From: a virus
Taxonomy: Duplodnaviria > Caudoviricetes
Length of the DNA stretch: 59,352 nt
Reading direction: 5' to 3' (one strand)
IMG/VR virus record: IMGVR_UViG_3300030406_001933
Coordinates: 1-59,352 of that record
Made by a program: the position numbers and the translations under genes. Positions 1 to 59,352 of this stretch are shown one piece after another. Each line of letters starts with the position of its first letter. Position 1 is the first letter of the stretch. Below the pieces are notes generated by a model. That model was not told the DNA's origin and searched no databases. It was given only the letters and a program-made list of their open reading frames with translations.

Positions 1-129
1 ATCATACTGAACAATCCACCAGTAGTTCTTTTTGGATTTGCAGTTGAGCCGTTAGTTTCACCTCTAGTTCCAAAGAAGAAAGCTCTTTCAATGTCACCCA
101 TATGTAGTTTTAGGGCTTTTGTAAGTTGC
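1..129. repeat. Terminal direct repeat, left copy (matches 59224-59352)
   Basis: 129 bp identical to 59224-59352 except at positions 78 and 107 (G vs A); indicates a circular or terminally redundant complete genome. Confidence 0.97.
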
Positions 130-704
130 TCTTGTTCTTTGTCGCCAGTTCTTAGGTTTGTGTTCTGTAAAGTTCCACTTACTGAAATCGCAGTCTTAAA
201 GATCTGCGTAAAGTTGTGGTCTACAGTAGCATCAAAACTAACTGCTGTTGGAGATGTGCCACCTTCAATGAAGGACGAGCCTGCGATAATTAGCTCTTGG
301 TCATCTGCGACTGCAGCCGCTGTAGAGTGATATCCTCTTTGAATAGTTACTGTGTTTGCTGAAGTGTTCGCATCCGCAGTAGCAAGAATATTCTCGCCAG
401 TTGCTGGGTTATGCAAAACAGTACCACTGACGATGAAAGCTTCATCAGCTGTGTCATTGTCAAATGTTAAAGTAGTTGCACTATTGTTTAACGCACCATT
501 AACAACGATGGTTCTTGTTGGTAACTCATCTCTGAAATGGTTATATTTAGGGTCGTCTGTAGACTCACTAGAAGTCATAGCCAACAACGCTTGAAGCGGT
601 GCTGTACCATTTGGTTCTAGAAGAGTGAACAACTCCCTATAATTCGTAGGACGAAAGTCTGATGTAAATTGACCTGTCCCACGAAGTCCTTGTATTGCTG
701 CCAT
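1..704 (-). CDS. Major capsid protein, N-terminal part (SU10-MCP/DUF5309-like); continues across the terminal repeat into 58746-59352
   Basis: Not in ORF track because it runs off the end. ATG at 704 with AAGGAGG SD; reads MAAIQGLRGTGQFTSDFRPTNYRELF...NFTQIFKTAISVSGT...KALKLHMGDIERAFFFG, in frame with ORF 58746..59324; total 393 aa; follows scaffold gene. Confidence 0.9.
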   Translation of the reverse strand, partial: MAAIQGLRGTGQFTSDFRPTNYRELFTLLEPNGTAPLQALLAMTSSESTDDPKYNHFRDELPTRTIVVNGALNNSATTLTFDNDTADEAFIVSGTVLHNPATGENILATADANTSANTVTIQRGYHSTAAAVADDQELIIAGSSFIEGGTSPTAVSFDATVDHNFTQIFKTAISVSGTLQNTNLRTGDKEQEQLTKALKLHMGDIERAFFFGTRGETNGSTANPKRTTGGLFSM

Positions 705-802
705 AGTAACCTCCTTATAAGTTTATAGCATTGTTTCGTGTTTCAAATCCGACTTCTTCCCACAAGATAGTGCATTCAGCAGAATTCTGTGTTCCGTTGT
801 CA

Positions 803-824
803 TTTGTAAGCCGTAGCGTACAAT
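803..824 (-). promoter_or_regulatory. UACG-tetraloop RNA hairpin in capsid 5' leader (copy 1 of 3)
   Basis: mRNA reads UUGUA-C-GC-UACG-GC-U-UACAA; the 11-nt core AGCCGTAGCGT recurs at 1988-1998 and 2010-2020. Confidence 0.6.
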
Positions 825-852
825 TTTAATTTACTAGATAAGTGGTCTGATG

Positions 853-860
853 ATCGTCCT
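853..860 (-). promoter_or_regulatory. AGGAYGAY motif, putative late promoter element upstream of capsid gene
   Basis: Same motif at 8157, 26123, 33928 (+), 47537 and 58737, each at a gene end preceding a downstream gene. Confidence 0.5.
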
Positions 861-863
861 TGT

Positions 864-1970
864 TTAGGCTCTATTTCTTTTTTTCAAGAAATCATCAGCT
901 ACTTTTCCAATAAAATCTGCGTTAGGGTCAGTAGGAGGTGCTTCTCCAACTGCTCCTGGTGTAGCACCCATAGATCCAGTAAAAGCCTGTCTACGCTTTG
1001 CTATACCTGCTAATCGTTCCATTTCTGGAGTATTTAGATTAGCTTTAAAATCTCCGACTACAGTATCAGTTAGTGCAGGGTCTAAAAAATCTTCCATTGT
1101 ATACCCTCTACCATAAGCAAACTGAAAGAATTGATCCTGTAAATCATCAGCTAATTGATATTTAGCTTGTGCTTTATCAAGATTATTAGCTGCTAATTGC
1201 CTCATATTAGTATCACGAGTAGCATTAGCATCCATTACTTGCTTTGTTGCTTGCTGGTTCATACCCTGAGCATTTGCTGATATCTGTTGTAACATTTGTT
1301 TGATTTGTGCATTTTCGTTCTGAAGATTCTGCATCATACTAGCTGCCTCTTTATACTTAGGCGGTAGTGTCATAGCATTATCTTCTTCCCATTGTGCCAT
1401 ATCTTTTTCAATCTCACCTAATGGAATACCCTGTGTATCTGGTGTTGGGTCTTTCTGCCCACCCATTGTAGGGTTTTTCATATAAGCTTGAGATGCAGCA
1501 GCCAAAAACTGGACAATATCGTTTGGATTTGCCTGTACTCCTTCTGCAGCCACTTGAGATTGAATAGCCTTAGCGAAATCTAAAATGGGTTGCATAGGTG
1601 CAACTTCTGTTTGGTGCTTATAATTAAGGTCTTTATAACGATTATAAGTATCCTTAATTTGTTTATCCGATAGAGTTCTTTTGTCACCTTCGCCAAACAT
1701 TACATTAATGAATGACTCTTCTTGTGCCATATCACCTTCTGTCTTAGGAGATACTGCTTCAGCAGCTTGCTCTTGAGCAGTTGGTTTTTCTACTGGATTT
1801 TCTTTTACAGCTTGTTGAGAGTTATCTTTCCCTGCAACATTAGGATCGCCTGCAGCTTCCTGTACTTGCTGTATTCCTTCTGCAACTTGGCGATTAACAT
1901 CTCCCAGCTTTTCTGCTGCAAGATTATCTACCATTTGCTTGTCTTGTTCGTTGATTGGTGTTTGTGCCAT
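864..1970 (-). CDS. Capsid scaffolding protein
   Basis: 368 aa, acidic/Gln-rich, coiled-coil, directly upstream of the capsid gene. Confidence 0.7.
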   Translation of the reverse strand: MAQTPINEQDKQMVDNLAAEKLGDVNRQVAEGIQQVQEAAGDPNVAGKDNSQQAVKENPVEKPTAQEQAAEAVSPKTEGDMAQEESFINVMFGEGDKRTLSDKQIKDTYNRYKDLNYKHQTEVAPMQPILDFAKAIQSQVAAEGVQANPNDIVQFLAAASQAYMKNPTMGGQKDPTPDTQGIPLGEIEKDMAQWEEDNAMTLPPKYKEAASMMQNLQNENAQIKQMLQQISANAQGMNQQATKQVMDANATRDTNMRQLAANNLDKAQAKYQLADDLQDQFFQFAYGRGYTMEDFLDPALTDTVVGDFKANLNTPEMERLAGIAKRRQAFTGSMGATPGAVGEAPPTDPNADFIGKVADDFLKKRNRA

Positions 1971-1983
1971 AATGTTTATCCTT

Positions 1984-2024
1984 TCCTAGCCGTAGCGTGG
2001 TTACTTGGAAGCCGTAGCGTCCTG
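1984..2024 (-). promoter_or_regulatory. Tandem UACG-tetraloop hairpins in scaffold 5' leader (copies 2 and 3)
   Basis: AGCCGTAGCGT at 1988-1998 and 2010-2020; the proximal copy abuts the AGGAAAGGA SD of the scaffold gene. Confidence 0.6.
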
Positions 2025-2303
2025 GTTTATTTTATCCTCCGCCTCTAATGTCTGCATCATTAGATCATTTTCTAGTTTCACCTCTAGAACCGAAGGCATT
2101 TCAATCAGCTTCTTAGATGCCCATAAAGCACCTCTTCGCCAATTTAATTCATCTACTGAAGTTTTAGGATCAGAAGATAAATTGTATGCTGCCGTGAGAA
2201 TCTCTTCTTTCATTATTTCTTGAAGAAATTTCCAAGCATCATCTTTTTTCAACCTTTTAATAAGGGCGAGTTTCTCTTTTGTTTCTCTTATTTTGCTAGC
2301 CAT
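2001..2303 (-). CDS. Small helical head-module protein (hypothetical)
   Basis: 100 aa ORF in the late operon just upstream of the scaffold gene. Confidence 0.7.
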   Translation of the reverse strand: MASKIRETKEKLALIKRLKKDDAWKFLQEIMKEEILTAAYNLSSDPKTSVDELNWRRGALWASKKLIEMPSVLEVKLENDLMMQTLEAEDKINQDATASK

Positions 2304-2659
2304 TCGTCTGCAGCTTTTTGTATTCCCTCATTATCATTGAATTCTTTAATTAAATCATATCCCCAAGCTTTGTATTGTGCAACCTTTTCATCATCTAAAA
2401 AAGTAGATAGTGGACCAAAAGCAACATAACAAGCTAAAGCTGCTACTTCTTTTAAGTCTTTTACTTCAGTAACAACTATTTCTTCTTCTTGATCTGGAAA
2501 CTTTTTCTTTCCATTAGCATTTACAAAGAAGTAAGAATTGTTCTTCATTGGCAAACCACCTGACCACTCCCAATCAAAGTCAACTTGCCATTTGTAGTTA
2601 TCTTCAAATGACATTTTATAGAGAGTTAATTTTTTATCTTTGTTATTTTCGTAAAACAT
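2288..2659 (-). CDS. Hypothetical protein (possible fibre assembly factor)
   Basis: 123 aa, starts 1 nt after the fibre stop with an AGGAGG SD. Confidence 0.7.
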   Translation of the reverse strand: MFYENNKDKKLTLYKMSFEDNYKWQVDFDWEWSGGLPMKNNSYFFVNANGKKKFPDQEEEIVVTEVKDLKEVAALACYVAFGPLSTFLDDEKVAQYKAWGYDLIKEFNDNEGIQKAADEWLAK

Positions 2660-2660
2660 A

Positions 2661-5369
2661 TTAACCTCCTATTAATGTTTTTCTTCTTAGTGTCCAGTGA
2701 GTATTAGTGTCTGATAATCCGTGAGAGTAGGCACCATTGTAACCTTGTCCCCAAATTGTTCCGTCCATCATTAAGCACATATATCCACATTCCCAAGTAC
2801 TTGATTGTCCGTATCCGTGAGAAGAGATATCTCTAACTTTACCTTGATAACCCCAAGGCATTGGAATTGGATTCCAAGAACTATGTACTAATCCAGTACC
2901 GACACCATACAAAGCTTTAGAAGCATAGTTAGCACCACAAGAATATATGGTTCCGTTAACTTTATTCTTCCAATCTTCTTCGTTGTCGTGTGCAATTAAC
3001 CAAGGAGTCATATAGTAGTAAGATGTACTTGTTACTGAAAAACAATCTATAACTTTTGACACCCATTTAACTGAACTATTTTTAACTGGTACATTCTGTG
3101 ATCCAGAAGTTGTTCCAGTTCCAGTAGCTCCGTTGGAGTTCGGACCCCACATATAGAAGTCGCCGTTATCTGTTGTTGCGTAACAAGAGCCTTGAGTAAA
3201 GTGACAAGAGAAAACATCTAAAACTTTTAGTCCAGCAGTAGCAGTATTAAATGTACTTACTAGAGTCATTGATGTTTTGTTACCAGAAGCATTGTTATCT
3301 CCTGCTTGTCCAGTGTTGTTATAACCACCATAGTACAAAGCACCATCTTCGTTAATTAGATGAATACCTCCGCCAGATCCAGCTCCAGATGCGTGCATCT
3401 TAACAATCTTTTTACCTGATCCTGCTTCTAATACATTTGGTGATCCCATTCCTACATTGTTTGTAGTTCCGTTAGCACACTGGTTGCCACCATTATAACC
3501 CCAAGCATATGCTTTGTATCCGTCTGCTGCATCTGTTAATGCGTAACAAGTAGGATATCCTGCATCTATAACTTGAATTGCAGTTACATTTTTACCTGAT
3601 AGACCTGTTATTTCTACTGGTATAGTTTTGTTAGTTGTGTTTGAACTATCTAATTGATTATGTCCATTATATCCCCAACCCCAAACTTTTCCATTTTCGT
3701 CTAGAGCCAACATAGTAACATTGTTATTTCCAGATCCTGGTCCTGCTATATATCTAATTTTACCAGCAGCTCCTGGGAATTGAACTGGAACACATCTGTA
3801 TTCAGATGTTGTATGACCAACACCAAGTTGACCTACATTGTTGTATCCTCCAGCCCAAACCTTACCAGTGTCTGTAAGAAAGTATGTAGAGTCGTATGTT
3901 CTTAATGTTTGTATACAATTACCAAACTGTGTATCTTTATTAAAGTTGTCATAACCTTTGGACTGATCTCTATAGTGTCCTGGCATATTAATAACTTTAT
4001 TTGAGTTACTTGGGTCCATTTGTGAATAGTTAGTAGAACTACCCCAGATTACTGGACTTTTCCAAGAACCATCTGCAAACTCAGCTACACAACCACCACC
4101 TCGGTAAGTACCACCTTGAGGACGGGGATCATTTATAAGAAAGATACCTTTGTTTGCGTGTAAAGGAAAGTTTGTACTATCTGTTACTTCACTAACAAGA
4201 GAAAAATCGTTTCTTGTTTTTCCGTTGTTTTCAGTTCCAGGATATCCTGGTGCATCTGGATCTGCTACTCTACAAGTAACATCGTTTTCTAAACGATAAG
4301 CTCGTCCTGCCATATTACCAACCATACCCCATTTAGGTATGTTGCTATTTCCATCAACAGTAAGAGCAGTGCCGTGTGATCCAAGAGGAAGCCTCGCCTC
4401 TCCAGTGGCAGTAGTAACATCAAATTGTGTATCTCCACCCATACCAGTATGTGTTCCACAATATGGATAGATTGAAATTGCAGTTACATTAGATGGAACC
4501 GCAATAGTTACCACAGCACTGCTTTGTCCTTGTGTACCTGTGTAGGTAATATCGTTAGTACTGTCAGTGGGTGCGAAGTCTAAAAGCTCTGTTCCTGATG
4601 CGTGTGTACCATTTTTTGTAGCAGAAAATCTTAGTGGATGATTCTGTAGAGTAGTATCAGATACATCAAACACATAAGTTTTTCCTGGGTACAATTTCAT
4701 ATTACCATCAAAGTGGTAATTATCATCGTTAGGGAATTTAAATTGGAATCTGTTTGATCCGCCGTATGAAGCTACTTTAACTCCAATATTAAATGTTGTT
4801 CCTGATGGTGCACCTTGTCGGTAAATCATATCACCACCAGTAGTAGTAACCGTTGTTAGTGCAGCTGTGATTGCTTCTACATCTACAACAAACTGAACTT
4901 TGTTTGTTCCACTTGCAACATAATCACCATACACCCAACCAGTTTTTCCTGGAAGTATTTTAGCTTTGTTAGCGTTGTTAGTTTCACCAGAATATTGGAC
5001 GAAAACATTCTTGGTAGTTTCGTTTTTAATGACGACAGTAAATGCTCTATTAGGAACAACCACAGTAAGTTCACTTTGGCTAGGAGTGGAAGCCTGAGTT
5101 AACTTGATAAGTGGTTTTGAAATGTCGTCTACGCCTAGTGTCCATACACCATTCGTTGATGTTGAATAATCAAAAACTTTTGCTGGTTCGTTTGCTTCAT
5201 CAAATAGTTGAAGTAGTGCGTCTGCACCTGTTAATGCTTCTACCGATTTTGCTAGGTAGACCATATCGTTGGCATTAGATCCTGAGATCGTGCCTGTGCT
5301 AGTATTAGCTATAGTTTTTGAACGCGATTTTATAGCTTCTACTAATTCTTTTAATGTGTTCATCGCCAT
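2661..5369 (-). CDS. Tail fibre / receptor-binding protein with RCC1/BLIP-II beta-propeller repeats and a cupredoxin-like domain
   Basis: 902 aa; repeated G-x-V-W-x-W-G-Y-N-x-x-G-Q-L-G motifs (GKVWAGGYNNVGQLG, GKVWGWGYNGHNQL, KAYAWGYNGGNQC); NHPLRF...YPYCGTHTGMGG segment. Confidence 0.8.
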   Translation of the reverse strand: MAMNTLKELVEAIKSRSKTIANTSTGTISGSNANDMVYLAKSVEALTGADALLQLFDEANEPAKVFDYSTSTNGVWTLGVDDISKPLIKLTQASTPSQSELTVVVPNRAFTVVIKNETTKNVFVQYSGETNNANKAKILPGKTGWVYGDYVASGTNKVQFVVDVEAITAALTTVTTTGGDMIYRQGAPSGTTFNIGVKVASYGGSNRFQFKFPNDDNYHFDGNMKLYPGKTYVFDVSDTTLQNHPLRFSATKNGTHASGTELLDFAPTDSTNDITYTGTQGQSSAVVTIAVPSNVTAISIYPYCGTHTGMGGDTQFDVTTATGEARLPLGSHGTALTVDGNSNIPKWGMVGNMAGRAYRLENDVTCRVADPDAPGYPGTENNGKTRNDFSLVSEVTDSTNFPLHANKGIFLINDPRPQGGTYRGGGCVAEFADGSWKSPVIWGSSTNYSQMDPSNSNKVINMPGHYRDQSKGYDNFNKDTQFGNCIQTLRTYDSTYFLTDTGKVWAGGYNNVGQLGVGHTTSEYRCVPVQFPGAAGKIRYIAGPGSGNNNVTMLALDENGKVWGWGYNGHNQLDSSNTTNKTIPVEITGLSGKNVTAIQVIDAGYPTCYALTDAADGYKAYAWGYNGGNQCANGTTNNVGMGSPNVLEAGSGKKIVKMHASGAGSGGGIHLINEDGALYYGGYNNTGQAGDNNASGNKTSMTLVSTFNTATAGLKVLDVFSCHFTQGSCYATTDNGDFYMWGPNSNGATGTGTTSGSQNVPVKNSSVKWVSKVIDCFSVTSTSYYYMTPWLIAHDNEEDWKNKVNGTIYSCGANYASKALYGVGTGLVHSSWNPIPMPWGYQGKVRDISSHGYGQSSTWECGYMCLMMDGTIWGQGYNGAYSHGLSDTNTHWTLRRKTLIGG

Positions 5370-5391
5370 ATTATGTCACTCCTTATATATA

Positions 5392-5931
5392 TTATACTAC
5401 ACCTAATTGTAATAAAACTTCGTCCTCTAGTCGTTTTAAACGAGGTGCAGTGTTTGCATTAAAGCTTTGTATTTCTGACAAAACTTGTGCCCCATCAAAT
5501 ACCACATTAAACTTGGTTGTGTCTACCTGTGCACCAGTAGAAGTATGGGCTGTATGACAGACAAAATACTTAGTTCCGTCCTCAACCATATCTAATCTGG
5601 AGTATGCTGTACTAGCTTGGTGTGCTCCTCTTTGCCTGAAAATAGTGGCATTTAGGTCTGACCAACCAGCATTTGCATTGGTATATGTACCAAATCTTGA
5701 TTGTAGTGTGTTGTCAGGGTCATTAGGTTTTAGCCTAAATTGGATCGCCGTAGAGATTACAGCACCTGTAGTATTGTCAAATAGAGTTCCTAATACATTA
5801 GGAAGGGTCTTTACATTACTACCAGTCCCTAATTCACAAGCTTCTAAATATGTATCTAAATTATGAACACCTGTTTTTTCGGACCTAAATTGTATCTGTT
5901 CCGACTTGGGGGTTGTAGGTACTGTTGTCAT
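5392..5931 (-). CDS. Virion structural protein (fibre-associated)
   Basis: 179 aa; RGAHQASTAYSRLDMVEDGTKYFVCHTAHTS resembles the repeat unit common in marine phage fibres. Confidence 0.6.
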   Translation of the reverse strand: MTTVPTTPKSEQIQFRSEKTGVHNLDTYLEACELGTGSNVKTLPNVLGTLFDNTTGAVISTAIQFRLKPNDPDNTLQSRFGTYTNANAGWSDLNATIFRQRGAHQASTAYSRLDMVEDGTKYFVCHTAHTSTGAQVDTTKFNVVFDGAQVLSEIQSFNANTAPRLKRLEDEVLLQLGVV

Positions 5932-6218
5932 TCTATGTTGTTCTCCTCAAGAAAGTTTATTATTTTTGCTCTAGTCAGGGTAAATTTATCATCTTCCTTG
6001 TATCTTGCTTCAAGTTTATCAATTCTCTTTGTATTGTCGTCCACATTCGCTTGATTATTACAAATCATATTTTTAGCATTAGCTTTTGAATATAAATCAA
6101 TTAATTCAAGTTTTATATTATCTCTTAATAAATTAACTTGTTCTTTAATAGCTAGGTCAATGTATTTTTTATCTAATTGACTTAGACCTGTATTTTTTTC
6201 TACTTCTTCTTTTTTCAT
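5928..6218 (-). CDS. Hypothetical protein
   Basis: 96 aa, translationally coupled between portal and 5392..5931. Confidence 0.65.
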   Translation of the reverse strand: MKKEEVEKNTGLSQLDKKYIDLAIKEQVNLLRDNIKLELIDLYSKANAKNMICNNQANVDDNTKRIDKLEARYKEDDKFTLTRAKIINFLEENNIE

Positions 6219-6219
6219 A

Positions 6220-8127
6220 TTAATTACCTTGTTGCGGTTCTAAATTACCTGCATCTATATTTCTTAACAATTCTTCAACAGGCATAGTTTGTTGTTGTTG
6301 CCCTTGTTGTGTAGAATTACCTCTCTGTTTCTCCATCATACTCATTTGTTGCGATGGTGTCATACCCATTTGTTTCTCTGCATCAGTTATTTTAAATTGA
6401 TCTAAATCAGAAACTCCCATAGCTCTAATTGCTTCTTCAACAATTTTACCAGATTTGTATTCCATATTTAAACCAGTTTGGTTTATCATTTGTAGCATAT
6501 TCATCCAGGTTTCTGCATTTCTTGTTGGCTCAATTGGTAATGTTCCATCTATAACTAAGTAATCAACATTACCTTGTAATGACTGAACATCAAAGTCTAC
6601 ATAACCATCTTGTGCCTGTGCACTTAATTCACCTGGCATTGATTCTGCATCCATTCTTAATGAACCTTCAAGGAATAAAGCATCTTGTAAATTTTGTGTC
6701 ATCATTCTTACCATTGGTCTTACGGTTGTAGCTGACATAATTCTAGCTAACACACCTAATCTTTGAGAACCTAATTGTGTAAGTCTTGCAATCTCTGTTG
6801 CAGTTCTAATACCATCTGCTGTTGGTACACCTTGTTGTGCATCAGATGCAGCTGAAACTCTTTGTTTTAAATCTGACATAGCAGCTATGTCATTCCAATG
6901 TCCTTTAGTTACATCTGGAACCGTAGCTATAAAAACACCATCACCTGGTTTAGCACCTGGCATAGTTCTTACTACACCCCAAGGATTCCTATCAATTAGG
7001 TCGGGTATAGAAACTTGTGTTGGGTCTACAAACATTAAATTATTTAATGCTGCTTGAACATTATCAATACGAGAACGCAATAACCAAGTTGATACTTCGT
7101 GTAATGGTAATAATAAATCATATAAAGATTGACTAAATGTTTTATGTGTATCTTGAAACAATCCACCTATTACTACTGGGAACTGCTGACCATAAGGATT
7201 TAACTGACATCTAATTATAGCTTCTTCATCTACTACTGTGATACACATCCATAGTTGCTCTATAGACGGAACACCTACTTCATAACCTTGTAGACGAACC
7301 CACATCTCATCAACAATTCTTGCATTGTCTAATGTAAAGTGATGTCCATTTTCACTACCGATTGGTTCTTCTGGATTTATTGATAATCCTCTACCTTCTT
7401 CTTTAAAAAATTTATGTGCATCCCAAGAAGTTTTTCTACCACCTTTTTTTCGTAGACCTGGATATTTATTTAACTTTGGATACATACCACTTGATACCAA
7501 GGCGTTTGTTGAAACGAAGTCACTAAAAATAATGAACTGCATTCTATCCCATTCACCCCAATTTACTCTTGGGTCTGGGAAACAACGCCTAGGATCAAAA
7601 TTAACAATATGATTGGTATTCTTTTTAGCATCCCAAATAACTTTAGTTGGGGCAAACCCATACCTGATACTGTCAAGTAACATTTGAGCCAGTCTTGCCT
7701 CTCCCGCCGTTCTCCTCATATGTTGGTGCAATAATCTTTCTAAGATTAAAGCTGACCTTCTGGACTTCCTGTTCATACCTTCTAGTTGAAACATAGGATT
7801 ACGCCCAGCTAGTGCTGCCATCATATAAGTTAACACAGTGTCTGCGATGGCTCTGGTGTCGGCAACTACAGCCTTCTCTCTAAACTTAGTAGAGTTTGCA
7901 GGAGTCCAAACATCGTGTGCTCTATCCGCATCACGCCAATGATCGTATCTTCTAGATATCCTTTCAAAGGACATTTTTGAAGCTGCACGAATATAATCAA
8001 TAAGCTTTGCTTCTTGCTCTTCGGTTAAATCATCAGAGATATCTTCATATTGAGATAGCTTCTCCATATGGGGTGCTAAATCTACGATGATATCATTTGG
8101 ATCAGTTGTTTGGTTTCTATAGTTCAT
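6220..8127 (-). CDS. Portal protein
   Basis: 635 aa directly after TerL; P22/SU10-like portal features (DSIRYGF, DPRRCFPDP, RTATEI, Gln-rich C-terminus). Confidence 0.85.
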   Translation of the reverse strand: MNYRNQTTDPNDIIVDLAPHMEKLSQYEDISDDLTEEQEAKLIDYIRAASKMSFERISRRYDHWRDADRAHDVWTPANSTKFREKAVVADTRAIADTVLTYMMAALAGRNPMFQLEGMNRKSRRSALILERLLHQHMRRTAGEARLAQMLLDSIRYGFAPTKVIWDAKKNTNHIVNFDPRRCFPDPRVNWGEWDRMQFIIFSDFVSTNALVSSGMYPKLNKYPGLRKKGGRKTSWDAHKFFKEEGRGLSINPEEPIGSENGHHFTLDNARIVDEMWVRLQGYEVGVPSIEQLWMCITVVDEEAIIRCQLNPYGQQFPVVIGGLFQDTHKTFSQSLYDLLLPLHEVSTWLLRSRIDNVQAALNNLMFVDPTQVSIPDLIDRNPWGVVRTMPGAKPGDGVFIATVPDVTKGHWNDIAAMSDLKQRVSAASDAQQGVPTADGIRTATEIARLTQLGSQRLGVLARIMSATTVRPMVRMMTQNLQDALFLEGSLRMDAESMPGELSAQAQDGYVDFDVQSLQGNVDYLVIDGTLPIEPTRNAETWMNMLQMINQTGLNMEYKSGKIVEEAIRAMGVSDLDQFKITDAEKQMGMTPSQQMSMMEKQRGNSTQQGQQQQTMPVEELLRNIDAGNLEPQQGN

Positions 8128-8162
8128 AGTTCCTTATATCCTACATATATTATTTTATCGTC

Positions 8163-9785
8163 CTATAACTCACCCCAACCAGCAAACCTCTTATCTTTTG
8201 ATTGAGTCAGCTTTTCTTTCCATTCTCTAGGTTGGTACTGAGCATCAAGACTTGCATTTAAAGATGTGGACATTTCTATTGGCACATTAAGTGCATTAGT
8301 ATTAAATCCTGACATTTTACTTAAAACATCTAGACCCAAAGATAGAGCATCTATTTGGTCATCATTTTTACCATTAGGAAAAGATTGTGCTTCTTCCATA
8401 AAATCATCTACCCAATTAGCAGTTTTATTTAAAAAGACTCTACCTCCTTCTATCATAGGTGTAACTGCATTTAATCTAGCAACTTTATCTTGTACTACTT
8501 TGAATGGTAGCACAGATACACCTGATTGATTTTTTAATTCTTGTATTAGTGATTGACCACTAGCTTTATCCTCAATGTAGAAACCTCTTAATCCTTTACC
8601 TCTCCATTTTGTATTAAGTTGTATACAAGCTCTTTTTAGTTCTGGAAAATCCCATTTGTTTCTTATGATGTCTATAATATATAAATCACCATTTCTATCT
8701 GCACCCATAACCATAAGCACAGAAAAATCTGATTGTTCTGTTTTCTTGAAAGCTGTATCTGCAGCTATTATAATTGATTGATACTCTACATCTTTTGGTT
8801 CGTAATATTTCCACCAACCTGACTTAATAAGATTACCACCAACGATGTATGGTGTTTGTTGGTATAATGATGCAAATTCACGGGGATCTAGTTTTTTTCT
8901 TTTATGTAATTCTTCTAATGGGAATCTTTCTTCCCACAAAGCTTCTTCAGCATCTTCTTTATAATATCGTTTCCCAGGAGCGACAGTACTTAACTTACCG
9001 CTTGGTATGTATCTTGGGTCGTCAGGAGGTAGGTCTGTTACTGGTTTTTTTTCTCCAGCAATTATCTTTATAGCAGGAAAGTTTATATGTTCCCATTCTC
9101 CTGCTTTCCAATCTGGTGTTTCCATAAGTCTACCAGCTACATCATCTGGGTGCCATCTTGTTAATATAACTATCTCTATTGGCTTTGTACCATCTGGTTC
9201 TGGTTGCTTACGAGTTGTTAGTGCTGAAATATAATATGACCAAGTTTTATTTCTTTGTGTTATTGAATCTGCTTCTTCTCTAGCTTTTACAGGATCATCA
9301 AGTATTAATAATGTTGATGCACGACCAGTAGTTGATCCACCTATACCTGTTGCAAAGTAAGTGCCATTTAAAGAAGTTCTCCAATCATCTACCGCTCTAC
9401 TTTCTTCCGACATTTTAAAGTCTTGGAATGCTTGCGTAATACGCGGTTCGCGTGCCAGATCGCGTACTTGACGCCCAAATGTCTTTGCCAAATCCTGATT
9501 GTACGAAGTGGATAAGACATTACGATTTGGTTTACGACCGAGGTAATATACTGGGAAATGTACCGTTGCCAAAAAGCTTTTAGCGTGTCTAGGCGGCATC
9601 GTGATAAGAAGTTTTGTTTTTCCGAGGGTTCCTTTTTCAAGTGCATCAAGTTTCTCCATTAGTTCAAATTGAAAATCAGCAAACTCAAGGTCTGGATTCA
9701 TCATCCTTACAAAATCTGTAAAGCTAGACTGAGCTTTCTTTAGCTGTAAAAGTCGTCTAGCAGCCTCTACTTGGCTGATTGTCAT
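8163..9785 (-). CDS. terL: Terminase large subunit
   Basis: Walker A-like MPPRHAKS, Walker B LLILDDP, TRWHPDD, nuclease AADTAFK...SDFS, IEDKASGQSLIQEL, FPNGKNDDQIDA. Confidence 0.96.
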   Translation of the reverse strand: MTISQVEAARRLLQLKKAQSSFTDFVRMMNPDLEFADFQFELMEKLDALEKGTLGKTKLLITMPPRHAKSFLATVHFPVYYLGRKPNRNVLSTSYNQDLAKTFGRQVRDLAREPRITQAFQDFKMSEESRAVDDWRTSLNGTYFATGIGGSTTGRASTLLILDDPVKAREEADSITQRNKTWSYYISALTTRKQPEPDGTKPIEIVILTRWHPDDVAGRLMETPDWKAGEWEHINFPAIKIIAGEKKPVTDLPPDDPRYIPSGKLSTVAPGKRYYKEDAEEALWEERFPLEELHKRKKLDPREFASLYQQTPYIVGGNLIKSGWWKYYEPKDVEYQSIIIAADTAFKKTEQSDFSVLMVMGADRNGDLYIIDIIRNKWDFPELKRACIQLNTKWRGKGLRGFYIEDKASGQSLIQELKNQSGVSVLPFKVVQDKVARLNAVTPMIEGGRVFLNKTANWVDDFMEEAQSFPNGKNDDQIDALSLGLDVLSKMSGFNTNALNVPIEMSTSLNASLDAQYQPREWKEKLTQSKDKRFAGWGEL

Positions 9786-9790
9786 TATCC

Positions 9791-10039
9791 CTACCTCTTT
9801 TTCTTTTTTGCAAAAGTTCTTACATTCGTTGGTTTTGGACCCTTATTACCTGCTGCTCTTTTTCTTCTGACTGCGGAAGCTTTTTGTGATGATGACATTG
9901 ATCTAGCTTTAGATAGTGGGACACATTTTGGATACTTACGACCATCACCTTTTTTTCGCCCACAAGGTTGGTATTTACCATTCTTTTTGGGTGCACCTAT
10001 GTCTACCCATTTTTCTTTAACCCATTTTCTTAGACTCAT
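9791..10039 (-). CDS. Small basic protein (DUF5872 C-terminal-like)
   Basis: LRKWVKEKWVDI...CGR...YPKCVP motif; very Lys/Arg-rich. Confidence 0.75.
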   Translation of the reverse strand: MSLRKWVKEKWVDIGAPKKNGKYQPCGRKKGDGRKYPKCVPLSKARSMSSSQKASAVRRKRAAGNKGPKPTNVRTFAKKKKR

Positions 10040-10140
10040 TTTGGTTTTGCCTGAGTAGAGGGTTTAGTATCTTTCTTTGAAATTACAGGAACCTTTTTAC
10101 CACCACTACAACCACTAACCATTGGTTTATACTTGGTCAT
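10036..10140 (-). CDS. 34-aa basic protein (not in ORF track)
   Basis: MTKYKPMVSGCSGGKKVPVISKKDTKPSTQAKPK; ATGA overlaps at both ends; AGGAG SD. Confidence 0.65.
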   Translation of the reverse strand: MTKYKPMVSGCSGGKKVPVISKKDTKPSTQAKPK

Positions 10141-10298
10141 TTCTTTCTCCTTTTTGATTTTGTTTTAGATTTCTTTTTACCACCTGGTTTTATTTTACCA
10201 GAACAAACAGCTGATGCGTACATATTAGCATAAGCCGAAGGGTACACCTTAAATTTTCGCTTTGCTGCTGATTTACCTCTTGCACATAGTTTTGCCAT
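10137..10298 (-). CDS. 53-aa basic protein (DUF5872 N-terminal-like; not in ORF track)
   Basis: MAKLCARGKSAAKRKFKVYPSAYANMYASAVCSGKIKPGGKKKSKTKSKRRKK; AGGAG SD. Confidence 0.8.
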   Translation of the reverse strand: MAKLCARGKSAAKRKFKVYPSAYANMYASAVCSGKIKPGGKKKSKTKSKRRKK

Positions 10299-10306
10299 AT
10301 TTACTC

Positions 10307-10561
10307 CTACCAAGCCTTACACGACCAGTAACGAGCTTTGGTCTTAGGTCCAGGATTTGAGCAGTTATGTCTTGCTCTAAAGCTCTTACGGCGTGCAGGT
10401 ATGTTCTTTTTTATTTTCATATTTGGATCCCCGAACCGAACTATCTTAATTTTAGCACCATCAGATACACATACTGCTGATTTTTTCTTACCGCCTGGTG
10501 TACGAAATGGTTTATTTAAACTTTTACCTTTACAAGGACCACTAGCTTTTCTCTTTGCCAC
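10307..10561 (-). CDS. Small basic protein (DUF6321-like)
   Basis: KIVRFGDPNMKIKK...RRKSFRARHNC...KTKARYWSCKAW motif. Confidence 0.8.
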   Translation of the reverse strand: MAKRKASGPCKGKSLNKPFRTPGGKKKSAVCVSDGAKIKIVRFGDPNMKIKKNIPARRKSFRARHNCSNPGPKTKARYWSCKAW

Positions 10562-10922
10562 TATCTATCTCCTGTTTAATTACTTCTTTATGTTCTACCA
10601 CAGAATCATCTAGTTCGTCTGCCCTTGCTGCTATTTGTTCAAGTTCTTGTATAGACAACTGGTCTACCTTTTTGTGCTCTACAGAATGTTCGTTAAAACT
10701 GTGGTGTAAATCTGGCATAACTTTGTTCAACATAACGCTGAATAATCTAACTTGTTGGTTAGACCAGTTCTTATCACCCTTTAATACTTCTCTAACTTTA
10801 GGAATATTATTTCTAACTACATCAAGTACAGATCTACGAACTCTATCTACTTCAATAGGAGTTACTGGTGGTAGACTACCTGTTGATTTTACTGGATTTG
10901 GATTCTTTCTTACATTCGGCAT
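10542..10922 (-). CDS. Putative terminase small subunit
   Basis: 126 aa, first gene of the late operon upstream of TerL; LNKVMPDL motif and C-terminal helix LSIQELEQIA. Confidence 0.65.
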   Translation of the reverse strand: MPNVRKNPNPVKSTGSLPPVTPIEVDRVRRSVLDVVRNNIPKVREVLKGDKNWSNQQVRLFSVMLNKVMPDLHHSFNEHSVEHKKVDQLSIQELEQIAARADELDDSVVEHKEVIKQEIDSGKEKS

Positions 10923-11317
10923 ATCTTATTTTAACCCTAGTTTCAAAAATTGCTACAAAATATATTTATGGTGGGGATGACACACGCGTGACGCAACGGC
11001 GGGTACTACCCCAACCCCCCCATACCGACAAACTGACACAACTTCGTTGCAGAACCCTGCAAAACCCTACGAAAATCTACGATTTTCTACTCCTATCCAA
11101 GGAAATTTCTACGAAATTTCTAGGGTTGTTTTCAAAGCTACGCTTTGGTCGGCTAAATATAGGTCTTACGACCTATATCTCAATCATATCAAGCCTTTAG
11201 GCTTGGTGTCGTACTCGGTTTACTATCCCCTAAAAGGGGAAGGGGTATTATATAGGTCGGAATTTCCAATCGGATTTTCCAAGTTCATAATCACACAAAC
11301 CAAAAAGGAGGCTAACT
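10923..11317. promoter_or_regulatory. Divergent non-coding control region (late/early switch; possible pac/terminus region)
   Basis: Strand switch; C-run 11009-11021; GAAATTTCTA tandem; inverted repeats at 11157-11178, 11186-11209 and 11226-11240. Confidence 0.6.
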
Positions 11318-11686
11318 ATGGACACAACATTAAGTAAAAACGCTTATGGCGAAGCCATTACCAAAGCAACAACGATAGCACAGGCACAACCTGCGTACGA
11401 TATCGTGGTCGGGCGAATGGAGAAAAACCTATCGGGCGACAAGGGGTGGAAGGTTGGTAACAACCTTTCGTTCGTGGAGAAATATGCGAAGCATATCACT
11501 TCACTCGGTGGCGTAGTTCCTACGGAACTGATTGCCAAGGCAAAAGCGTATGTAGACGCGAGGAAGTCGGTTGCGAAACCTTCGGTTTCTGCCGAGTTCA
11601 CATTCTTGCCACCAGCGATTGCTGGAAGCAACATCTCTCGTGAGGAGAAAGCGAAGCTTAACACTTTCTTCAAGGCTCAGAAGTAG
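11318..11686 (+). CDS. Hypothetical protein, first early gene
   Basis: 122 aa; AAGGAGG SD; followed by an intrinsic terminator. Confidence 0.8.
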   Translation: MDTTLSKNAYGEAITKATTIAQAQPAYDIVVGRMEKNLSGDKGWKVGNNLSFVEKYAKHITSLGGVVPTELIAKAKAYVDARKSVAKPSVSAEFTFLPPAIAGSNISREEKAKLNTFFKAQK

Positions 11687-11706
11687 CCACACGCTCGCAA
11701 ACCTAG

Positions 11707-11742
11707 ACCCAGAGTGGACTTGTTCTGCTCTGGGTTTTTTTT
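11707..11742 (+). terminator. Rho-independent terminator
   Basis: 12-bp stem ACCCAGAGTGGA/TCTGCTCTGGGT (two G-U pairs) followed by a T run. Confidence 0.85.
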
Positions 11743-11811
11743 ATGTCTGCATCTTGTGAGTGTAGACAGCAACAACAACAACACAAACACAACAGAATTC
11801 CAGAATTGTGA

Positions 11812-12006
11812 GCGTAGTTGTAGGGTCAACAATCTACCTGCTACGCAACAATCTTACCATCAGGCATACGCTTCTTAAATGGTAGCTCGCAGATGGTTCG
11901 TAGGCTAATGACAGATGCCTCTGTCAAGAAGGTTGGTGCAACGAGGAGTAGGCACACTGCCGATACTAGCTCTCGGTACACATTAACGAAACTCGTTGTG
12001 CCAATC
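11812..12006 (+). ncRNA. Candidate structured RNA / processing region
   Basis: Four successive hairpins incl. a 15-bp stem 11931-11945/11992-12006 with 3 G-U pairs; no SD-led ORF. Confidence 0.45.
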
Positions 12007-12029
12007 ACTCACCAACAAAGGAGAGGGTT

Positions 12030-12263
12030 ATGTGTCAACCACAAACACGACAAGAGAAAATTGCTGAAGCGAAGCAATACTACACAGAATCCACATTCGC
12101 TTGCTTGAATACTATCAAGCACAAGGATTCTACCAAGGATATGATTGCAGATGCTCGTAAGCGTCTACGAACATATCAGCTATACACAAGGGCAATCAAA
12201 TACTACGAAACAACTGGCTGTTCGTTCAAGGAAGCCAAGGCTTTCATAGGTATTTCAGACTGA
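12030..12263 (+). CDS. Hypothetical protein
   Basis: About 77 aa with AAGGAG SD upstream. Confidence 0.6.
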   Translation: MCQPQTRQEKIAEAKQYYTESTFACLNTIKHKDSTKDMIADARKRLRTYQLYTRAIKYYETTGCSFKEAKAFIGISD

Positions 12264-12274
12264 CCTTGTCTATC

Positions 12275-12292
12275 TGTATCACATATGATACA
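12275..12292. promoter_or_regulatory. 18-bp palindromic operator TGTATCA-CATA-TGATACA
   Basis: Perfect 7-bp arms; three degenerate copies at 29293, 29320 and 29360. Confidence 0.65.
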
Positions 12293-12316
12293 CTAACACT
12301 AAAAAAGGAGGTCTGT

Positions 12317-12631
12317 ATGAAGAAAACAATCTTCACTGACAACAATGGTAAGCCAACGATGTATGTAGACGAATCAGGCGATATGCAAACAATCAAGGTT
12401 ATACCAAACACAACCCAAGTAAAAGACAATACACGCAAAAATGTAATCAGTCCATTTTGGGATTTAGTTCTCGGAATGATTCTGTGTGCTTGTATTGGTG
12501 GTCTATTCGCAGTTGTTATCCTTGAATGGTTAGCAGGCTGTGGAGAGGTTACTTACTTTGCAGACGGAACTTGGAGAACCAACGAATGTCTGTTCCAAAA
12601 CAACAACATTGAAACTGGTACTTGGAAATAA
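12317..12631 (+). CDS. Hypothetical membrane protein
   Basis: Start moved to ATG 12317 (AAGGAGG SD); one long hydrophobic segment. Confidence 0.7.
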   Translation: MKKTIFTDNNGKPTMYVDESGDMQTIKVIPNTTQVKDNTRKNVISPFWDLVLGMILCACIGGLFAVVILEWLAGCGEVTYFADGTWRTNECLFQNNNIETGTWK

Positions 12632-12654
12632 TAACCCACAACAAAGGAGTAAAT

Positions 12655-12717
12655 ATGGGTATTGTAGAATGGGCTATTGTCCAATTCATTATCACTGGGT
12701 TCGTAATACTATTATGA
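12655..12717 (+). CDS. 20-aa hydrophobic peptide (not in ORF track)
   Basis: MGIVEWAIVQFIITGFVILL, AAGGAG SD at proper spacing, TGA-TAA double stop. Confidence 0.5.
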   Translation: MGIVEWAIVQFIITGFVILL

Positions 12718-12804
12718 TAAGCGATAATGATAAAAAACTATGGGCTTGGTACACACAAGATGTCAAGCCCCTTCACCCTAACAATAACACTAACGGAGAA
12801 ACAT

Positions 12805-13509
12805 ATGACACAACAAGAGTTCAAACCCAAAGCTATGAGCGAATGGGAGAGGATAGACTTGCAAAGGAAGGTAGAGAAACAGAAATCAGTGGAAGGTTTC
12901 AAACAAAAGCTTTCGCTTGTCTGTCAAAACTACTGCATAAATAACATACGAGTGGAGTTCTATGGCTCTGGTGATGATGGGTCTATTGAGAGTTGCGAAG
13001 TTCAATTTGACAAAGGCATCACTACGAAATACTCGGCGAAAGAAACCATTGAGTTTCAAGAGCAAGCCATAAAACATCTAGCAAATCGTGAACACGACAA
13101 GAAAACAATACCACCAACAACAAAGTTTGATTGGAAGAACTTAACTGGTGTTGTTAAAGATTACGATTGGGCTAAAAAACGCAAGCTTACTGACAATGAG
13201 AAAGACCTGCACTACGCTGTCTACAATATCATTGTTGAGAAGTTTATGAATGAAACCTTCAAAATCACAAAGCAGAAAAGTGAGGGAAATACTGGCACAC
13301 CTGTTGAGATAGACAGAGCTGTCAAGGTTTCAGAAGCGATAGATGATTGGTGCTATGACCAATTAGAAATAACAGGATACGATTGGTACAACAATGATGG
13401 TGGTTCAGGTAATTTTGAGTTCAATGACCCAAAAGACCCTGATGCAGAGGTTACTCTTGAACTATCAATCAATCGTATGGAATCAGACGATTACCAATTT
13501 GATTTGTAA
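12805..13509 (+). CDS. DUF6878-like protein
   Basis: VEFYGSGDDGSIE and DWYNNDGGSGNFEF motifs; start moved to ATG 12805 (GGAG SD). Confidence 0.75.
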   Translation: MTQQEFKPKAMSEWERIDLQRKVEKQKSVEGFKQKLSLVCQNYCINNIRVEFYGSGDDGSIESCEVQFDKGITTKYSAKETIEFQEQAIKHLANREHDKKTIPPTTKFDWKNLTGVVKDYDWAKKRKLTDNEKDLHYAVYNIIVEKFMNETFKITKQKSEGNTGTPVEIDRAVKVSEAIDDWCYDQLEITGYDWYNNDGGSGNFEFNDPKDPDAEVTLELSINRMESDDYQFDL

Positions 13510-13520
13510 AGGAGGTATAT

Positions 13521-13904
13521 ATGGCAAATTGTTATCATCATAGCTTATCATCTGTTAAGAAATGGGGTGGTAAGCCAGAGGATTATCAAGCGATCCACGA
13601 TTGGTTTGATGAATCCAAGAAGATTATGGCAGACTTTAGACACAGAGCATTACGACACCACGCAGAGGGTTGCTTTGCTTGTGAGAAAGAGTTTGGTGTA
13701 GCAATCAAGAACTCTGACGGCAGAATGGTGCCAGTCCGATTGATAGCTGAAAGGCATATCATTGAGGATTTAGGCTATATTCCTTCAATGTCAGACTGGT
13801 TTTCACAGATAAAACCTGCAAAATGGATGATGCGTGGGGGCTATCTCAAAACCAAAGACTTGATAGACGACAATAATATTATTAAACTGGGTGTACGCAT
13901 ATGA
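13521..13904 (+). CDS. DUF6915-like His-rich protein
   Basis: YHHSLSSVKKWGGKPEDY-x-x-IHDWFDESK...RHRALRHH...ERHIIEDLG motif set. Confidence 0.8.
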   Translation: MANCYHHSLSSVKKWGGKPEDYQAIHDWFDESKKIMADFRHRALRHHAEGCFACEKEFGVAIKNSDGRMVPVRLIAERHIIEDLGYIPSMSDWFSQIKPAKWMMRGGYLKTKDLIDDNNIIKLGVRI

Positions 13905-14269
13905 GTGATAAAAGCGTCTACCAGATTAACCTAGAATTTCTCGCCAAGAGATTGGAGGGAGATGCAGACGAGGTAGTGAGTTTCTTTGAGGAACTCTTTG
14001 ACCTCTACTTTGGAGCCAATGCGTTCCACAAGCTGATGGTTCAGCACAACATAGAAGCTCTACGAAAAAGAATATGGGATAGGCACAAGGAGTGGCGTCA
14101 ACAACCACTTCATACCTATTTCAATGAGAGAGAACATTCTATGCGTGATGTTCAATCATTCTGCAATCGCAAGATGAATAGTTTAACTGCTTCCGAGGAT
14201 ACGAAAAAGGTATGCAAGGAGATAGTTGACATCATAACTACGAGGGCAGGAAAAAAACCACAACTATAA
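13901..14269 (+). CDS. Hypothetical protein
   Basis: 122 aa, ATGA-coupled to the preceding gene. Confidence 0.7.
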   Translation: MSDKSVYQINLEFLAKRLEGDADEVVSFFEELFDLYFGANAFHKLMVQHNIEALRKRIWDRHKEWRQQPLHTYFNEREHSMRDVQSFCNRKMNSLTASEDTKKVCKEIVDIITTRAGKKPQL

Positions 14270-14293
14270 CACTAACTATAAAAGGAGGTCTGT

Positions 14294-16438
14294 ATGCCAA
14301 CAGACAATGATACTATTATCAGTACGCTATTTCCTAGTGCATCTGATAATACAAACATTCCTTGTAAGGTGTTTATTGATGACCTTATTGTTAAGTACAA
14401 AGACGATAGGGTTGCAGTAAAAACACTTACACGAGTGTTCTTCAACCAGTGTGTTGAAACATTTGGAATCCCACCAAGTGTACTTCGTTTGACACCCAAG
14501 GGTGCAAGCGAATCTATATCGCTATCCAAAGCGATAGACAAGATGAACAAGGGATTATTATGTTCATTGATACTACAAACTAGCAATCATCTAGAAAAGT
14601 CTGACCCAACACAAGCATTACAGCAAGTGATACTTGAGTTGCAAGACAACATAGACGACTGCAGTAGCAACGAAGAAGATGAGAAAGGTAAGAAGTTATT
14701 TGCTTACGGAGTACCATTTAACACTAAAGAACTAGATGTAAGAAACAACACCCACGACACAAGTCAGCTCGGAAGTAAATCATTCCCTGCAGTTGCACTT
14801 GCGAAGAAGCTAGAAGTATTCTTCAACGAGTATGCTTCAACATCTAAAACCACAACCACAACCAAGAAGGAAAAGACAATGACATTTGATGTTAACAAAG
14901 CCAACGATAAAGTTGTTGCTATGGCTATGGCTATGGCAAAGCACGACATTGAAGATGGTCTTGACACTATTGAGAAGTGTGTTCAGAAGAGGTTAGACAA
15001 AGCTTTGCAAGAGTATGGCAACAAGCACACCCTGACTTCTGAGGAACGCGTTTCTCTCAAAGCTAGTGTAGACCTAACAATGCCAACCTATACTGAAGAA
15101 GATATTGATAGGATATTCGCAGAGAATCAAGATGATGCGAGAGAATATCTACCTTCTGATGTAGAACCCAAAGACGACAAGTCCAATGAACCAAGCAAGC
15201 AACCAGTCAAGCCTGTCAAGATAGACAAGCCAGAACTCAAGCCTGCTGTTGAGTCAATGCTATCACAGATGACATCTGGTGTAGTTACTGACATTGAGGA
15301 GTTGTTGCAAACCAAATCACAGCTCGCAGAGTTGCAATCAAGTTCAGAAAACTTGAAGAAAGAGTTGTCTACATTACGATCTCGTTCGTTCGCTGCCCAG
15401 GCAGCTTCAACAGGTGAGGCTAAGGTAGACGGCAAGAAGCTGAAGTATGAAGTGGTGATGCGTAAAGCATCTGACATCTTCAGAAACCCTAGGTCTGGTC
15501 GTAAGATTACACAGCTAGACTTTGAGATACCTACCTTGATATGGAAAGATGATGAGGGCAAGGTTGTCAGACACCCTATGTGTCCAGACACCAATGTCAA
15601 TTATCAGTTCAGAGCATCACACCTTATCAAGTTCTTGACTGCGTATCTGCTTGGTAAGAATGTTTGGCTACACGGACATACTGGTACTGGTAAGACTACT
15701 TTGCCAGAGCAAGTTGCTTCGTTGATTGGTCTACCATTGTTCCCATTGAACTTGGATTCACAGCTGGAGAGAGCAGACTTGACTGGTCAGACCAATCTGA
15801 TTGAGCAGAATGGTACAACCATTACCAAGTTTGTTGAGGGTATCTTACCAACATCAATGGTATTGCCTTGCTTCCTTGTGCTTGATGAGATTGATGCAGG
15901 TAAGCCTGACATTCTCTTTGCTATACAGAGAGCAACAGAAGGTAAAGGTCTACTGCTTACAGAAGATGGTGGTAGATTGGTTAAGCCACACCCATTGTTC
16001 AGATTTGTAGCTACTGCAAACTCTCGTGGTCAAGGTGATGAACACGGCGTCTATGCAGGGGTCAGACCTATGAATGGTGCGTTGCTTAACAGATTCGGTA
16101 CTTTCATTGAGATAGACTATATGACACCTGAAGAGGAGTCAGCACTTCTTGAAAGAGAGTACAAGCTACCGAAAGATATTACGAAGAACTTGGTAGAGTT
16201 TGCCAAGCTATGTCGTAAGGCTTTCAAGTCTGGAGAAACATCTGTTCCAGTATCGCCAAGAGATACAACAGCAGTTGCTGAGTTCTACACTCACTACTCT
16301 GCTGTATTAACAACCAAGACGCAAGCTATTGAGTATGCCATTGACAATGCAATCCTATCTCGTTGTCCGATAGACAACAGACAGAGAGTTGTTGAGTTGG
16401 CTTCTCGTTGCTTTGCTGATTGTAAATTCACAAACTAG
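14294..16438 (+). CDS. MoxR/CobS-like AAA+ ATPase with long N-terminal extension
   Basis: Walker A GHTGTGKT, Walker B LVLDEIDAG, FVATANSRGQGD, ALLNRF, VSPR sensor 2; about 430-aa N-terminal extension. Confidence 0.9.
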   Translation: MPTDNDTIISTLFPSASDNTNIPCKVFIDDLIVKYKDDRVAVKTLTRVFFNQCVETFGIPPSVLRLTPKGASESISLSKAIDKMNKGLLCSLILQTSNHLEKSDPTQALQQVILELQDNIDDCSSNEEDEKGKKLFAYGVPFNTKELDVRNNTHDTSQLGSKSFPAVALAKKLEVFFNEYASTSKTTTTTKKEKTMTFDVNKANDKVVAMAMAMAKHDIEDGLDTIEKCVQKRLDKALQEYGNKHTLTSEERVSLKASVDLTMPTYTEEDIDRIFAENQDDAREYLPSDVEPKDDKSNEPSKQPVKPVKIDKPELKPAVESMLSQMTSGVVTDIEELLQTKSQLAELQSSSENLKKELSTLRSRSFAAQAASTGEAKVDGKKLKYEVVMRKASDIFRNPRSGRKITQLDFEIPTLIWKDDEGKVVRHPMCPDTNVNYQFRASHLIKFLTAYLLGKNVWLHGHTGTGKTTLPEQVASLIGLPLFPLNLDSQLERADLTGQTNLIEQNGTTITKFVEGILPTSMVLPCFLVLDEIDAGKPDILFAIQRATEGKGLLLTEDGGRLVKPHPLFRFVATANSRGQGDEHGVYAGVRPMNGALLNRFGTFIEIDYMTPEEESALLEREYKLPKDITKNLVEFAKLCRKAFKSGETSVPVSPRDTTAVAEFYTHYSAVLTTKTQAIEYAIDNAILSRCPIDNRQRVVELASRCFADCKFTN

Positions 16439-16450
16439 AAAGGAGTGTCT

Positions 16451-16768
16451 ATGAAAGTTGTTGATTTACAAGCCCGTACCCCTGCGACAGGGGACAGGGA
16501 TAGGACAACATATATCATCAAGTCAGAAGAGGACTTCAGAGAGTTCATCAAGAAGTACGAGAAAGATGTGATGTGCGATTTGAAGTCTGTATCTGACTGG
16601 CAAGTTGTAGACAAAGAAGATGACTACAATGATATGTGGCAAGAAGAAGATGATAAGCTATACCCATCTGGGTACAAGCTTATGATTAACGAGTACGAAA
16701 ACAAACCCAATGTTATATCTTATCTCAAAGACAAGATAATCAACATTGAAACATTTTACTTATCGTAA
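16451..16768 (+). CDS. Hypothetical acidic protein between AAA+ and vWA genes
   Basis: ATG 16451 with AAGGAG SD. Confidence 0.7.
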   Translation: MKVVDLQARTPATGDRDRTTYIIKSEEDFREFIKKYEKDVMCDLKSVSDWQVVDKEDDYNDMWQEEDDKLYPSGYKLMINEYENKPNVISYLKDKIINIETFYLS

Positions 16769-16780
16769 AGGAGGAAGCTT

Positions 16781-18718
16781 ATGAGTAATGATGTCTTTTA
16801 CTTACCACCTGATGACCCTGATTTAGATAGGGAATACATCACTGGTGAGGAGTTCCAACGAGGGACTAAAACTGCTGTGCGTACACTATCGTCTGACTTT
16901 GATACAGATGTTGTGTTTGCAGGCGAGCAAGCCAAGACTGATGGCAAACAAGTTGTGCTACCATTGACTGATGCAGACAAGATGATGACGCATAGACAAG
17001 TTGAAGTTGGTCGTGGCTATGCCAATCACGAAACTCTACACAAGTTGTTGACTGACTTTGATAGTGGTCAAGCTTGGTTGAGAAAGCAACACGAAGAAGG
17101 TAAGCACTATACTGCATCAATGGGACAAGCTATTGAAGATGTCCGTATTGAGAATGGTGGTGTCAAACTATACTCTGGTATTGGTAAGTCAGTTGACAAG
17201 ACTGCCGAGCAAGTCTGTAAGGAGTTCAAGAAGATTGCAGACAAGCAACCAGAGATATGCAAAGACCCTTGGAAAGTGTTGCCTGTTGCTGTGACTTGGG
17301 CAGGCAGAATCAAGATAGGTTATCCTAGTGCTACTATCAAACAAGCACTAGCCAATCTATCGCCAGAGATACAAGACAGAGCAAACAAAATTGCAGATGC
17401 TGTGTTGTCTATACCACACGGAGTCAAAGGGGTTGGTCAAGTCAACCAATCGGAGGCTCACGAGGGTAGTAGACAAGGTATGCAATTTGCCGAGCGTGTT
17501 GTTCAAGAACTTGCCAAAGATGTTCCACCACCACCACCCGAAGAACAAGAGAAAGAAGTTGAGGGTAATAGTGGTTCGGGCAGTGGCAAGGACAATGATG
17601 AAGCACACAATGGAGAAGCAGAACAAAACAAATCTCAGACACGAGGTCACGGAGCTTCTTCAAGTGAGTTGGAAACAACATTGATTCAGACAGAGCCACA
17701 CGCATTTGATCCTAACCTAGACCAAGTGACCAAGCATTTCTCAAGAGAACACGAGAAACACAAAGGTCATAGTGTGCAGAAGGGTTCGTTCACATACGAT
17801 GGTGACAAGATTGAAGAGCCTAGACAAGCACTGAGAGAAGCTGAACACTATCGCGTGCAGTATGACAAAATCAAGAAGAATCTTGGTAGCAGACTAGCGA
17901 CTATGAAAAGAAAGCTAGAGAAAGCACTGATTACCAAGCTTGATATTGAGTATGAATCATCTAGGTCTGGTCGGTTGCACCTACGAGGTAGAGCACCACA
18001 GATTATGATGGGTATGGATAATGTTCGTAGACGAAGAACAGAAGGTAATGAGATAGATACTGCTGTGTCTATTCTTGTTGACTGCTCTGGTTCAATGTCT
18101 GGTTCACCTATGGCACTTGCAGGTCAGTCTGCTATTGCTTTGGGTGAGTGTCTACAATCAGGTCGTATACCATTTGAGATTGTTGGACACACTACATTCC
18201 ATTGGAGAAAGGAAATGAGAGAGTTGTTGTGGGAAGCACACGACAAGGGATTTAGATACGAACGAGAGTGTGGTGTCTATATGCCAGTGTTCAAACCATT
18301 CAACAAGGAACTCAACAAATGCAAACATCTAATGGGGTTCATACCTACAGCCGCTGACAATTCCAATGCAGATGCAGACGCAATCTTGATGTGTGCTGAT
18401 AGACTTATGCAACGAACAGAATCTAACAAGATTATGATGGTACTTGCAGATGGCTATCCTGCTTGGCACGGCTCACGAGGTGGTCGTAGTCAGAATGAAA
18501 TCACAAGAGATGCTGTTGATAAGGTAGACAAAATGGGTATCAAGTCAGTTGGTATTGGTATTGATTGCGATTCAGTCAAGCAGTTCTTTCCGAGATGGGT
18601 TGTTGTCAATGATGTAGACGACCTTGCTAAGAACACACTAGACCAAGTTGCCAAGATGATACTCGGTGACAGATTCCATATTGATAACAGCGACCTTATC
18701 AAAGCCAAGGCTAGTTAG
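16781..18718 (+). CDS. CobT-like protein: HExxH domain plus C-terminal vWA domain
   Basis: NHETLH...IEDVRIE N-domain, acidic linker, MIDAS DCSGSM...LADGYP...GIGI. Confidence 0.88.
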   Translation: MSNDVFYLPPDDPDLDREYITGEEFQRGTKTAVRTLSSDFDTDVVFAGEQAKTDGKQVVLPLTDADKMMTHRQVEVGRGYANHETLHKLLTDFDSGQAWLRKQHEEGKHYTASMGQAIEDVRIENGGVKLYSGIGKSVDKTAEQVCKEFKKIADKQPEICKDPWKVLPVAVTWAGRIKIGYPSATIKQALANLSPEIQDRANKIADAVLSIPHGVKGVGQVNQSEAHEGSRQGMQFAERVVQELAKDVPPPPPEEQEKEVEGNSGSGSGKDNDEAHNGEAEQNKSQTRGHGASSSELETTLIQTEPHAFDPNLDQVTKHFSREHEKHKGHSVQKGSFTYDGDKIEEPRQALREAEHYRVQYDKIKKNLGSRLATMKRKLEKALITKLDIEYESSRSGRLHLRGRAPQIMMGMDNVRRRRTEGNEIDTAVSILVDCSGSMSGSPMALAGQSAIALGECLQSGRIPFEIVGHTTFHWRKEMRELLWEAHDKGFRYERECGVYMPVFKPFNKELNKCKHLMGFIPTAADNSNADADAILMCADRLMQRTESNKIMMVLADGYPAWHGSRGGRSQNEITRDAVDKVDKMGIKSVGIGIDCDSVKQFFPRWVVVNDVDDLAKNTLDQVAKMILGDRFHIDNSDLIKAKAS

Positions 18719-18719
18719 T

Positions 18720-18893
18720 ATGGCTCGTAAATGGAAACCCAAAAGAAGATATACTATTCCCTCGTGGTGGTTTGCGTTAGCACCACATTCTTCTTACGAT
18801 TTTTGGATTAAGATTGCCAAGCATTGTGAGAGGAAAGGGATTAGGAAAAATAACCTTAACGCAGTCAAAGATGTAATAAAGGAGTACAAATGA
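18720..18893 (+). CDS. Hypothetical basic protein
   Basis: MARKWKPKRRY..., starts 1 nt after the vWA gene stop. Confidence 0.55.
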   Translation: MARKWKPKRRYTIPSWWFALAPHSSYDFWIKIAKHCERKGIRKNNLNAVKDVIKEYK

Positions 18894-19153
18894 AACATCT
18901 AAAACAACCGATTATACAAGCACTGGAAGATGCTATATTGCGTAAAGCTAATTCAGACCCAGAGTTTGTATGTAGTGTAGTAACCAATACTAACTGGGAT
19001 TTATCGGATTCTATCGCAGACAAGTCAAATATCATAGATGGCGTGCGTGCTATAGAATATCCTTGTAATCCCCACTATTGTATTGTCCGACTTGTCAGAC
19101 AGAATGAATCTGTTATACTGAGAGCAGACAATGTAATAGGTTTTTACGATTAA
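18890..19153 (+). CDS. Hypothetical protein
   Basis: 87 aa, AAGGAG SD. Confidence 0.7.
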   Translation: MKHLKQPIIQALEDAILRKANSDPEFVCSVVTNTNWDLSDSIADKSNIIDGVRAIEYPCNPHYCIVRLVRQNESVILRADNVIGFYD

Positions 19154-19176
19154 CCCTAACCATAAGGAGTACTATT

Positions 19177-19647
19177 ATGACTAAGAAATATGAAGATGAG
19201 ATAGCGAGTTCAGAACTAGAGAAACTCGGTGTCACACAACCCAAGCCTAAGAGGACATATCCTGCAGACCAAGTAGGTAATGACTTTGATTGGATAGATG
19301 ACGATATAGATAGTGTCTTTGCAGAACAAGATAACCAAGCAACATTGTTCCCAGATGCTATCCCAGAACATCTTGATACAAGAAAGACCAAGATTGTTGA
19401 TGATGACAAGGGTGTTATTGATAGAGAGTCTATCACATACACAACTGAAGAATACAACGACTTGTGTAATAACATATTCAAAGATGTTTGTGACTTGCTA
19501 GAAACAAGACAGATTATCTTTGGGACTGGCAAGGCTAGTCAACGATTGAAAAAGATACTGAAGGCTTACATACGAACTCAATGTGTATATTTAGACAATG
19601 GCTTTGAAGATACTAACACTGAGTACAAGAAGATTAGAGTAGAGTAA
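19177..19647 (+). CDS. Hypothetical acidic protein
   Basis: 156 aa, AAGGAG SD, strongly Asp/Glu-rich N-half. Confidence 0.75.
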   Translation: MTKKYEDEIASSELEKLGVTQPKPKRTYPADQVGNDFDWIDDDIDSVFAEQDNQATLFPDAIPEHLDTRKTKIVDDDKGVIDRESITYTTEEYNDLCNNIFKDVCDLLETRQIIFGTGKASQRLKKILKAYIRTQCVYLDNGFEDTNTEYKKIRVE

Positions 19648-20000
19648 TGCCTAAGAAATTGAGTCCTGCTGACGAACGCTATCTAGCTTGGAAGAAAGAG
19701 AAAGACAGCAAAGTCAGTAGGTCTACAATATCCGATGATGACAGCTCACAGTCTGGCAAGGCGAGCGAAACAATAAATGTAGACAAAGGTCAAGCTTTTA
19801 TTTTGATTAAGTCTGCTAAAGATATGCAAATCGCTATTTGCCCAGAGAATGAGAAGCAATTGAAAGAGGTAGAATTAATTGCTATCGGACTTTATATGTG
19901 CCTATCCAAAAAGAAATGGACAGACGCACTCATAAAGAGAACTCATCAATTTCTATCTGAAAAACTTAACCCTAACGATAACGATAAAGGAGGTCTGTAA
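19647..20000 (+). CDS. Hypothetical protein
   Basis: 117 aa, TAATG coupling. Confidence 0.7.
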   Translation: MPKKLSPADERYLAWKKEKDSKVSRSTISDDDSSQSGKASETINVDKGQAFILIKSAKDMQIAICPENEKQLKEVELIAIGLYMCLSKKKWTDALIKRTHQFLSEKLNPNDNDKGGL

Positions 20001-20500
20001 TGGCTGATGTAAGTAAAGTAATCGCAAAATTACTTGGTGGTGTAGATGAAAAAACCATTGAGAAGGTTGCGTATGTGGTTGTTCAAGCAGTTAGCAAACT
20101 GAAAGAAGAACCATATGTAATGATACCAAAGAAAGACATTGGTAATGGCAAGGTCAAGTCTTTGGGTAAGAAACCTAGAAGGTGGGGCAAAGTGATAGAC
20201 TCTATTGACTACACTGCTAAACCAACTGGGTATGCACTGAAAGGTAATTGGGCGAATGTCTACGATTTGACCAAGCACCCACAGGATACGGTCGTGATGA
20301 TAAATATTCCATACATAGGTTTATTACTTGGTAAGGTTGTTTATCATTCAACACATACTGGTAAGTATGCCAATGGTAATCAGTATGAAGTAAAACATTT
20401 TGTAGCCGATCAACAATTTGATGATGGTCAGTATGCAAATGTAATTACTAGATGTAGACAACTTGGTGTTCCACAGGAAGCGAAGGTGTCTAATGGATAG
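20000..20500 (+). CDS. Hypothetical protein
   Basis: 166 aa, AAGGAGG SD, TAATG coupling. Confidence 0.75.
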   Translation: MADVSKVIAKLLGGVDEKTIEKVAYVVVQAVSKLKEEPYVMIPKKDIGNGKVKSLGKKPRRWGKVIDSIDYTAKPTGYALKGNWANVYDLTKHPQDTVVMINIPYIGLLLGKVVYHSTHTGKYANGNQYEVKHFVADQQFDDGQYANVITRCRQLGVPQEAKVSNG

Positions 20501-20675
20501 ACAAATAACAATACTCATCAAAGACACTGACGGCAAGTTCAAATCCTTTCCTAAGATACCAGATGAATTGCTAGACAAGATAAAGCAATTCGTTCAAGAG
20601 GAAATTGACAATAACAATCACAATGAAACTGAAGAAAAGGAAGATGAAAATGTTGAAAGTAAAAGCGAGGGGTAA
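20493..20675 (+). CDS. Hypothetical small acidic protein
   Basis: MDRQITILIKD..., overlapping the previous stop and the recombinase start. Confidence 0.5.
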   Translation: MDRQITILIKDTDGKFKSFPKIPDELLDKIKQFVQEEIDNNNHNETEEKEDENVESKSEG

Positions 20676-21624
20676 GACCTTATATATAAGTGGTACTTTT
20701 ATGGGTCAAAGAGTAAGGCAATCAACTGGCTTACCAATCCATAATAAGAAGAAGGCAGACCTAATGCGATTAGGTATTGAGAAAGATATATTTGATTATC
20801 AAATGGGTCTATCTCACAAGTTCGTAAATGAAAACAGAAAATGGCAAGAGGCTGTAGAGTTATATAGCAAACACAAGGTAGACTTGTCTGATGTGACTAA
20901 GCTTGTTGTAAGTTATCTTTCACCACTGGATAGCTACAAATTTGTCAGGATTAGACCTGACCTCATAGACGACTTGTTATCTGCCAAAGTAAGTGGGAGT
21001 TCATTGAATCGGTATAGAAATGTAGCTAATGCTATAATCAACTATGCCAACAAGGTGTGGGGTACTGATGTTGATAGAGTTCCTAACCCTAAAGTAGACG
21101 ATTCAAGGGACGAACACCTAGTCAAGCACGAAGTTAAGAACCTTCTAAGTGTTGCAAAATTACAACATATGTACCACTACGAGTTCAGAAGCCTTATTTT
21201 CTGCGGTCTACGACTAGGAGAGCTGTTGCAATTAGACCACAGCAACTACGATCGTACATCAAATACCTTGTTTATACATAGGCATACCAAGAATACTAAG
21301 ACTAATTCAAGGTCTATTCCTATCGCTGACAAGGAACTACAAGATTTCTTTGGCTCAAAAGCCAAGGGGATAATGTTTGATAAGGTGCTTTCAAAGAAAT
21401 TGAATAGCATTTTACGAGCATTGTTAAGAGGTATAGGTGTTTCGCGTAATGTAAGAGTACACGATTTACGACATACATTCGCATACCTACTTGCTCAGAG
21501 TGGAGCCGATTTAGGTGACATTCAATTACTAATGGGTCACAAAGATATATCACAGACAATGAGATATAGAGGGTGGATTCGTAGTAGAGCAGAGAAACAC
21601 ATAAGTAAAACACTAACCATATAA
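20650..21624 (+). CDS. int: Tyrosine recombinase / integrase
   Basis: Catalytic set CGLRLGE (R), KT, VHDLRHTFA (HxxR), LMGH, TMRY (Y); N-terminal arm-binding-like beta region (RVRQSTG). Start uncertain (20605-20650). Confidence 0.92.
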   Translation: MLKVKARGKTLYISGTFMGQRVRQSTGLPIHNKKKADLMRLGIEKDIFDYQMGLSHKFVNENRKWQEAVELYSKHKVDLSDVTKLVVSYLSPLDSYKFVRIRPDLIDDLLSAKVSGSSLNRYRNVANAIINYANKVWGTDVDRVPNPKVDDSRDEHLVKHEVKNLLSVAKLQHMYHYEFRSLIFCGLRLGELLQLDHSNYDRTSNTLFIHRHTKNTKTNSRSIPIADKELQDFFGSKAKGIMFDKVLSKKLNSILRALLRGIGVSRNVRVHDLRHTFAYLLAQSGADLGDIQLLMGHKDISQTMRYRGWIRSRAEKHISKTLTI

Positions 21625-21643
21625 CTATAAAGGAGTAATAACT

Positions 21644-22102
21644 ATGACTATTAAACAAACTTGGTTAAGCAAGGGTCAAATCGCGTTGGATAACGCAAGG
21701 AAGAAAGGCTTTAATGTTAAAGAACTTCCTAAACCACTCAAAGATGAGATAATTGAATTCCACGAGGCAGGCATATCAGTAAAAGATATTGCCGAGCATT
21801 TCAATCTAATGGAATTTGCAGTCAATCATTGTTTGGGTATCAAGCAGAATAGTGGGCTTCAGTCTACCAATAAAATAAAACCTTCCCCAAAACAGGTGCA
21901 GCAGCGTAGCAGCATCAAATCAGAGGTTAAGGTAGACGAGGAATACCATAGTCTAAATGTAAGTAGAAAAAGCTATGATTATGTGAGTTCACTAGCAACT
22001 ATACTTGGAACGACAAGACGAGAGATTGTTGATAGAATGACTACTTATCTTCAGAAAGAGAATAACAAAGATTTCTTGAAGAAGAGCATTAAAGATGAGT
22101 AG
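21644..22102 (+). CDS. Putative DNA-binding protein (HTH plus ribbon-helix-helix-like C-terminus)
   Basis: GISVKDIAEHFNL HTH; SLNVSRKSYDYVSSLA...TRREIVD RHH-like segment. Confidence 0.6.
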   Translation: MTIKQTWLSKGQIALDNARKKGFNVKELPKPLKDEIIEFHEAGISVKDIAEHFNLMEFAVNHCLGIKQNSGLQSTNKIKPSPKQVQQRSSIKSEVKVDEEYHSLNVSRKSYDYVSSLATILGTTRREIVDRMTTYLQKENNKDFLKKSIKDE

Positions 22103-22313
22103 GGCGAGGCTAGTAAATAAACTCTTTGATGAAGTACATAAAAGAGGAGATACGATAACTCGCGTCTGCAAAAAGGCAGGACTCTCTGAGTCAACCGTAC
22201 GCTCTTGGCGTAGACACGAACCTTTGCTTGGCAACTTTATTGCATTGGTAGAGGCTAGTGGTGGGAAAATAGAACTTCACTACGATAACAAAAACAATAA
22301 GGAGAAACTATGA
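22095..22313 (+). CDS. XRE/Cro-like HTH regulator
   Basis: ITRVCKKAGLSESTVRSWRR...P-x-L. Confidence 0.8.
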   Translation: MSRARLVNKLFDEVHKRGDTITRVCKKAGLSESTVRSWRRHEPLLGNFIALVEASGGKIELHYDNKNNKEKL

Positions 22314-22864
22314 ACATCTTTTATATAGATACAGACCCAGTCAAATCAGCAAACTTTCATTGTGACGCACACTTACGCAAGATGATAATTGAGTATGCAC
22401 AGATAATGTGTGTTGCACATTGGAACTCAACTGATGAATCGGATCTTGAACGAGCTGTAAGAAATAATTTGTATAGACCAGTACATCAGAAACACCCCAG
22501 TACAATTTGGGTCGGTCATCACCCTATGGCTTATTCATATACATTCAGTATGTGGGACGAACTACATAAGATATATATAAATAGGTATGGAAAACAACAC
22601 GCAAGTTTTAGATTGAGGGAAACAATAGTCAACCTGCCCCAGCCCCTGATTGAGAAACTTAAAAATTGTGTAGACAACCCTTGGTATTCCCCACCCCCTA
22701 TGTGCTTTGGTAAAGATTACGAACATATCAAAGTGGGTGTTGACCCAACTTCACACGAAGCTGTGGTAAATGCTTACCGAGAATATTATAGACAAGGCAA
22801 GTCACGATTTGCTTCTTGGGGTGGAGATAGGAGTTTACCGAGGTGGTGGTTACAGGTGGCTTAA
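22310..22864 (+). CDS. Pyrimidine-dimer DNA glycosylase / DenV-like family protein
   Basis: MNIFYIDTDP...HCDAHLRKMIIEYAQ...HQKHPSTIW...RYGKQH...AYREYY motif pattern. Confidence 0.8.
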   Translation: MNIFYIDTDPVKSANFHCDAHLRKMIIEYAQIMCVAHWNSTDESDLERAVRNNLYRPVHQKHPSTIWVGHHPMAYSYTFSMWDELHKIYINRYGKQHASFRLRETIVNLPQPLIEKLKNCVDNPWYSPPPMCFGKDYEHIKVGVDPTSHEAVVNAYREYYRQGKSRFASWGGDRSLPRWWLQVA

Positions 22865-22982
22865 ACATCTTGGTCAAAGGTATCGTAGACCAAAATGATA
22901 AAAAAATAATAAAGAGTAAAAGGTCAACTGCCACACTTCAGAACGCAAGATTTTTTGAGAACAAATATAAAAGGAGTAATAA

Positions 22983-23048
22983 ATGGAAATAACATTAGCT
23001 TATATAATTTTTGGATTAATAGTTTTTTTTTGGAGTAATAAATTATGA
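22983..23048 (+). CDS. 21-aa hydrophobic peptide (not in ORF track)
   Basis: MEITLAYIIFGLIVFFWSNKL, AAGGAG SD, ATGA overlap with the next gene. Confidence 0.5.
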   Translation: MEITLAYIIFGLIVFFWSNKL

Positions 23049-23272
23049 ACACTTTATATATAGTACTTTTATTAAATGGTGCTTTATTATACCACCCATT
23101 AGAATATAAATATGGAATGAACTGCTTAGAAACTTTTGAACATTGGCGAAAACATTACACTACTTTCACTTGGGAACGCCTTCCTGGAGAGAAAAATACT
23201 CAAGGATATTATGTAGACGAAGGAAAATTAAAGGATTCTAAAGTAATTGCTGTCTACTGCCCCACCAAATAA
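23045..23272 (+). CDS. Hypothetical protein with hydrophobic N-terminus
   Basis: 75 aa, GGAG SD, two Cys. Confidence 0.65.
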   Translation: MNTLYIVLLLNGALLYHPLEYKYGMNCLETFEHWRKHYTTFTWERLPGEKNTQGYYVDEGKLKDSKVIAVYCPTK

Positions 23273-23387
23273 CCCCCCAAACCCAGATGGAGAAAAAATT
23301 TTTCACCCTGAACCACGGGCTTGTTTTCAAAATTTTGGCGAAAATTTTTCACGGCAATACTCAGAACTTACGGCAATATTGCCCGCA
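23273..23387. repeat. Convergent intergenic repeat cluster
   Basis: AAAATTTTTCAC x2 (23295, 23341), ACGGCAATA x2 (23351, 23370), palindrome GGCAATATTGCC 23372-23383. Confidence 0.7.
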
Positions 23388-23654
23388 CTAGATCCGTGTC
23401 ATCTTTTTTATAACTGATTTAGGGTAGACATTACGATCACCGAAACCAATGTCGCCATCGTTTTGATAAGAGGCAAAGCTATAAATGTATTTGTTAGTTC
23501 TTTTAAACACATAGGCTTCAGTATGTATGGTGGCGACACGCATATTATTAAAGGCGTTCTCATCACTGATAGAAGAATCGCCAACGATATCTTCCCATAT
23601 GATTAAATATTTATAATACTTTTTCTCGCCGATTGTTATTGGTTTGCTAGGCAT
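23388..23654 (-). CDS. Conserved phage hypothetical protein
   Basis: IIWEDIVGDS...FASY...GDRNVYPKSVI pattern; start probably ATG 23654. Confidence 0.7.
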   Translation of the reverse strand: MPSKPITIGEKKYYKYLIIWEDIVGDSSISDENAFNNMRVATIHTEAYVFKRTNKYIYSFASYQNDGDIGFGDRNVYPKSVIKKMTRI

Positions 23655-23874
23655 CAAAGTCTTTTTTAAGACAATCCTCTCCACCTGCCATCAACATCAT
23701 ACCTGTTTCAATAGCTTCTTCAGGTGATAGTTGTAGACCTTGCCATAACAATTTGCCGTTTATTTTAGCAGGAAAATTAATTAGTACAGACGAAGGTGCA
23801 ACCTCAATAGAGGGCATAGGTACAGCGTCTGGGTGTACCATTAGTGCGAGTGTTTTAATATCTTCTTTATCCAT
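23647..23874 (-). CDS. Hypothetical protein
   Basis: 75 aa in the minus-strand operon. Confidence 0.6.
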   Translation of the reverse strand: MDKEDIKTLALMVHPDAVPMPSIEVAPSSVLINFPAKINGKLLWQGLQLSPEEAIETGMMLMAGGEDCLKKDFDA

Positions 23875-24344
23875 ACCTTAAATTGTTTATCAGTAAGCGA
23901 GTGTTTCATAATGTTTACCCTCTTACATACTAGCTGAATATTACCAGAAATGTATCCCTTTGTCGTATCCTTTCTGTCAATACTGATATTATTGGGGTTT
24001 CTATCAAACATTTTTAATATGTTAGATGATAGGTGTGTAAGTTTTACTCCCGATAACGCACACCTACCATCTTGTTTATAGTATAAATTTAATATGTAAT
24101 TGTAGTCTATAGTTACGGGAATCCTTTGTTTTAATCTTTTAGATCTTAGCTGTGTGAATAATCTTTTAATGAAAGCTTCAGGTGTTTTGGTGTATCCAAT
24201 CTTACGCCTTCTGCCAATACAAGTATTGCAAATTGAACGGCGATATGGCTTACGCTTGCCACCCCTTTTATTATAGTCTACATAAAAGGAAGTGACGGGC
24301 TTCGTTAGCCCGCACACTCGGCAAACTTTTGACGCTGTGGAAAT
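23841..24344 (-). CDS. HNH-type (His-Me finger) endonuclease with Zn finger
   Basis: CRVC...CNTC, CALSG, SIDRKD...GYISGNIQLVCKRVN; start uncertain (GTG 24317 or ATT 24344). Confidence 0.8.
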   Translation of the reverse strand: MSTASKVCRVCGLTKPVTSFYVDYNKRGGKRKPYRRSICNTCIGRRRKIGYTKTPEAFIKRLFTQLRSKRLKQRIPVTIDYNYILNLYYKQDGRCALSGVKLTHLSSNILKMFDRNPNNISIDRKDTTKGYISGNIQLVCKRVNIMKHSLTDKQFKVWIKKILKHSH

Positions 24345-24361
24345 CGCACTTACCTACCTGT

Positions 24362-24517
24362 TTAGGTTTTTTTAAGACTCTTTCTACGAGCAGACTTCAT
24401 ACGAGCCTTGCTGTAGACCGTGCCTTTTTTAGCCTTCATCGCTGCTGCAGAAGTTTTCTTAGCTTGTCCTTTCTGCTTCATAGACTTAGACTTTTTATAT
24501 GTTGATCGCATCGGCAT
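24362..24517 (-). CDS. 51-aa Lys/Arg-rich protein (not in ORF track)
   Basis: MPMRSTYKKSKSMKQKGQAKKTSAAAMKAKKGTVYSKARMKSARRKSLKKT; AAGGAG SD. Confidence 0.7.
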   Translation of the reverse strand: MPMRSTYKKSKSMKQKGQAKKTSAAAMKAKKGTVYSKARMKSARRKSLKKT

Positions 24518-24540
24518 AGGTTTTCTCCTTCCTCTGGTGG

Positions 24541-24648
24541 TTAATATTTTTTTGACTTCATTTTTTTGCCAGTCTTTTTAGCATAAGCTTTCGCTTTTGC
24601 CTTGCCTTTTTTAGTGTAAGCAAACTTTTTATTACCAACTTTCGGCAT
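24541..24648 (-). CDS. 35-aa Lys-rich protein (not in ORF track)
   Basis: MPKVGNKKFAYTKKGKAKAKAYAKKTGKKMKSKKY; AAGGA SD. Confidence 0.75.
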   Translation of the reverse strand: MPKVGNKKFAYTKKGKAKAKAYAKKTGKKMKSKKY

Positions 24649-24663
24649 ATGTGTAGTCCTTTC

Positions 24664-24915
24664 TTAATCTGACACTTTTATTTTAATTAAAACCGTGTCT
24701 ATCTTCTCTTCTATCTTATCAAATCTACGACCCAAGTCGTCCATTGATAACCTTAAATCTTTCTTAGAAGCATATTCTCTAGCCATCTCAGTCTTTGCTT
24801 CGTACACGGTTCGTTCTATCTCATCTATTTTCACAGACACCCCCCTTATCCACCATACTAAAGATCCACCAGCCACGGTGAGTATGGCATTCCATATCAT
24901 TGTCATTTCTGGCAT
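24664..24915 (-). CDS. Single-TM coiled-coil membrane protein (holin/XhlA-like)
   Basis: N-terminal TM (IWNAILTVAGGSLVWWI) then coiled coil ending RFDKIEEKID. Confidence 0.65.
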   Translation of the reverse strand: MPEMTMIWNAILTVAGGSLVWWIRGVSVKIDEIERTVYEAKTEMAREYASKKDLRLSMDDLGRRFDKIEEKIDTVLIKIKVSD

Positions 24916-25649
24916 TAATCATACCCTCCATCTTTATTGAGTTCTCCTTTAAATGCGACACCATCTTGATGTTGCCCATCTTTTTTCATCGTGTATTGAT
25001 TAGCGTAATCAGAATTAAATTCTTTATTCATCACATAAGTTTTGCCAGTCTGATGATTCATTGGGTGTGTTTGATTTGATTTAACTCCATCGTGACCAGG
25101 GTCTGTCCAGTATTTGACTTGTGGGTGATTTGGATCTCCGTTCTCCCATTCTTCTATCTTCATCCAGTGTGGGTAGACATAGGATTTAGTTGCCGATTGA
25201 TTATAAGGCTGAGGTAAAGACGCACTATTCCAAGAGTAAGAAGGTATTTCATCTAACCCGTCTGAGATACCACTATTATCTGGTAGGTCTACAGAAACGG
25301 TATAGTATGATGACGCAACATCTAACCTTACAATACCAGTTATATCTTTGCCCCAAGAGTTATACCAGAACTCTATGTTCTGCATACCACTAGACCAGAC
25401 AAGAAATTTTACACAGATAGCTGTGTTATTTGAAGAGGGTGTAATTTTTTGTGTGAAGAAGTTACCACCTGGTCTAGGTATATTATTATTAACTCTATAT
25501 TCAGGAGTTGGAAATGCCGAAGCACCTGAATGTGACCAAGTGTTTACATTACTACCAGTGGTAGGTTTATACATTATAATAAATCGTTGTAATAGTTTAA
25601 CGCCTTCGTTAACTCCTACGATTCTTTGTGGTGCATCTTTGTATTCCAT
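24915..25649 (-). CDS. Hypothetical protein (possible minor structural)
   Basis: 244 aa, coupled at both ends. Confidence 0.7.
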   Translation of the reverse strand: MEYKDAPQRIVGVNEGVKLLQRFIIMYKPTTGSNVNTWSHSGASAFPTPEYRVNNNIPRPGGNFFTQKITPSSNNTAICVKFLVWSSGMQNIEFWYNSWGKDITGIVRLDVASSYYTVSVDLPDNSGISDGLDEIPSYSWNSASLPQPYNQSATKSYVYPHWMKIEEWENGDPNHPQVKYWTDPGHDGVKSNQTHPMNHQTGKTYVMNKEFNSDYANQYTMKKDGQHQDGVAFKGELNKDGGYD

Positions 25650-25816
25650 TATGTTACCTTTATTTTAACTTCAACTTTCGTTGGGTTTTGATTGATTGGA
25701 ATTACTGATGGACCCCTGTCTTTCTTAGACGATAGACTAGGAATAATTTTTACTTTAGAGCTTCTACTTCCTTTTGGAACTAGCAAACTAGGACATTTAG
25801 TTATACCTCTGTGCAT
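25649..25816 (-). CDS. 55-aa basic protein (not in ORF track)
   Basis: MHRGITKCPSLLVPKGSRSSKVKIIP...EVKIKVT; TAATG coupling at both ends. Confidence 0.6.
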   Translation of the reverse strand: MHRGITKCPSLLVPKGSRSSKVKIIPSLSSKKDRGPSVIPINQNPTKVEVKIKVT

Positions 25817-26076
25817 TATGTTTTAACTCCTTCTATAACTTTTTTAGGAAAGACAACGCGTGGGACTACACCATCTGGGAATTGTTGACACTCTGTTTTA
25901 AAACTAAAAGGCATCGTGCTGGAATGAAATATCCCGTCTATCACATCTGCACTCCAACCTTCTAAAAATTTTTCGCATTGTGTTTGTTTCTCAAATCGTT
26001 CATCTTGATGGTATAAGCTTACGCATTCTCCGTTTATCCAACAAACGAATATAAGAGGAACAAATAAACTACCCAT
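25816..26076 (-). CDS. Hypothetical Cys-containing protein with hydrophobic N-terminus
   Basis: 86 aa, AAGGA SD. Confidence 0.65.
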   Translation of the reverse strand: MGSLFVPLIFVCWINGECVSLYHQDERFEKQTQCEKFLEGWSADVIDGIFHSSTMPFSFKTECQQFPDGVVPRVVFPKKVIEGVKT

Positions 26077-26119
26077 TTGTCTATCCTTTCATACACAAAT
26101 AATGTCAGAAATGTGCTAC

Positions 26120-26518
26120 TCAGTCGTCCTTTATTTTATGACCTTTTTGAATTAGGTATGCTTTGTATAACTTAACCCAATCTTCAGCACGCATTACAAC
26201 TAAACTTTCTTTTGTTTCCATTCTGTTTCGTCTACTAAATACGGCAGGCATCTCGGGTGCTCGCTGGGCAGCCTTACCTTTCTCTGCTTGTTCTATAGAC
26301 GCGTAAGGTGAAAACTTTTCTGTACGCTTTGCCTCTACCCATATATCTGGTGTGCCTGTTATGTCTGCGGACCCACCCCCCTGAAAAGACCGACCTCCTC
26401 CAGACAGCGGTGCTCTTAAAATCTTTTGGAACTCTTCGTCATAAAGTATCTCGTCTAAATACTTTGCAACCTCGCGTTCATACTTATCACCTTTAGCTTT
26501 AGGTCTTAGAAGTCCCAT
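26120..26518 (-). CDS. Holliday junction resolvase (PD-(D/E)xK, Hjc-like)
   Basis: KGDKYEREVA...GSADI...WVEAKR. Confidence 0.85.
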   Translation of the reverse strand: MGLLRPKAKGDKYEREVAKYLDEILYDEEFQKILRAPLSGGGRSFQGGGSADITGTPDIWVEAKRTEKFSPYASIEQAEKGKAAQRAPEMPAVFSRRNRMETKESLVVMRAEDWVKLYKAYLIQKGHKIKDD

Positions 26519-26826
26519 ATACTCTCACTTTCTTTGCTGAATTTTTCTTTACATTTCGTACATATATACTGCCATTTTGGGCGAGGCTTAGTACACTTGC
26601 ATTTCATACAAGGTCGTTCCCACATCTTCATATGTTTATCTGATGACAACGCAACTACATATTTCGCACCATCAAATTCTGCCAAGCCTTCTCTATGTAA
26701 TATTCTTTTAACGGTATCTACGCATATGCCAAGATGCCGTGCCATTTCAGTGTAAGGTTTATTTTGTTTGAGAGCCTTAGCCAGATATTCAAGATCACTT
26801 TTTGTGACCTTAACTGGCTTGCCCAT
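26506..26826 (-). CDS. HTH plus Zn-finger transcription regulator
   Basis: YTEMARHLGICVDTVKRIL HTH; CMKC...CTKC; AGGAGG SD. Confidence 0.75.
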   Translation of the reverse strand: MGKPVKVTKSDLEYLAKALKQNKPYTEMARHLGICVDTVKRILHREGLAEFDGAKYVVALSSDKHMKMWERPCMKCKCTKPRPKWQYICTKCKEKFSKESESIWDF

Positions 26827-26969
26827 ATACCCTCCTTTCTTGCAGTATACAAACTTTTATCGTTATACCTTAAAGTTATTGATTTTCCTAACAAAAATGA
26901 GGGAGCGACAGCTCCCGATTTGGGTTGTCCTTGAAAAAAAGTTTGACGACTAGCTTGACAGGATGGTAC

Positions 26970-27051
26970 ACCTATTAGACTAATACACTTACAGCATCTT
27001 TTGGACTTCGTCCAAAGATGTTTTGTTAGTAGTTCTAATAGTCTATTAGGT
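26970..27051. other. Long imperfect hairpin at the end of the primase-polymerase gene (candidate origin/priming site or terminator)
   Basis: ACCTATTAGACTA...CATCTTTTGGAC-TTC-GTCCAAAGATG...TAGTCTATTAGGT; extra hairpin GGGAGC-GACA-GCTCCC near 26901. Confidence 0.55.
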
Positions 27052-29067
27052 TTCTTCATTATCAATACCCAACCACCTCTTAATTTCATAAGCAGGAACC
27101 TTAATCTCTCTACTTATTTGTGTAGGATTTTTACCGTCAGTTAATGATAATTTTAATGCTTGTTGTTTTTTAGATTTAGTTGACACTATATACTTCTTTC
27201 CATCAATCAGACTTTCACACCAACCAACATAATGTGTTTGATGCAGTTCTGTCTGCTGCCTGATCTTTCCAAAAGATATTTGTGTAACCATAGACAACCT
27301 AGAATCAGCCTTCATTTGAGCTTTCAAATAATTATATGGAGAAAACTCTCTGCCATCTAATGTCCAGATTGTTAGATCGCTATCTACCAAACCAGCTTTA
27401 GCTTTAGCTTCAGCTTTGTTTTCGTAGACTTGGGTGACGAATACCTGGGTATCAACATCAGTTAACTGAGCCGTAGACCCAGCTTCTCTACCCATTCCTC
27501 CTTCACCAGGTTTGTTACGATGATGAACAAGAATTACAGACACACCCATATTTCTTATCTGTTTTGCAACATAGTTAACCTTACCCCATTCTTTAGGACT
27601 TGCTTCTTCTAAACCACGAAAGGCATTACGAATTGTATCTATAACAATTATGTCAGGCTCTACAACTTTGAGCCAATTACCTAGTAGTTTGAAATCCTTT
27701 TCTTCAAGTAAGTTTATTTCTCCACCATCTTCAGGGTTAATTAAAGTCGGCGACCATAAAGCATAGTGCTCGTTAGTATCACCGAATGTTTTGTTGAACT
27801 CTTGCATACGCCTAAGTGCAGTTCTTCTTGGATTGTCGTAATCCATATAGAAGATTTTAGCAGGTCTACCCATTTCATATGGACCAAAACTTTCATTACC
27901 TGCTGACAAAGCTGTAAGCATAGCCGATAGAAAATAAGATTTTCCGTGACCATTGAATCCAACAACTTGAGTAATAGTAGCCTCGGGTACTAAGGGATTG
28001 CACCAATAAGGCTCGTCCACCATCTCTTTAAGGAGCCTTTCCACAGCGTTTATATAAATAGGGACAAGTCTTGACGAGGCTACATTCTTTGTGTCATCTA
28101 CCTTCTTTTCAGAGTCTATGCGATCACCAGATTCGTCATAGTCCTCTGGATAGTTTCGTCTATCTAATTGATAGGCAGATTCCATTTTAGTCCTAAGCCA
28201 TCTCTCTGTTTCTTCATTAGAGTATGACTCAGAGTCAAAGAATTTTTCGTGATAGTTTAAAACAGATTGATATAAGTCCTCTTTAATGACTCCTCTTCTT
28301 ACCATCTGTCCACAATATCTTATCATCCAATCATCAGTCGCATCTCCAATACGAAGTTTACGACCCAAAATGGACACTCTATTTTCTGTCTGATCCCAGA
28401 TAGACATAGAGTCTGCGATTGAAGCAACCTTCACATCGCTTAAATCTAATTTATCAAAAGAAAAATTTTCTTCTGATTTAATATCAGTTGGAGTACCTTT
28501 CCATACAAACTCGTCTATATCTTCAAAGTCAAAACCTTCAGCAAGATTCCATTTGTATTGATGTGTAATAGTTTTTTCTTTTAACTTTATGGAAGGAGGC
28601 ATAACTACATAGCCTCCATCTCCACGCAAGTCTAAACCTTTTATGTCTACCCAATCACGAGCAACTCCACCAACTTTGTTAGCGAACTTCTTTCCGTGTA
28701 ATGGATGTTTCCAATAATAGTGATAGCCTCTTGTTGTCTTGACGGCGATAGGAGATACTAGATTATGTTTCTTTGCATAAGCTACTGCATCTTCATTATC
28801 ACAATCTAAAACTATAAGACCACTTATAGCACCAGTAACCAGTGCTAAATTAAATACTTCTACACGCCTGCCAGATGAAGTAGGTGCTCCTTCTAAGAAC
28901 CACTCCTCTACTTCTTCTTGTGTAGTAGGTGTTGTTTGATATTTCTTCCAATCGTTTAGAGGTATCTTTCCTGATATGGAAAGTGGTATTATAGTCCAAC
29001 CTCTATCTATTGCATTACAAGCTTCATCATATAATAAAGCTTTAAACTTTTCTTTTTCGTTTGCCAT
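27046..29067 (-). CDS. Bifunctional primase-polymerase fused to RecA-family (AAA_25/RepA-like) helicase
   Basis: Prim-Pol motifs NLALVTG, VLDCD, TTRGYHYY, DLRGDGGYVVMPPS; Walker A GFNGHGKS, IVIDT, LVHHRNK, GSTAQ; start moved to ATG 29067 (GAGGA SD). Confidence 0.92.
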   Translation of the reverse strand: MANEKEKFKALLYDEACNAIDRGWTIIPLSISGKIPLNDWKKYQTTPTTQEEVEEWFLEGAPTSSGRRVEVFNLALVTGAISGLIVLDCDNEDAVAYAKKHNLVSPIAVKTTRGYHYYWKHPLHGKKFANKVGGVARDWVDIKGLDLRGDGGYVVMPPSIKLKEKTITHQYKWNLAEGFDFEDIDEFVWKGTPTDIKSEENFSFDKLDLSDVKVASIADSMSIWDQTENRVSILGRKLRIGDATDDWMIRYCGQMVRRGVIKEDLYQSVLNYHEKFFDSESYSNEETERWLRTKMESAYQLDRRNYPEDYDESGDRIDSEKKVDDTKNVASSRLVPIYINAVERLLKEMVDEPYWCNPLVPEATITQVVGFNGHGKSYFLSAMLTALSAGNESFGPYEMGRPAKIFYMDYDNPRRTALRRMQEFNKTFGDTNEHYALWSPTLINPEDGGEINLLEEKDFKLLGNWLKVVEPDIIVIDTIRNAFRGLEEASPKEWGKVNYVAKQIRNMGVSVILVHHRNKPGEGGMGREAGSTAQLTDVDTQVFVTQVYENKAEAKAKAGLVDSDLTIWTLDGREFSPYNYLKAQMKADSRLSMVTQISFGKIRQQTELHQTHYVGWCESLIDGKKYIVSTKSKKQQALKLSLTDGKNPTQISREIKVPAYEIKRWLGIDNEET

Positions 29068-29257
29068 TAGTGTCATCCTCAAAGTAATCGTCAATACATA
29101 TGTCTGGGTTAACCTCTTTGATTTTCTCAAAGTGCCAACTGGTCATATATCTTGTGTTAATCATTCTATATGGAGCCGTACGAGGTTTACGAAGAACCTC
29201 GGCGATCTTACGAACTCCTCCTGCATCTTCTATAAATTTCTTTGCATTAAACTTCAT
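29042..29257 (-). CDS. Cro-like small DNA-binding protein
   Basis: FIEDAGGVRKIAEVL...APYRM pattern; ATG 29257 with AGGAG SD; first gene from the divergent promoter. Confidence 0.7.
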   Translation of the reverse strand: MKFNAKKFIEDAGGVRKIAEVLRKPRTAPYRMINTRYMTSWHFEKIKEVNPDICIDDYFEDDTNGKRKRKV

Positions 29258-29292
29258 CTCTACTCCTGTTAGTATTATGGTAGATTTCATAT

Positions 29293-29377
29293 TGTCATAC
29301 ATATAAGACAAAAACAATATGTATAATATATGCTACAATACTTTATCGGTTATACTCCTTGTATTATATATGATACT
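29293..29377. promoter_or_regulatory. Divergent promoter region with three 18-bp operator-like palindromes
   Basis: TGTCATACATATAAGACA (29293), TGTATAATATATGCTACA (29320), TGTATTATATATGATACT (29360). Confidence 0.65.
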
Positions 29378-29410
29378 GGTGTAGTGTAAGATTACTATTA
29401 ACATAAAAGG

Positions 29411-29821
29411 ATGGTTATTATGAGCGATTGGGAACAATTTGAATCCGATACCGAGAATGCTCCTATATCTCAAAAGATTGAGGAGTTGAAAGAAAGAAAG
29501 AGGAAGCAAGAAGATAATGCCAAAGCTATTGAAAAGTTAGAAGCAGATCTAGTTGCAGAATTTCCAGAGGAGTTCGGAGAGCAAACAAGAGTTTATGGTA
29601 AAGATGTCGTTACTATAAATAGACAAGAACGATTCCATTGGGATCAAGACATACTTGAAGAGTTATTCAAGAGTGGGAAACTTCCTGCACATATAAAGAA
29701 AAGACTCACCGTTGAAAAGAGAACCTTCCAAAAACTAACTGAAGCAGAACAAAAGGAACTACAGCCTGCGTTAACTCGTAAGCCTGGTCCTATTTCTGTC
29801 AAACTAACAAGGAGTAGCTAA
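29411..29821 (+). CDS. Hypothetical coiled-coil protein of the recombination module
   Basis: 136 aa preceding the Sak4-like gene. Confidence 0.75.
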   Translation: MVIMSDWEQFESDTENAPISQKIEELKERKRKQEDNAKAIEKLEADLVAEFPEEFGEQTRVYGKDVVTINRQERFHWDQDILEELFKSGKLPAHIKKRLTVEKRTFQKLTEAEQKELQPALTRKPGPISVKLTRSS

Positions 29822-30624
29822 TGTTTGAACCATTAAATACAGCAGGCGATGATACAGCTAAAAGAAAGGTTCTTTTATATGGTCATCACGGGTGGGGTAA
29901 AACCACTCAATTAAAATATTTCCAAGAACATTTTGGTAAAGGGTTTATATTTTCTGGAGAGAGTGGACTATCGTCTATTCGTTCAGCAGGTATTGACTAC
30001 CTACCTTTTTCATCTTGGGATGATCCATCAGACCCTAAGAAAGGAAAGTATTCTTTTAAGGATATTTTCAAATGGACAAAGTCAGAGGACTTTAAAAAGA
30101 AAGGGTACTCTTGGATAGGTATAGATAGTTTAACAGAACTATCTGATCTTTCTTATCAACACGCTGAGAAAGAAGAAAAGATAAGAGCAGAGAAACTTGG
30201 TAAGAAAAACCCAGATGGTTTTGCCGTGTGGGGTAATCACGCTTCTCAACTTATTGGTGCTTGTAAAGCCATAAGGGATATGAATATGCACTGCATAGTC
30301 ACTGCTCTTGCAAAAGAATCTACAGACGACAATGGTAATGTGGACTACTGGTGTATGATTGCAGGTAAAGCAACTATGCAACAACTACCAGGAATCTTTG
30401 ATTGTGTTTTCTGTGGTGTAAGGGTCACTCAAGAGATTGAGGGCAGGCAACAAGTTCTTCGTTATGTTATCACTGATGAAGTAAGAGGTTGGCACGGCAA
30501 GGTGCGTGATGAAAAGCGTAGACTTAAAGCAGTAGAAAAAACTGGTAATATCGTGGAACTTCTGAAGCGTCTAGATATGGACGATGACGAGTACAATAAA
30601 CTTAAAACTAAGGAGAAAAAATAA
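29821..30624 (+). CDS. Sak4-like / AAA_24 ATPase (ssDNA annealing)
   Basis: KVLLYGHHGWGKTT, ESGLSSI, IGIDSLTE, LPGIFD, KVRD. Confidence 0.88.
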   Translation: MFEPLNTAGDDTAKRKVLLYGHHGWGKTTQLKYFQEHFGKGFIFSGESGLSSIRSAGIDYLPFSSWDDPSDPKKGKYSFKDIFKWTKSEDFKKKGYSWIGIDSLTELSDLSYQHAEKEEKIRAEKLGKKNPDGFAVWGNHASQLIGACKAIRDMNMHCIVTALAKESTDDNGNVDYWCMIAGKATMQQLPGIFDCVFCGVRVTQEIEGRQQVLRYVITDEVRGWHGKVRDEKRRLKAVEKTGNIVELLKRLDMDDDEYNKLKTKEKK

Positions 30625-31127
30625 TGGCGTTTAATTTTAGAGAACTGAATTTGAGTGGAGTTGATATATCTTCAGCACCTCAAATCCTACAACCAGGCAG
30701 ATATGTAGTAACAATTACAGATGCCTTTATTAAACAAACAAGGAATGGTGGTTCAGCAGTAGAACTATCTTTAACAGATGTTAAAGGTCAAGGAACTCTA
30801 CGAGCTTGGATCAATGTAAATGTACCTTCAAGTCAGACAGCTACAAGGATTGGAAGAGAGCAATTAAAAGCTTTACTTATACACGGGGGTCATCCAACTC
30901 CAGACAATCCATCTGACATAGCTTCTCTTAAAGGTTTGAAAGTTGGTGCTTCTGTCCAGAAGGATACTTACACTATGGACGGAGAAGAAAGGACTGGTTC
31001 TAAATTAAAAGGATTTTTTGATCCTTCTGAAATAGATCCAGATACACCAAAGAAGTCCTCCCCAGGGACTGGTATGACTGAATCTGTAGACAAAGATGAT
31101 TCTGCAGACGAAGCTATACCATTCTAA
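30624..31127 (+). CDS. Single-stranded DNA-binding protein (DUF669-like)
   Basis: LQPGRYVVTITDA...IGREQLKAL; acidic tail ending DEAIPF; follows Sak4. Confidence 0.8.
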   Translation: MAFNFRELNLSGVDISSAPQILQPGRYVVTITDAFIKQTRNGGSAVELSLTDVKGQGTLRAWINVNVPSSQTATRIGREQLKALLIHGGHPTPDNPSDIASLKGLKVGASVQKDTYTMDGEERTGSKLKGFFDPSEIDPDTPKKSSPGTGMTESVDKDDSADEAIPF

Positions 31128-31133
31128 CTTTGC

Positions 31134-31172
31134 TAGCAGGGTAGACATTTTTGTCTGCTCTGCTATTTTTTT
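31134..31172 (+). terminator. Rho-independent terminator
   Basis: 14-bp stem TAGCAGGGTAGACA/TGTCTGCTCTGCTA plus T7. Confidence 0.85.
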
Positions 31173-31188
31173 CTTAAAGGAACAAAGT

Positions 31189-31995
31189 ATGAACCTCGCG
31201 GATCTAATTAATCAAGCGTATGAGAAAGAAGAAAAGGATAACCCACAAAAGGCTAGGTCTTATATAGGTGCTAGTATTGTAGGTAATCCTTGCGAGGCTC
31301 TTATTGCCTTTTCTCTTCGTGGCTTTCCAGATAGTTCAATAGGTTATAGACTTAAAAGAATTTTCCGTGATGGTCATAGAATAGAAGATGATGTCATCAG
31401 AGATATTAAAAAGACAGGCGTAGCAGTTATGGAAAAAGATCCATTTACTGGTAAGCAGTGGGCATTTGATGGATTTGGTGGACACGCAGTTGGTCACGCT
31501 GACGGAATGCTTGGACCTATAGACCAAGACTCTAAACTTTTAGAGATTAAAAGTATGAACGATAACAAGTTCAAAGAGTTTTCTACTAAAGGTGTTAAGT
31601 ATAGTCATAGACACTACTATTCTCAGGTTCAATTTATGTTAGGTTTAGGAAAATTAAACGAATGTGTATTTATATCTTACAATAAAAACAACTCTGAATA
31701 TCACTCCGAGCTTATCCGATACGATGAGTTTTACTATAACGATCTTTGTGCCAAAGTTGAGAGGGTTCTCAATGGAGAAGCAAGGAAAATATCAAACGAC
31801 CCTACAGATTGGAGATGTAGGGGATGTTTTAAGAGGGATGTATGTTGGGAAGAAAAAGAAGTAAAACAAACAATGAAAACTTGCAAGAACTACCAGCCGA
31901 AACTAGCGGGGGGATGGACTTGCAATCTTGGTTGTCAGGAAGAGTGCCAGAAATGGGAGAGATTTCAGCCTCTGCCAAAGACTTCCAATATCTAG
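31189..31995 (+). CDS. PD-(D/E)xK exonuclease (Cas4/YqaJ-like)
   Basis: YIGASIVGNPC...GHRIE...GHADG...LEIKS...YSQVQFM...CRGCFKRDVC. Confidence 0.85.
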   Translation: MNLADLINQAYEKEEKDNPQKARSYIGASIVGNPCEALIAFSLRGFPDSSIGYRLKRIFRDGHRIEDDVIRDIKKTGVAVMEKDPFTGKQWAFDGFGGHAVGHADGMLGPIDQDSKLLEIKSMNDNKFKEFSTKGVKYSHRHYYSQVQFMLGLGKLNECVFISYNKNNSEYHSELIRYDEFYYNDLCAKVERVLNGEARKISNDPTDWRCRGCFKRDVCWEEKEVKQTMKTCKNYQPKLAGGWTCNLGCQEECQKWERFQPLPKTSNI

Positions 31996-32360
31996 CCTGT
32001 CCGTATTCGTTAAACAATACGGCAGATAGTGAAGAGATGAAGAACAGGTATGAACAAGTGACTAGGTGTACTTATAAGCTGTTGAAAACTGGATTAAATA
32101 TTTATAGTCCTATCACATATCATCACGCAATACAGAGAGTATGTGGTATAATAAAAGCACCAACAAGGTTTTGGCTTGAGTTGGATTTTGGTATACTTAA
32201 ACACGCGAAAGGAATGTTTGTTTTAATGTTAGATGGATGGCAAAATAGCATCGGTGTAACTCGGGAGATAGAGTTCTGTAGACATCATAACATACCTATA
32301 TCTTTCATACATCCTGATGCTTATATTTTAACAGGAAAAGAAGATGACCAAAAACATTGA
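31953..32360 (+). CDS. DUF1937 / nucleoside 2-deoxyribosyltransferase-fold protein
   Basis: YLACPYS...IYSPITYHH...W-x-x-S-x-GV-x-x-EI; start uncertain. Confidence 0.75.
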   Translation: MGEISASAKDFQYLACPYSLNNTADSEEMKNRYEQVTRCTYKLLKTGLNIYSPITYHHAIQRVCGIIKAPTRFWLELDFGILKHAKGMFVLMLDGWQNSIGVTREIEFCRHHNIPISFIHPDAYILTGKEDDQKH

Positions 32361-32547
32361 AGTTGACATTGTCAAATTAGAGCACGAGATTTCTAGCGTC
32401 AAAGAAAGAATACGAGATGTTGAATGGAAGATTGAAAACAATCAACCTGTAGACCCTGATGCTAGAACAAAAGCTCAAGACAAACTTAGACATTTAACTA
32501 GAGAACTTACAGAATTAAGAGTTCAGAAGGTACTTAATGCGTCCTAA
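32344..32547 (+). CDS. Small coiled-coil protein
   Basis: 67 aa helical hairpin pattern. Confidence 0.6.
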   Translation: MTKNIEVDIVKLEHEISSVKERIRDVEWKIENNQPVDPDARTKAQDKLRHLTRELTELRVQKVLNAS

Positions 32548-33061
32548 GATAGTAGGTATTACAGGTTATATTGGTAGTGGTAAAACACTATTGGCAGACG
32601 CATTGTGTTCCAAACATAACTTCACAAAACTAAAGATGGCATATCCAATTAAAAAGATGTTGTCATCTGTTGGTCTATCATACTCGCATCTTGAAGGTGC
32701 TAATAAAGAAATTGAAGCAGAATTATTATGTGGCAAGACACCTAGATTTGCTATGCAAACACTTGGCACAGAATGGGGAAGAAAGATTATTGGTGACAAT
32801 ATATGGGTAAACCTATGGTCTACCAAAGCAAAAGAACTAACATCTATGAACCAGGGAGTCGTTGCTGATGATGTTAGATTTGAAAACGAAGTAAAGATTA
32901 TAAAAGATATGGGTGGTATTATAGTTAGAATGACTAGACCATCTTCAGTCAAGACATCTCACGAATCAGAGAGTCAAGACTTTGACGCAGACTTAGTTAT
33001 AGAGAACAATGGGACTACAGAAAAGGTAATAAACTTTATACCTAAGATATTACAATTGTGA
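32537..33061 (+). CDS. Deoxynucleoside monophosphate kinase
   Basis: GITGYIGSGKT, TPRFAMQTLGTEWGR, DDVRFENE, HESE. Confidence 0.92.
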   Translation: MRPKIVGITGYIGSGKTLLADALCSKHNFTKLKMAYPIKKMLSSVGLSYSHLEGANKEIEAELLCGKTPRFAMQTLGTEWGRKIIGDNIWVNLWSTKAKELTSMNQGVVADDVRFENEVKIIKDMGGIIVRMTRPSSVKTSHESESQDFDADLVIENNGTTEKVINFIPKILQL

Positions 33062-33067
33062 TATAAT
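33059..33067 (+). promoter_or_regulatory. Extended -10 promoter element for lysis genes
   Basis: TG-A-TATAAT just upstream of the AAGGAGG SD of the holin. Confidence 0.45.
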
Positions 33068-33082
33068 AACAAAGGAGGCTAT

Positions 33083-33520
33083 ATGCTATCACTACTAGGA
33101 TCATTACTTGGATTTGGTACTTCCTTTCTCCCAAAACTACTTGGGTTCTTTGAAGAAAAGAGAGATCAAGCTCACGAACTCAAGTTAATGGATAAACAAT
33201 TAGAACAACAAATCAAACTTGGAGAGCAGAAATTACAATTTATGAATGTTGAAGCTGACATTCGTGAAACAGAAGCTCTACAAAAAAGCCAAACAAAGAT
33301 GACGGTCAAGTCATCACAATGGGTTATTAACCTATCTTCTAGTGTTAGACCTATAATGACATACCTTTTGTTTTTAGAATTTATGATTCTAACATTTATG
33401 TTAGCGTTCAATTCTATAGACTTAGAAATGTATAATAGAATTTGGTCTAATGAGATACAAGCAGTGTGGGCTGCAGTTGTTTCTTTCTGGTTTGGTCAAA
33501 GAAGTTTCAATAGAAAATGA
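33083..33520 (+). CDS. Holin (3TM-like)
   Basis: MLSLLGSLLGFGTSFLP...SVRP...FWFGQR; directly upstream of lysozyme. Confidence 0.75.
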   Translation: MLSLLGSLLGFGTSFLPKLLGFFEEKRDQAHELKLMDKQLEQQIKLGEQKLQFMNVEADIRETEALQKSQTKMTVKSSQWVINLSSSVRPIMTYLLFLEFMILTFMLAFNSIDLEMYNRIWSNEIQAVWAAVVSFWFGQRSFNRK

Positions 33521-33966
33521 AGATCAACGCAGAAGGTTTAAATATAATAAAACACTTTGAGGGTTTTTCTCCTACCGTATACCTATGTCCAGCTAATCGT
33601 TGGACTATAGGTTATGGCTCTACTTGGGATAAACAAAGAAAGCCAGTGACCAAATCCCACCCACCTATCACAGAAGAAGATGGAGAATACCTACTAAGGC
33701 AAGAACTAGACCATTGTTATTACGCTATAGACAAGCTAGTTACTGCAGAAATTACAGAAAATATGCACTCTGCCCTATGTTCTTTTATATTCAATGTTGG
33801 TAGTGGTAATTTCCAAAGCTCTACAATGCGTATGAAATTAAATCGTGGCAACTACGAGGGTGCGTCTGCTGAGTTTCCTAAGTGGAGAAGAGCAGGTGGC
33901 AAGATCCTACAAGGTTTAGTCCGTAGAAGGACGATGGAAAGAGAGCTTTTTGATATAGATATATAA
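33517..33966 (+). CDS. Endolysin, GH24 lysozyme
   Basis: IKHFEG...YLCPA...TIGYG, ALCSFIFNVG, GLVRRR-x-x-E. Confidence 0.95.
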   Translation: MKINAEGLNIIKHFEGFSPTVYLCPANRWTIGYGSTWDKQRKPVTKSHPPITEEDGEYLLRQELDHCYYAIDKLVTAEITENMHSALCSFIFNVGSGNFQSSTMRMKLNRGNYEGASAEFPKWRRAGGKILQGLVRRRTMERELFDIDI

Positions 33967-33984
33967 AACAAGGAGATTTTATAT

Positions 33985-34275
33985 ATGATGAATCCACAAG
34001 CTTTTAACCCTAATCCTACATCTGCGGAAGTAGATCCACAGATGACACAAAAAATAAGTGAAATCTTTAAAAGGTATATGAGTGGCAAGAATAATCCTGC
34101 TTATATGATACCACCTGAAGCTATGAATTTAGAGATAGCTCAAGCATTGGCTATGAAAAATAGAATGGTTCCACCTACACAATTGCAACATCAGAAAAGC
34201 TTAGAAGATACTGGTAAGACTTTGGCTAAAGTTATACAAGGTCTACAAATGCGTGTTATGGGGGAGCGTGGCTAA
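33985..34275 (+). CDS. Hypothetical protein
   Basis: 96 aa, AAGGAG SD, preceded by an AGGACGAT motif. Confidence 0.7.
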   Translation: MMNPQAFNPNPTSAEVDPQMTQKISEIFKRYMSGKNNPAYMIPPEAMNLEIAQALAMKNRMVPPTQLQHQKSLEDTGKTLAKVIQGLQMRVMGERG

Positions 34276-34402
34276 GAAGCACAAGTTTGGAGTAAATACT
34301 TTTGAACCTAAATCTAAAAAAAAAATAGGTAGACATAAAAAAAATATGAACAAAAGCGAAAAGCGAAACTATAAGCGTTACCGTGGACAAGGAGGCAGAT
34401 GA
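34268..34402 (+). CDS. 44-aa basic protein (not in ORF track)
   Basis: GTG start; MAKKHKFGVNTFEPKSKKKIGRHKKNMNKSEKRNYKRYRGQGGR; ATGA overlap with the next gene. Confidence 0.65.
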   Translation: MAKKHKFGVNTFEPKSKKKIGRHKKNMNKSEKRNYKRYRGQGGR

Positions 34403-34761
34403 AAGTAAGCGATAGTACCTCAGTATCTATGCCAATTAAAAATATGATAGGGATAATAGTTGGGGTTAGTATGGGAATATTCGCTTACACTGAGATAACA
34501 GCTAGACTTACATCTTTAGAAACAAGTCGTGAGCTGATGAATGCAGATCTGCTAAAAGCATCAGAACAAACTACCGTAGACAAAGAACAATTTATCTTGA
34601 TTGAGGATCTTTATAAGACTACAGATCAACACACAGAATTGTTAAATAAAAACATTCACAATCAAGTTATGTTACAACATTTAGAAAAACAATTAGAGAA
34701 AGCTTCTGCTGATATAGAAGAACTTAAAGACAAAGTGAGGGCAAATGGAAATAGTCATTAG
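34399..34761 (+). CDS. Single-TM coiled-coil membrane protein
   Basis: MKVSDSTSVSMPIKNMIGIIVGV...; AGGAGG SD. Confidence 0.75.
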   Translation: MKVSDSTSVSMPIKNMIGIIVGVSMGIFAYTEITARLTSLETSRELMNADLLKASEQTTVDKEQFILIEDLYKTTDQHTELLNKNIHNQVMLQHLEKQLEKASADIEELKDKVRANGNSH

Positions 34762-34972
34762 TTTATTAATGTTTTTAGGGCAACCTAATCACGATGTATT
34801 AAAAGAACATCTTTATGTTCAAGATCAAAAGATGGCAACCTGTTTAAAAATGAAAAGGCTTGCTGAAAGAACTAGCTCTGCTCGTTATCAATGTGCAAAA
34901 GTAAAAGCTGTTGTTGTCGTAGACGAGTATTCAGGTGAAAAGAAAATAACTTCTATAGCTAGTATGGATTAA
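34745..34972 (+). CDS. Small protein with hydrophobic N-terminus and two Cys
   Basis: 75 aa, CLKMKR...YQC. Confidence 0.7.
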   Translation: MEIVISLLMFLGQPNHDVLKEHLYVQDQKMATCLKMKRLAERTSSARYQCAKVKAVVVVDEYSGEKKITSIASMD

Positions 34973-35064
34973 TGACAGCTGAACTAGGATTATTAATGTT
35001 CTTTTATAATATGGGTGCTTTACTTATAGGTGCTATTATAGTTTATTACTTTATCAATTCTTAA
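34972..35064 (+). CDS. 30-aa membrane peptide (not in ORF track)
   Basis: MTAELGLLMFFYNMGALLIGAIIVYYFINS; TAATG coupling. Confidence 0.5.
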   Translation: MTAELGLLMFFYNMGALLIGAIIVYYFINS

Positions 35065-35509
35065 AAAATACATACATACCAAATAACAATCCAACTGCAC
35101 CAACAAGTATACCAAGTATAGTCCAGAACAATTGCATATTCTCCTCGTATTGTATTCTTTTCTGATGTGCTATCTTTTTGGCTTCTTCTTTAGCTGCGTG
35201 TATTCTGTCTGCTCTTTCTTTTAGTATACCTGCCCAAGTTCCGTGACCGAATCTTAGGTCTATCAATTGACCCATTTCATTTAATCTCTCCCTGGCGAGC
35301 TTTGCGTTTATTGTTTCTTCTGCTACAGAGTGAACAGAAAACATACTTCTTTTGTTTCTTTTTCTATTGATTTGGCTTTCGCCTTCAAACATATCGTCTA
35401 TGTGTTTAGCTAATTTAGATACATCATTGGCGTTCTGCACAAGTTTTTTAATTTGTTCAGCTGCTTTATTGACTAAGGTAATTCCTGTTATGATTTCTGC
35501 AAATACCAA
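35054..35509 (-). CDS. Conserved hypothetical protein with C-terminal TM helix
   Basis: 151 aa, RFGHGTW motif, last gene of the virion operon. Confidence 0.75.
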   Translation of the reverse strand: MVFAEIITGITLVNKAAEQIKKLVQNANDVSKLAKHIDDMFEGESQINRKRNKRSMFSVHSVAEETINAKLARERLNEMGQLIDLRFGHGTWAGILKERADRIHAAKEEAKKIAHQKRIQYEENMQLFWTILGILVGAVGLLFGMYVFFKN

Positions 35510-35518
35510 TTCTCATCT

Positions 35519-38500
35519 CTATTTAAATTTTGCAAACAACTTATCAAAGTCGCTAGCCTTCATAGCATCAAATACATTTCCGCCTTCAGATTGTGATCTA
35601 CGACCAGTTTGTTCTCCTGCTAGTAAGTCAGTACCACCTTCTGTGAATACTTTATTACCACCAGCTACTGGTATTCTTCTTAATAGAGTTCTTATGAATG
35701 CTCTTTCTGATGAGTTACTACCATCTCCTTCTACTCCTGGTATTGATTCTCTAGCTAATTCTATACCACCACCAACATTAGCTGCTGCATCAAACAATAC
35801 ACCAGTTGATGGACCACCAATCGCAGACATCATTCTAGCCGCACCATAGTATCTATTGTCTGCTTGTGCTGCTGTGTTAAAGAATAATTCTGCTAGTAGA
35901 CCTAGACCACCTAAAGCAACTATACCCTCTAAGTAGTGACCAAGGAATTTATCTGCATCTTTACCTAAGTTTTGTTGTAGCCATCTATCTGCATCTTCAC
36001 CTTCAACACCAGTGAATACTTTAAATGTTTCACCCACTGCTGTTTTACTGAATTTTCTTTCTCTTAGTGCTGCTTCTCGTCCATCTTCTCCACCTCTTTG
36101 TAGAGTGTAATCTTTTATAGTATTAGCCATCATACCAAAACCACCACCGACAGTTAATAAAGCTATCATTGGTTTAAAGTTTTTGTATTTCCAAGCTTCG
36201 TCTACTACACCACCTTCACCAAAAACCATACGCATCATCATTAATGGGAATGATTTAAGTTGGAATACCATTGAACCAATAGGATGTTGTGCCCAAAGAG
36301 GTACATCATTTGGATCTGGAGTAAAGATTGTTTCGTTTACAAACCTCATTGTAGCGTATCTAAAGTTATCATCTTTGGCTACGGTTTTCATATCAGCCAT
36401 TCTTCTAGAACCAGGCATAGCGTATGCCTCTAGACCATATCTTTTTAATAACCTTAAGGATTTTCTATATGCTGCACTATCTATTTGACCTTTTGCTATA
36501 AGCTTTTGTGCCATATCAGCTTCAGCTTTAAATGTATTGTAACCGACTACAGCAGACACCTCTCTCATAAAGTTTGTCCAACTCTGTAGACCAGTGCCAT
36601 AGAAGAAAGCGTGCTGGAATTGTTGAGATCCATCACCAGCCATATGGGTCATTCTATCGTGTATTAGGTTTTCAACACCTACACCTATGTCTTTAGCTGC
36701 TTGTCTATACTCTGGGCTACCCAAAGTTACATCTTTCCAAGCTTTCATCCAGCCCTTGAAATTACCAGTTCTAATTAAAGGTAATGCCATATCAGGTATA
36801 GATGTTAATGTTGTCCAACCAAGTAGAGATACAGAGTTAAACGCTCTCATCTTTTTACTTACATTGTTTAACATTCTACTATCAGACATTGGTCGTCTTT
36901 CTAGTACATCATTAATACTTCTTATAAATCCTTCAGATCCTTCTGACATACCTCCAGGGAAATCTTTTAGACCATTAACAACTGCGTCTATTCTTATTTT
37001 TAAGTTAGCCATTTGACCTGGGTTTAAGCTACCAGTGTCTGTAAGAGCAAGTAACCTTCGTCTAGCTGCATCTACTCTTGCGTGAACTGTATTTGTGTTA
37101 GTGTTAATTAAGCTTGCTTGTATATCTCTAAGTATTTCTTTTAGATGAGCACGCTCTATTTGATTAGGCGTAGGTATAACTATGTGTGATACTTCAAGTA
37201 CATCATCACCTGTAGACCTAGGCATAGTTATAAGTTTGTTTTCACTTAGTATATCAGCAGCACCTTCCACACCTAACTTAGCAGTTACCGTGTATGCGTT
37301 TAGTCCGTGACCACCAGCACCAAAGTTTTTAGCCATAAGTTTCTTTCTAGTAGTCTTGTCAAAGTATTTAGTAATAATACCTTCAAGATCATCTACTAGA
37401 TAATCTGCAAACTCAGGATAAGTATCTTTGTTTAGTGTAATAAATCTTTGGTAGAACGGATCACTTGTAATACCTGAAGTTCTAGCGTCTACATCAACAT
37501 CAATTCTACCATCTGTGTCTATGATTCTATTCATCATATTAGATGCAATTTCAGCTATCTCTCTAGGATCTACATTTTTACCTTCCATTCTTTTTTCACG
37601 AGTAATAAATCTTTGTAGAGATTCTACAAAAGCTTTAGGATTTTCTCTTACAATATCTGCATTCCATATCTGTGGTACATAATATTTAGTTCCATTACGA
37701 AGAGTAACATCACCAACTGGTATACCAAGATTGTGTAGATCATTTAGTTCAGTTTTAAATAGACCTACTAAATGATTTGCTATTTGTTTTTCTGCATCAT
37801 TAAGATTGCTTATGTCCCCAGCTCTCATAGCTCTTATGATTCTTTTGTGAGATGCAGGAGGAGCAACAGCTTTTTCAGGAACTGCTCTACCTAATAAAGG
37901 TATTGCTTGAAAGAATGGTGCTGTTTTATTTATGTATCTCTTAACTGGATTACCATAGTCTGGTAATTTCTGTAACATCTGCATAACTGGCTGTATTCTT
38001 TTAGCCAAGTCTGCTGCGTGCATCTGATATATACCTGGTCCATCTTTAGGTTTAATTAAATTACCTAACCAAGCTGCACCTATTTTTCTTAGATGTGCAG
38101 AGTTTTCACTGATAAAGTTTGTAGAATAATTCTTTTCAATTACCTCAACATCATCAATGTCTATAGCTTCTTTTCTTAGAGTTTTCTTAACAAACCCTTG
38201 TAAAGCATCTGGCATACCTAGTTTTTGTGCCTTTGATCCTATGTTTACATAGTCAGAATCTTCTAGTTTCTTATTAAGTTCAACGACATCTTGTAGTAAC
38301 TGACCATTTAATGATTGGTGTTTGTCATTCATATTGGAAGCAAACTCAGGATTTACTACACTATCTTCAACATCTGCATCAACGGTTCTTAAAGATTTAT
38401 TATTGTGTATTACTATTGCGTCTACAACATCATTAGTTACTGGGTGTGGTTCAGTAATTAAGAATCCATCATAACCAAGCTGGTTAAATGCTCTAGTAAT

Positions 38501-41500
38501 TAAAGTCTTGGCTTCTGCTTCAGAACGACCAGATGTTGTTAATGTATCTACAAGGTTTTGATAGAAATCAGATCCATCTAATTCACCTTGTAATCTAAAT
38601 TCATTTAACATCCTTGTCATTTCCTGATCTTTGAAAAGACCAGTAGTTTGTAGTTCTTTCATAAAGAACCCAATATCGTTTGGCTCTCCACTTCCTACTG
38701 AATATGTAGCGTTATCACTAAAATCAAACATATTGTCTGCACGAACAAACATAGGAACAACTTTAGGATTTCTTCTTACTTTGGTAAATTGACCTAATCT
38801 TTCAAACAGCTCTTCGTTTTTAAGCATAAGTCTTTCGTAGACCTGTGCATCTTGCAACATAGTATATGCAGGATCACCATCAACAGGCTCAACAATACCT
38901 GCTTCCATTTCATCCATACGATTAAGAGTTGTTTTTCTTATATCTCTACCAGCATAAGCTCTAGATATATCATTAAGCTTATAGTTGTTTTCCATTATGT
39001 CATTAATGATTTCATCTGTAATAGCAATTACATCTGGATCATCAGAATCAACCATAGCTTTCAAAGAGTTCTTGTGAGTAAACCTTGCATATGTTTCTGA
39101 TGCTGTAGGATCTTTTGCTAAGTAGACACCTGGTCCATATAATGAATCAGCATTAGATGGTTTTGGTCCACGAGCACCTTTGTATTTATTAAAGGCATCA
39201 CCATTTGGTGTTCCGTGATAGAACACATAATCTAATAGATTGTCTGTAGACCTAGCGTTTAAGAACTCACGATGTGATAAATCAGCAGCATCACTAAAAC
39301 TAGATATAGTTTCAGAAGCATATTTTTTAGCTAGATGTAGAGTACCACTATTACCAGTTTGGTCTACGGATCTTTTGATTGGGTGTACTGAAGCTGCATC
39401 ATAGTGCATATCTCCAAAGTAAGTTAGGTATCTATATCTTTGTCTTAATTTTTTATTACCTATCATCTTATTAAGAAGATAAGCTGAATGTTCAGTTACA
39501 GAATCAAGACTATCTTCTAATAAAGCAGACCCTGATAGGTTATTGTATAGTTCTCTCTTTGTAGTTTTTTGAGATAAGATGTCATTAAATCCATCAATGA
39601 ACCATTTAACTGCAGCACCTTTAGGATTTGGAACATTAAAACTTTCAGATATTTTAACTGCACGAGCTTCACCAAGTTCAAGTGCTTCTTGATAAGCATT
39701 GTTAATATTAATCTTACCTTCTTCATCAATAGCAGAGTGGTACATTAAGTAACCAACCTCGTCTATGACGGTATATTCTCTACCAACAGGTTTACGAGAG
39801 GCTATTGTATTAGGATATTCAATCTTACTCTTACCGCTTTTTAAATTTTGTGCAATTTTTCTAGCAGTTCTTCTAACTATATTTAATACTTCTCCATTGT
39901 TAGCGTGTTCAAATGTACCATAGTTAGCACCAAAGTAACTTTCTGGGAATAAACCACCAACATCATCCATAGTTAGGAAGTTGTTAGAAGCATTCTTATC
40001 AAATTGAGTTTTACCTAGAATATTTAATAGTCTGTATGTAAATGTTCTAGCGTTGTTCTCAACAAGAGGATCTCTGTGTGTAACCTTTCTTAAAAATTCT
40101 TTTATGTAGACGGGAGTTCTTGCAGGAATCCCGTTCTCTCCACTAACACCTTTAGATTGTTCTACCTCTTTCATCACCATTCTTTTGACTGGTGCTTTTC
40201 TAGGCATTAGATTTAGACCATCAGGCTGACCTCGTAGGACATACATAGCGTAGTCCATTCTAGCTTGATAACCTTGGTTATATCCTTCTTGAAGTAACTG
40301 AACAAAATCTCCAGGTGTGGTTGCAACACGACCATTAGATAATCTTGTTATATTAGGATCTGCTTCTATTGATCTTTGTATTACAGAAAACTCTGGAACT
40401 TCTGGATCAGATAAAAGTTTCTGAACCAGTTCAGCAGTTAGGTCTTTAGTTCTAGCAGTTTGTTTCTTACTTACTTTAGTTTCATCAGCTATTTCTCTAA
40501 TAGACATCTCTTTAGGAGATTGTTTAAGAGTTGAAGATTGACCTTGTTTGCCAAGAGTTTTCTTCATAATAGAGTCAGCTTGTTTTTCTAAATCCTCTAT
40601 TTGTTTAATTCGTCCTGTTAATTGTCTATTAACATTATCTCTTTTTCTCTTAGCGTTAAGAGATCTAAACCTTTTAGTTGATTTATTTTTAGCACCTTTA
40701 ACATATACTTGTTCATCTCTACCAACAGAAGTAGTGATATCAAAGCCATCCATCTCACCAAAGATGTTATGTAACTGCCTTCTTAATCTTTTTTCTGCAT
40801 TCTCAATGTTAGCTAGTACATCAAAAGCTAAAGCTCTTGTTACTGCAAGTTGGTCTATATTGTCAGGAGTTTGATTAGCAGCAGCATTTTCCATAACCAA
40901 TGCAGTCAATGACTTGTTACCACCACCTTGAATATCAGTGGTACCTAACTGCATAGACATAATATCTTCTGCGTCTACATTGTAGTTACCATCATCTGCA
41001 GCCTGTTCTTTTATAAGCCTTTGTATCTCTCTAGCGTTGGCTACATCAATAGCTCCCCGTTCTCCTTTACCAGCAGTAGCTTCTAATGCACCAAGATATT
41101 GACCAGGTGTTGCTTGTGAATATTTACCAGCTTTTTTATCAGCATCAATAAATCTTGGGTCACGCATTTTCTTAGCGTGATTTATAATTTTCCAATACGC
41201 ATCAGTAATCTTTGTAAATGTATGGTAATCAGATTGGTTTCTGTGTCTTGGTACAGAACCATCAATATCTACCAACTCGCCTTCTTCAAAGAATCTTTTT
41301 CTATTGTGTTTACCTTTTCTACTTCTTGTAGGATTGCCAAACCTTTTAGTTACTTTATCTCTACCCCTAGCATTTCTTAAGAAAGAGTTAAGTACGGTAG
41401 CAGCACTAGGTCTATCAGTTTCAAGACCTCTACCACCTAAAGCAGATAAAAGTTCTTCGTGACTTCCATCTAAGGCTTTGTCAATTTTACTTCGTACTTC

Positions 41501-44500
41501 ATCTAAATCCATTAACACAGATAACCTGTACTTGGTTTTTTGATCTGCGTTAGCAAACTTACTTAATAGATTTGCATACCTATTTACAGGATCTCTATCT
41601 GGAAATATTCTTTGGAATAAAGGTATAAGATCTGGGTCTATAGCAGATAGATGTGTAGCTGGAGTAGCCTCATCACCACCAACTCCAAACCACCTTCTTA
41701 TAGTTTCATTTACAGTTCTACCTATTCTTTTCCACATAGACATTACTTCATCGTATGTGCCAGCTTTATTTTTAGCTATGGCATATTGGACGAATTGTTG
41801 TGCAAAGAACTCTGAAGGAGAACTTAATTCATTACCTATGTGTGGATCACCAGGTAGTCTTGCTTTTAGAGCACCAAGATCTACACCATCATCAGTTACA
41901 TATTTACCTATAGTATTCCAAAATTGTTTCTTATGACTGGCGTCTAAAATATTGTTGTAAGCCCAATGTCCGAGTTCGTGCAAGACTGTGATTGAAGGTG
42001 GTAAACCATTAGCGTTTATATTATTTAGATCTAAACCAATAATATTTTGCATACTGCCATCATTTGGTCCTGAACCAGGTCCGAAGTATGCACCTCTCAT
42101 TTGCTCACCTTTAACTATTGCAAAGTTTGGTGAAGCTGCATCAAGTTCAGTTCCTGCCATTCTAGACATAACCATTAAGACAGCATTTATATCTCCTTGG
42201 TTTACATTTGCTGTAGACATAATAGTAGCAAACTTTTGCCAAGATGTTTCTCTGCTACGATTAGGTAGTTTAATACCTCTTGGTATATGTCTTTCAACAA
42301 TACCATTAAGTAAATCTAATTGTCTTATTACAGCTTGAACATCACCTTTTGATTTTAACTTAGACCAAGGTGTTTGTTCTAATATCTCAATACTTGTTAA
42401 TACATCTCCGACAGTTTTATGTCTTGATTTAAACTCTGCATCATTAGGTATTAACTTATCTTCTAGTTTTACATTAGACGCTCTCTGTAAACCAACTGCC
42501 CCTGGCTCCATACTAATATCGCCTTTGGTATTAGTTATTTGTTTTTGTTTAGGGGTTTTGTCTACAACTCTAAATGCTTGACCAATGTCGGTCATAGGCT
42601 CAAAAGATTCTAGTTTTGCCAATGCACCATCTGCGTTAGCATCAACCGTACCTATAATATAATTTTCTTTTGATTGTTTTTTAAGAACATCAAATACAGA
42701 TGAGCCATCAAGTTGTTTTTGACTAGGAGTTCTTATTGTATTTGCATACTCTCCAGTTTCTAAATAGATACTTAATGCTCTACCCTTTGGTACTTTAGGT
42801 AAGTATTGACTTAAAAATGTATTAAGTCTTGGGTCAGCATTTTGTTCTACTTCTGTAGGCTTGACAGTATCGTCTACTGGATTTGATTGTGGTTCTTCAG
42901 CAGCGTTCTCGTATGTATTAGTTTTAGTATGGTCTTTTCTACGGAAATTCTTAGTAGACCCAGTGTCAGTTAAGTTTGATGTAGCAAGCTTTCCAGACTT
43001 ACCTGCTTGTAATACTTGTATTTCAAACATTTCTGGAAGAGATCTTTTAGCAAAATCAGAACTTGCGAATCTATGCACTGTATCTAATTCATTAGAATGT
43101 ACTTCGTAGACATCACCCCTCTTCATTATTCTTCCTATTCTCTTACCTAAGAAGAAAATGTTTTGGGCGTCTGCAATACCATCTATGTTTTTTATTTTAA
43201 AATGATTGTTTACATCAACTTCATATCCTTTGAAGTCAATAACATCTGGCTTATTTCTACCTACTGGTTTTGTATCAGGAGATTCTTTACCTAACTGAAT
43301 CATTCTATTAACAATAGAACTTACACCTAAGTCATAATCTTCTTTAGATATTTGACCAGATGTCAATTCAGAAACGAGTTCATTTAACTCTTCCTTCATC
43401 TTTAATTGAATTGCTTCAGCATTTACATCTTGGTCTACAATCTCTTGTGCTATCTCCTCGTCTACTTCGTCAAGAGGTTTACCTGTGTATTCTTCAATCT
43501 TTTGTTTAGCTATAGCTTTATCTTCAGCAACACCTTCCATATGTGCTTTTTTGATATTAGCCAAAGCTTTTCTGTTAAGTGTTTTAGCTCTAGGATCTCC
43601 ACCTAAATCTTTGATCTGAGCCTTAATTCTTTTCTTGTCGTTTAATAAACCTTTTATCTGCAATTTAACCAAAGGTGATTCTGCTTGGTTTCTTAATTCA
43701 GATAGTGATTTATTTATAGCCCTTAGATCTCTTTGTGCTAAAGCTATATTATAATTCTTACCACTTTTATAAACTAGATTTTCATTACCCGCTTTTTCTT
43801 TTGGAGTAGAATGGGTAAATCTTTTTCTTAAATCTTTAAGAGCTTGTCTTACTTGTTTATATGTAGCAGTGGTATCAGTTACATTGTCTGCAGGTATGTC
43901 GCTTTTACTTTGATATACCTTACCTGTTACTGCATCACCAATTCCTGCAGTTCCTTCTGGTGCTTCTATTCTTTCGTAGGTTAGGTTACTAATCTTTTCA
44001 TACTTACCATCAACTAATTCCTTACCAGACTTTTGTACTTTGTTATGTATGTCTGTGTCAGATACAAGTTTGTATACCCAAGACTTTGTTCCGTCTGAGT
44101 TTCCAGGAAATTCTTTAAACCCTTCTGGTGTAGAAGTTACATCTTTTACATCAATTGTAAGAAGTTCATTTGCTCTACCTCTTGGTGGAACAAAAGTAAT
44201 ATTTGCAACTTTTAATATGTCCCTTGACATTTGATACAGCTCGTTAGCTGTTATATAAGCATCTCCACCTTTATCTAAACTTCTTATAGAAGATTCTATT
44301 TGTGTTAATGCTTTGTCTATAACAACAACTTTATCTGCTTCAAAACCATAGGTAGCATTTTCAACTCTTTTACCATCTACCTTAGATGTTTTTCTTTTTG
44401 TTTTTAAACCTGTGTTAGCATCAATGTATGCAAACTTTTCAAAGTCAGCTTCTTCACGACCAGTTTCACTTCTACTATCTAACTTAGCATCAAGTAGAGC

Positions 44501-47482
44501 TTCTTCAGCAGCAGCTGTTCCAGTGTAGACCTGACCTTTTTTCTTGTATTGTTCTAGTAATGGTCCATCAGTTAAACCATATCTGTTAGCTTTTCTTAAT
44601 AGATTTTGTATTCTACCATTTCTATCTTTACCTAAAGATACAGATGTAGACGCTGTAATATCAATATCACCACCAGCACCTTTCTCTGCCTTGACATCAA
44701 AAACTTTGTCACCAAGTAATCGTCTGTTTCTAACTTTGTCTATTTGTAATTGTACTATTTTCTTAATGAACTCATCATTGTAGCTTCTACCTGGTTGAGC
44801 ATTAGATAGACCCTCAATAAATAATGCAGCAGTTTTTTGTATTGCTGCTTTTTCTAAGTCAGTAAAATCAGAAACATCTAAGCCAGATAAGATTTTATTA
44901 ACATCTGGTTTAATAGTGCTTTTTCTTGCTGTAGGTTTTTCACTAAATAAAAGTTTAGTTATTGGACCTATGCCTTCAGGGTTATGTCTTGCAATTGTTT
45001 CAAGCACCTGTTCAATAGGTGCATTAGGCATATCCGCTACCGTTGATTCAAATAAGGCAGCAGCATTAGTTTCGTCATTGATTACTTTTTCGTAAGCATC
45101 AATTATTAATTTTCTAGAATCATCAGATATAGTTGGGTCGTTGTTAACGATACCCATAAAGGCATCTCTATTATATATACCCCTTAAAGCAAATGTGTCT
45201 GCTGGATCTGATAACGACTTGGCAATAGCATTAACACCTTCAGTACCAATATAGTCGTCTATCATATTTTGTAGAGCTATAAGTCTAGCCTGTTTTCTAG
45301 AGTACTTTTGGTTGTCTACTAAATCTTTTACCTCTCGTCTGAAAGATGCAGCTGCAGCTTTTATATCTGCAGGGTCAAATATTTCTTCAATAAACTTAAT
45401 AGAGCCTTTGTCTGTATCAATTATATCAGGTTTATTAGGATTAAACTTAGGATCAGATTCTAATAGGTCATTAATCTGGTCCATTCTTTGACCAATAGTT
45501 ACTGGCTCTGGTTTTAAATCTGGTTTAGGAGCATCTGGTGCACCTTCATCAGGTGTTGATACTGCTTCTTCTGCTTCTGCAGTACGACCTTCTTGCCTTG
45601 CTTTTGCCTCAGTTAGTTCTTGTTCCCTAACTTTAGCTTGCTCAGAAGAAAGAGCTTCATCTGCCTCAACAGTTTTATTGTTATTAAGAGTTTCTAATTT
45701 TGCATTAGCATCTTTAATTTGATCAGTTACATCTTTTAAATCTTGTTCATATGTTTCTGCTTTCTTAGCGTGTTTTTCACTTAGCTCTTTACCAGCTTTT
45801 GCTTGTTGGTTACGATATGTTTGTTGTCTTTGTAAAAGTTTCTTTCTTTTCTCAAGGTCTGATAAAGTAGATTGTATTTCTTCAGCAGTTTCAGTTTTGA
45901 CTTCTACTTCTTTTACATCATCACCTTCTACTTTTGGTTCAGTTTCTAATATATCTTGTTCAGCTTTTGTTTTTGGTGTTGCTTCTTCTGGTTTACCAAT
46001 AACAAGATTGTCCTCAGCATCTATCCTAGCTTGAATATCATTTAACTGAAGAAGCTTATCAATCAGTCCCTGTTCATTACCGTCTTTGTAATCTCTTAGG
46101 AATGCACCAACTAATTTTCTTTTTTGTAATGAAGCTGCTTCATTCTCTTTAATCTTAGTTTGAGTTTGTTGTATTTCAGCAGGATCTTTTTTACTAGGTA
46201 GTTCATCTCTTAATTTCTGTGTTTGAATATCTAGTGCGTCTGCTTCTTCAATAGCATTTCTAGTTACATATATATTGTCTAATACCTTACGAAGTTTTTT
46301 TGCTTCGTTTATTACTTGAGGGCTTACATCAGGAAACTCTGCTGCAGAGAAAACTTCATCATCAGTTCTTCCACCTTTGTTACCTGACATAAGATTATCA
46401 AACTTAGTTCTGTCAGAAGCTTCAAACTCATCAAGCAAGCCTTTATAAATTCTTTCTAATTGTGGTCGTACATTTTGGTCAATTAAATTTTGTATAACTG
46501 TTTTGTTTTCTGGAGTTGGATTCGTTTCAAAATTTTCTACAGCTTCAGTAAAGTTTGCTTCTTCTTGTGCTTTCAAAGCATTTTGAACTTCTTTATCTTT
46601 TTCTACAAAACTTTGTTTAAAATCATATTTACCATCTGCAGTTCTAGTTAGGTTCCTTCTGAATAAGGCTCCACCTGCAGCACCAAATAATCCACCCAAT
46701 GCTCCGCCAGCGACACCCCCTACACCAGCTGCAAACGCACCTTCTTTAAAACTATACTCATCTCTTTCACCAATACCTATATCTCTAAATTGTTCAGCAG
46801 CGTTATATCCAGCTTCAATACCACCACCTAGTACAGCCTCAACTTTTGCACCTGACTTACCACCTTCTTTGATTGCACCTACTAATAAATTTTTACCTGT
46901 TTGTTTTGCTGCGATTGCACCACCTTTGGCAGCCATTCCACCAACACCCATACCAATTAAGTTTACTGGGTCAAATACAGCTTTTCCTACATTGGCAGCT
47001 AATCCAGCAGCACCTGTTCCACCATCTTCATAAAAATTTGGTAGAGCATCGTAGACACGCTGTAATCTTGATAGCCTTGCTTTTTGAGCATCGGTTGCAC
47101 TTCCGCCTGTTGTGTACCAAGCTTCTTTAGCCATACTGGTAAAGTTCATAGATTTCCAACCACGGTCACTATAAAACTCTTCAATGGCTTCTTGAGGACT
47201 AGAGAATGTTATACCATCTCTGTCTTGAAAGAAATCATATACATCTTGAATAAATTCTGGATTTTGTAAAAGCCTTAGTGCATCTGTTTTTGACAGATCA
47301 CCTTTTGCATATTTTAAAGCACCCGTGTCTGGTCCAGTTGGATCTAGTGATAGCTCTCCATAGCCTCTAGATTTGATAAGACCTGTAAGATTTTTGTTTG
47401 CTACTTCAGGTGCATCACTACCAAATCCTAGATCATCACGAACTTCGGTTGGGTTATTTTCATTTAATATTTCATCTGACAT
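35519..47482 (-). CDS. Giant ejection / polyvalent protein (zincin peptidase plus ADP-ribosyltransferase-like domains)
   Basis: 3987 aa, no Cys seen; Gly/Ala-rich TM-like N- and C-terminal regions; VLHELGH...EFFA (~41690-42130); YHGT...GPGVYLA...GYDG (~38380-39230). Confidence 0.85.
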   Translation of the reverse strand: MSDEILNENNPTEVRDDLGFGSDAPEVANKNLTGLIKSRGYGELSLDPTGPDTGALKYAKGDLSKTDALRLLQNPEFIQDVYDFFQDRDGITFSSPQEAIEEFYSDRGWKSMNFTSMAKEAWYTTGGSATDAQKARLSRLQRVYDALPNFYEDGGTGAAGLAANVGKAVFDPVNLIGMGVGGMAAKGGAIAAKQTGKNLLVGAIKEGGKSGAKVEAVLGGGIEAGYNAAEQFRDIGIGERDEYSFKEGAFAAGVGGVAGGALGGLFGAAGGALFRRNLTRTADGKYDFKQSFVEKDKEVQNALKAQEEANFTEAVENFETNPTPENKTVIQNLIDQNVRPQLERIYKGLLDEFEASDRTKFDNLMSGNKGGRTDDEVFSAAEFPDVSPQVINEAKKLRKVLDNIYVTRNAIEEADALDIQTQKLRDELPSKKDPAEIQQTQTKIKENEAASLQKRKLVGAFLRDYKDGNEQGLIDKLLQLNDIQARIDAEDNLVIGKPEEATPKTKAEQDILETEPKVEGDDVKEVEVKTETAEEIQSTLSDLEKRKKLLQRQQTYRNQQAKAGKELSEKHAKKAETYEQDLKDVTDQIKDANAKLETLNNNKTVEADEALSSEQAKVREQELTEAKARQEGRTAEAEEAVSTPDEGAPDAPKPDLKPEPVTIGQRMDQINDLLESDPKFNPNKPDIIDTDKGSIKFIEEIFDPADIKAAAASFRREVKDLVDNQKYSRKQARLIALQNMIDDYIGTEGVNAIAKSLSDPADTFALRGIYNRDAFMGIVNNDPTISDDSRKLIIDAYEKVINDETNAAALFESTVADMPNAPIEQVLETIARHNPEGIGPITKLLFSEKPTARKSTIKPDVNKILSGLDVSDFTDLEKAAIQKTAALFIEGLSNAQPGRSYNDEFIKKIVQLQIDKVRNRRLLGDKVFDVKAEKGAGGDIDITASTSVSLGKDRNGRIQNLLRKANRYGLTDGPLLEQYKKKGQVYTGTAAAEEALLDAKLDSRSETGREEADFEKFAYIDANTGLKTKRKTSKVDGKRVENATYGFEADKVVVIDKALTQIESSIRSLDKGGDAYITANELYQMSRDILKVANITFVPPRGRANELLTIDVKDVTSTPEGFKEFPGNSDGTKSWVYKLVSDTDIHNKVQKSGKELVDGKYEKISNLTYERIEAPEGTAGIGDAVTGKVYQSKSDIPADNVTDTTATYKQVRQALKDLRKRFTHSTPKEKAGNENLVYKSGKNYNIALAQRDLRAINKSLSELRNQAESPLVKLQIKGLLNDKKRIKAQIKDLGGDPRAKTLNRKALANIKKAHMEGVAEDKAIAKQKIEEYTGKPLDEVDEEIAQEIVDQDVNAEAIQLKMKEELNELVSELTSGQISKEDYDLGVSSIVNRMIQLGKESPDTKPVGRNKPDVIDFKGYEVDVNNHFKIKNIDGIADAQNIFFLGKRIGRIMKRGDVYEVHSNELDTVHRFASSDFAKRSLPEMFEIQVLQAGKSGKLATSNLTDTGSTKNFRRKDHTKTNTYENAAEEPQSNPVDDTVKPTEVEQNADPRLNTFLSQYLPKVPKGRALSIYLETGEYANTIRTPSQKQLDGSSVFDVLKKQSKENYIIGTVDANADGALAKLESFEPMTDIGQAFRVVDKTPKQKQITNTKGDISMEPGAVGLQRASNVKLEDKLIPNDAEFKSRHKTVGDVLTSIEILEQTPWSKLKSKGDVQAVIRQLDLLNGIVERHIPRGIKLPNRSRETSWQKFATIMSTANVNQGDINAVLMVMSRMAGTELDAASPNFAIVKGEQMRGAYFGPGSGPNDGSMQNIIGLDLNNINANGLPPSITVLHELGHWAYNNILDASHKKQFWNTIGKYVTDDGVDLGALKARLPGDPHIGNELSSPSEFFAQQFVQYAIAKNKAGTYDEVMSMWKRIGRTVNETIRRWFGVGGDEATPATHLSAIDPDLIPLFQRIFPDRDPVNRYANLLSKFANADQKTKYRLSVLMDLDEVRSKIDKALDGSHEELLSALGGRGLETDRPSAATVLNSFLRNARGRDKVTKRFGNPTRSRKGKHNRKRFFEEGELVDIDGSVPRHRNQSDYHTFTKITDAYWKIINHAKKMRDPRFIDADKKAGKYSQATPGQYLGALEATAGKGERGAIDVANAREIQRLIKEQAADDGNYNVDAEDIMSMQLGTTDIQGGGNKSLTALVMENAAANQTPDNIDQLAVTRALAFDVLANIENAEKRLRRQLHNIFGEMDGFDITTSVGRDEQVYVKGAKNKSTKRFRSLNAKRKRDNVNRQLTGRIKQIEDLEKQADSIMKKTLGKQGQSSTLKQSPKEMSIREIADETKVSKKQTARTKDLTAELVQKLLSDPEVPEFSVIQRSIEADPNITRLSNGRVATTPGDFVQLLQEGYNQGYQARMDYAMYVLRGQPDGLNLMPRKAPVKRMVMKEVEQSKGVSGENGIPARTPVYIKEFLRKVTHRDPLVENNARTFTYRLLNILGKTQFDKNASNNFLTMDDVGGLFPESYFGANYGTFEHANNGEVLNIVRRTARKIAQNLKSGKSKIEYPNTIASRKPVGREYTVIDEVGYLMYHSAIDEEGKININNAYQEALELGEARAVKISESFNVPNPKGAAVKWFIDGFNDILSQKTTKRELYNNLSGSALLEDSLDSVTEHSAYLLNKMIGNKKLRQRYRYLTYFGDMHYDAASVHPIKRSVDQTGNSGTLHLAKKYASETISSFSDAADLSHREFLNARSTDNLLDYVFYHGTPNGDAFNKYKGARGPKPSNADSLYGPGVYLAKDPTASETYARFTHKNSLKAMVDSDDPDVIAITDEIINDIMENNYKLNDISRAYAGRDIRKTTLNRMDEMEAGIVEPVDGDPAYTMLQDAQVYERLMLKNEELFERLGQFTKVRRNPKVVPMFVRADNMFDFSDNATYSVGSGEPNDIGFFMKELQTTGLFKDQEMTRMLNEFRLQGELDGSDFYQNLVDTLTTSGRSEAEAKTLITRAFNQLGYDGFLITEPHPVTNDVVDAIVIHNNKSLRTVDADVEDSVVNPEFASNMNDKHQSLNGQLLQDVVELNKKLEDSDYVNIGSKAQKLGMPDALQGFVKKTLRKEAIDIDDVEVIEKNYSTNFISENSAHLRKIGAAWLGNLIKPKDGPGIYQMHAADLAKRIQPVMQMLQKLPDYGNPVKRYINKTAPFFQAIPLLGRAVPEKAVAPPASHKRIIRAMRAGDISNLNDAEKQIANHLVGLFKTELNDLHNLGIPVGDVTLRNGTKYYVPQIWNADIVRENPKAFVESLQRFITREKRMEGKNVDPREIAEIASNMMNRIIDTDGRIDVDVDARTSGITSDPFYQRFITLNKDTYPEFADYLVDDLEGIITKYFDKTTRKKLMAKNFGAGGHGLNAYTVTAKLGVEGAADILSENKLITMPRSTGDDVLEVSHIVIPTPNQIERAHLKEILRDIQASLINTNTNTVHARVDAARRRLLALTDTGSLNPGQMANLKIRIDAVVNGLKDFPGGMSEGSEGFIRSINDVLERRPMSDSRMLNNVSKKMRAFNSVSLLGWTTLTSIPDMALPLIRTGNFKGWMKAWKDVTLGSPEYRQAAKDIGVGVENLIHDRMTHMAGDGSQQFQHAFFYGTGLQSWTNFMREVSAVVGYNTFKAEADMAQKLIAKGQIDSAAYRKSLRLLKRYGLEAYAMPGSRRMADMKTVAKDDNFRYATMRFVNETIFTPDPNDVPLWAQHPIGSMVFQLKSFPLMMMRMVFGEGGVVDEAWKYKNFKPMIALLTVGGGFGMMANTIKDYTLQRGGEDGREAALRERKFSKTAVGETFKVFTGVEGEDADRWLQQNLGKDADKFLGHYLEGIVALGGLGLLAELFFNTAAQADNRYYGAARMMSAIGGPSTGVLFDAAANVGGGIELARESIPGVEGDGSNSSERAFIRTLLRRIPVAGGNKVFTEGGTDLLAGEQTGRRSQSEGGNVFDAMKASDFDKLFAKFK

Positions 47483-47542
47483 AATTTCGGTACTCCAGTT
47501 TCCGATTTATTTATATTATTCTATAACGAGTAGTTCGTCATC

Positions 47543-50152
47543 CTACTTAGCCATAAGCAATTCCTTAATACCTGTTCTATCATCGTTTGCGAATGCCATA
47601 CCCGCGTTTAGATATTGTTTTATAAATAGTTCTAGTTGAACTTTTGTAGCCTGAGAGTTAATAACTTTTTGTTTATTGTTTAATACGAAAGCATCTGGTT
47701 CGTGCATTTTTCTTATAAACTCTCTTATATTACTAGCACCACCAAAGCCACCCATTGTTAGCCCGTTGTTTGAAGCTACGGTTGCCATATTATATCCTGG
47801 GCTTACACCTTTGTCGTGTATGTTGTAGTTATAAAGTATTCCGTTAGCCATAGCATTTATTATTTCATTTTGTTTAGTTTTTGGTATTTCATTAAATGTT
47901 TCAAATTGTCCTAAATTATGAGTTTTGTAAGTCATTTTGAATATATCAAAGAAAGGTGTATTACCTAAGTTTGGTCCTGTAGTTCCACTACTAAACAACT
48001 TAGCAACTCCGTTTTCAGTATAGATATTATTAATTACAATTTGATCAGATTTTTTATCAGTCAATAAGAAAGAAGTGTTTCCTTGACCAGCAGGTGACAT
48101 ATCTCCTATTGTAGTTTTATAAGTATACGCTTTATTACCGTGAACAGAATTGAGGTGTTGAGCTTGAGCTTTTATATCTCCTTTGAAACTTAGGTTGTTA
48201 ACAGAAGCAACATTATCGCTGTTGAATATAGCATTGTTTTCACCAGTAGGTACAATATCATTTATTTCTTTGAGTCCTTTTTCGCTAGTCAACTGGTCTA
48301 TCTTACCTAGTAAGTATTCTCTGTACTCTTTTACATTTGTAACTTTTACATCACCAAAAGTATGTTCTATCGCCAAGCCTGTATTGTTTGAATCATCAAA
48401 AGCTCCTAGGTTATATCCAGTTAAATCTCTTGATATATCTTTTTTAATCATCAATAACTTATCTTTATATTCATTTATAAGCCTTGCTACATTAGGATCA
48501 TTCCAAATAACTTGCGTTTCACCATTAGCAAATTTAATTTCTGTTTTAGCTGACTTAGGTAATTTAGTTATTAGTTCTGTAATTCGTGATTCCAGTTTTT
48601 CAATCTCTTTATTATATTCAATTCCATATGCTTTTATAGAAGTTCCAGGTGGCACTCCATCTGTAAACAAATTAGTGTATTGTTGTTTTGCAGTAGCTCT
48701 TGCATCTGAATAATTTTGAAGATTAAGTTTACTTGCAATCTCTTCTGCTAATACCAACGCATCTTCTGGTCTTTCATTTACTCTATCTTTTACAGCATCA
48801 AGTTCTGCGTGTAGATTATTCATAACCTCTAAAGGAAGATAATATTTAGATTGTAGTGCACCTATTATGTTTTTTGTTGGACCATTTAAGTATGGATTAT
48901 CCTTTTCTTCACCGAAAGCAGTAAAGAACATCATAATGTTTTCTTTTGATTTATCTTGAGTTATGTTTGCTTCTCCATATGCAGTAGCGGCTGCTTGCCC
49001 TTTTGCTTTATTATATTCATAGTTTTGTTGATAGTTTAGATTTAGCCAAGCATTATAGTTGTTGTATCCAATGATATCTCCTAATTTTTTATTTAAAACT
49101 AATTGACCTTTATAATCACCTTCACCTTCAACAAATAAAGTCTTTTCATCAAAGCCTAATTTTCTTGCTGCTTCTCTATACGCTTGCTCCCACAAAGTAC
49201 GAGTAAGCTTCATATTTCCATTTTTATTAGCTTCGTGGAACTTTTTCCAAGTGTCTGTTTCTTTCATAGCATCGTGGAAAGTTGTAGCAACCTTGCCATT
49301 GTATACTGATTTTTGATTTGTAAAGTGAGCTTCTATTCTTGTTTTAGTATCTTTAACAAGCTCTGGAGTTATTGATCTTAGGTCTATACCAGAAGCCAAC
49401 AATATGTTCTCTACAAACTTGTCTTTACCTTTTTCATCTCTTTGAACATAATTTATATATTGCTCTGTACTTACTCCCTTAAGGAATAGTTCGCCTAATG
49501 TTTTTGAAACTCCTGCAGAAACTTTATTTGCATTTGAAGTTTTTAATTTAGCTTTTAAACCTTCAACCAACCATTTAGGTTGACCAGAAAAATTCATATC
49601 TATTTGTTGTTCTGTTTGATTAGTAGAGGCAAAGTTTTCCTCATTAAAAATATTATCTATTTCTTCTTTTCTTTTTCTTTGTTGTGCTTTATTCCATTTA
49701 CTCCTATCATCCCAACCCATATCAGAAAACATCTTGGTATTAGTTTCTCTATTAGGACCTAGAAAGCCTTTTTCACTTATCATACTTTCTTTCCATTCCT
49801 CAAATGTACCATTAACACTTACGGAATCATCAAAAGCTTTGTTTCTAGTTTCTATCTGTTCTATGTTTTTTGTAGCTTGTGCTAATTGATCATCAAATAC
49901 ACCTTGGTTGTGAGCCTTGTGCATTGACTCTATCATCTGGTCACTAGCTAAAGATTGACTATAAAGAAAGTTACCACCAGTTATTTCGTGCCTTTGTTTT
50001 TCTAAATCAGTAATAGATAACGGACGCCCAGCTTTTCTTTCTTGATCCATAAAAGCTTGAAAAGCATCTCTATTCTTTTTTCGTTTGTCTATATTCCTTT
50101 GCTCTGCATCTCGCAGATTTTGTGATAGACCGAATCCAAAACTAAGTGCCAT
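47543..50152 (-). CDS. Internal virion / ejection protein
   Basis: 869 aa, helical, Cys-free, immediately upstream of the giant protein. Confidence 0.7.
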   Translation of the reverse strand: MALSFGFGLSQNLRDAEQRNIDKRKKNRDAFQAFMDQERKAGRPLSITDLEKQRHEITGGNFLYSQSLASDQMIESMHKAHNQGVFDDQLAQATKNIEQIETRNKAFDDSVSVNGTFEEWKESMISEKGFLGPNRETNTKMFSDMGWDDRSKWNKAQQRKRKEEIDNIFNEENFASTNQTEQQIDMNFSGQPKWLVEGLKAKLKTSNANKVSAGVSKTLGELFLKGVSTEQYINYVQRDEKGKDKFVENILLASGIDLRSITPELVKDTKTRIEAHFTNQKSVYNGKVATTFHDAMKETDTWKKFHEANKNGNMKLTRTLWEQAYREAARKLGFDEKTLFVEGEGDYKGQLVLNKKLGDIIGYNNYNAWLNLNYQQNYEYNKAKGQAAATAYGEANITQDKSKENIMMFFTAFGEEKDNPYLNGPTKNIIGALQSKYYLPLEVMNNLHAELDAVKDRVNERPEDALVLAEEIASKLNLQNYSDARATAKQQYTNLFTDGVPPGTSIKAYGIEYNKEIEKLESRITELITKLPKSAKTEIKFANGETQVIWNDPNVARLINEYKDKLLMIKKDISRDLTGYNLGAFDDSNNTGLAIEHTFGDVKVTNVKEYREYLLGKIDQLTSEKGLKEINDIVPTGENNAIFNSDNVASVNNLSFKGDIKAQAQHLNSVHGNKAYTYKTTIGDMSPAGQGNTSFLLTDKKSDQIVINNIYTENGVAKLFSSGTTGPNLGNTPFFDIFKMTYKTHNLGQFETFNEIPKTKQNEIINAMANGILYNYNIHDKGVSPGYNMATVASNNGLTMGGFGGASNIREFIRKMHEPDAFVLNNKQKVINSQATKVQLELFIKQYLNAGMAFANDDRTGIKELLMAK

Positions 50153-50154
50153 AA

Positions 50155-51057
50155 TTAAACCTCCGCACCAATTAGATTACCCGCAGAATCATAATACAAA
50201 GGTTGTCCTAAATAATTGGTTTGTGGTTGATTGTTTATAGTTCCACTACCCACGATAGTACTATCTGGGTTTTTGTTAGTATTAAAGTTACCAGTAATTC
50301 CTTTTGCAAGATCATCTAAACTATTAGAAAATGATTTATTACTTGCTGTTGCAGACTTCATAGCCGTATCAAACATATTACTCAATCCTGTTTGGCTTCC
50401 GCCATAGTTGGTTTGTGCTGTGCTATATAATCCTTTTTCCATATTAAATTGTGCCTCATAAGGATCTGTAAATTGTTTTGTAAATGCTGCTCTAGATGCT
50501 TGGTCTAGATTCATTCTTTCACTAGCAAATTTAAGTGCGTTTACTTTTGCTTGTATATCAGCTTTCTGTAGTTCAGGTGCATACTTGGCAATTACATCAG
50601 CTTGAACCTTAGCATCTAATGTATCAGAATCAGCACCACCTAACCTTGCTAGGTTATTTGCTTTTGCTTTACTTGCAGTAAGTTCTGCTAGTTTGAATAT
50701 GTCAGTCCTATAAGCATTGGATAAATCAAACATATCACGCATAATATCTTCTTTGCTTGGTGTGTATGGTACACCTAGATATTCATTAACTTGTTTAATT
50801 GATTCGGCTAAATTAGATGATTGAACTAAAAGCCTATCTCTTAATGCTCTTTGTTCTGCATCTCTTCGTAAAGCAAGATTTTGTTTGAATTGTAAGTCTT
50901 GACCTTGTTGTCTATAGATAGCTTCAAGCTGTGCACGATCTTGTGACTGAGCTAAGTAATCACTACTCGCATCAAAACCACTGCCTAAAATATTAGCAGT
51001 CAATGGGTCCATACCCATCTTGGTTCCTATTGCACTAAATACACTTCCAAAGCTCAT
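50155..51057 (-). CDS. Internal virion / ejection protein
   Basis: 300 aa, Gln/Ala-rich helical, Cys-free, amphipathic N-terminus. Confidence 0.7.
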   Translation of the reverse strand: MSFGSVFSAIGTKMGMDPLTANILGSGFDASSDYLAQSQDRAQLEAIYRQQGQDLQFKQNLALRRDAEQRALRDRLLVQSSNLAESIKQVNEYLGVPYTPSKEDIMRDMFDLSNAYRTDIFKLAELTASKAKANNLARLGGADSDTLDAKVQADVIAKYAPELQKADIQAKVNALKFASERMNLDQASRAAFTKQFTDPYEAQFNMEKGLYSTAQTNYGGSQTGLSNMFDTAMKSATASNKSFSNSLDDLAKGITGNFNTNKNPDSTIVGSGTINNQPQTNYLGQPLYYDSAGNLIGAEV

Positions 51058-51069
51058 CTGTTATCCCTC

Positions 51070-51810
51070 CTAAGCAATAATAATTCCGTTCCCAAATCCA
51101 GTTCTCCTGTTCACCAAGTTAGAAGATATTGGACCTCGTGCCACAAACGGTGCGTTCGGGTCATTCGGAACGAAAGAGATAACCTGTTCTTTCCTCTCTG
51201 TTGTTGGAACAATATAGTTCACATCTGGTGCCACACTTTCTGTTGGAGAAACTGGTGGTACATTAGGATCTGCTTGTAAATCTGGATTACCTGTTGGTGT
51301 TGGTAATGTACCTTGTTCTGGAGTATATGTTGGTCCAAGCGTTGTTGCTAGTTGACCTTCTCCAGATAATAAAGCTCGTCTACCAAAACTTGTTTCACCT
51401 GTTCCAACTTCACCACCAAATGTTTCTTCACCTGTCATCTGTGTTGGTACTTGACCTGACTCTGGTAATGTTCCTTCACCTGTTGCGAGAGAGTCCCTTC
51501 TCTCCATAGACGGATCTGTCCCTGGTGCCGTAACATTAGTTCCTACAAATGATCTATAGACAGGTCTTTCTGGTTTCTTACCACCAGGATATAAAAGATC
51601 CCCAGACTTGCCCATAGCTGAATATTTTTTTGCTTCTTCTGGATTTGCAATAATTGCTTGTAGACGAGTTCCTGCAGTTAATGGGTTAAGACCCATAGTC
51701 TTGCCATATTCTGATTCATTTACTACTTGTTTGTTTCCTAGCAAGTCAGTGTATTCAACTTGGTTTATTACCTGTTGACCACCGCCGCCGCCTCCGCCGC
51801 CGCCGCACAT
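51070..51810 (-). CDS. Virion protein with Met-Cys-polyGly N-terminus
   Basis: MCGGGGGGGGGQQ...; the only Cys is residue 2; ends RRTGFGNGIIIA. Confidence 0.75.
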   Translation of the reverse strand: MCGGGGGGGGGQQVINQVEYTDLLGNKQVVNESEYGKTMGLNPLTAGTRLQAIIANPEEAKKYSAMGKSGDLLYPGGKKPERPVYRSFVGTNVTAPGTDPSMERRDSLATGEGTLPESGQVPTQMTGEETFGGEVGTGETSFGRRALLSGEGQLATTLGPTYTPEQGTLPTPTGNPDLQADPNVPPVSPTESVAPDVNYIVPTTERKEQVISFVPNDPNAPFVARGPISSNLVNRRTGFGNGIIIA

Positions 51811-51842
51811 ATTATTTGCCCTCCATAATTAATTTGTTCATA

Positions 51843-52631
51843 TTAAAACCTTGTGTAAACTCCTTTACCGAAACCTTGTCGTCTTTTTTTGTCGTCACGA
51901 TCGTCAAAGCCTCCGAAGTTAATGTCATTTTTTGTAGTTCCTATTATGTTATTTGTACCTATTGTACCTATATCTTTAGATTTTGTAGTCCCTGTGTTAG
52001 TGTTTGTAGGCTTATCATCAAAAAATTGTCCTACAAATTGTTGAGAGAACCTTGGGCTTTCTTGCATAGCTTTTGCCATACCCACTTCCCTAGCTCTAGA
52101 TGCACCATATGCTAAATCTGCAGTTAGGGCAGCTTTACCTAATACATTCTGCATAGCTGTCGCACCCGCTTTGGAACCACCTATAGGACCAGTGAGTAAA
52201 TTTAGTGCTGTTTCTTGTGGAGAAGTACCAAATTTATTACCTGGAGATAGAAAATCTATAACACCTCTGGCTACATCTACACCCATACCAAGCACTGGAT
52301 TAGCCATATAAGTAGCAGCTCTAAAGCCTTGTTCTACTACAGCTTTACCTAATTTATTATTATCTGGTCTAGGAGTTGTACTACCATTACGGAATGTTTC
52401 ATCACGATCATCAGGTGCATAGTTTAGGTTAGTAGTCCCTTGAACTATATTTGTTCCAGGATAGTTTTTAGGAGCTGATGTAGGATTACCAATTGGGTCA
52501 AGTGTTTCTTGTCTAATATCCCCAGGTTTATAACCTGTCATAGGATTATCATTTGGCTTGAAGTTGGCTACAGGAGCTACAACTTTTTCTATGTTATCAT
52601 CTTTGCTGCCTGATCCGCCACCGCCACACAT
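51843..52631 (-). CDS. Virion protein with Met-Cys-polyGly N-terminus
   Basis: MCGGGGSGS...; the only Cys is residue 2; ends RRQGFGKGVYTRF; TAATG-coupled to the GNAT. Confidence 0.75.
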   Translation of the reverse strand: MCGGGGSGSKDDNIEKVVAPVANFKPNDNPMTGYKPGDIRQETLDPIGNPTSAPKNYPGTNIVQGTTNLNYAPDDRDETFRNGSTTPRPDNNKLGKAVVEQGFRAATYMANPVLGMGVDVARGVIDFLSPGNKFGTSPQETALNLLTGPIGGSKAGATAMQNVLGKAALTADLAYGASRAREVGMAKAMQESPRFSQQFVGQFFDDKPTNTNTGTTKSKDIGTIGTNNIIGTTKNDINFGGFDDRDDKKRRQGFGKGVYTRF

Positions 52632-53077
52632 TATACTATTCCTTTTTTATAAATCGCTCCTTGTTTTGTATATCCCATTCTGGTCATTACTTTATCATAT
52701 TGCTCGTTAGGAGCACCAGCATATGTCACAGAGTAATTCACTTCTTTGCACCCTTTTTCTTTCGCCCACTTTTCAAAGTCTTTGAGTAACTTGAAACCTG
52801 CCAATTGACTACTTTGATCAGTAAAGAGTAACTCTTCTTGAGCCAAGATATCACTACCCCATAGATAGTTTGTAATGTATCCAAGAAGGTATGCCATAGG
52901 CTTATCGCCTTTGTAATATACTCTGAAGTACTTATTTGGATTTCCACAAAACCTGCTTGCATATTCTCGTACAATGTTTTCATCGTAGTGAGTATCTTTG
53001 TATATACTCGTTCCGTGCATTTCTTTAGCAAGTGGTAGTAGTGTTTCAATATCTTCATATGTGCCTTCCTTTATCAT
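52631..53077 (-). CDS. GNAT-family N-acyltransferase
   Basis: IKEGTYEDI...AQEELLF...GFKLLKDFEKWAKEKGCKEV...RMGY: typical GNAT motif A/B layout. Confidence 0.85.
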   Translation of the reverse strand: MIKEGTYEDIETLLPLAKEMHGTSIYKDTHYDENIVREYASRFCGNPNKYFRVYYKGDKPMAYLLGYITNYLWGSDILAQEELLFTDQSSQLAGFKLLKDFEKWAKEKGCKEVNYSVTYAGAPNEQYDKVMTRMGYTKQGAIYKKGIV

Positions 53078-53078
53078 A

Positions 53079-54302
53079 TTAGTAATACGCTATTCCAAAG
53101 CCACCACGACCGCCGAGAGAAAACCCTCTGTCTGCTTTGTAAACTGCATTACCAAATGTTCCAAACCTTTCTTCTCTAGGTTCTCCACTTCTATCAGTGA
53201 ACCTACGAAGATAATCTATACCAGCTAATTCTTGTGGTCTAGTTAGATTACCATATATGTTTTTACCAGATGCCATAGCTGGTCCTAAATTACTTCCTAA
53301 ATATTGTGCTGCACCTTGTGCACCTAATCCTAAATTAAGTGTAGACCCAGGTAATTGTATTCTTGGTACATTCATACCAGATGTATTTTCAAAATAACTT
53401 GGAATCTTAGGTGGATCCATAACCGTTCCTAACATAGTTCCTAAGCTACCACCCAAAGAACTACCAGCTACTGCACCTAAGTTAGCACCTGCTATTGTTG
53501 AACCAACCATAGGTATTTTGTTTACAAGGTTTGCTGCGTTAACTGCAAAACCGCTAGTGTTACCTGCAGCTGTTTGAAGTAATGATTGGTTTGTTATGTT
53601 AGCAACTGGGTTCACATTTGTAGGGATAGTAAATCCACCCTTCGCAGCTGTACCAACTGAACTCAAATCAACTACATTACCTCCACTAACAACCTGCATA
53701 TCTCCAGGGAAAACAGAACCTGCTGGAACATCTTTTGGTATAGTCGTTGTTCCCATAAGTTTACCACCAATATAAGAACCTGCTGCAGTTCCTGCTGCAT
53801 TCATCAATGCTTGTCCCCAAGTTCCTCCAGCACCTTTCGTGGCTAGACCAGATCCAACCGCTGCACCTATCGTAGACGCAGTACCAGCAGATATTGAAGC
53901 AGGTAATAAGTATGGTGCAGCCATAGCCGCAGCTGCTGTTACAGCAATTCTACCTATTGGGCTTTTTACAATTTTTTTGAATACTCTTGATATACCTCTA
54001 AAGATTTTACCAAAGAAAAAGTGTTGAGGACTATTAGGATTCATTGGGTCGTAATTACCCATCTCTGATCCTGCAAACATAGCCATTGGATTACCACCTT
54101 CTTTGATGGTCTTTAACATTAGCTGTGCAAGTAATGCCTGTCCTTCTTTATCTTGAAATATTTTAGGATGTACTACAAACTCGCCTGGTTCTAGCTTTGC
54201 ATCAATAGTATCTTTACTAGCCATCTGATCAAACTCTTGTTTTGCAACAAAGTCTTTTTGATCAAATCCTCCAAAGTTATCTACATAATCTTTAAATGCC
54301 AT
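53079..54302 (-). CDS. Internal virion protein with amphipathic membrane-active helix
   Basis: DTIDAKLEPGEFVV N-domain, FFFGKIFRGISRVFKKIVKS helix, Gly/Ala-rich TM segments, ends GRGGFGIAYY. Confidence 0.7.
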   Translation of the reverse strand: MAFKDYVDNFGGFDQKDFVAKQEFDQMASKDTIDAKLEPGEFVVHPKIFQDKEGQALLAQLMLKTIKEGGNPMAMFAGSEMGNYDPMNPNSPQHFFFGKIFRGISRVFKKIVKSPIGRIAVTAAAAMAAPYLLPASISAGTASTIGAAVGSGLATKGAGGTWGQALMNAAGTAAGSYIGGKLMGTTTIPKDVPAGSVFPGDMQVVSGGNVVDLSSVGTAAKGGFTIPTNVNPVANITNQSLLQTAAGNTSGFAVNAANLVNKIPMVGSTIAGANLGAVAGSSLGGSLGTMLGTVMDPPKIPSYFENTSGMNVPRIQLPGSTLNLGLGAQGAAQYLGSNLGPAMASGKNIYGNLTRPQELAGIDYLRRFTDRSGEPREERFGTFGNAVYKADRGFSLGGRGGFGIAYY

Positions 54303-54311
54303 AATATCACC

Positions 54312-56150
54312 TTATACAGATAGTGTAGCTGCTGCTATACCAACCTCCAAACTATTTGCTCCAGAAGTATTTGTTACTACTAACTCTAATCGTCTACCTG
54401 TTGTTGTTCCATCAATCTCAATTGTTGTCGGCATATTGACAGAAGCTCTGGTAGTAGAGGAAGAGAATGTACTTCCAATTGTTGAACCGTCTACAGATAA
54501 TTGAATAGTACAAGTACCTGCTGCGAGCTTATGGGTGATACCATCTAATCTTAATTTCTGTTTCCATATATTAGAAACAAAGTATGTTTTGTTAGTTACG
54601 GTTACAGAAGCATCTTCCCATACATTAAAAAATGAAATAGTAGATGTAGCAAAGATATCAGGTAATTGGTTAGTAGGTATCTTCGCACTACTATCTAGTG
54701 AAGCAACACCATTAACTGCACCTCTATCTGTTTTCGGTAACACTGAAGATAAGTCTAGCGTACCATATTCTAATGCCGTACCAGTTCCATTAACACGAAC
54801 ATATTGTGACGCGTTGGAAGCTAAGAAAGTAGGCAGTGAGCTTTCTGGTGATGTTTCTAACCACTGAGTACCAGTGTAAAACTTTAAGATATTAGGAACT
54901 TGTGATGTATCTAACCATAGATCTCCTGTTACAGCACCTGATGGTGTTGATATACCAGAAGTAATGTTTGCTTTGTTAGCAAGACTTGTAGATAACTGAT
55001 TTACTTTGTTCTGTGGTATCTCGTTGTTTTGTATATTTAGTTTATTGTAATTAATAAATCCTTGTTCGTTTGTATATTCATCTTCAAACATCAAACCAGC
55101 AATTGTTTTTTGTGCTTGGTTTTCAACCGTAATAACTACAACCCTATCGTTCTGAGCTAATGAACTTGTAAATGTTATTGTTGCTGTTTGTGGTGAGTTA
55201 ATATAGTCAGCACCACCACCTGGTTCCTGTAAGATACCATTTTTCCATACCAACAAAGTTTCGTCACTAGAGTGAACGAATGCTACAGAGTTAGTAGATG
55301 TACTAACTAATGTATCTTGTCTACGGAAGTTAGTTACTGATTGAGAACGCACGCTGTAGATTGTGTATTTATCTGCTAACGCAGTTCCTGTTGCAGTTGA
55401 TATCGTAATAGTATTTGCAGCAGTGTTTGTTGTGTATTCAGCTGCAGATCCAGTTGTGGCTAGACCAAGTAAAACTCCGTTTTTATAAATTACTATGTCC
55501 TCTGTGTTCTGATCAAATGTGTATGGAATCACATTGGCACTACTAGCAATAGGAGCAAGAGTAGAAGTAGCAGTAGCTTGAGTACCATTGGCAGGTGGAG
55601 TAATGGTTACTGAAGGTGCTACGGTGTATCCACCTCCTTGTGCAGTTGAAGCTATGTTAACTGCAGTTACAACTCCAGCAGTAAGAACAGCAGTGGCAGT
55701 TGGTGCTGATCCGTTGATAGAGTCTTGAGGTGTAGTAAAAGAAACGGTAGGGACAGAAGTGTATCCAGACCCACCACTCGTTACGGTGACTGTCTGTACT
55801 CCTGTTGTAATTAATTTATCTTGTCTATTGAAAAAGAAAGGACCTTCAACGGTTCCAACATTCGCTCCAGATGGACCTCGTAATGAAGAAATTGTAATTA
55901 GATCTTGCCAACCATCATCTGCTCCAGGATATGTACCAACCCTATATTGTAGACCATTAACTGTGTCTACTCTCATTTCAATAGGACCTTGGAATGTTCC
56001 TGATTCGTTAAACAGAACCGATAATAGTTCAGCGATTGTTTTATCACCAAACTCTGCTGTGTTTAGATATCTGATGATGTTCTCAAAATCAGTATGTATA
56101 TTACCTGATGATACATAGTTTTGAGGATGTTGTTGTCTAAGTCTTGCCAT
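54312..56150 (-). CDS. Tail fibre/spike-type structural protein
   Basis: 612 aa Thr/Ser-rich; GGSGYTSVPTV / GGGYTVAPSV repeats, (Y/W)KNG(V/I)L repeats, NGVASLDSSAKIP motif. Confidence 0.75.
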   Translation of the reverse strand: MARLRQQHPQNYVSSGNIHTDFENIIRYLNTAEFGDKTIAELLSVLFNESGTFQGPIEMRVDTVNGLQYRVGTYPGADDGWQDLITISSLRGPSGANVGTVEGPFFFNRQDKLITTGVQTVTVTSGGSGYTSVPTVSFTTPQDSINGSAPTATAVLTAGVVTAVNIASTAQGGGYTVAPSVTITPPANGTQATATSTLAPIASSANVIPYTFDQNTEDIVIYKNGVLLGLATTGSAAEYTTNTAANTITISTATGTALADKYTIYSVRSQSVTNFRRQDTLVSTSTNSVAFVHSSDETLLVWKNGILQEPGGGADYINSPQTATITFTSSLAQNDRVVVITVENQAQKTIAGLMFEDEYTNEQGFINYNKLNIQNNEIPQNKVNQLSTSLANKANITSGISTPSGAVTGDLWLDTSQVPNILKFYTGTQWLETSPESSLPTFLASNASQYVRVNGTGTALEYGTLDLSSVLPKTDRGAVNGVASLDSSAKIPTNQLPDIFATSTISFFNVWEDASVTVTNKTYFVSNIWKQKLRLDGITHKLAAGTCTIQLSVDGSTIGSTFSSSTTRASVNMPTTIEIDGTTTGRRLELVVTNTSGANSLEVGIAAATLSV

Positions 56151-56153
56151 AAT

Positions 56154-57647
56154 TTATCCCTGCCTTACTGTAACGGCAAAGCCTATAACTTTTAATAGTC
56201 CTTTACCTTTTGTTTTTAATCTAAATTGAACACCTCTATAACGATGTTCAAATTTCCTTTCATATTGTCTACTTAACGGCACATCTGGGAATTTGTCGTC
56301 CGCTCCGTCCTCTTCTATAAGAAAAACCATAGAACTCAAATACCTACCTCGCTCATCAAAAGCTTCTACCGTTATCTCTCCTTTACCAGTTGCTTGTAAT
56401 ATAAAAGAATAGCTTTCTTTTACATCATTTATAGCACCTTGCCAAAGTATAGGAGTTAGTACCGTCATCTCTGGACTGAAGTCTGTTATATCTTCAATCC
56501 TAGCTCTTTCCCAAATACCACCAGGAGTACCAAAAACTGTTGTTCCTCCTAGCTGTCTACCATTCATAGCATTTAAGAATGTACCTGTTGACCATTTACT
56601 TTCACCACCAGACATAGGGTTTAGAGTCAATGTTAATCTAGTACAAAGAAGATCAGATATAGGGAAGAATATATGATATTGACCTTCATCTTGGTCAAAC
56701 ATAGCACTAATGTTTTCAGGATTAGCAACTTGCTTAACTAAAGCTCTATAAGTTAAGTCAATTTTATTTGACATTGGTATAGAGAATATAGTTACGCCGT
56801 TTGTATCTGATCTTCTTAACGAGTGTACCCCATCTCTAGAACAGAACATAAGGTCTGAACCAGCTGGTACAATTGTATTATGACTTAAAGTTCCTACTTT
56901 AACATTGGCTTTATCATCTATTTGCCATTGTGTGAAATCTGGGTGCAGTGCATATACAACAACTTGGTCGTTTGTAAATACTGCTAATCTGTTATTTTCA
57001 AAAACACCTAAACCTTTTATTTCATCTGCAGTACCAATGATGTTAGCAACATCTATATCTGCAGCTTTAGTTACTGCTGTTGCTGCTGGATCTTCATCAT
57101 CTGGAAAAACATTGAATTCATCAACACGACTTATATCTATTGTTGTTCTTTTATCTGGTGCTCCTGCTATTGCTAACCTTCTTTGAATAGCAACTCCAAA
57201 TGCTGGTCTTGGATCTGAACTGGCTTCAATCTTTCTAAATTTTAAACCATCATATCTATACATATTGTTATCTCTATTAAAGAAGATAACATTGTTATTG
57301 AATAGTGTAGATGTTGTTATGTTGTTTTTAGGATATACTTCTTCTGCTATATGGTCTTGATCTGATTTTAAAGATATACCACCACCATCTTTCTGTGCCC
57401 ATACAAGTCTGTTACGACCATAAAAGTTTAAATGTTTGATTAATCTATCCCCAGATGTCCTTTGACTAGCACCTGCATCCCTAACAATAGATCCCCTCCA
57501 ATCAGCAAAACCATTATCTATGGTTATCAAATGCTGTTTTTGACCTGTATCTAAAGCGGCTTTATCTCGGGACGCATCAACACCTTGAAAATCTTCATAA
57601 GGATAAACCTTTACCTTTACACCAGATGGTGCATAAGCTGTTGACAT
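56154..57647 (-). CDS. Tail nozzle / head-closure (stabilisation) protein
   Basis: 497 aa beta-rich, in the tail tubular B / P22 gp10 position. Confidence 0.65.
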   Translation of the reverse strand: MSTAYAPSGVKVKVYPYEDFQGVDASRDKAALDTGQKQHLITIDNGFADWRGSIVRDAGASQRTSGDRLIKHLNFYGRNRLVWAQKDGGGISLKSDQDHIAEEVYPKNNITTSTLFNNNVIFFNRDNNMYRYDGLKFRKIEASSDPRPAFGVAIQRRLAIAGAPDKRTTIDISRVDEFNVFPDDEDPAATAVTKAADIDVANIIGTADEIKGLGVFENNRLAVFTNDQVVVYALHPDFTQWQIDDKANVKVGTLSHNTIVPAGSDLMFCSRDGVHSLRRSDTNGVTIFSIPMSNKIDLTYRALVKQVANPENISAMFDQDEGQYHIFFPISDLLCTRLTLTLNPMSGGESKWSTGTFLNAMNGRQLGGTTVFGTPGGIWERARIEDITDFSPEMTVLTPILWQGAINDVKESYSFILQATGKGEITVEAFDERGRYLSSMVFLIEEDGADDKFPDVPLSRQYERKFEHRYRGVQFRLKTKGKGLLKVIGFAVTVRQG

Positions 57648-58361
57648 CTACTTTCTCCCAGCATCGTATGCTCTATTACTACATAGATTATCAGAACCTC
57701 TGTCGTGTGGGCTGATTTCTATCTTAGAATTACCATACTTTCTATTATATAAAACTCTGTTCATAGTCCTAAAGTACATAGGACCATATGCTTCTACCTT
57801 GTTTGATTGTTGTTGAACTGCATAGTTGTAAAGTAATCCTGCAACCATAATTTGATCTGGTACATTCCTATGTTCTGTAGGATGTGTATAGTAATCTACC
57901 TCTAAATTATCAAAGTAAGGATGTGATCTTAGATCTTCTAATACTAAATTAGCGAATTCAATAAACATCATAATGACTTCGCCGTCTACAGTTCCAGGGT
58001 GCATATCTCCATATCTACGCAAAGCTTGCATAGCTAATGTTTGTAATGAAGAATATGGTTCACCTAGATGTGGATTAGATGCTGAATATCTATTCCTATC
58101 GTTTACATTTTCATCTAAGTATTTAAGTTGTGCGTTGGTTGCTAATCTATCTTTTTCTTTATTAATGTTTGTTCTTAGATCAACACCACCTGGTCTTACA
58201 TTACCATTTTCATCTCTATTAGTTGGTTCTTCCGTTGGTTTAGGAAGGTCTACATAGTCTGATTTGGAAACATTCTGGTTACTGCTAGTAGTACCAGCTG
58301 TGTTTGTAGACGATGTAGAACTATACCCCGAAGATGAAGAACCTGAGCTGTAAGAAGCCAT
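57648..58361 (-). CDS. Putative head-tail adaptor
   Basis: 237 aa with helical C-half, between capsid and nozzle genes. Confidence 0.55.
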   Translation of the reverse strand: MASYSSGSSSSGYSSTSSTNTAGTTSSNQNVSKSDYVDLPKPTEEPTNRDENGNVRPGGVDLRTNINKEKDRLATNAQLKYLDENVNDRNRYSASNPHLGEPYSSLQTLAMQALRRYGDMHPGTVDGEVIMMFIEFANLVLEDLRSHPYFDNLEVDYYTHPTEHRNVPDQIMVAGLLYNYAVQQQSNKVEAYGPMYFRTMNRVLYNRKYGNSKIEISPHDRGSDNLCSNRAYDAGRK

Positions 58362-58660
58362 TACTCATCTCCCTTGATAATCCTTCTGTGCTTGAAGAAT
58401 ATGTGTTGTTCAAACCTATCTGCTTTGTCTGCAGGTATTCTCCATACGAGATGTGATCTATCTTTATTCCACAATCCCTTATATTTCTCACCTGCCACAT
58501 TCATATCCCAACTAACCTTTTCTGGATTAGCACTTACATAGTAAGCCCATTGTGAACCCACTTTCTTTTGAGTTACAATTGGATCTTTGACTGCTTCTTT
58601 AGCTACTTTATCTTTAGCTTTTTGTGCAGACTTAAACCTTTTTACATCTTTTTCTGTCAT
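58361..58660 (-). CDS. Hypothetical protein
   Basis: 99 aa, AGGAG SD, after the capsid terminator. Confidence 0.7.
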   Translation of the reverse strand: MTEKDVKRFKSAQKAKDKVAKEAVKDPIVTQKKVGSQWAYYVSANPEKVSWDMNVAGEKYKGLWNKDRSHLVWRIPADKADRFEQHIFFKHRRIIKGDE

Positions 58661-58674
58661 ATATCCTATCTCCT

Positions 58675-58713
58675 AAATAAAAAGGGCTAGAGTTATCACT
58701 AACCCCAGCCCTT
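58675..58713 (-). terminator. Rho-independent terminator after capsid gene
   Basis: mRNA AAGGGCUGGGGUUA-GUGA-UAACUCUAGCCCUU followed by UUAUUU. Confidence 0.85.
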
Positions 58714-58745
58714 AGTTTACCTTTATATAAGAATTAGTCGTCCTA

Positions 58746-59352
58746 TTACGATAGAGCAGACCAGTTCTTAATTCTGTGGTGTACTTTAGAGTGGGTCATT
58801 TCTAATCCACACTCTGACATATACATATGTTTAACACCATCAAAATCGTTATTTTGGATATCTCTTACGAGTTGAGTATCTCTACCCGCCATATAACGAT
58901 AGTTCAAGTGATTCATATCTAAGATAAGCATCTCTTGCGATAGTGCACTAACCTGACGGAACATAGGGTGCATATATACAAGAAGATCACCAGCAAATGT
59001 AGTGTATCTTGTAAATGCTACGCCATATGCGTTGTCAATCTGCACAGGTTGCCATCTGTTTTTACCTAGTTCCATCATATTAGTGATACAACGAGGACCC
59101 GCAAAGGCTACCTTTTCGTTTGATCCAAAAGCAAAGATGTCCTCAATTAAGAATTTATCAAACTCTTTCTCAGTCATCTTGTTAGAAGAAGTTGTAGCAG
59201 ATGCACAATCAATTACATTTGTAATCATACTGAACAATCCACCAGTAGTTCTTTTTGGATTTGCAGTTGAGCCGTTAGTTTCACCTCTAGTTCCAAAGAA
59301 AAAAGCTCTTTCAATGTCACCCATATGTAATTTTAGGGCTTTTGTAAGTTGC
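58746..59352 (-). CDS. Major capsid protein, C-terminal part
   Basis: In-frame continuation of 1..704: DIERAFFFG...TTGGL...YTTFAGDLLVYMHP...ECGLEM. Confidence 0.9.
   Translation of the reverse strand, partial: QLTKALKLHMGDIERAFFFGTRGETNGSTANPKRTTGGLFSMITNVIDCASATTSSNKMTEKEFDKFLIEDIFAFGSNEKVAFAGPRCITNMMELGKNRWQPVQIDNAYGVAFTRYTTFAGDLLVYMHPMFRQVSALSQEMLILDMNHLNYRYMAGRDTQLVRDIQNNDFDGVKHMYMSECGLEMTHSKVHHRIKNWSALS
59224..59352. repeat. Terminal direct repeat, right copy
   Basis: Matches 1-129 with two mismatches (59301, 59330). Confidence 0.97.

Follow-up and report, generated by a model that had tools for sequence, protein, structure and literature searches.

Sole N-terminal cysteines of ejection proteins beside a GNAT-fold gene in a marine short-tailed phage

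The ejection proteins of a marine, short-tailed phage, known from a 59,352-nucleotide stretch of DNA (IMG/VR record IMGVR_UViG_3300030406_001933; hereafter the window), are purged of cysteine save for the first-residue cysteine of the small, outer-membrane-type ones, which are encoded beside a GNAT-fold gene. This rule can be checked in sequence and holds from this uncultured phage to T7, and also in Roseobacter phage CRP-810 and several metagenomic lineages. It hints at a chemical modification or linking of the membrane-piercing proteins at their tips. The literature searched yielded no account of a "Met-Cys, sole cysteine" rule among small ejected proteins.

Organization of the ejection operon

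On the minus strand, the genes run from the capsid gene through those for proteins of 99, 237, 497, 612 and 407 aa to the GNAT gene, and then to those for proteins of 262, 246, 300, 869 and 3987 aa. The GNAT gene, small and on the same strand as its neighbours, follows the tail genes and precedes that of the first ejection protein, which is the IVP-A slot. The features of the locus are as follows.

53079–54302, minus strand: 407-aa Gly/Ala-rich protein, Cys-free, just 5' of the GNAT gene
52631–53077, minus strand: GNAT-fold gene of the acetyltransferase family, 148 aa, in the IVP-A (T7 gp13) slot and first in the ejection-protein operon (phrog_1249; AF2 fold)
52629–52633, minus strand: TAATG stop/start overlap from the GNAT gene to the 262-aa frame (read from the sequence)
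51843–52631, minus strand: 262-aa ejected-type protein, start MCGGGGSGS, Cys2 the sole Cys, C-terminal RRQGFGKGV
52614–52628, minus strand: Cys2 codon and four Gly codons of the 262-aa protein (read from the sequence)
51819–51824, minus strand: GGAGGG, Shine-Dalgarno-like box 8 nt 5' of the 246-aa frame (read from the sequence)
51070–51810, minus strand: 246-aa ejected-type protein, start MC, nine Gly and QQ, Cys2 the sole Cys, C-terminal RRTGFGNGI
51778–51807, minus strand: Cys2 codon and nine Gly codons (GGN tract) of the 246-aa protein (read from the sequence)
50155–51057, minus strand: 300-aa ejection-block protein, Cys-free
47543–50152, minus strand: 869-aa ejection-block protein, Cys-free, IVP-C-like by position
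35519–47482, minus strand: 3987-aa giant protein, Cys-free, IVP-D-like by position and size

The last A of the GNAT stop codon TAA (52633–52631) is the first A of the ATG of the 262-aa frame, and an AAGGAA Shine-Dalgarno-like box lies 7 nt 5' of this start. The 246-aa frame opens with MCGGGGGGGGGQQ (MC, nine Gly, QQ). In both frames the ATG is the first ATG, GTG or TTG past the upstream in-frame stop and, since the first possible start is already Met-Cys, there is no signal peptide ahead of Cys2. This agrees with the preliminary description of the locus, in which the GNAT gene was TAATG-coupled to the MCGGGGSGS protein and followed by a gene with an MC-polyGly start; translation beginning elsewhere would have spoken against it, and neither Met-Cys frame holds an earlier ATG, GTG or TTG. 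A blastn comparison of positions 50000–54400 of the window (from the GNAT gene to the 300-aa gene) with the phage collection gave no match.

Cysteine content of the ejection proteins

Across the 6,071 aa of the ejection-block proteins, Cys occurs just twice, as the two Cys2 residues; the 3987-, 869-, 300- and 407-aa proteins contain none. With Cys at 1.1% as in the window, the probability of meeting no further Cys in 6,069 residues is about 7e-30. Counting thus upholds the earlier remark that Cys2 is the sole Cys among the six non-enzyme proteins of the block, and BLASTP likewise upholds the remark that the two Met-Cys proteins are otherwise dissimilar: the only stretch common to both is the short C-terminal RRxGFGxG (best E 0.15). 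The 407-aa protein also ends in a GFG-type C-terminus (GGRGGFGIAYY).

Neither Met-Cys protein matched Pfam (E <= 0.1), the T7 gp14 family PF24072 included, or PHROG (E <= 0.01). No Pfam or PHROG match was obtained for the 3987-aa protein either, and its identification as an N4-like virion RNA polymerase was rejected as lacking such support. Homologues are present in two metagenomic lineages, L003 and L091, where the 262-aa protein is 66% identical and starts MCGGGGSAS; the Gly tract of the 246-aa protein is two residues shorter in both (MC and seven Gly in L091).

Family and predicted fold of the GNAT gene

The profile match and the predicted alpha/beta fold both place the gene in the GNAT superfamily. 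It matches phrog_1249 "acetyltransferase" (E 1.1e-17), falls just short of the cut-off for Pfam PF00583 (19.8 against 20.7 bits), and its family profile matches solved GNATs of the PDB (E 8.4e-12). The AF2 model (pLDDT 89.3) matched 412 PDB chains in Foldseek at E <= 0.001, and all matches listed are GNATs. The best of them is 1tiq (E 2.6e-7, TMq 0.76); the model is closest to generic GNATs (PaiA, polyamine acetyltransferases), with NAT chains also among the matches.

The motifs associated with CoA binding are degenerate. The canonical R/Q-x-x-G-x-G/A CoA pyrophosphate loop past strand 4 is not recognizable as such in the window GNAT, whose clade has DQSSQLAG/QLAGFK with a two-residue deletion where relatives have PExRGxxxA. 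The Tyr of motif B is kept in about half of the relatives and is Met in the window clade. In the gp13 family, too, the CoA-loop glycine is not conserved. No match was found between the window GNAT and the T7 gp13 families PF11090 and phrog_308, and hhalign aligns the two families only weakly (15% probability, E 0.0018); the link between the window GNAT and gp13 is therefore one of fold, not of sequence. Both types occur together in one T7-like contig, G002, where a gp13 homologue is accompanied by a window-like GNAT (64% identity) lying far from the ejection genes; the two GNAT types are therefore not simple equivalents. Complex prediction of the GNAT with CoA and residues 2–60 of the 262-aa protein returned no answer (score 0.00) and has no bearing either way.

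Association of GNAT and Met-Cys genes among relatives

The survey covered 26 GNAT clusters, T7-like gp13 loci and 12 cultured phages, and adjacency was counted on 24 of the clusters. In 7 of these 24, an MC start is found in the gene immediately 3' of the GNAT, compared with 14 of 413 other called genes (a background of 3.4% or less; Fisher p 4e-5), and Cys or Gly is found at position 2 in 10/24 against 33/413 (p 2e-5). The pairing is genuine: it is conserved and greatly exceeds the background rate. In CRP-810 an MCGGSPPPPP protein lies directly 3' of the GNAT; in L115 the GNAT is followed by an MCFGGGGS and then an MCSGGS protein; in the L104/L125 cluster (21 loci) both proteins downstream of the GNAT start MCGG; and an MC protein also adjoins the GNAT in L027, L153, L037 and the L096/097 cluster. 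Since the MC-start proteins are mutually unrelated across lineages by BLASTP, the conserved part is the N-terminus itself. The preliminary description had proposed looking for MC-Gly starts downstream of GNAT homologues; exact MCGG is found in 0 of 4 contigs with a window-like GNAT beside the RNA polymerase gene, the MC proteins there being MCF or MCS.

Adjacent small proteins without an MC start often have MG instead (phiKMV MGKKVKK, SP6 MGVVKK, L138 MGGLFGS). GNATs of the same family also head ejection or small-virion-protein genes that lack Cys altogether (ECBP5, phiKMV, SP6, L098, L132, L158 and L160), and the role of the GNAT therefore cannot depend on Cys. In a single case, phiRIO-1, a non-GNAT substitute occupies the slot and the IVPs have no Cys. 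The GNAT tree is poorly supported (4 of 23 inner branches well supported) and the MC-neighbour label needs four changes on it, a number as low in 74 of 500 shuffles. Such a tree is compatible with the MC-adjacent state having arisen once, and the clusters are not independent events.

Comparison with T7

T7 gp14 starts MCW (MCWAAA) and gp6.7 starts MCF. These are the only cysteines among the five T7 ejected proteins (2,448 aa), and no other of the 56 T7 CDS starts MC. Gp13, encoded 4 nt upstream of gp14, is modelled by AF2 with pLDDT 93, and its top Foldseek match is RimI (5isv, E 2.5e-5), an N-alpha-acetyltransferase that acts on a protein N-terminus. Both points made on T7 in the preliminary description, the MC start of gp14 and the GNAT-like fold predicted for gp13, are thereby substantiated. 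The MC start of gp14 is kept in 29 of 33 T7-like IMG/VR loci, the rest being two truncated loci and two with a longer first-start frame, as well as in Kayfunavirus, Ghunavirus and Troedvirus.

Like the window proteins, gp14 and gp6.7 are small, ejected, Met-Cys proteins with no further Cys in an otherwise Cys-free ejection set, and gp14, like the 262-aa protein, comes directly after a GNAT-fold gene. They share no sequence similarity with the window proteins, however, and the N-terminus of gp14 is a hydrophobic Ala/Gly-rich helix whereas the window proteins have poly-Gly and then polar sequence. According to the 2024 cryo-EM study of T7 (PMC11784390), gp14 and gp6.7 form the outer-membrane part of the ejectosome, gp6.7 is modelled from residue 2 and gp14 from residue 4, residues 2–15 of gp6.7 wrap the portal barrel of the mature virion where the N-terminus of gp14 also lies, and there are 12 copies of gp6.7 and 8 of gp14. 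No word beginning with "acyl" occurs in the accessible main text of that article (PMC11784390). A literature search on acylation of gp14, gp6.7 or internal virion proteins found nothing relevant, one "acyl" match (PMC8811829) being set aside as concerned with lactones.

Comparison with other known systems

A GNAT in the IVP-A slot is an already known class, and that part of the finding is ordinary. The window has the arrangement of this class, a small GNAT-fold gene directly before the internal-virion or ejection genes, but its GNAT is in phrog_1249, unlike T7 gp13 (PF11090, phrog_308). In the accessible parts of the relevant articles, IVP-A is a non-structural assembly protein (Hardies 2016, PMC4819975), the acetyltransferase likeness of the slot gene is already stated (Hardies 2016, PMC4819975; Bischoff 2019, PMC6775973), and T7 gp13 is absent from the virion and needed for infectivity (Hardies 2016, PMC4819975, citing Kemp 2005). 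The words cysteine or acyl do not appear there in the context of IVP-A.

CRP-810 (OR671924) is the only related cultured phage found. It has the same order of capsid, 99-aa, tail, GNAT and MCGG-protein genes, and its counterpart of the 497-aa tail protein is 48.7% identical. Where the window has two MC proteins, CRP-810 has a single one (621 aa, MCGGSPPPPP), and the second Cys of its ejection block is internal (gp37 Cys324).

N-terminal acyltransferases of GNAT fold (RimI/J/L, NatA-type, N-myristoyltransferase) have the fold of the window GNAT in common. As with RimI/J/L-type enzymes, its substrate would be a small N-terminal residue bared by Met removal, although the model carries no signal of a specific subfamily such as RimI/J/L or NatA. 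GNAT-fold lipidation of ribosomal peptides is known from GdvG-type enzymes. The window proteins also resemble bacterial lipoproteins (Lgt/Lsp/Lnt) in having a mature-type N-terminal Cys and a Gly/Ser-rich tether, and C-G-G-G-G-S is much like the mature N-terminus and tether of those proteins. The lipoprotein pathway was rejected for both proteins, as Met-Cys is the first start and a signal peptide with lipobox is impossible; any lipidation would therefore have to be cytoplasmic and independent of Lgt/Lsp/Lnt. Toxin-activating acyltransferases (HlyC, CdiC) are likewise encoded by small genes beside a membrane-active protein, and CdiC reportedly lipidates CdiA before delivery. Enzymes of this type acylate internal lysines from acyl-ACP, and among the Foldseek matches listed for the window GNAT no fold preference for them is seen. 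In cyanopodophage A4, two ejection proteins are joined by a disulfide between gp27 Cys1715 and gp26 Cys5, seen by cryo-EM (PMC12002296); the likeness to the window is limited to a near-terminal Cys (Cys5), the predicted window Cys being exactly at position 2 of both proteins.

Possible roles of the N-terminal cysteine

Our best reading, which we hold tentatively, is N-terminal acylation of the Met-Cys ejected proteins by the GNAT. The window GNAT would be the IVP-A factor of this phage, a small acyltransferase-fold protein made late and heading an operon whose products would be stored in the capsid head and, on ejection, form a trans-envelope channel; the two MCGGGG proteins would come first among them as the small ejected proteins and would correspond in function to T7 gp6.7 and gp14. 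Methionine aminopeptidase removes Met before Cys as a general rule, and the host enzyme would accordingly cut off Met1, so that Cys, as a 1,2-aminothiol, would become the first residue, carried on a flexible stretch of Gly. While the proteins are still in the cytoplasm and not yet packaged, the GNAT may then move an acyl group from acyl-CoA or acyl-ACP to this N-terminus, either by direct N-alpha-acylation or by thiol capture followed by an S-to-N shift, an acetyl and a longer chain seeming about equally likely. The capped or lipidated tip could aid docking to the core and, after ejection, engagement of the host outer membrane. Such a reaction would be in keeping with the predicted GNAT fold and with an exposed Cys on its Gly tether, and fatty acylation of protein N-termini is known for two residues, Cys and Gly, which bears on the MC and the MG starts alike.

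The Cys-free phages with a GNAT and the degenerate CoA motif of the window GNAT stand against acylation. An N-terminal disulfide, the chief alternative and in our view somewhat less likely than acylation, accounts for much of what was observed and explains the terminal sole Cys about as well. The ejected proteins would be linked end to end by their N-terminal Cys (N-to-N homo- or heterodimers) and leave the head as an unbranched thread, which a terminal Cys suits; the other ejection proteins would be Cys-free to avoid wrong disulfides, and the GNAT would be the usual IVP-A assembly factor, adjacent through synteny. The A4 disulfide (PMC12002296) is a precedent, and the N-termini of T7 gp6.7 and gp14 both lie at the portal barrel (PMC11784390). 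Exactly two ejection-block cysteines are present in the window, T7, CRP-810 (gp39 Cys2 and the internal gp37 Cys324), L115, L104/L125 and L037, in L159 a Cys near the end of one protein (Cys543 of 547 aa) precedes Cys19 of the next, and there are none in ECBP5, phiKMV, SP6, P22, phiRIO-1, L098, L132, L158 and L160. A strict rule of paired cysteines was nevertheless rejected as general, as there are three sole-Cys2 proteins in each of L135 and G002, and L096/L101 and L139 have one in the parts that were covered. The unequal T7 copies (12 gp6.7 to 8 gp14; PMC11784390) and assembly in a reducing cytoplasm also argue against a disulfide, which leaves unexplained the MG starts of equivalent small proteins and the persistence of a GNAT-fold gene beside MC proteins.

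The degenerate CoA-binding features of the window GNAT and gp13 would suit a non-catalytic chaperone, in which case Cys2 would serve to pack against a neighbour, or to bind a metal, where portal and core meet, and would be neither modified nor linked. The description of IVP-A as a non-structural assembly protein (PMC4819975) and the position of gp6.7 residues 2–15 around the T7 portal barrel (PMC11784390) are in line with this. Yet a packing contact would account neither for the purging of Cys over thousands of residues while it is kept at position 2 of unrelated proteins, nor for the flexible poly-Gly that follows it, and we think such a role rather improbable. Very improbable is that the MC start is a quirk inherited from one old ejection-protein lineage, or chance, and has no present function. 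A single origin would be consistent with the GNAT tree, but Cys2 is invariant while the next residues and the whole proteins diverge past recognition, the MC background is 3.4% or less, and all other Cys are purged from the MC ejection sets of the window and T7. For acylation of the Cys-Gly(n) tag by the GNAT, as the preliminary description had it, the conserved adjacency (7/24 against 14/413) and the compatible fold speak in favour; the same-slot GNATs of Cys-free phages, the degenerate CoA motif, the Met in place of the motif-B Tyr and the comparable fit of a disulfide tether weaken it.

Implications for podovirus ejection

The wider claim that short-tailed phages including T7 possess a signal-peptide-independent lipidation of their own, in which the IVP-A GNAT would fatty-acylate the N-terminal Cys or Gly of proteins of the gp14, gp6.7 and gp7.3 types in the cytoplasm, seems doubtful to us. 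If true, the virion would be pre-loaded with lipid-tipped penetration proteins, a bacterial-virus counterpart of the myristoylated VP4 or mu1N of non-enveloped animal viruses. The sole-cysteine rule bears on how the ejected proteins of podoviruses enter or cross the outer membrane and on the role of the long-known gp13/IVP-A factor; whether the tip should carry a lipid or an acetyl group or be tied by a disulfide, the ejection mechanism would gain a new component.

Late operon and two Met-Cys proteins

The full virus record (59,352 bases, G+C content 37.5%) carries a podovirus-type late operon on its minus strand, in which a gene for a 148-aa acetyltransferase-fold protein (GNAT) is followed by two ORFs that start with Met-Cys (MC).

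Features of the late operon
8163-9785, minus strand, large terminase
6220-8127, minus strand, portal
58746-59351+, minus strand, capsid gene, running across the record ends
After the capsid gene and ahead of GNAT, minus strand, ORFs of 99, 237, 497, 612 and 407 aa
53079-53130, minus strand, C-terminal end of the 407-aa protein (...GGRGGFGIAYY)
52631-53077, minus strand, GNAT
52633-52629, minus strand, TAATG overlap of the GNAT stop and the 262-aa ORF start
After GNAT, minus strand, ORFs of 262, 246, 300, 869 and 3987 aa, in that order
51843-51890, minus strand, C-terminal end of the 262-aa protein (...RRQGFGKGVYTRF)
51070-51115, minus strand, C-terminal end of the 246-aa protein (...RRTGFGNGIIIA)

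The 262-aa ORF starts MCGGGGSGS and the 246-aa ORF starts with MC, nine Gly and QQ. In each frame the ATG is the earliest possible start and has a Shine-Dalgarno-like box 7-8 nt upstream. Cys2 is the only cysteine in each of these proteins and the 3987-, 869-, 300- and 407-aa proteins contain none; given the window Cys frequency of 1.1% (ORFs of at least 100 aa), the probability of no further Cys in the 6,069 residues of the ejection block is about 7e-30. BLASTP finds no relationship between these two MC proteins beyond MCGGG and a C-terminal RRxGFGxG motif. Coupling, starts, cysteine counts and BLASTP therefore fully confirm what the preliminary description had observed, namely a GNAT coupled to the first of two otherwise dissimilar MC-polyGly proteins, with Cys2 as the only Cys of the non-enzyme ejection-block proteins.

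The Gly run of the 246-aa protein (51778-51804) is a length-variable GGN repeat, with nine codons in the window vs seven in a 95%-identical relative (L003, 7232-7969). A GFG-type C-terminal motif is common to the consecutive 407-, 262- and 246-aa proteins and may be a shared docking or incorporation signal. A 562-aa protein of locus L098 terminates in RRSGFGSFV, and small gp6.7-like proteins of other lineages terminate in T(L/I)LGG. The Cys-free 3987-aa ORF (35519-47482, minus strand) has no match in Pfam or PHROG and is IVP-D-like (IVP, T7-type internal virion protein) solely by size and position.

GNAT in the IVP-A position

By four measures the 148-aa protein is a GNAT. It matches phrog_1249 (E 1.1e-17); it scores 19.8 bits against PF00583, slightly below the 20.7 cut-off; a 20-sequence family profile matches solved GNATs (E 8.4e-12); and among the Foldseek matches listed for its AF2 model (pLDDT 89.3) all are GNATs, including PaiA (1tiq; E 2.6e-7, TMq 0.76) and polyamine, aminoglycoside and N-terminal acetyltransferases, with no subfamily prominent. 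In most members of the family alignment, PExRGxxxA follows strand 4 and the next helix contains FEKWA. The window clade retains FEKWA, replaces the RG loop by DQSSQLAG and carries Met at the motif-B position that is Tyr in roughly half of its relatives, so that catalysis by the window protein is putative.

A GNAT in this position is already known and is not new by itself. The T7 internal-virion-protein operon has been defined as A, B, C and D after tail tubular B, with IVP-A (gp13) termed a non-structural assembly protein, and both T7 IVP-A and a syntenic phiRIO-1-like gene match acetyltransferases (Hardies et al. 2016, PMC4819975). A GNAT adjoining cobavirus IVPs "could correspond to gp13 from T7" (Bischoff et al. 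2019, PMC6775973). The GNAT-like fold proposed earlier for T7 gp13 is borne out by our AF2 model (11 IMG/VR homologues; pLDDT 93.1), for which only GNATs are among the matches listed, RimI (5isv) being first (E 2.5e-5). Profile-profile similarity between the window GNAT and gp13 families is weak.

Met-Cys starts among metagenomic relatives

A family-alignment search of IMG/VR gave 80 loci in 26 clusters at 60% GNAT identity, each represented by whichever member had the longest run of genes downstream, with ORFs called mechanically from the first ATG, GTG or TTG. In 24 clusters a gene lies at most 40 nt downstream of GNAT, and in 7 of them that gene starts with MC; of the 413 other genes, called greedily, 14 do so (Fisher p 4e-5, the clusters being related and not independent). 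Eight of these 14 are themselves sole-Cys2 small virion-type proteins, and their exclusion gives p = 9e-7. Within the DNA covered, 11/26 clusters encode at least one sole-Cys2 small protein. The GNAT tree is too poorly resolved for counting independent origins and contains one well-supported clade of 8 without an MC neighbour.

Both downstream proteins start MCGG in the L104/L125 cluster (21 loci; some members with a spurious upstream extension), and a gp14-like protein with MC[IF][ST]A is found in the L096/097 cluster (10 loci). L115 encodes MCFGGGGS (190 aa) and MCSGGS (178 aa) proteins followed by Cys-free proteins of 214, 493 and 1843 aa; further starts are MCIGGGEP (L027), MCFSAPSRPAPPPP (L153, 60 aa), and MCDREIYK and MCQNPFSKPKPPPP (L037). 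Homology of the MC carriers in these clusters to those of the window was not detectable. Conservation lies in the N-terminus.

Met-Cys starts in T7 and other cultured phages

Twelve cultured phages were inspected (T7, ECBP5, CRP-810, four other Studiervirinae, phiRIO-1, phiKMV, SP6 and P22). In T7, gp14 indeed starts with MC (MCWAAA), as had been stated, and the only other MC start among 56 CDS is that of gp6.7 (MCFSPK); apart from these two Cys2 residues, gp6.7, gp7.3, gp14, gp15 and gp16 (2,448 aa) contain no cysteine. The gp14 MC start is found in 29/33 T7-like IMG/VR loci found with gp13; two of the remaining four are truncated and two have a longer first-start ORF under the ORF rule used, one of them identical to T7, where the annotated start is MCW. 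In Kayfunavirus, Ghunavirus and Troedvirus, gp14 starts MCEPVSI with Cys2 as sole cysteine, and the annotated ICP3 start is MKMCDPVS. In T7 cryo-EM (PMC11784390), residues 2-15 of gp6.7 and the gp14 chain from residue 4 onwards lie at the portal barrel, and the two proteins are shown to form the outer-membrane channel; the text covered makes no mention of their modification or disulfide bonding.

The search for cultured relatives yielded CRP-810 alone (48.7% identity in the 497-aa tail protein); after GNAT it encodes a protein of 621 aa with the start MCGGSPPPPP. The window (14294-18718, plus strand; phrog_249, E 9.5e-59; phrog_1576/17276) and CRP-810 also share a CobS/CobT-like gene pair, annotated in CRP-810 as cobaltochelatase subunits. 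phiKMV ORF29 (L172 2316-2612), the virion protein directly after GNAT, and T7 gp7.3 (L054 736-1035) both start MGKKVKK, in which a polybasic stretch comes after the N-terminal Gly.

Possible roles of GNAT and Cys2

Two readings survive, N-terminal acylation of the MC proteins and a terminal disulfide tether. Acylation by GNAT is a tentative reading, with a somewhat less than even chance of being right, in which acetyl and a longer chain are about equally probable. Cys and Gly, the two residues known from other systems to be fatty-acylated at protein N-termini, together account for position 2 in 10/24 GNAT-adjacent genes vs 33/413 others (p 2e-5). Every MC-protein genome examined also has a gene for a GNAT-fold protein, either of the phrog_1249 type or gp13; in most cases this gene shows translational coupling to an MC or MG protein. 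The closest structural match of gp13 among those listed acts on a protein N-terminus as an N-alpha-acetyltransferase. The CGGGGS of the window protein resembles a mature lipoprotein tether, although for the window MC proteins the lipoprotein pathway as such is excluded because there is no room for a signal peptide.

This adjacency and co-occurrence uphold part of the earlier proposal that GNAT acylates the Cys-Gly tag; simple enzyme-substrate pairing is weakened by members of the same GNAT family ahead of Cys-free small virion proteins or IVPs. Such is the case in ECBP5 (MSMSKPK; IVPs of 201, 714 and 1287 aa), phiKMV (MGKKVKKVLGK) and SP6 (MGVVKKAF), all with 0 Cys in the IVPs, and in L098, L132, L158 and L160. 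The ejection proteins of P22 and phiRIO-1 also have 0 Cys, so Cys-free ejection proteins are general and Cys2 is a lineage-specific addition. In a T7-like marine phage contig (G002; L169 6274-7385, 10875-11255, 15843-16091; L093 2332-2757), a gp13 homologue (phrog_308, E 7e-37; PF11090) occupies the IVP-A position and is followed by a gp14 homologue starting MCFAAIGG; two additional sole-Cys2 proteins (MCFMKSPKMPAPPPPP and MCSTMST) bring the MC proteins to three, and a window-like GNAT (64% identity) lies far from these homologues, beside the RNA polymerase gene.

A disulfide tether, with IVP-A non-catalytic or otherwise occupied, is possible but rather unlikely. A disulfide between ejection proteins is seen in cyanophage A4 (PMC12002296), and the Cys count of an ejection block is in many cases exactly two or zero, the CRP-810 block having two, the second internal. 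In L159 the only cysteines of the block lie at facing termini, Cys543 in a protein of 547 aa (third gene downstream of GNAT) and Cys19 in the following one of 856 aa (fourth gene). Since terminal Cys would leave a linked pair unbranched, the pair could thread the tail channel. A strict pairing rule is, however, contradicted by three Cys in L135 and G002 and one in L096/L101 and L139 (parts covered). A non-covalent role of Cys2 or GNAT is improbable, and the absence of any function very improbable indeed.

According to the P22 record (L174 1370-2059), host OpdA removes the first 20 residues of the ejection protein gp7, and a Gly-rich KGGKGG stretch begins at the residue after the cut; gp7, gp20 and gp16 have no Cys.

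The open literature searched yielded no description of the sole-Cys2 rule, of its occurrence in T7 or of the poly-Gly variant. The new part would be the N-terminus of the proteins after GNAT, of which there may be prior mention. The main reason to pursue the finding is that it can be tested at once in T7.
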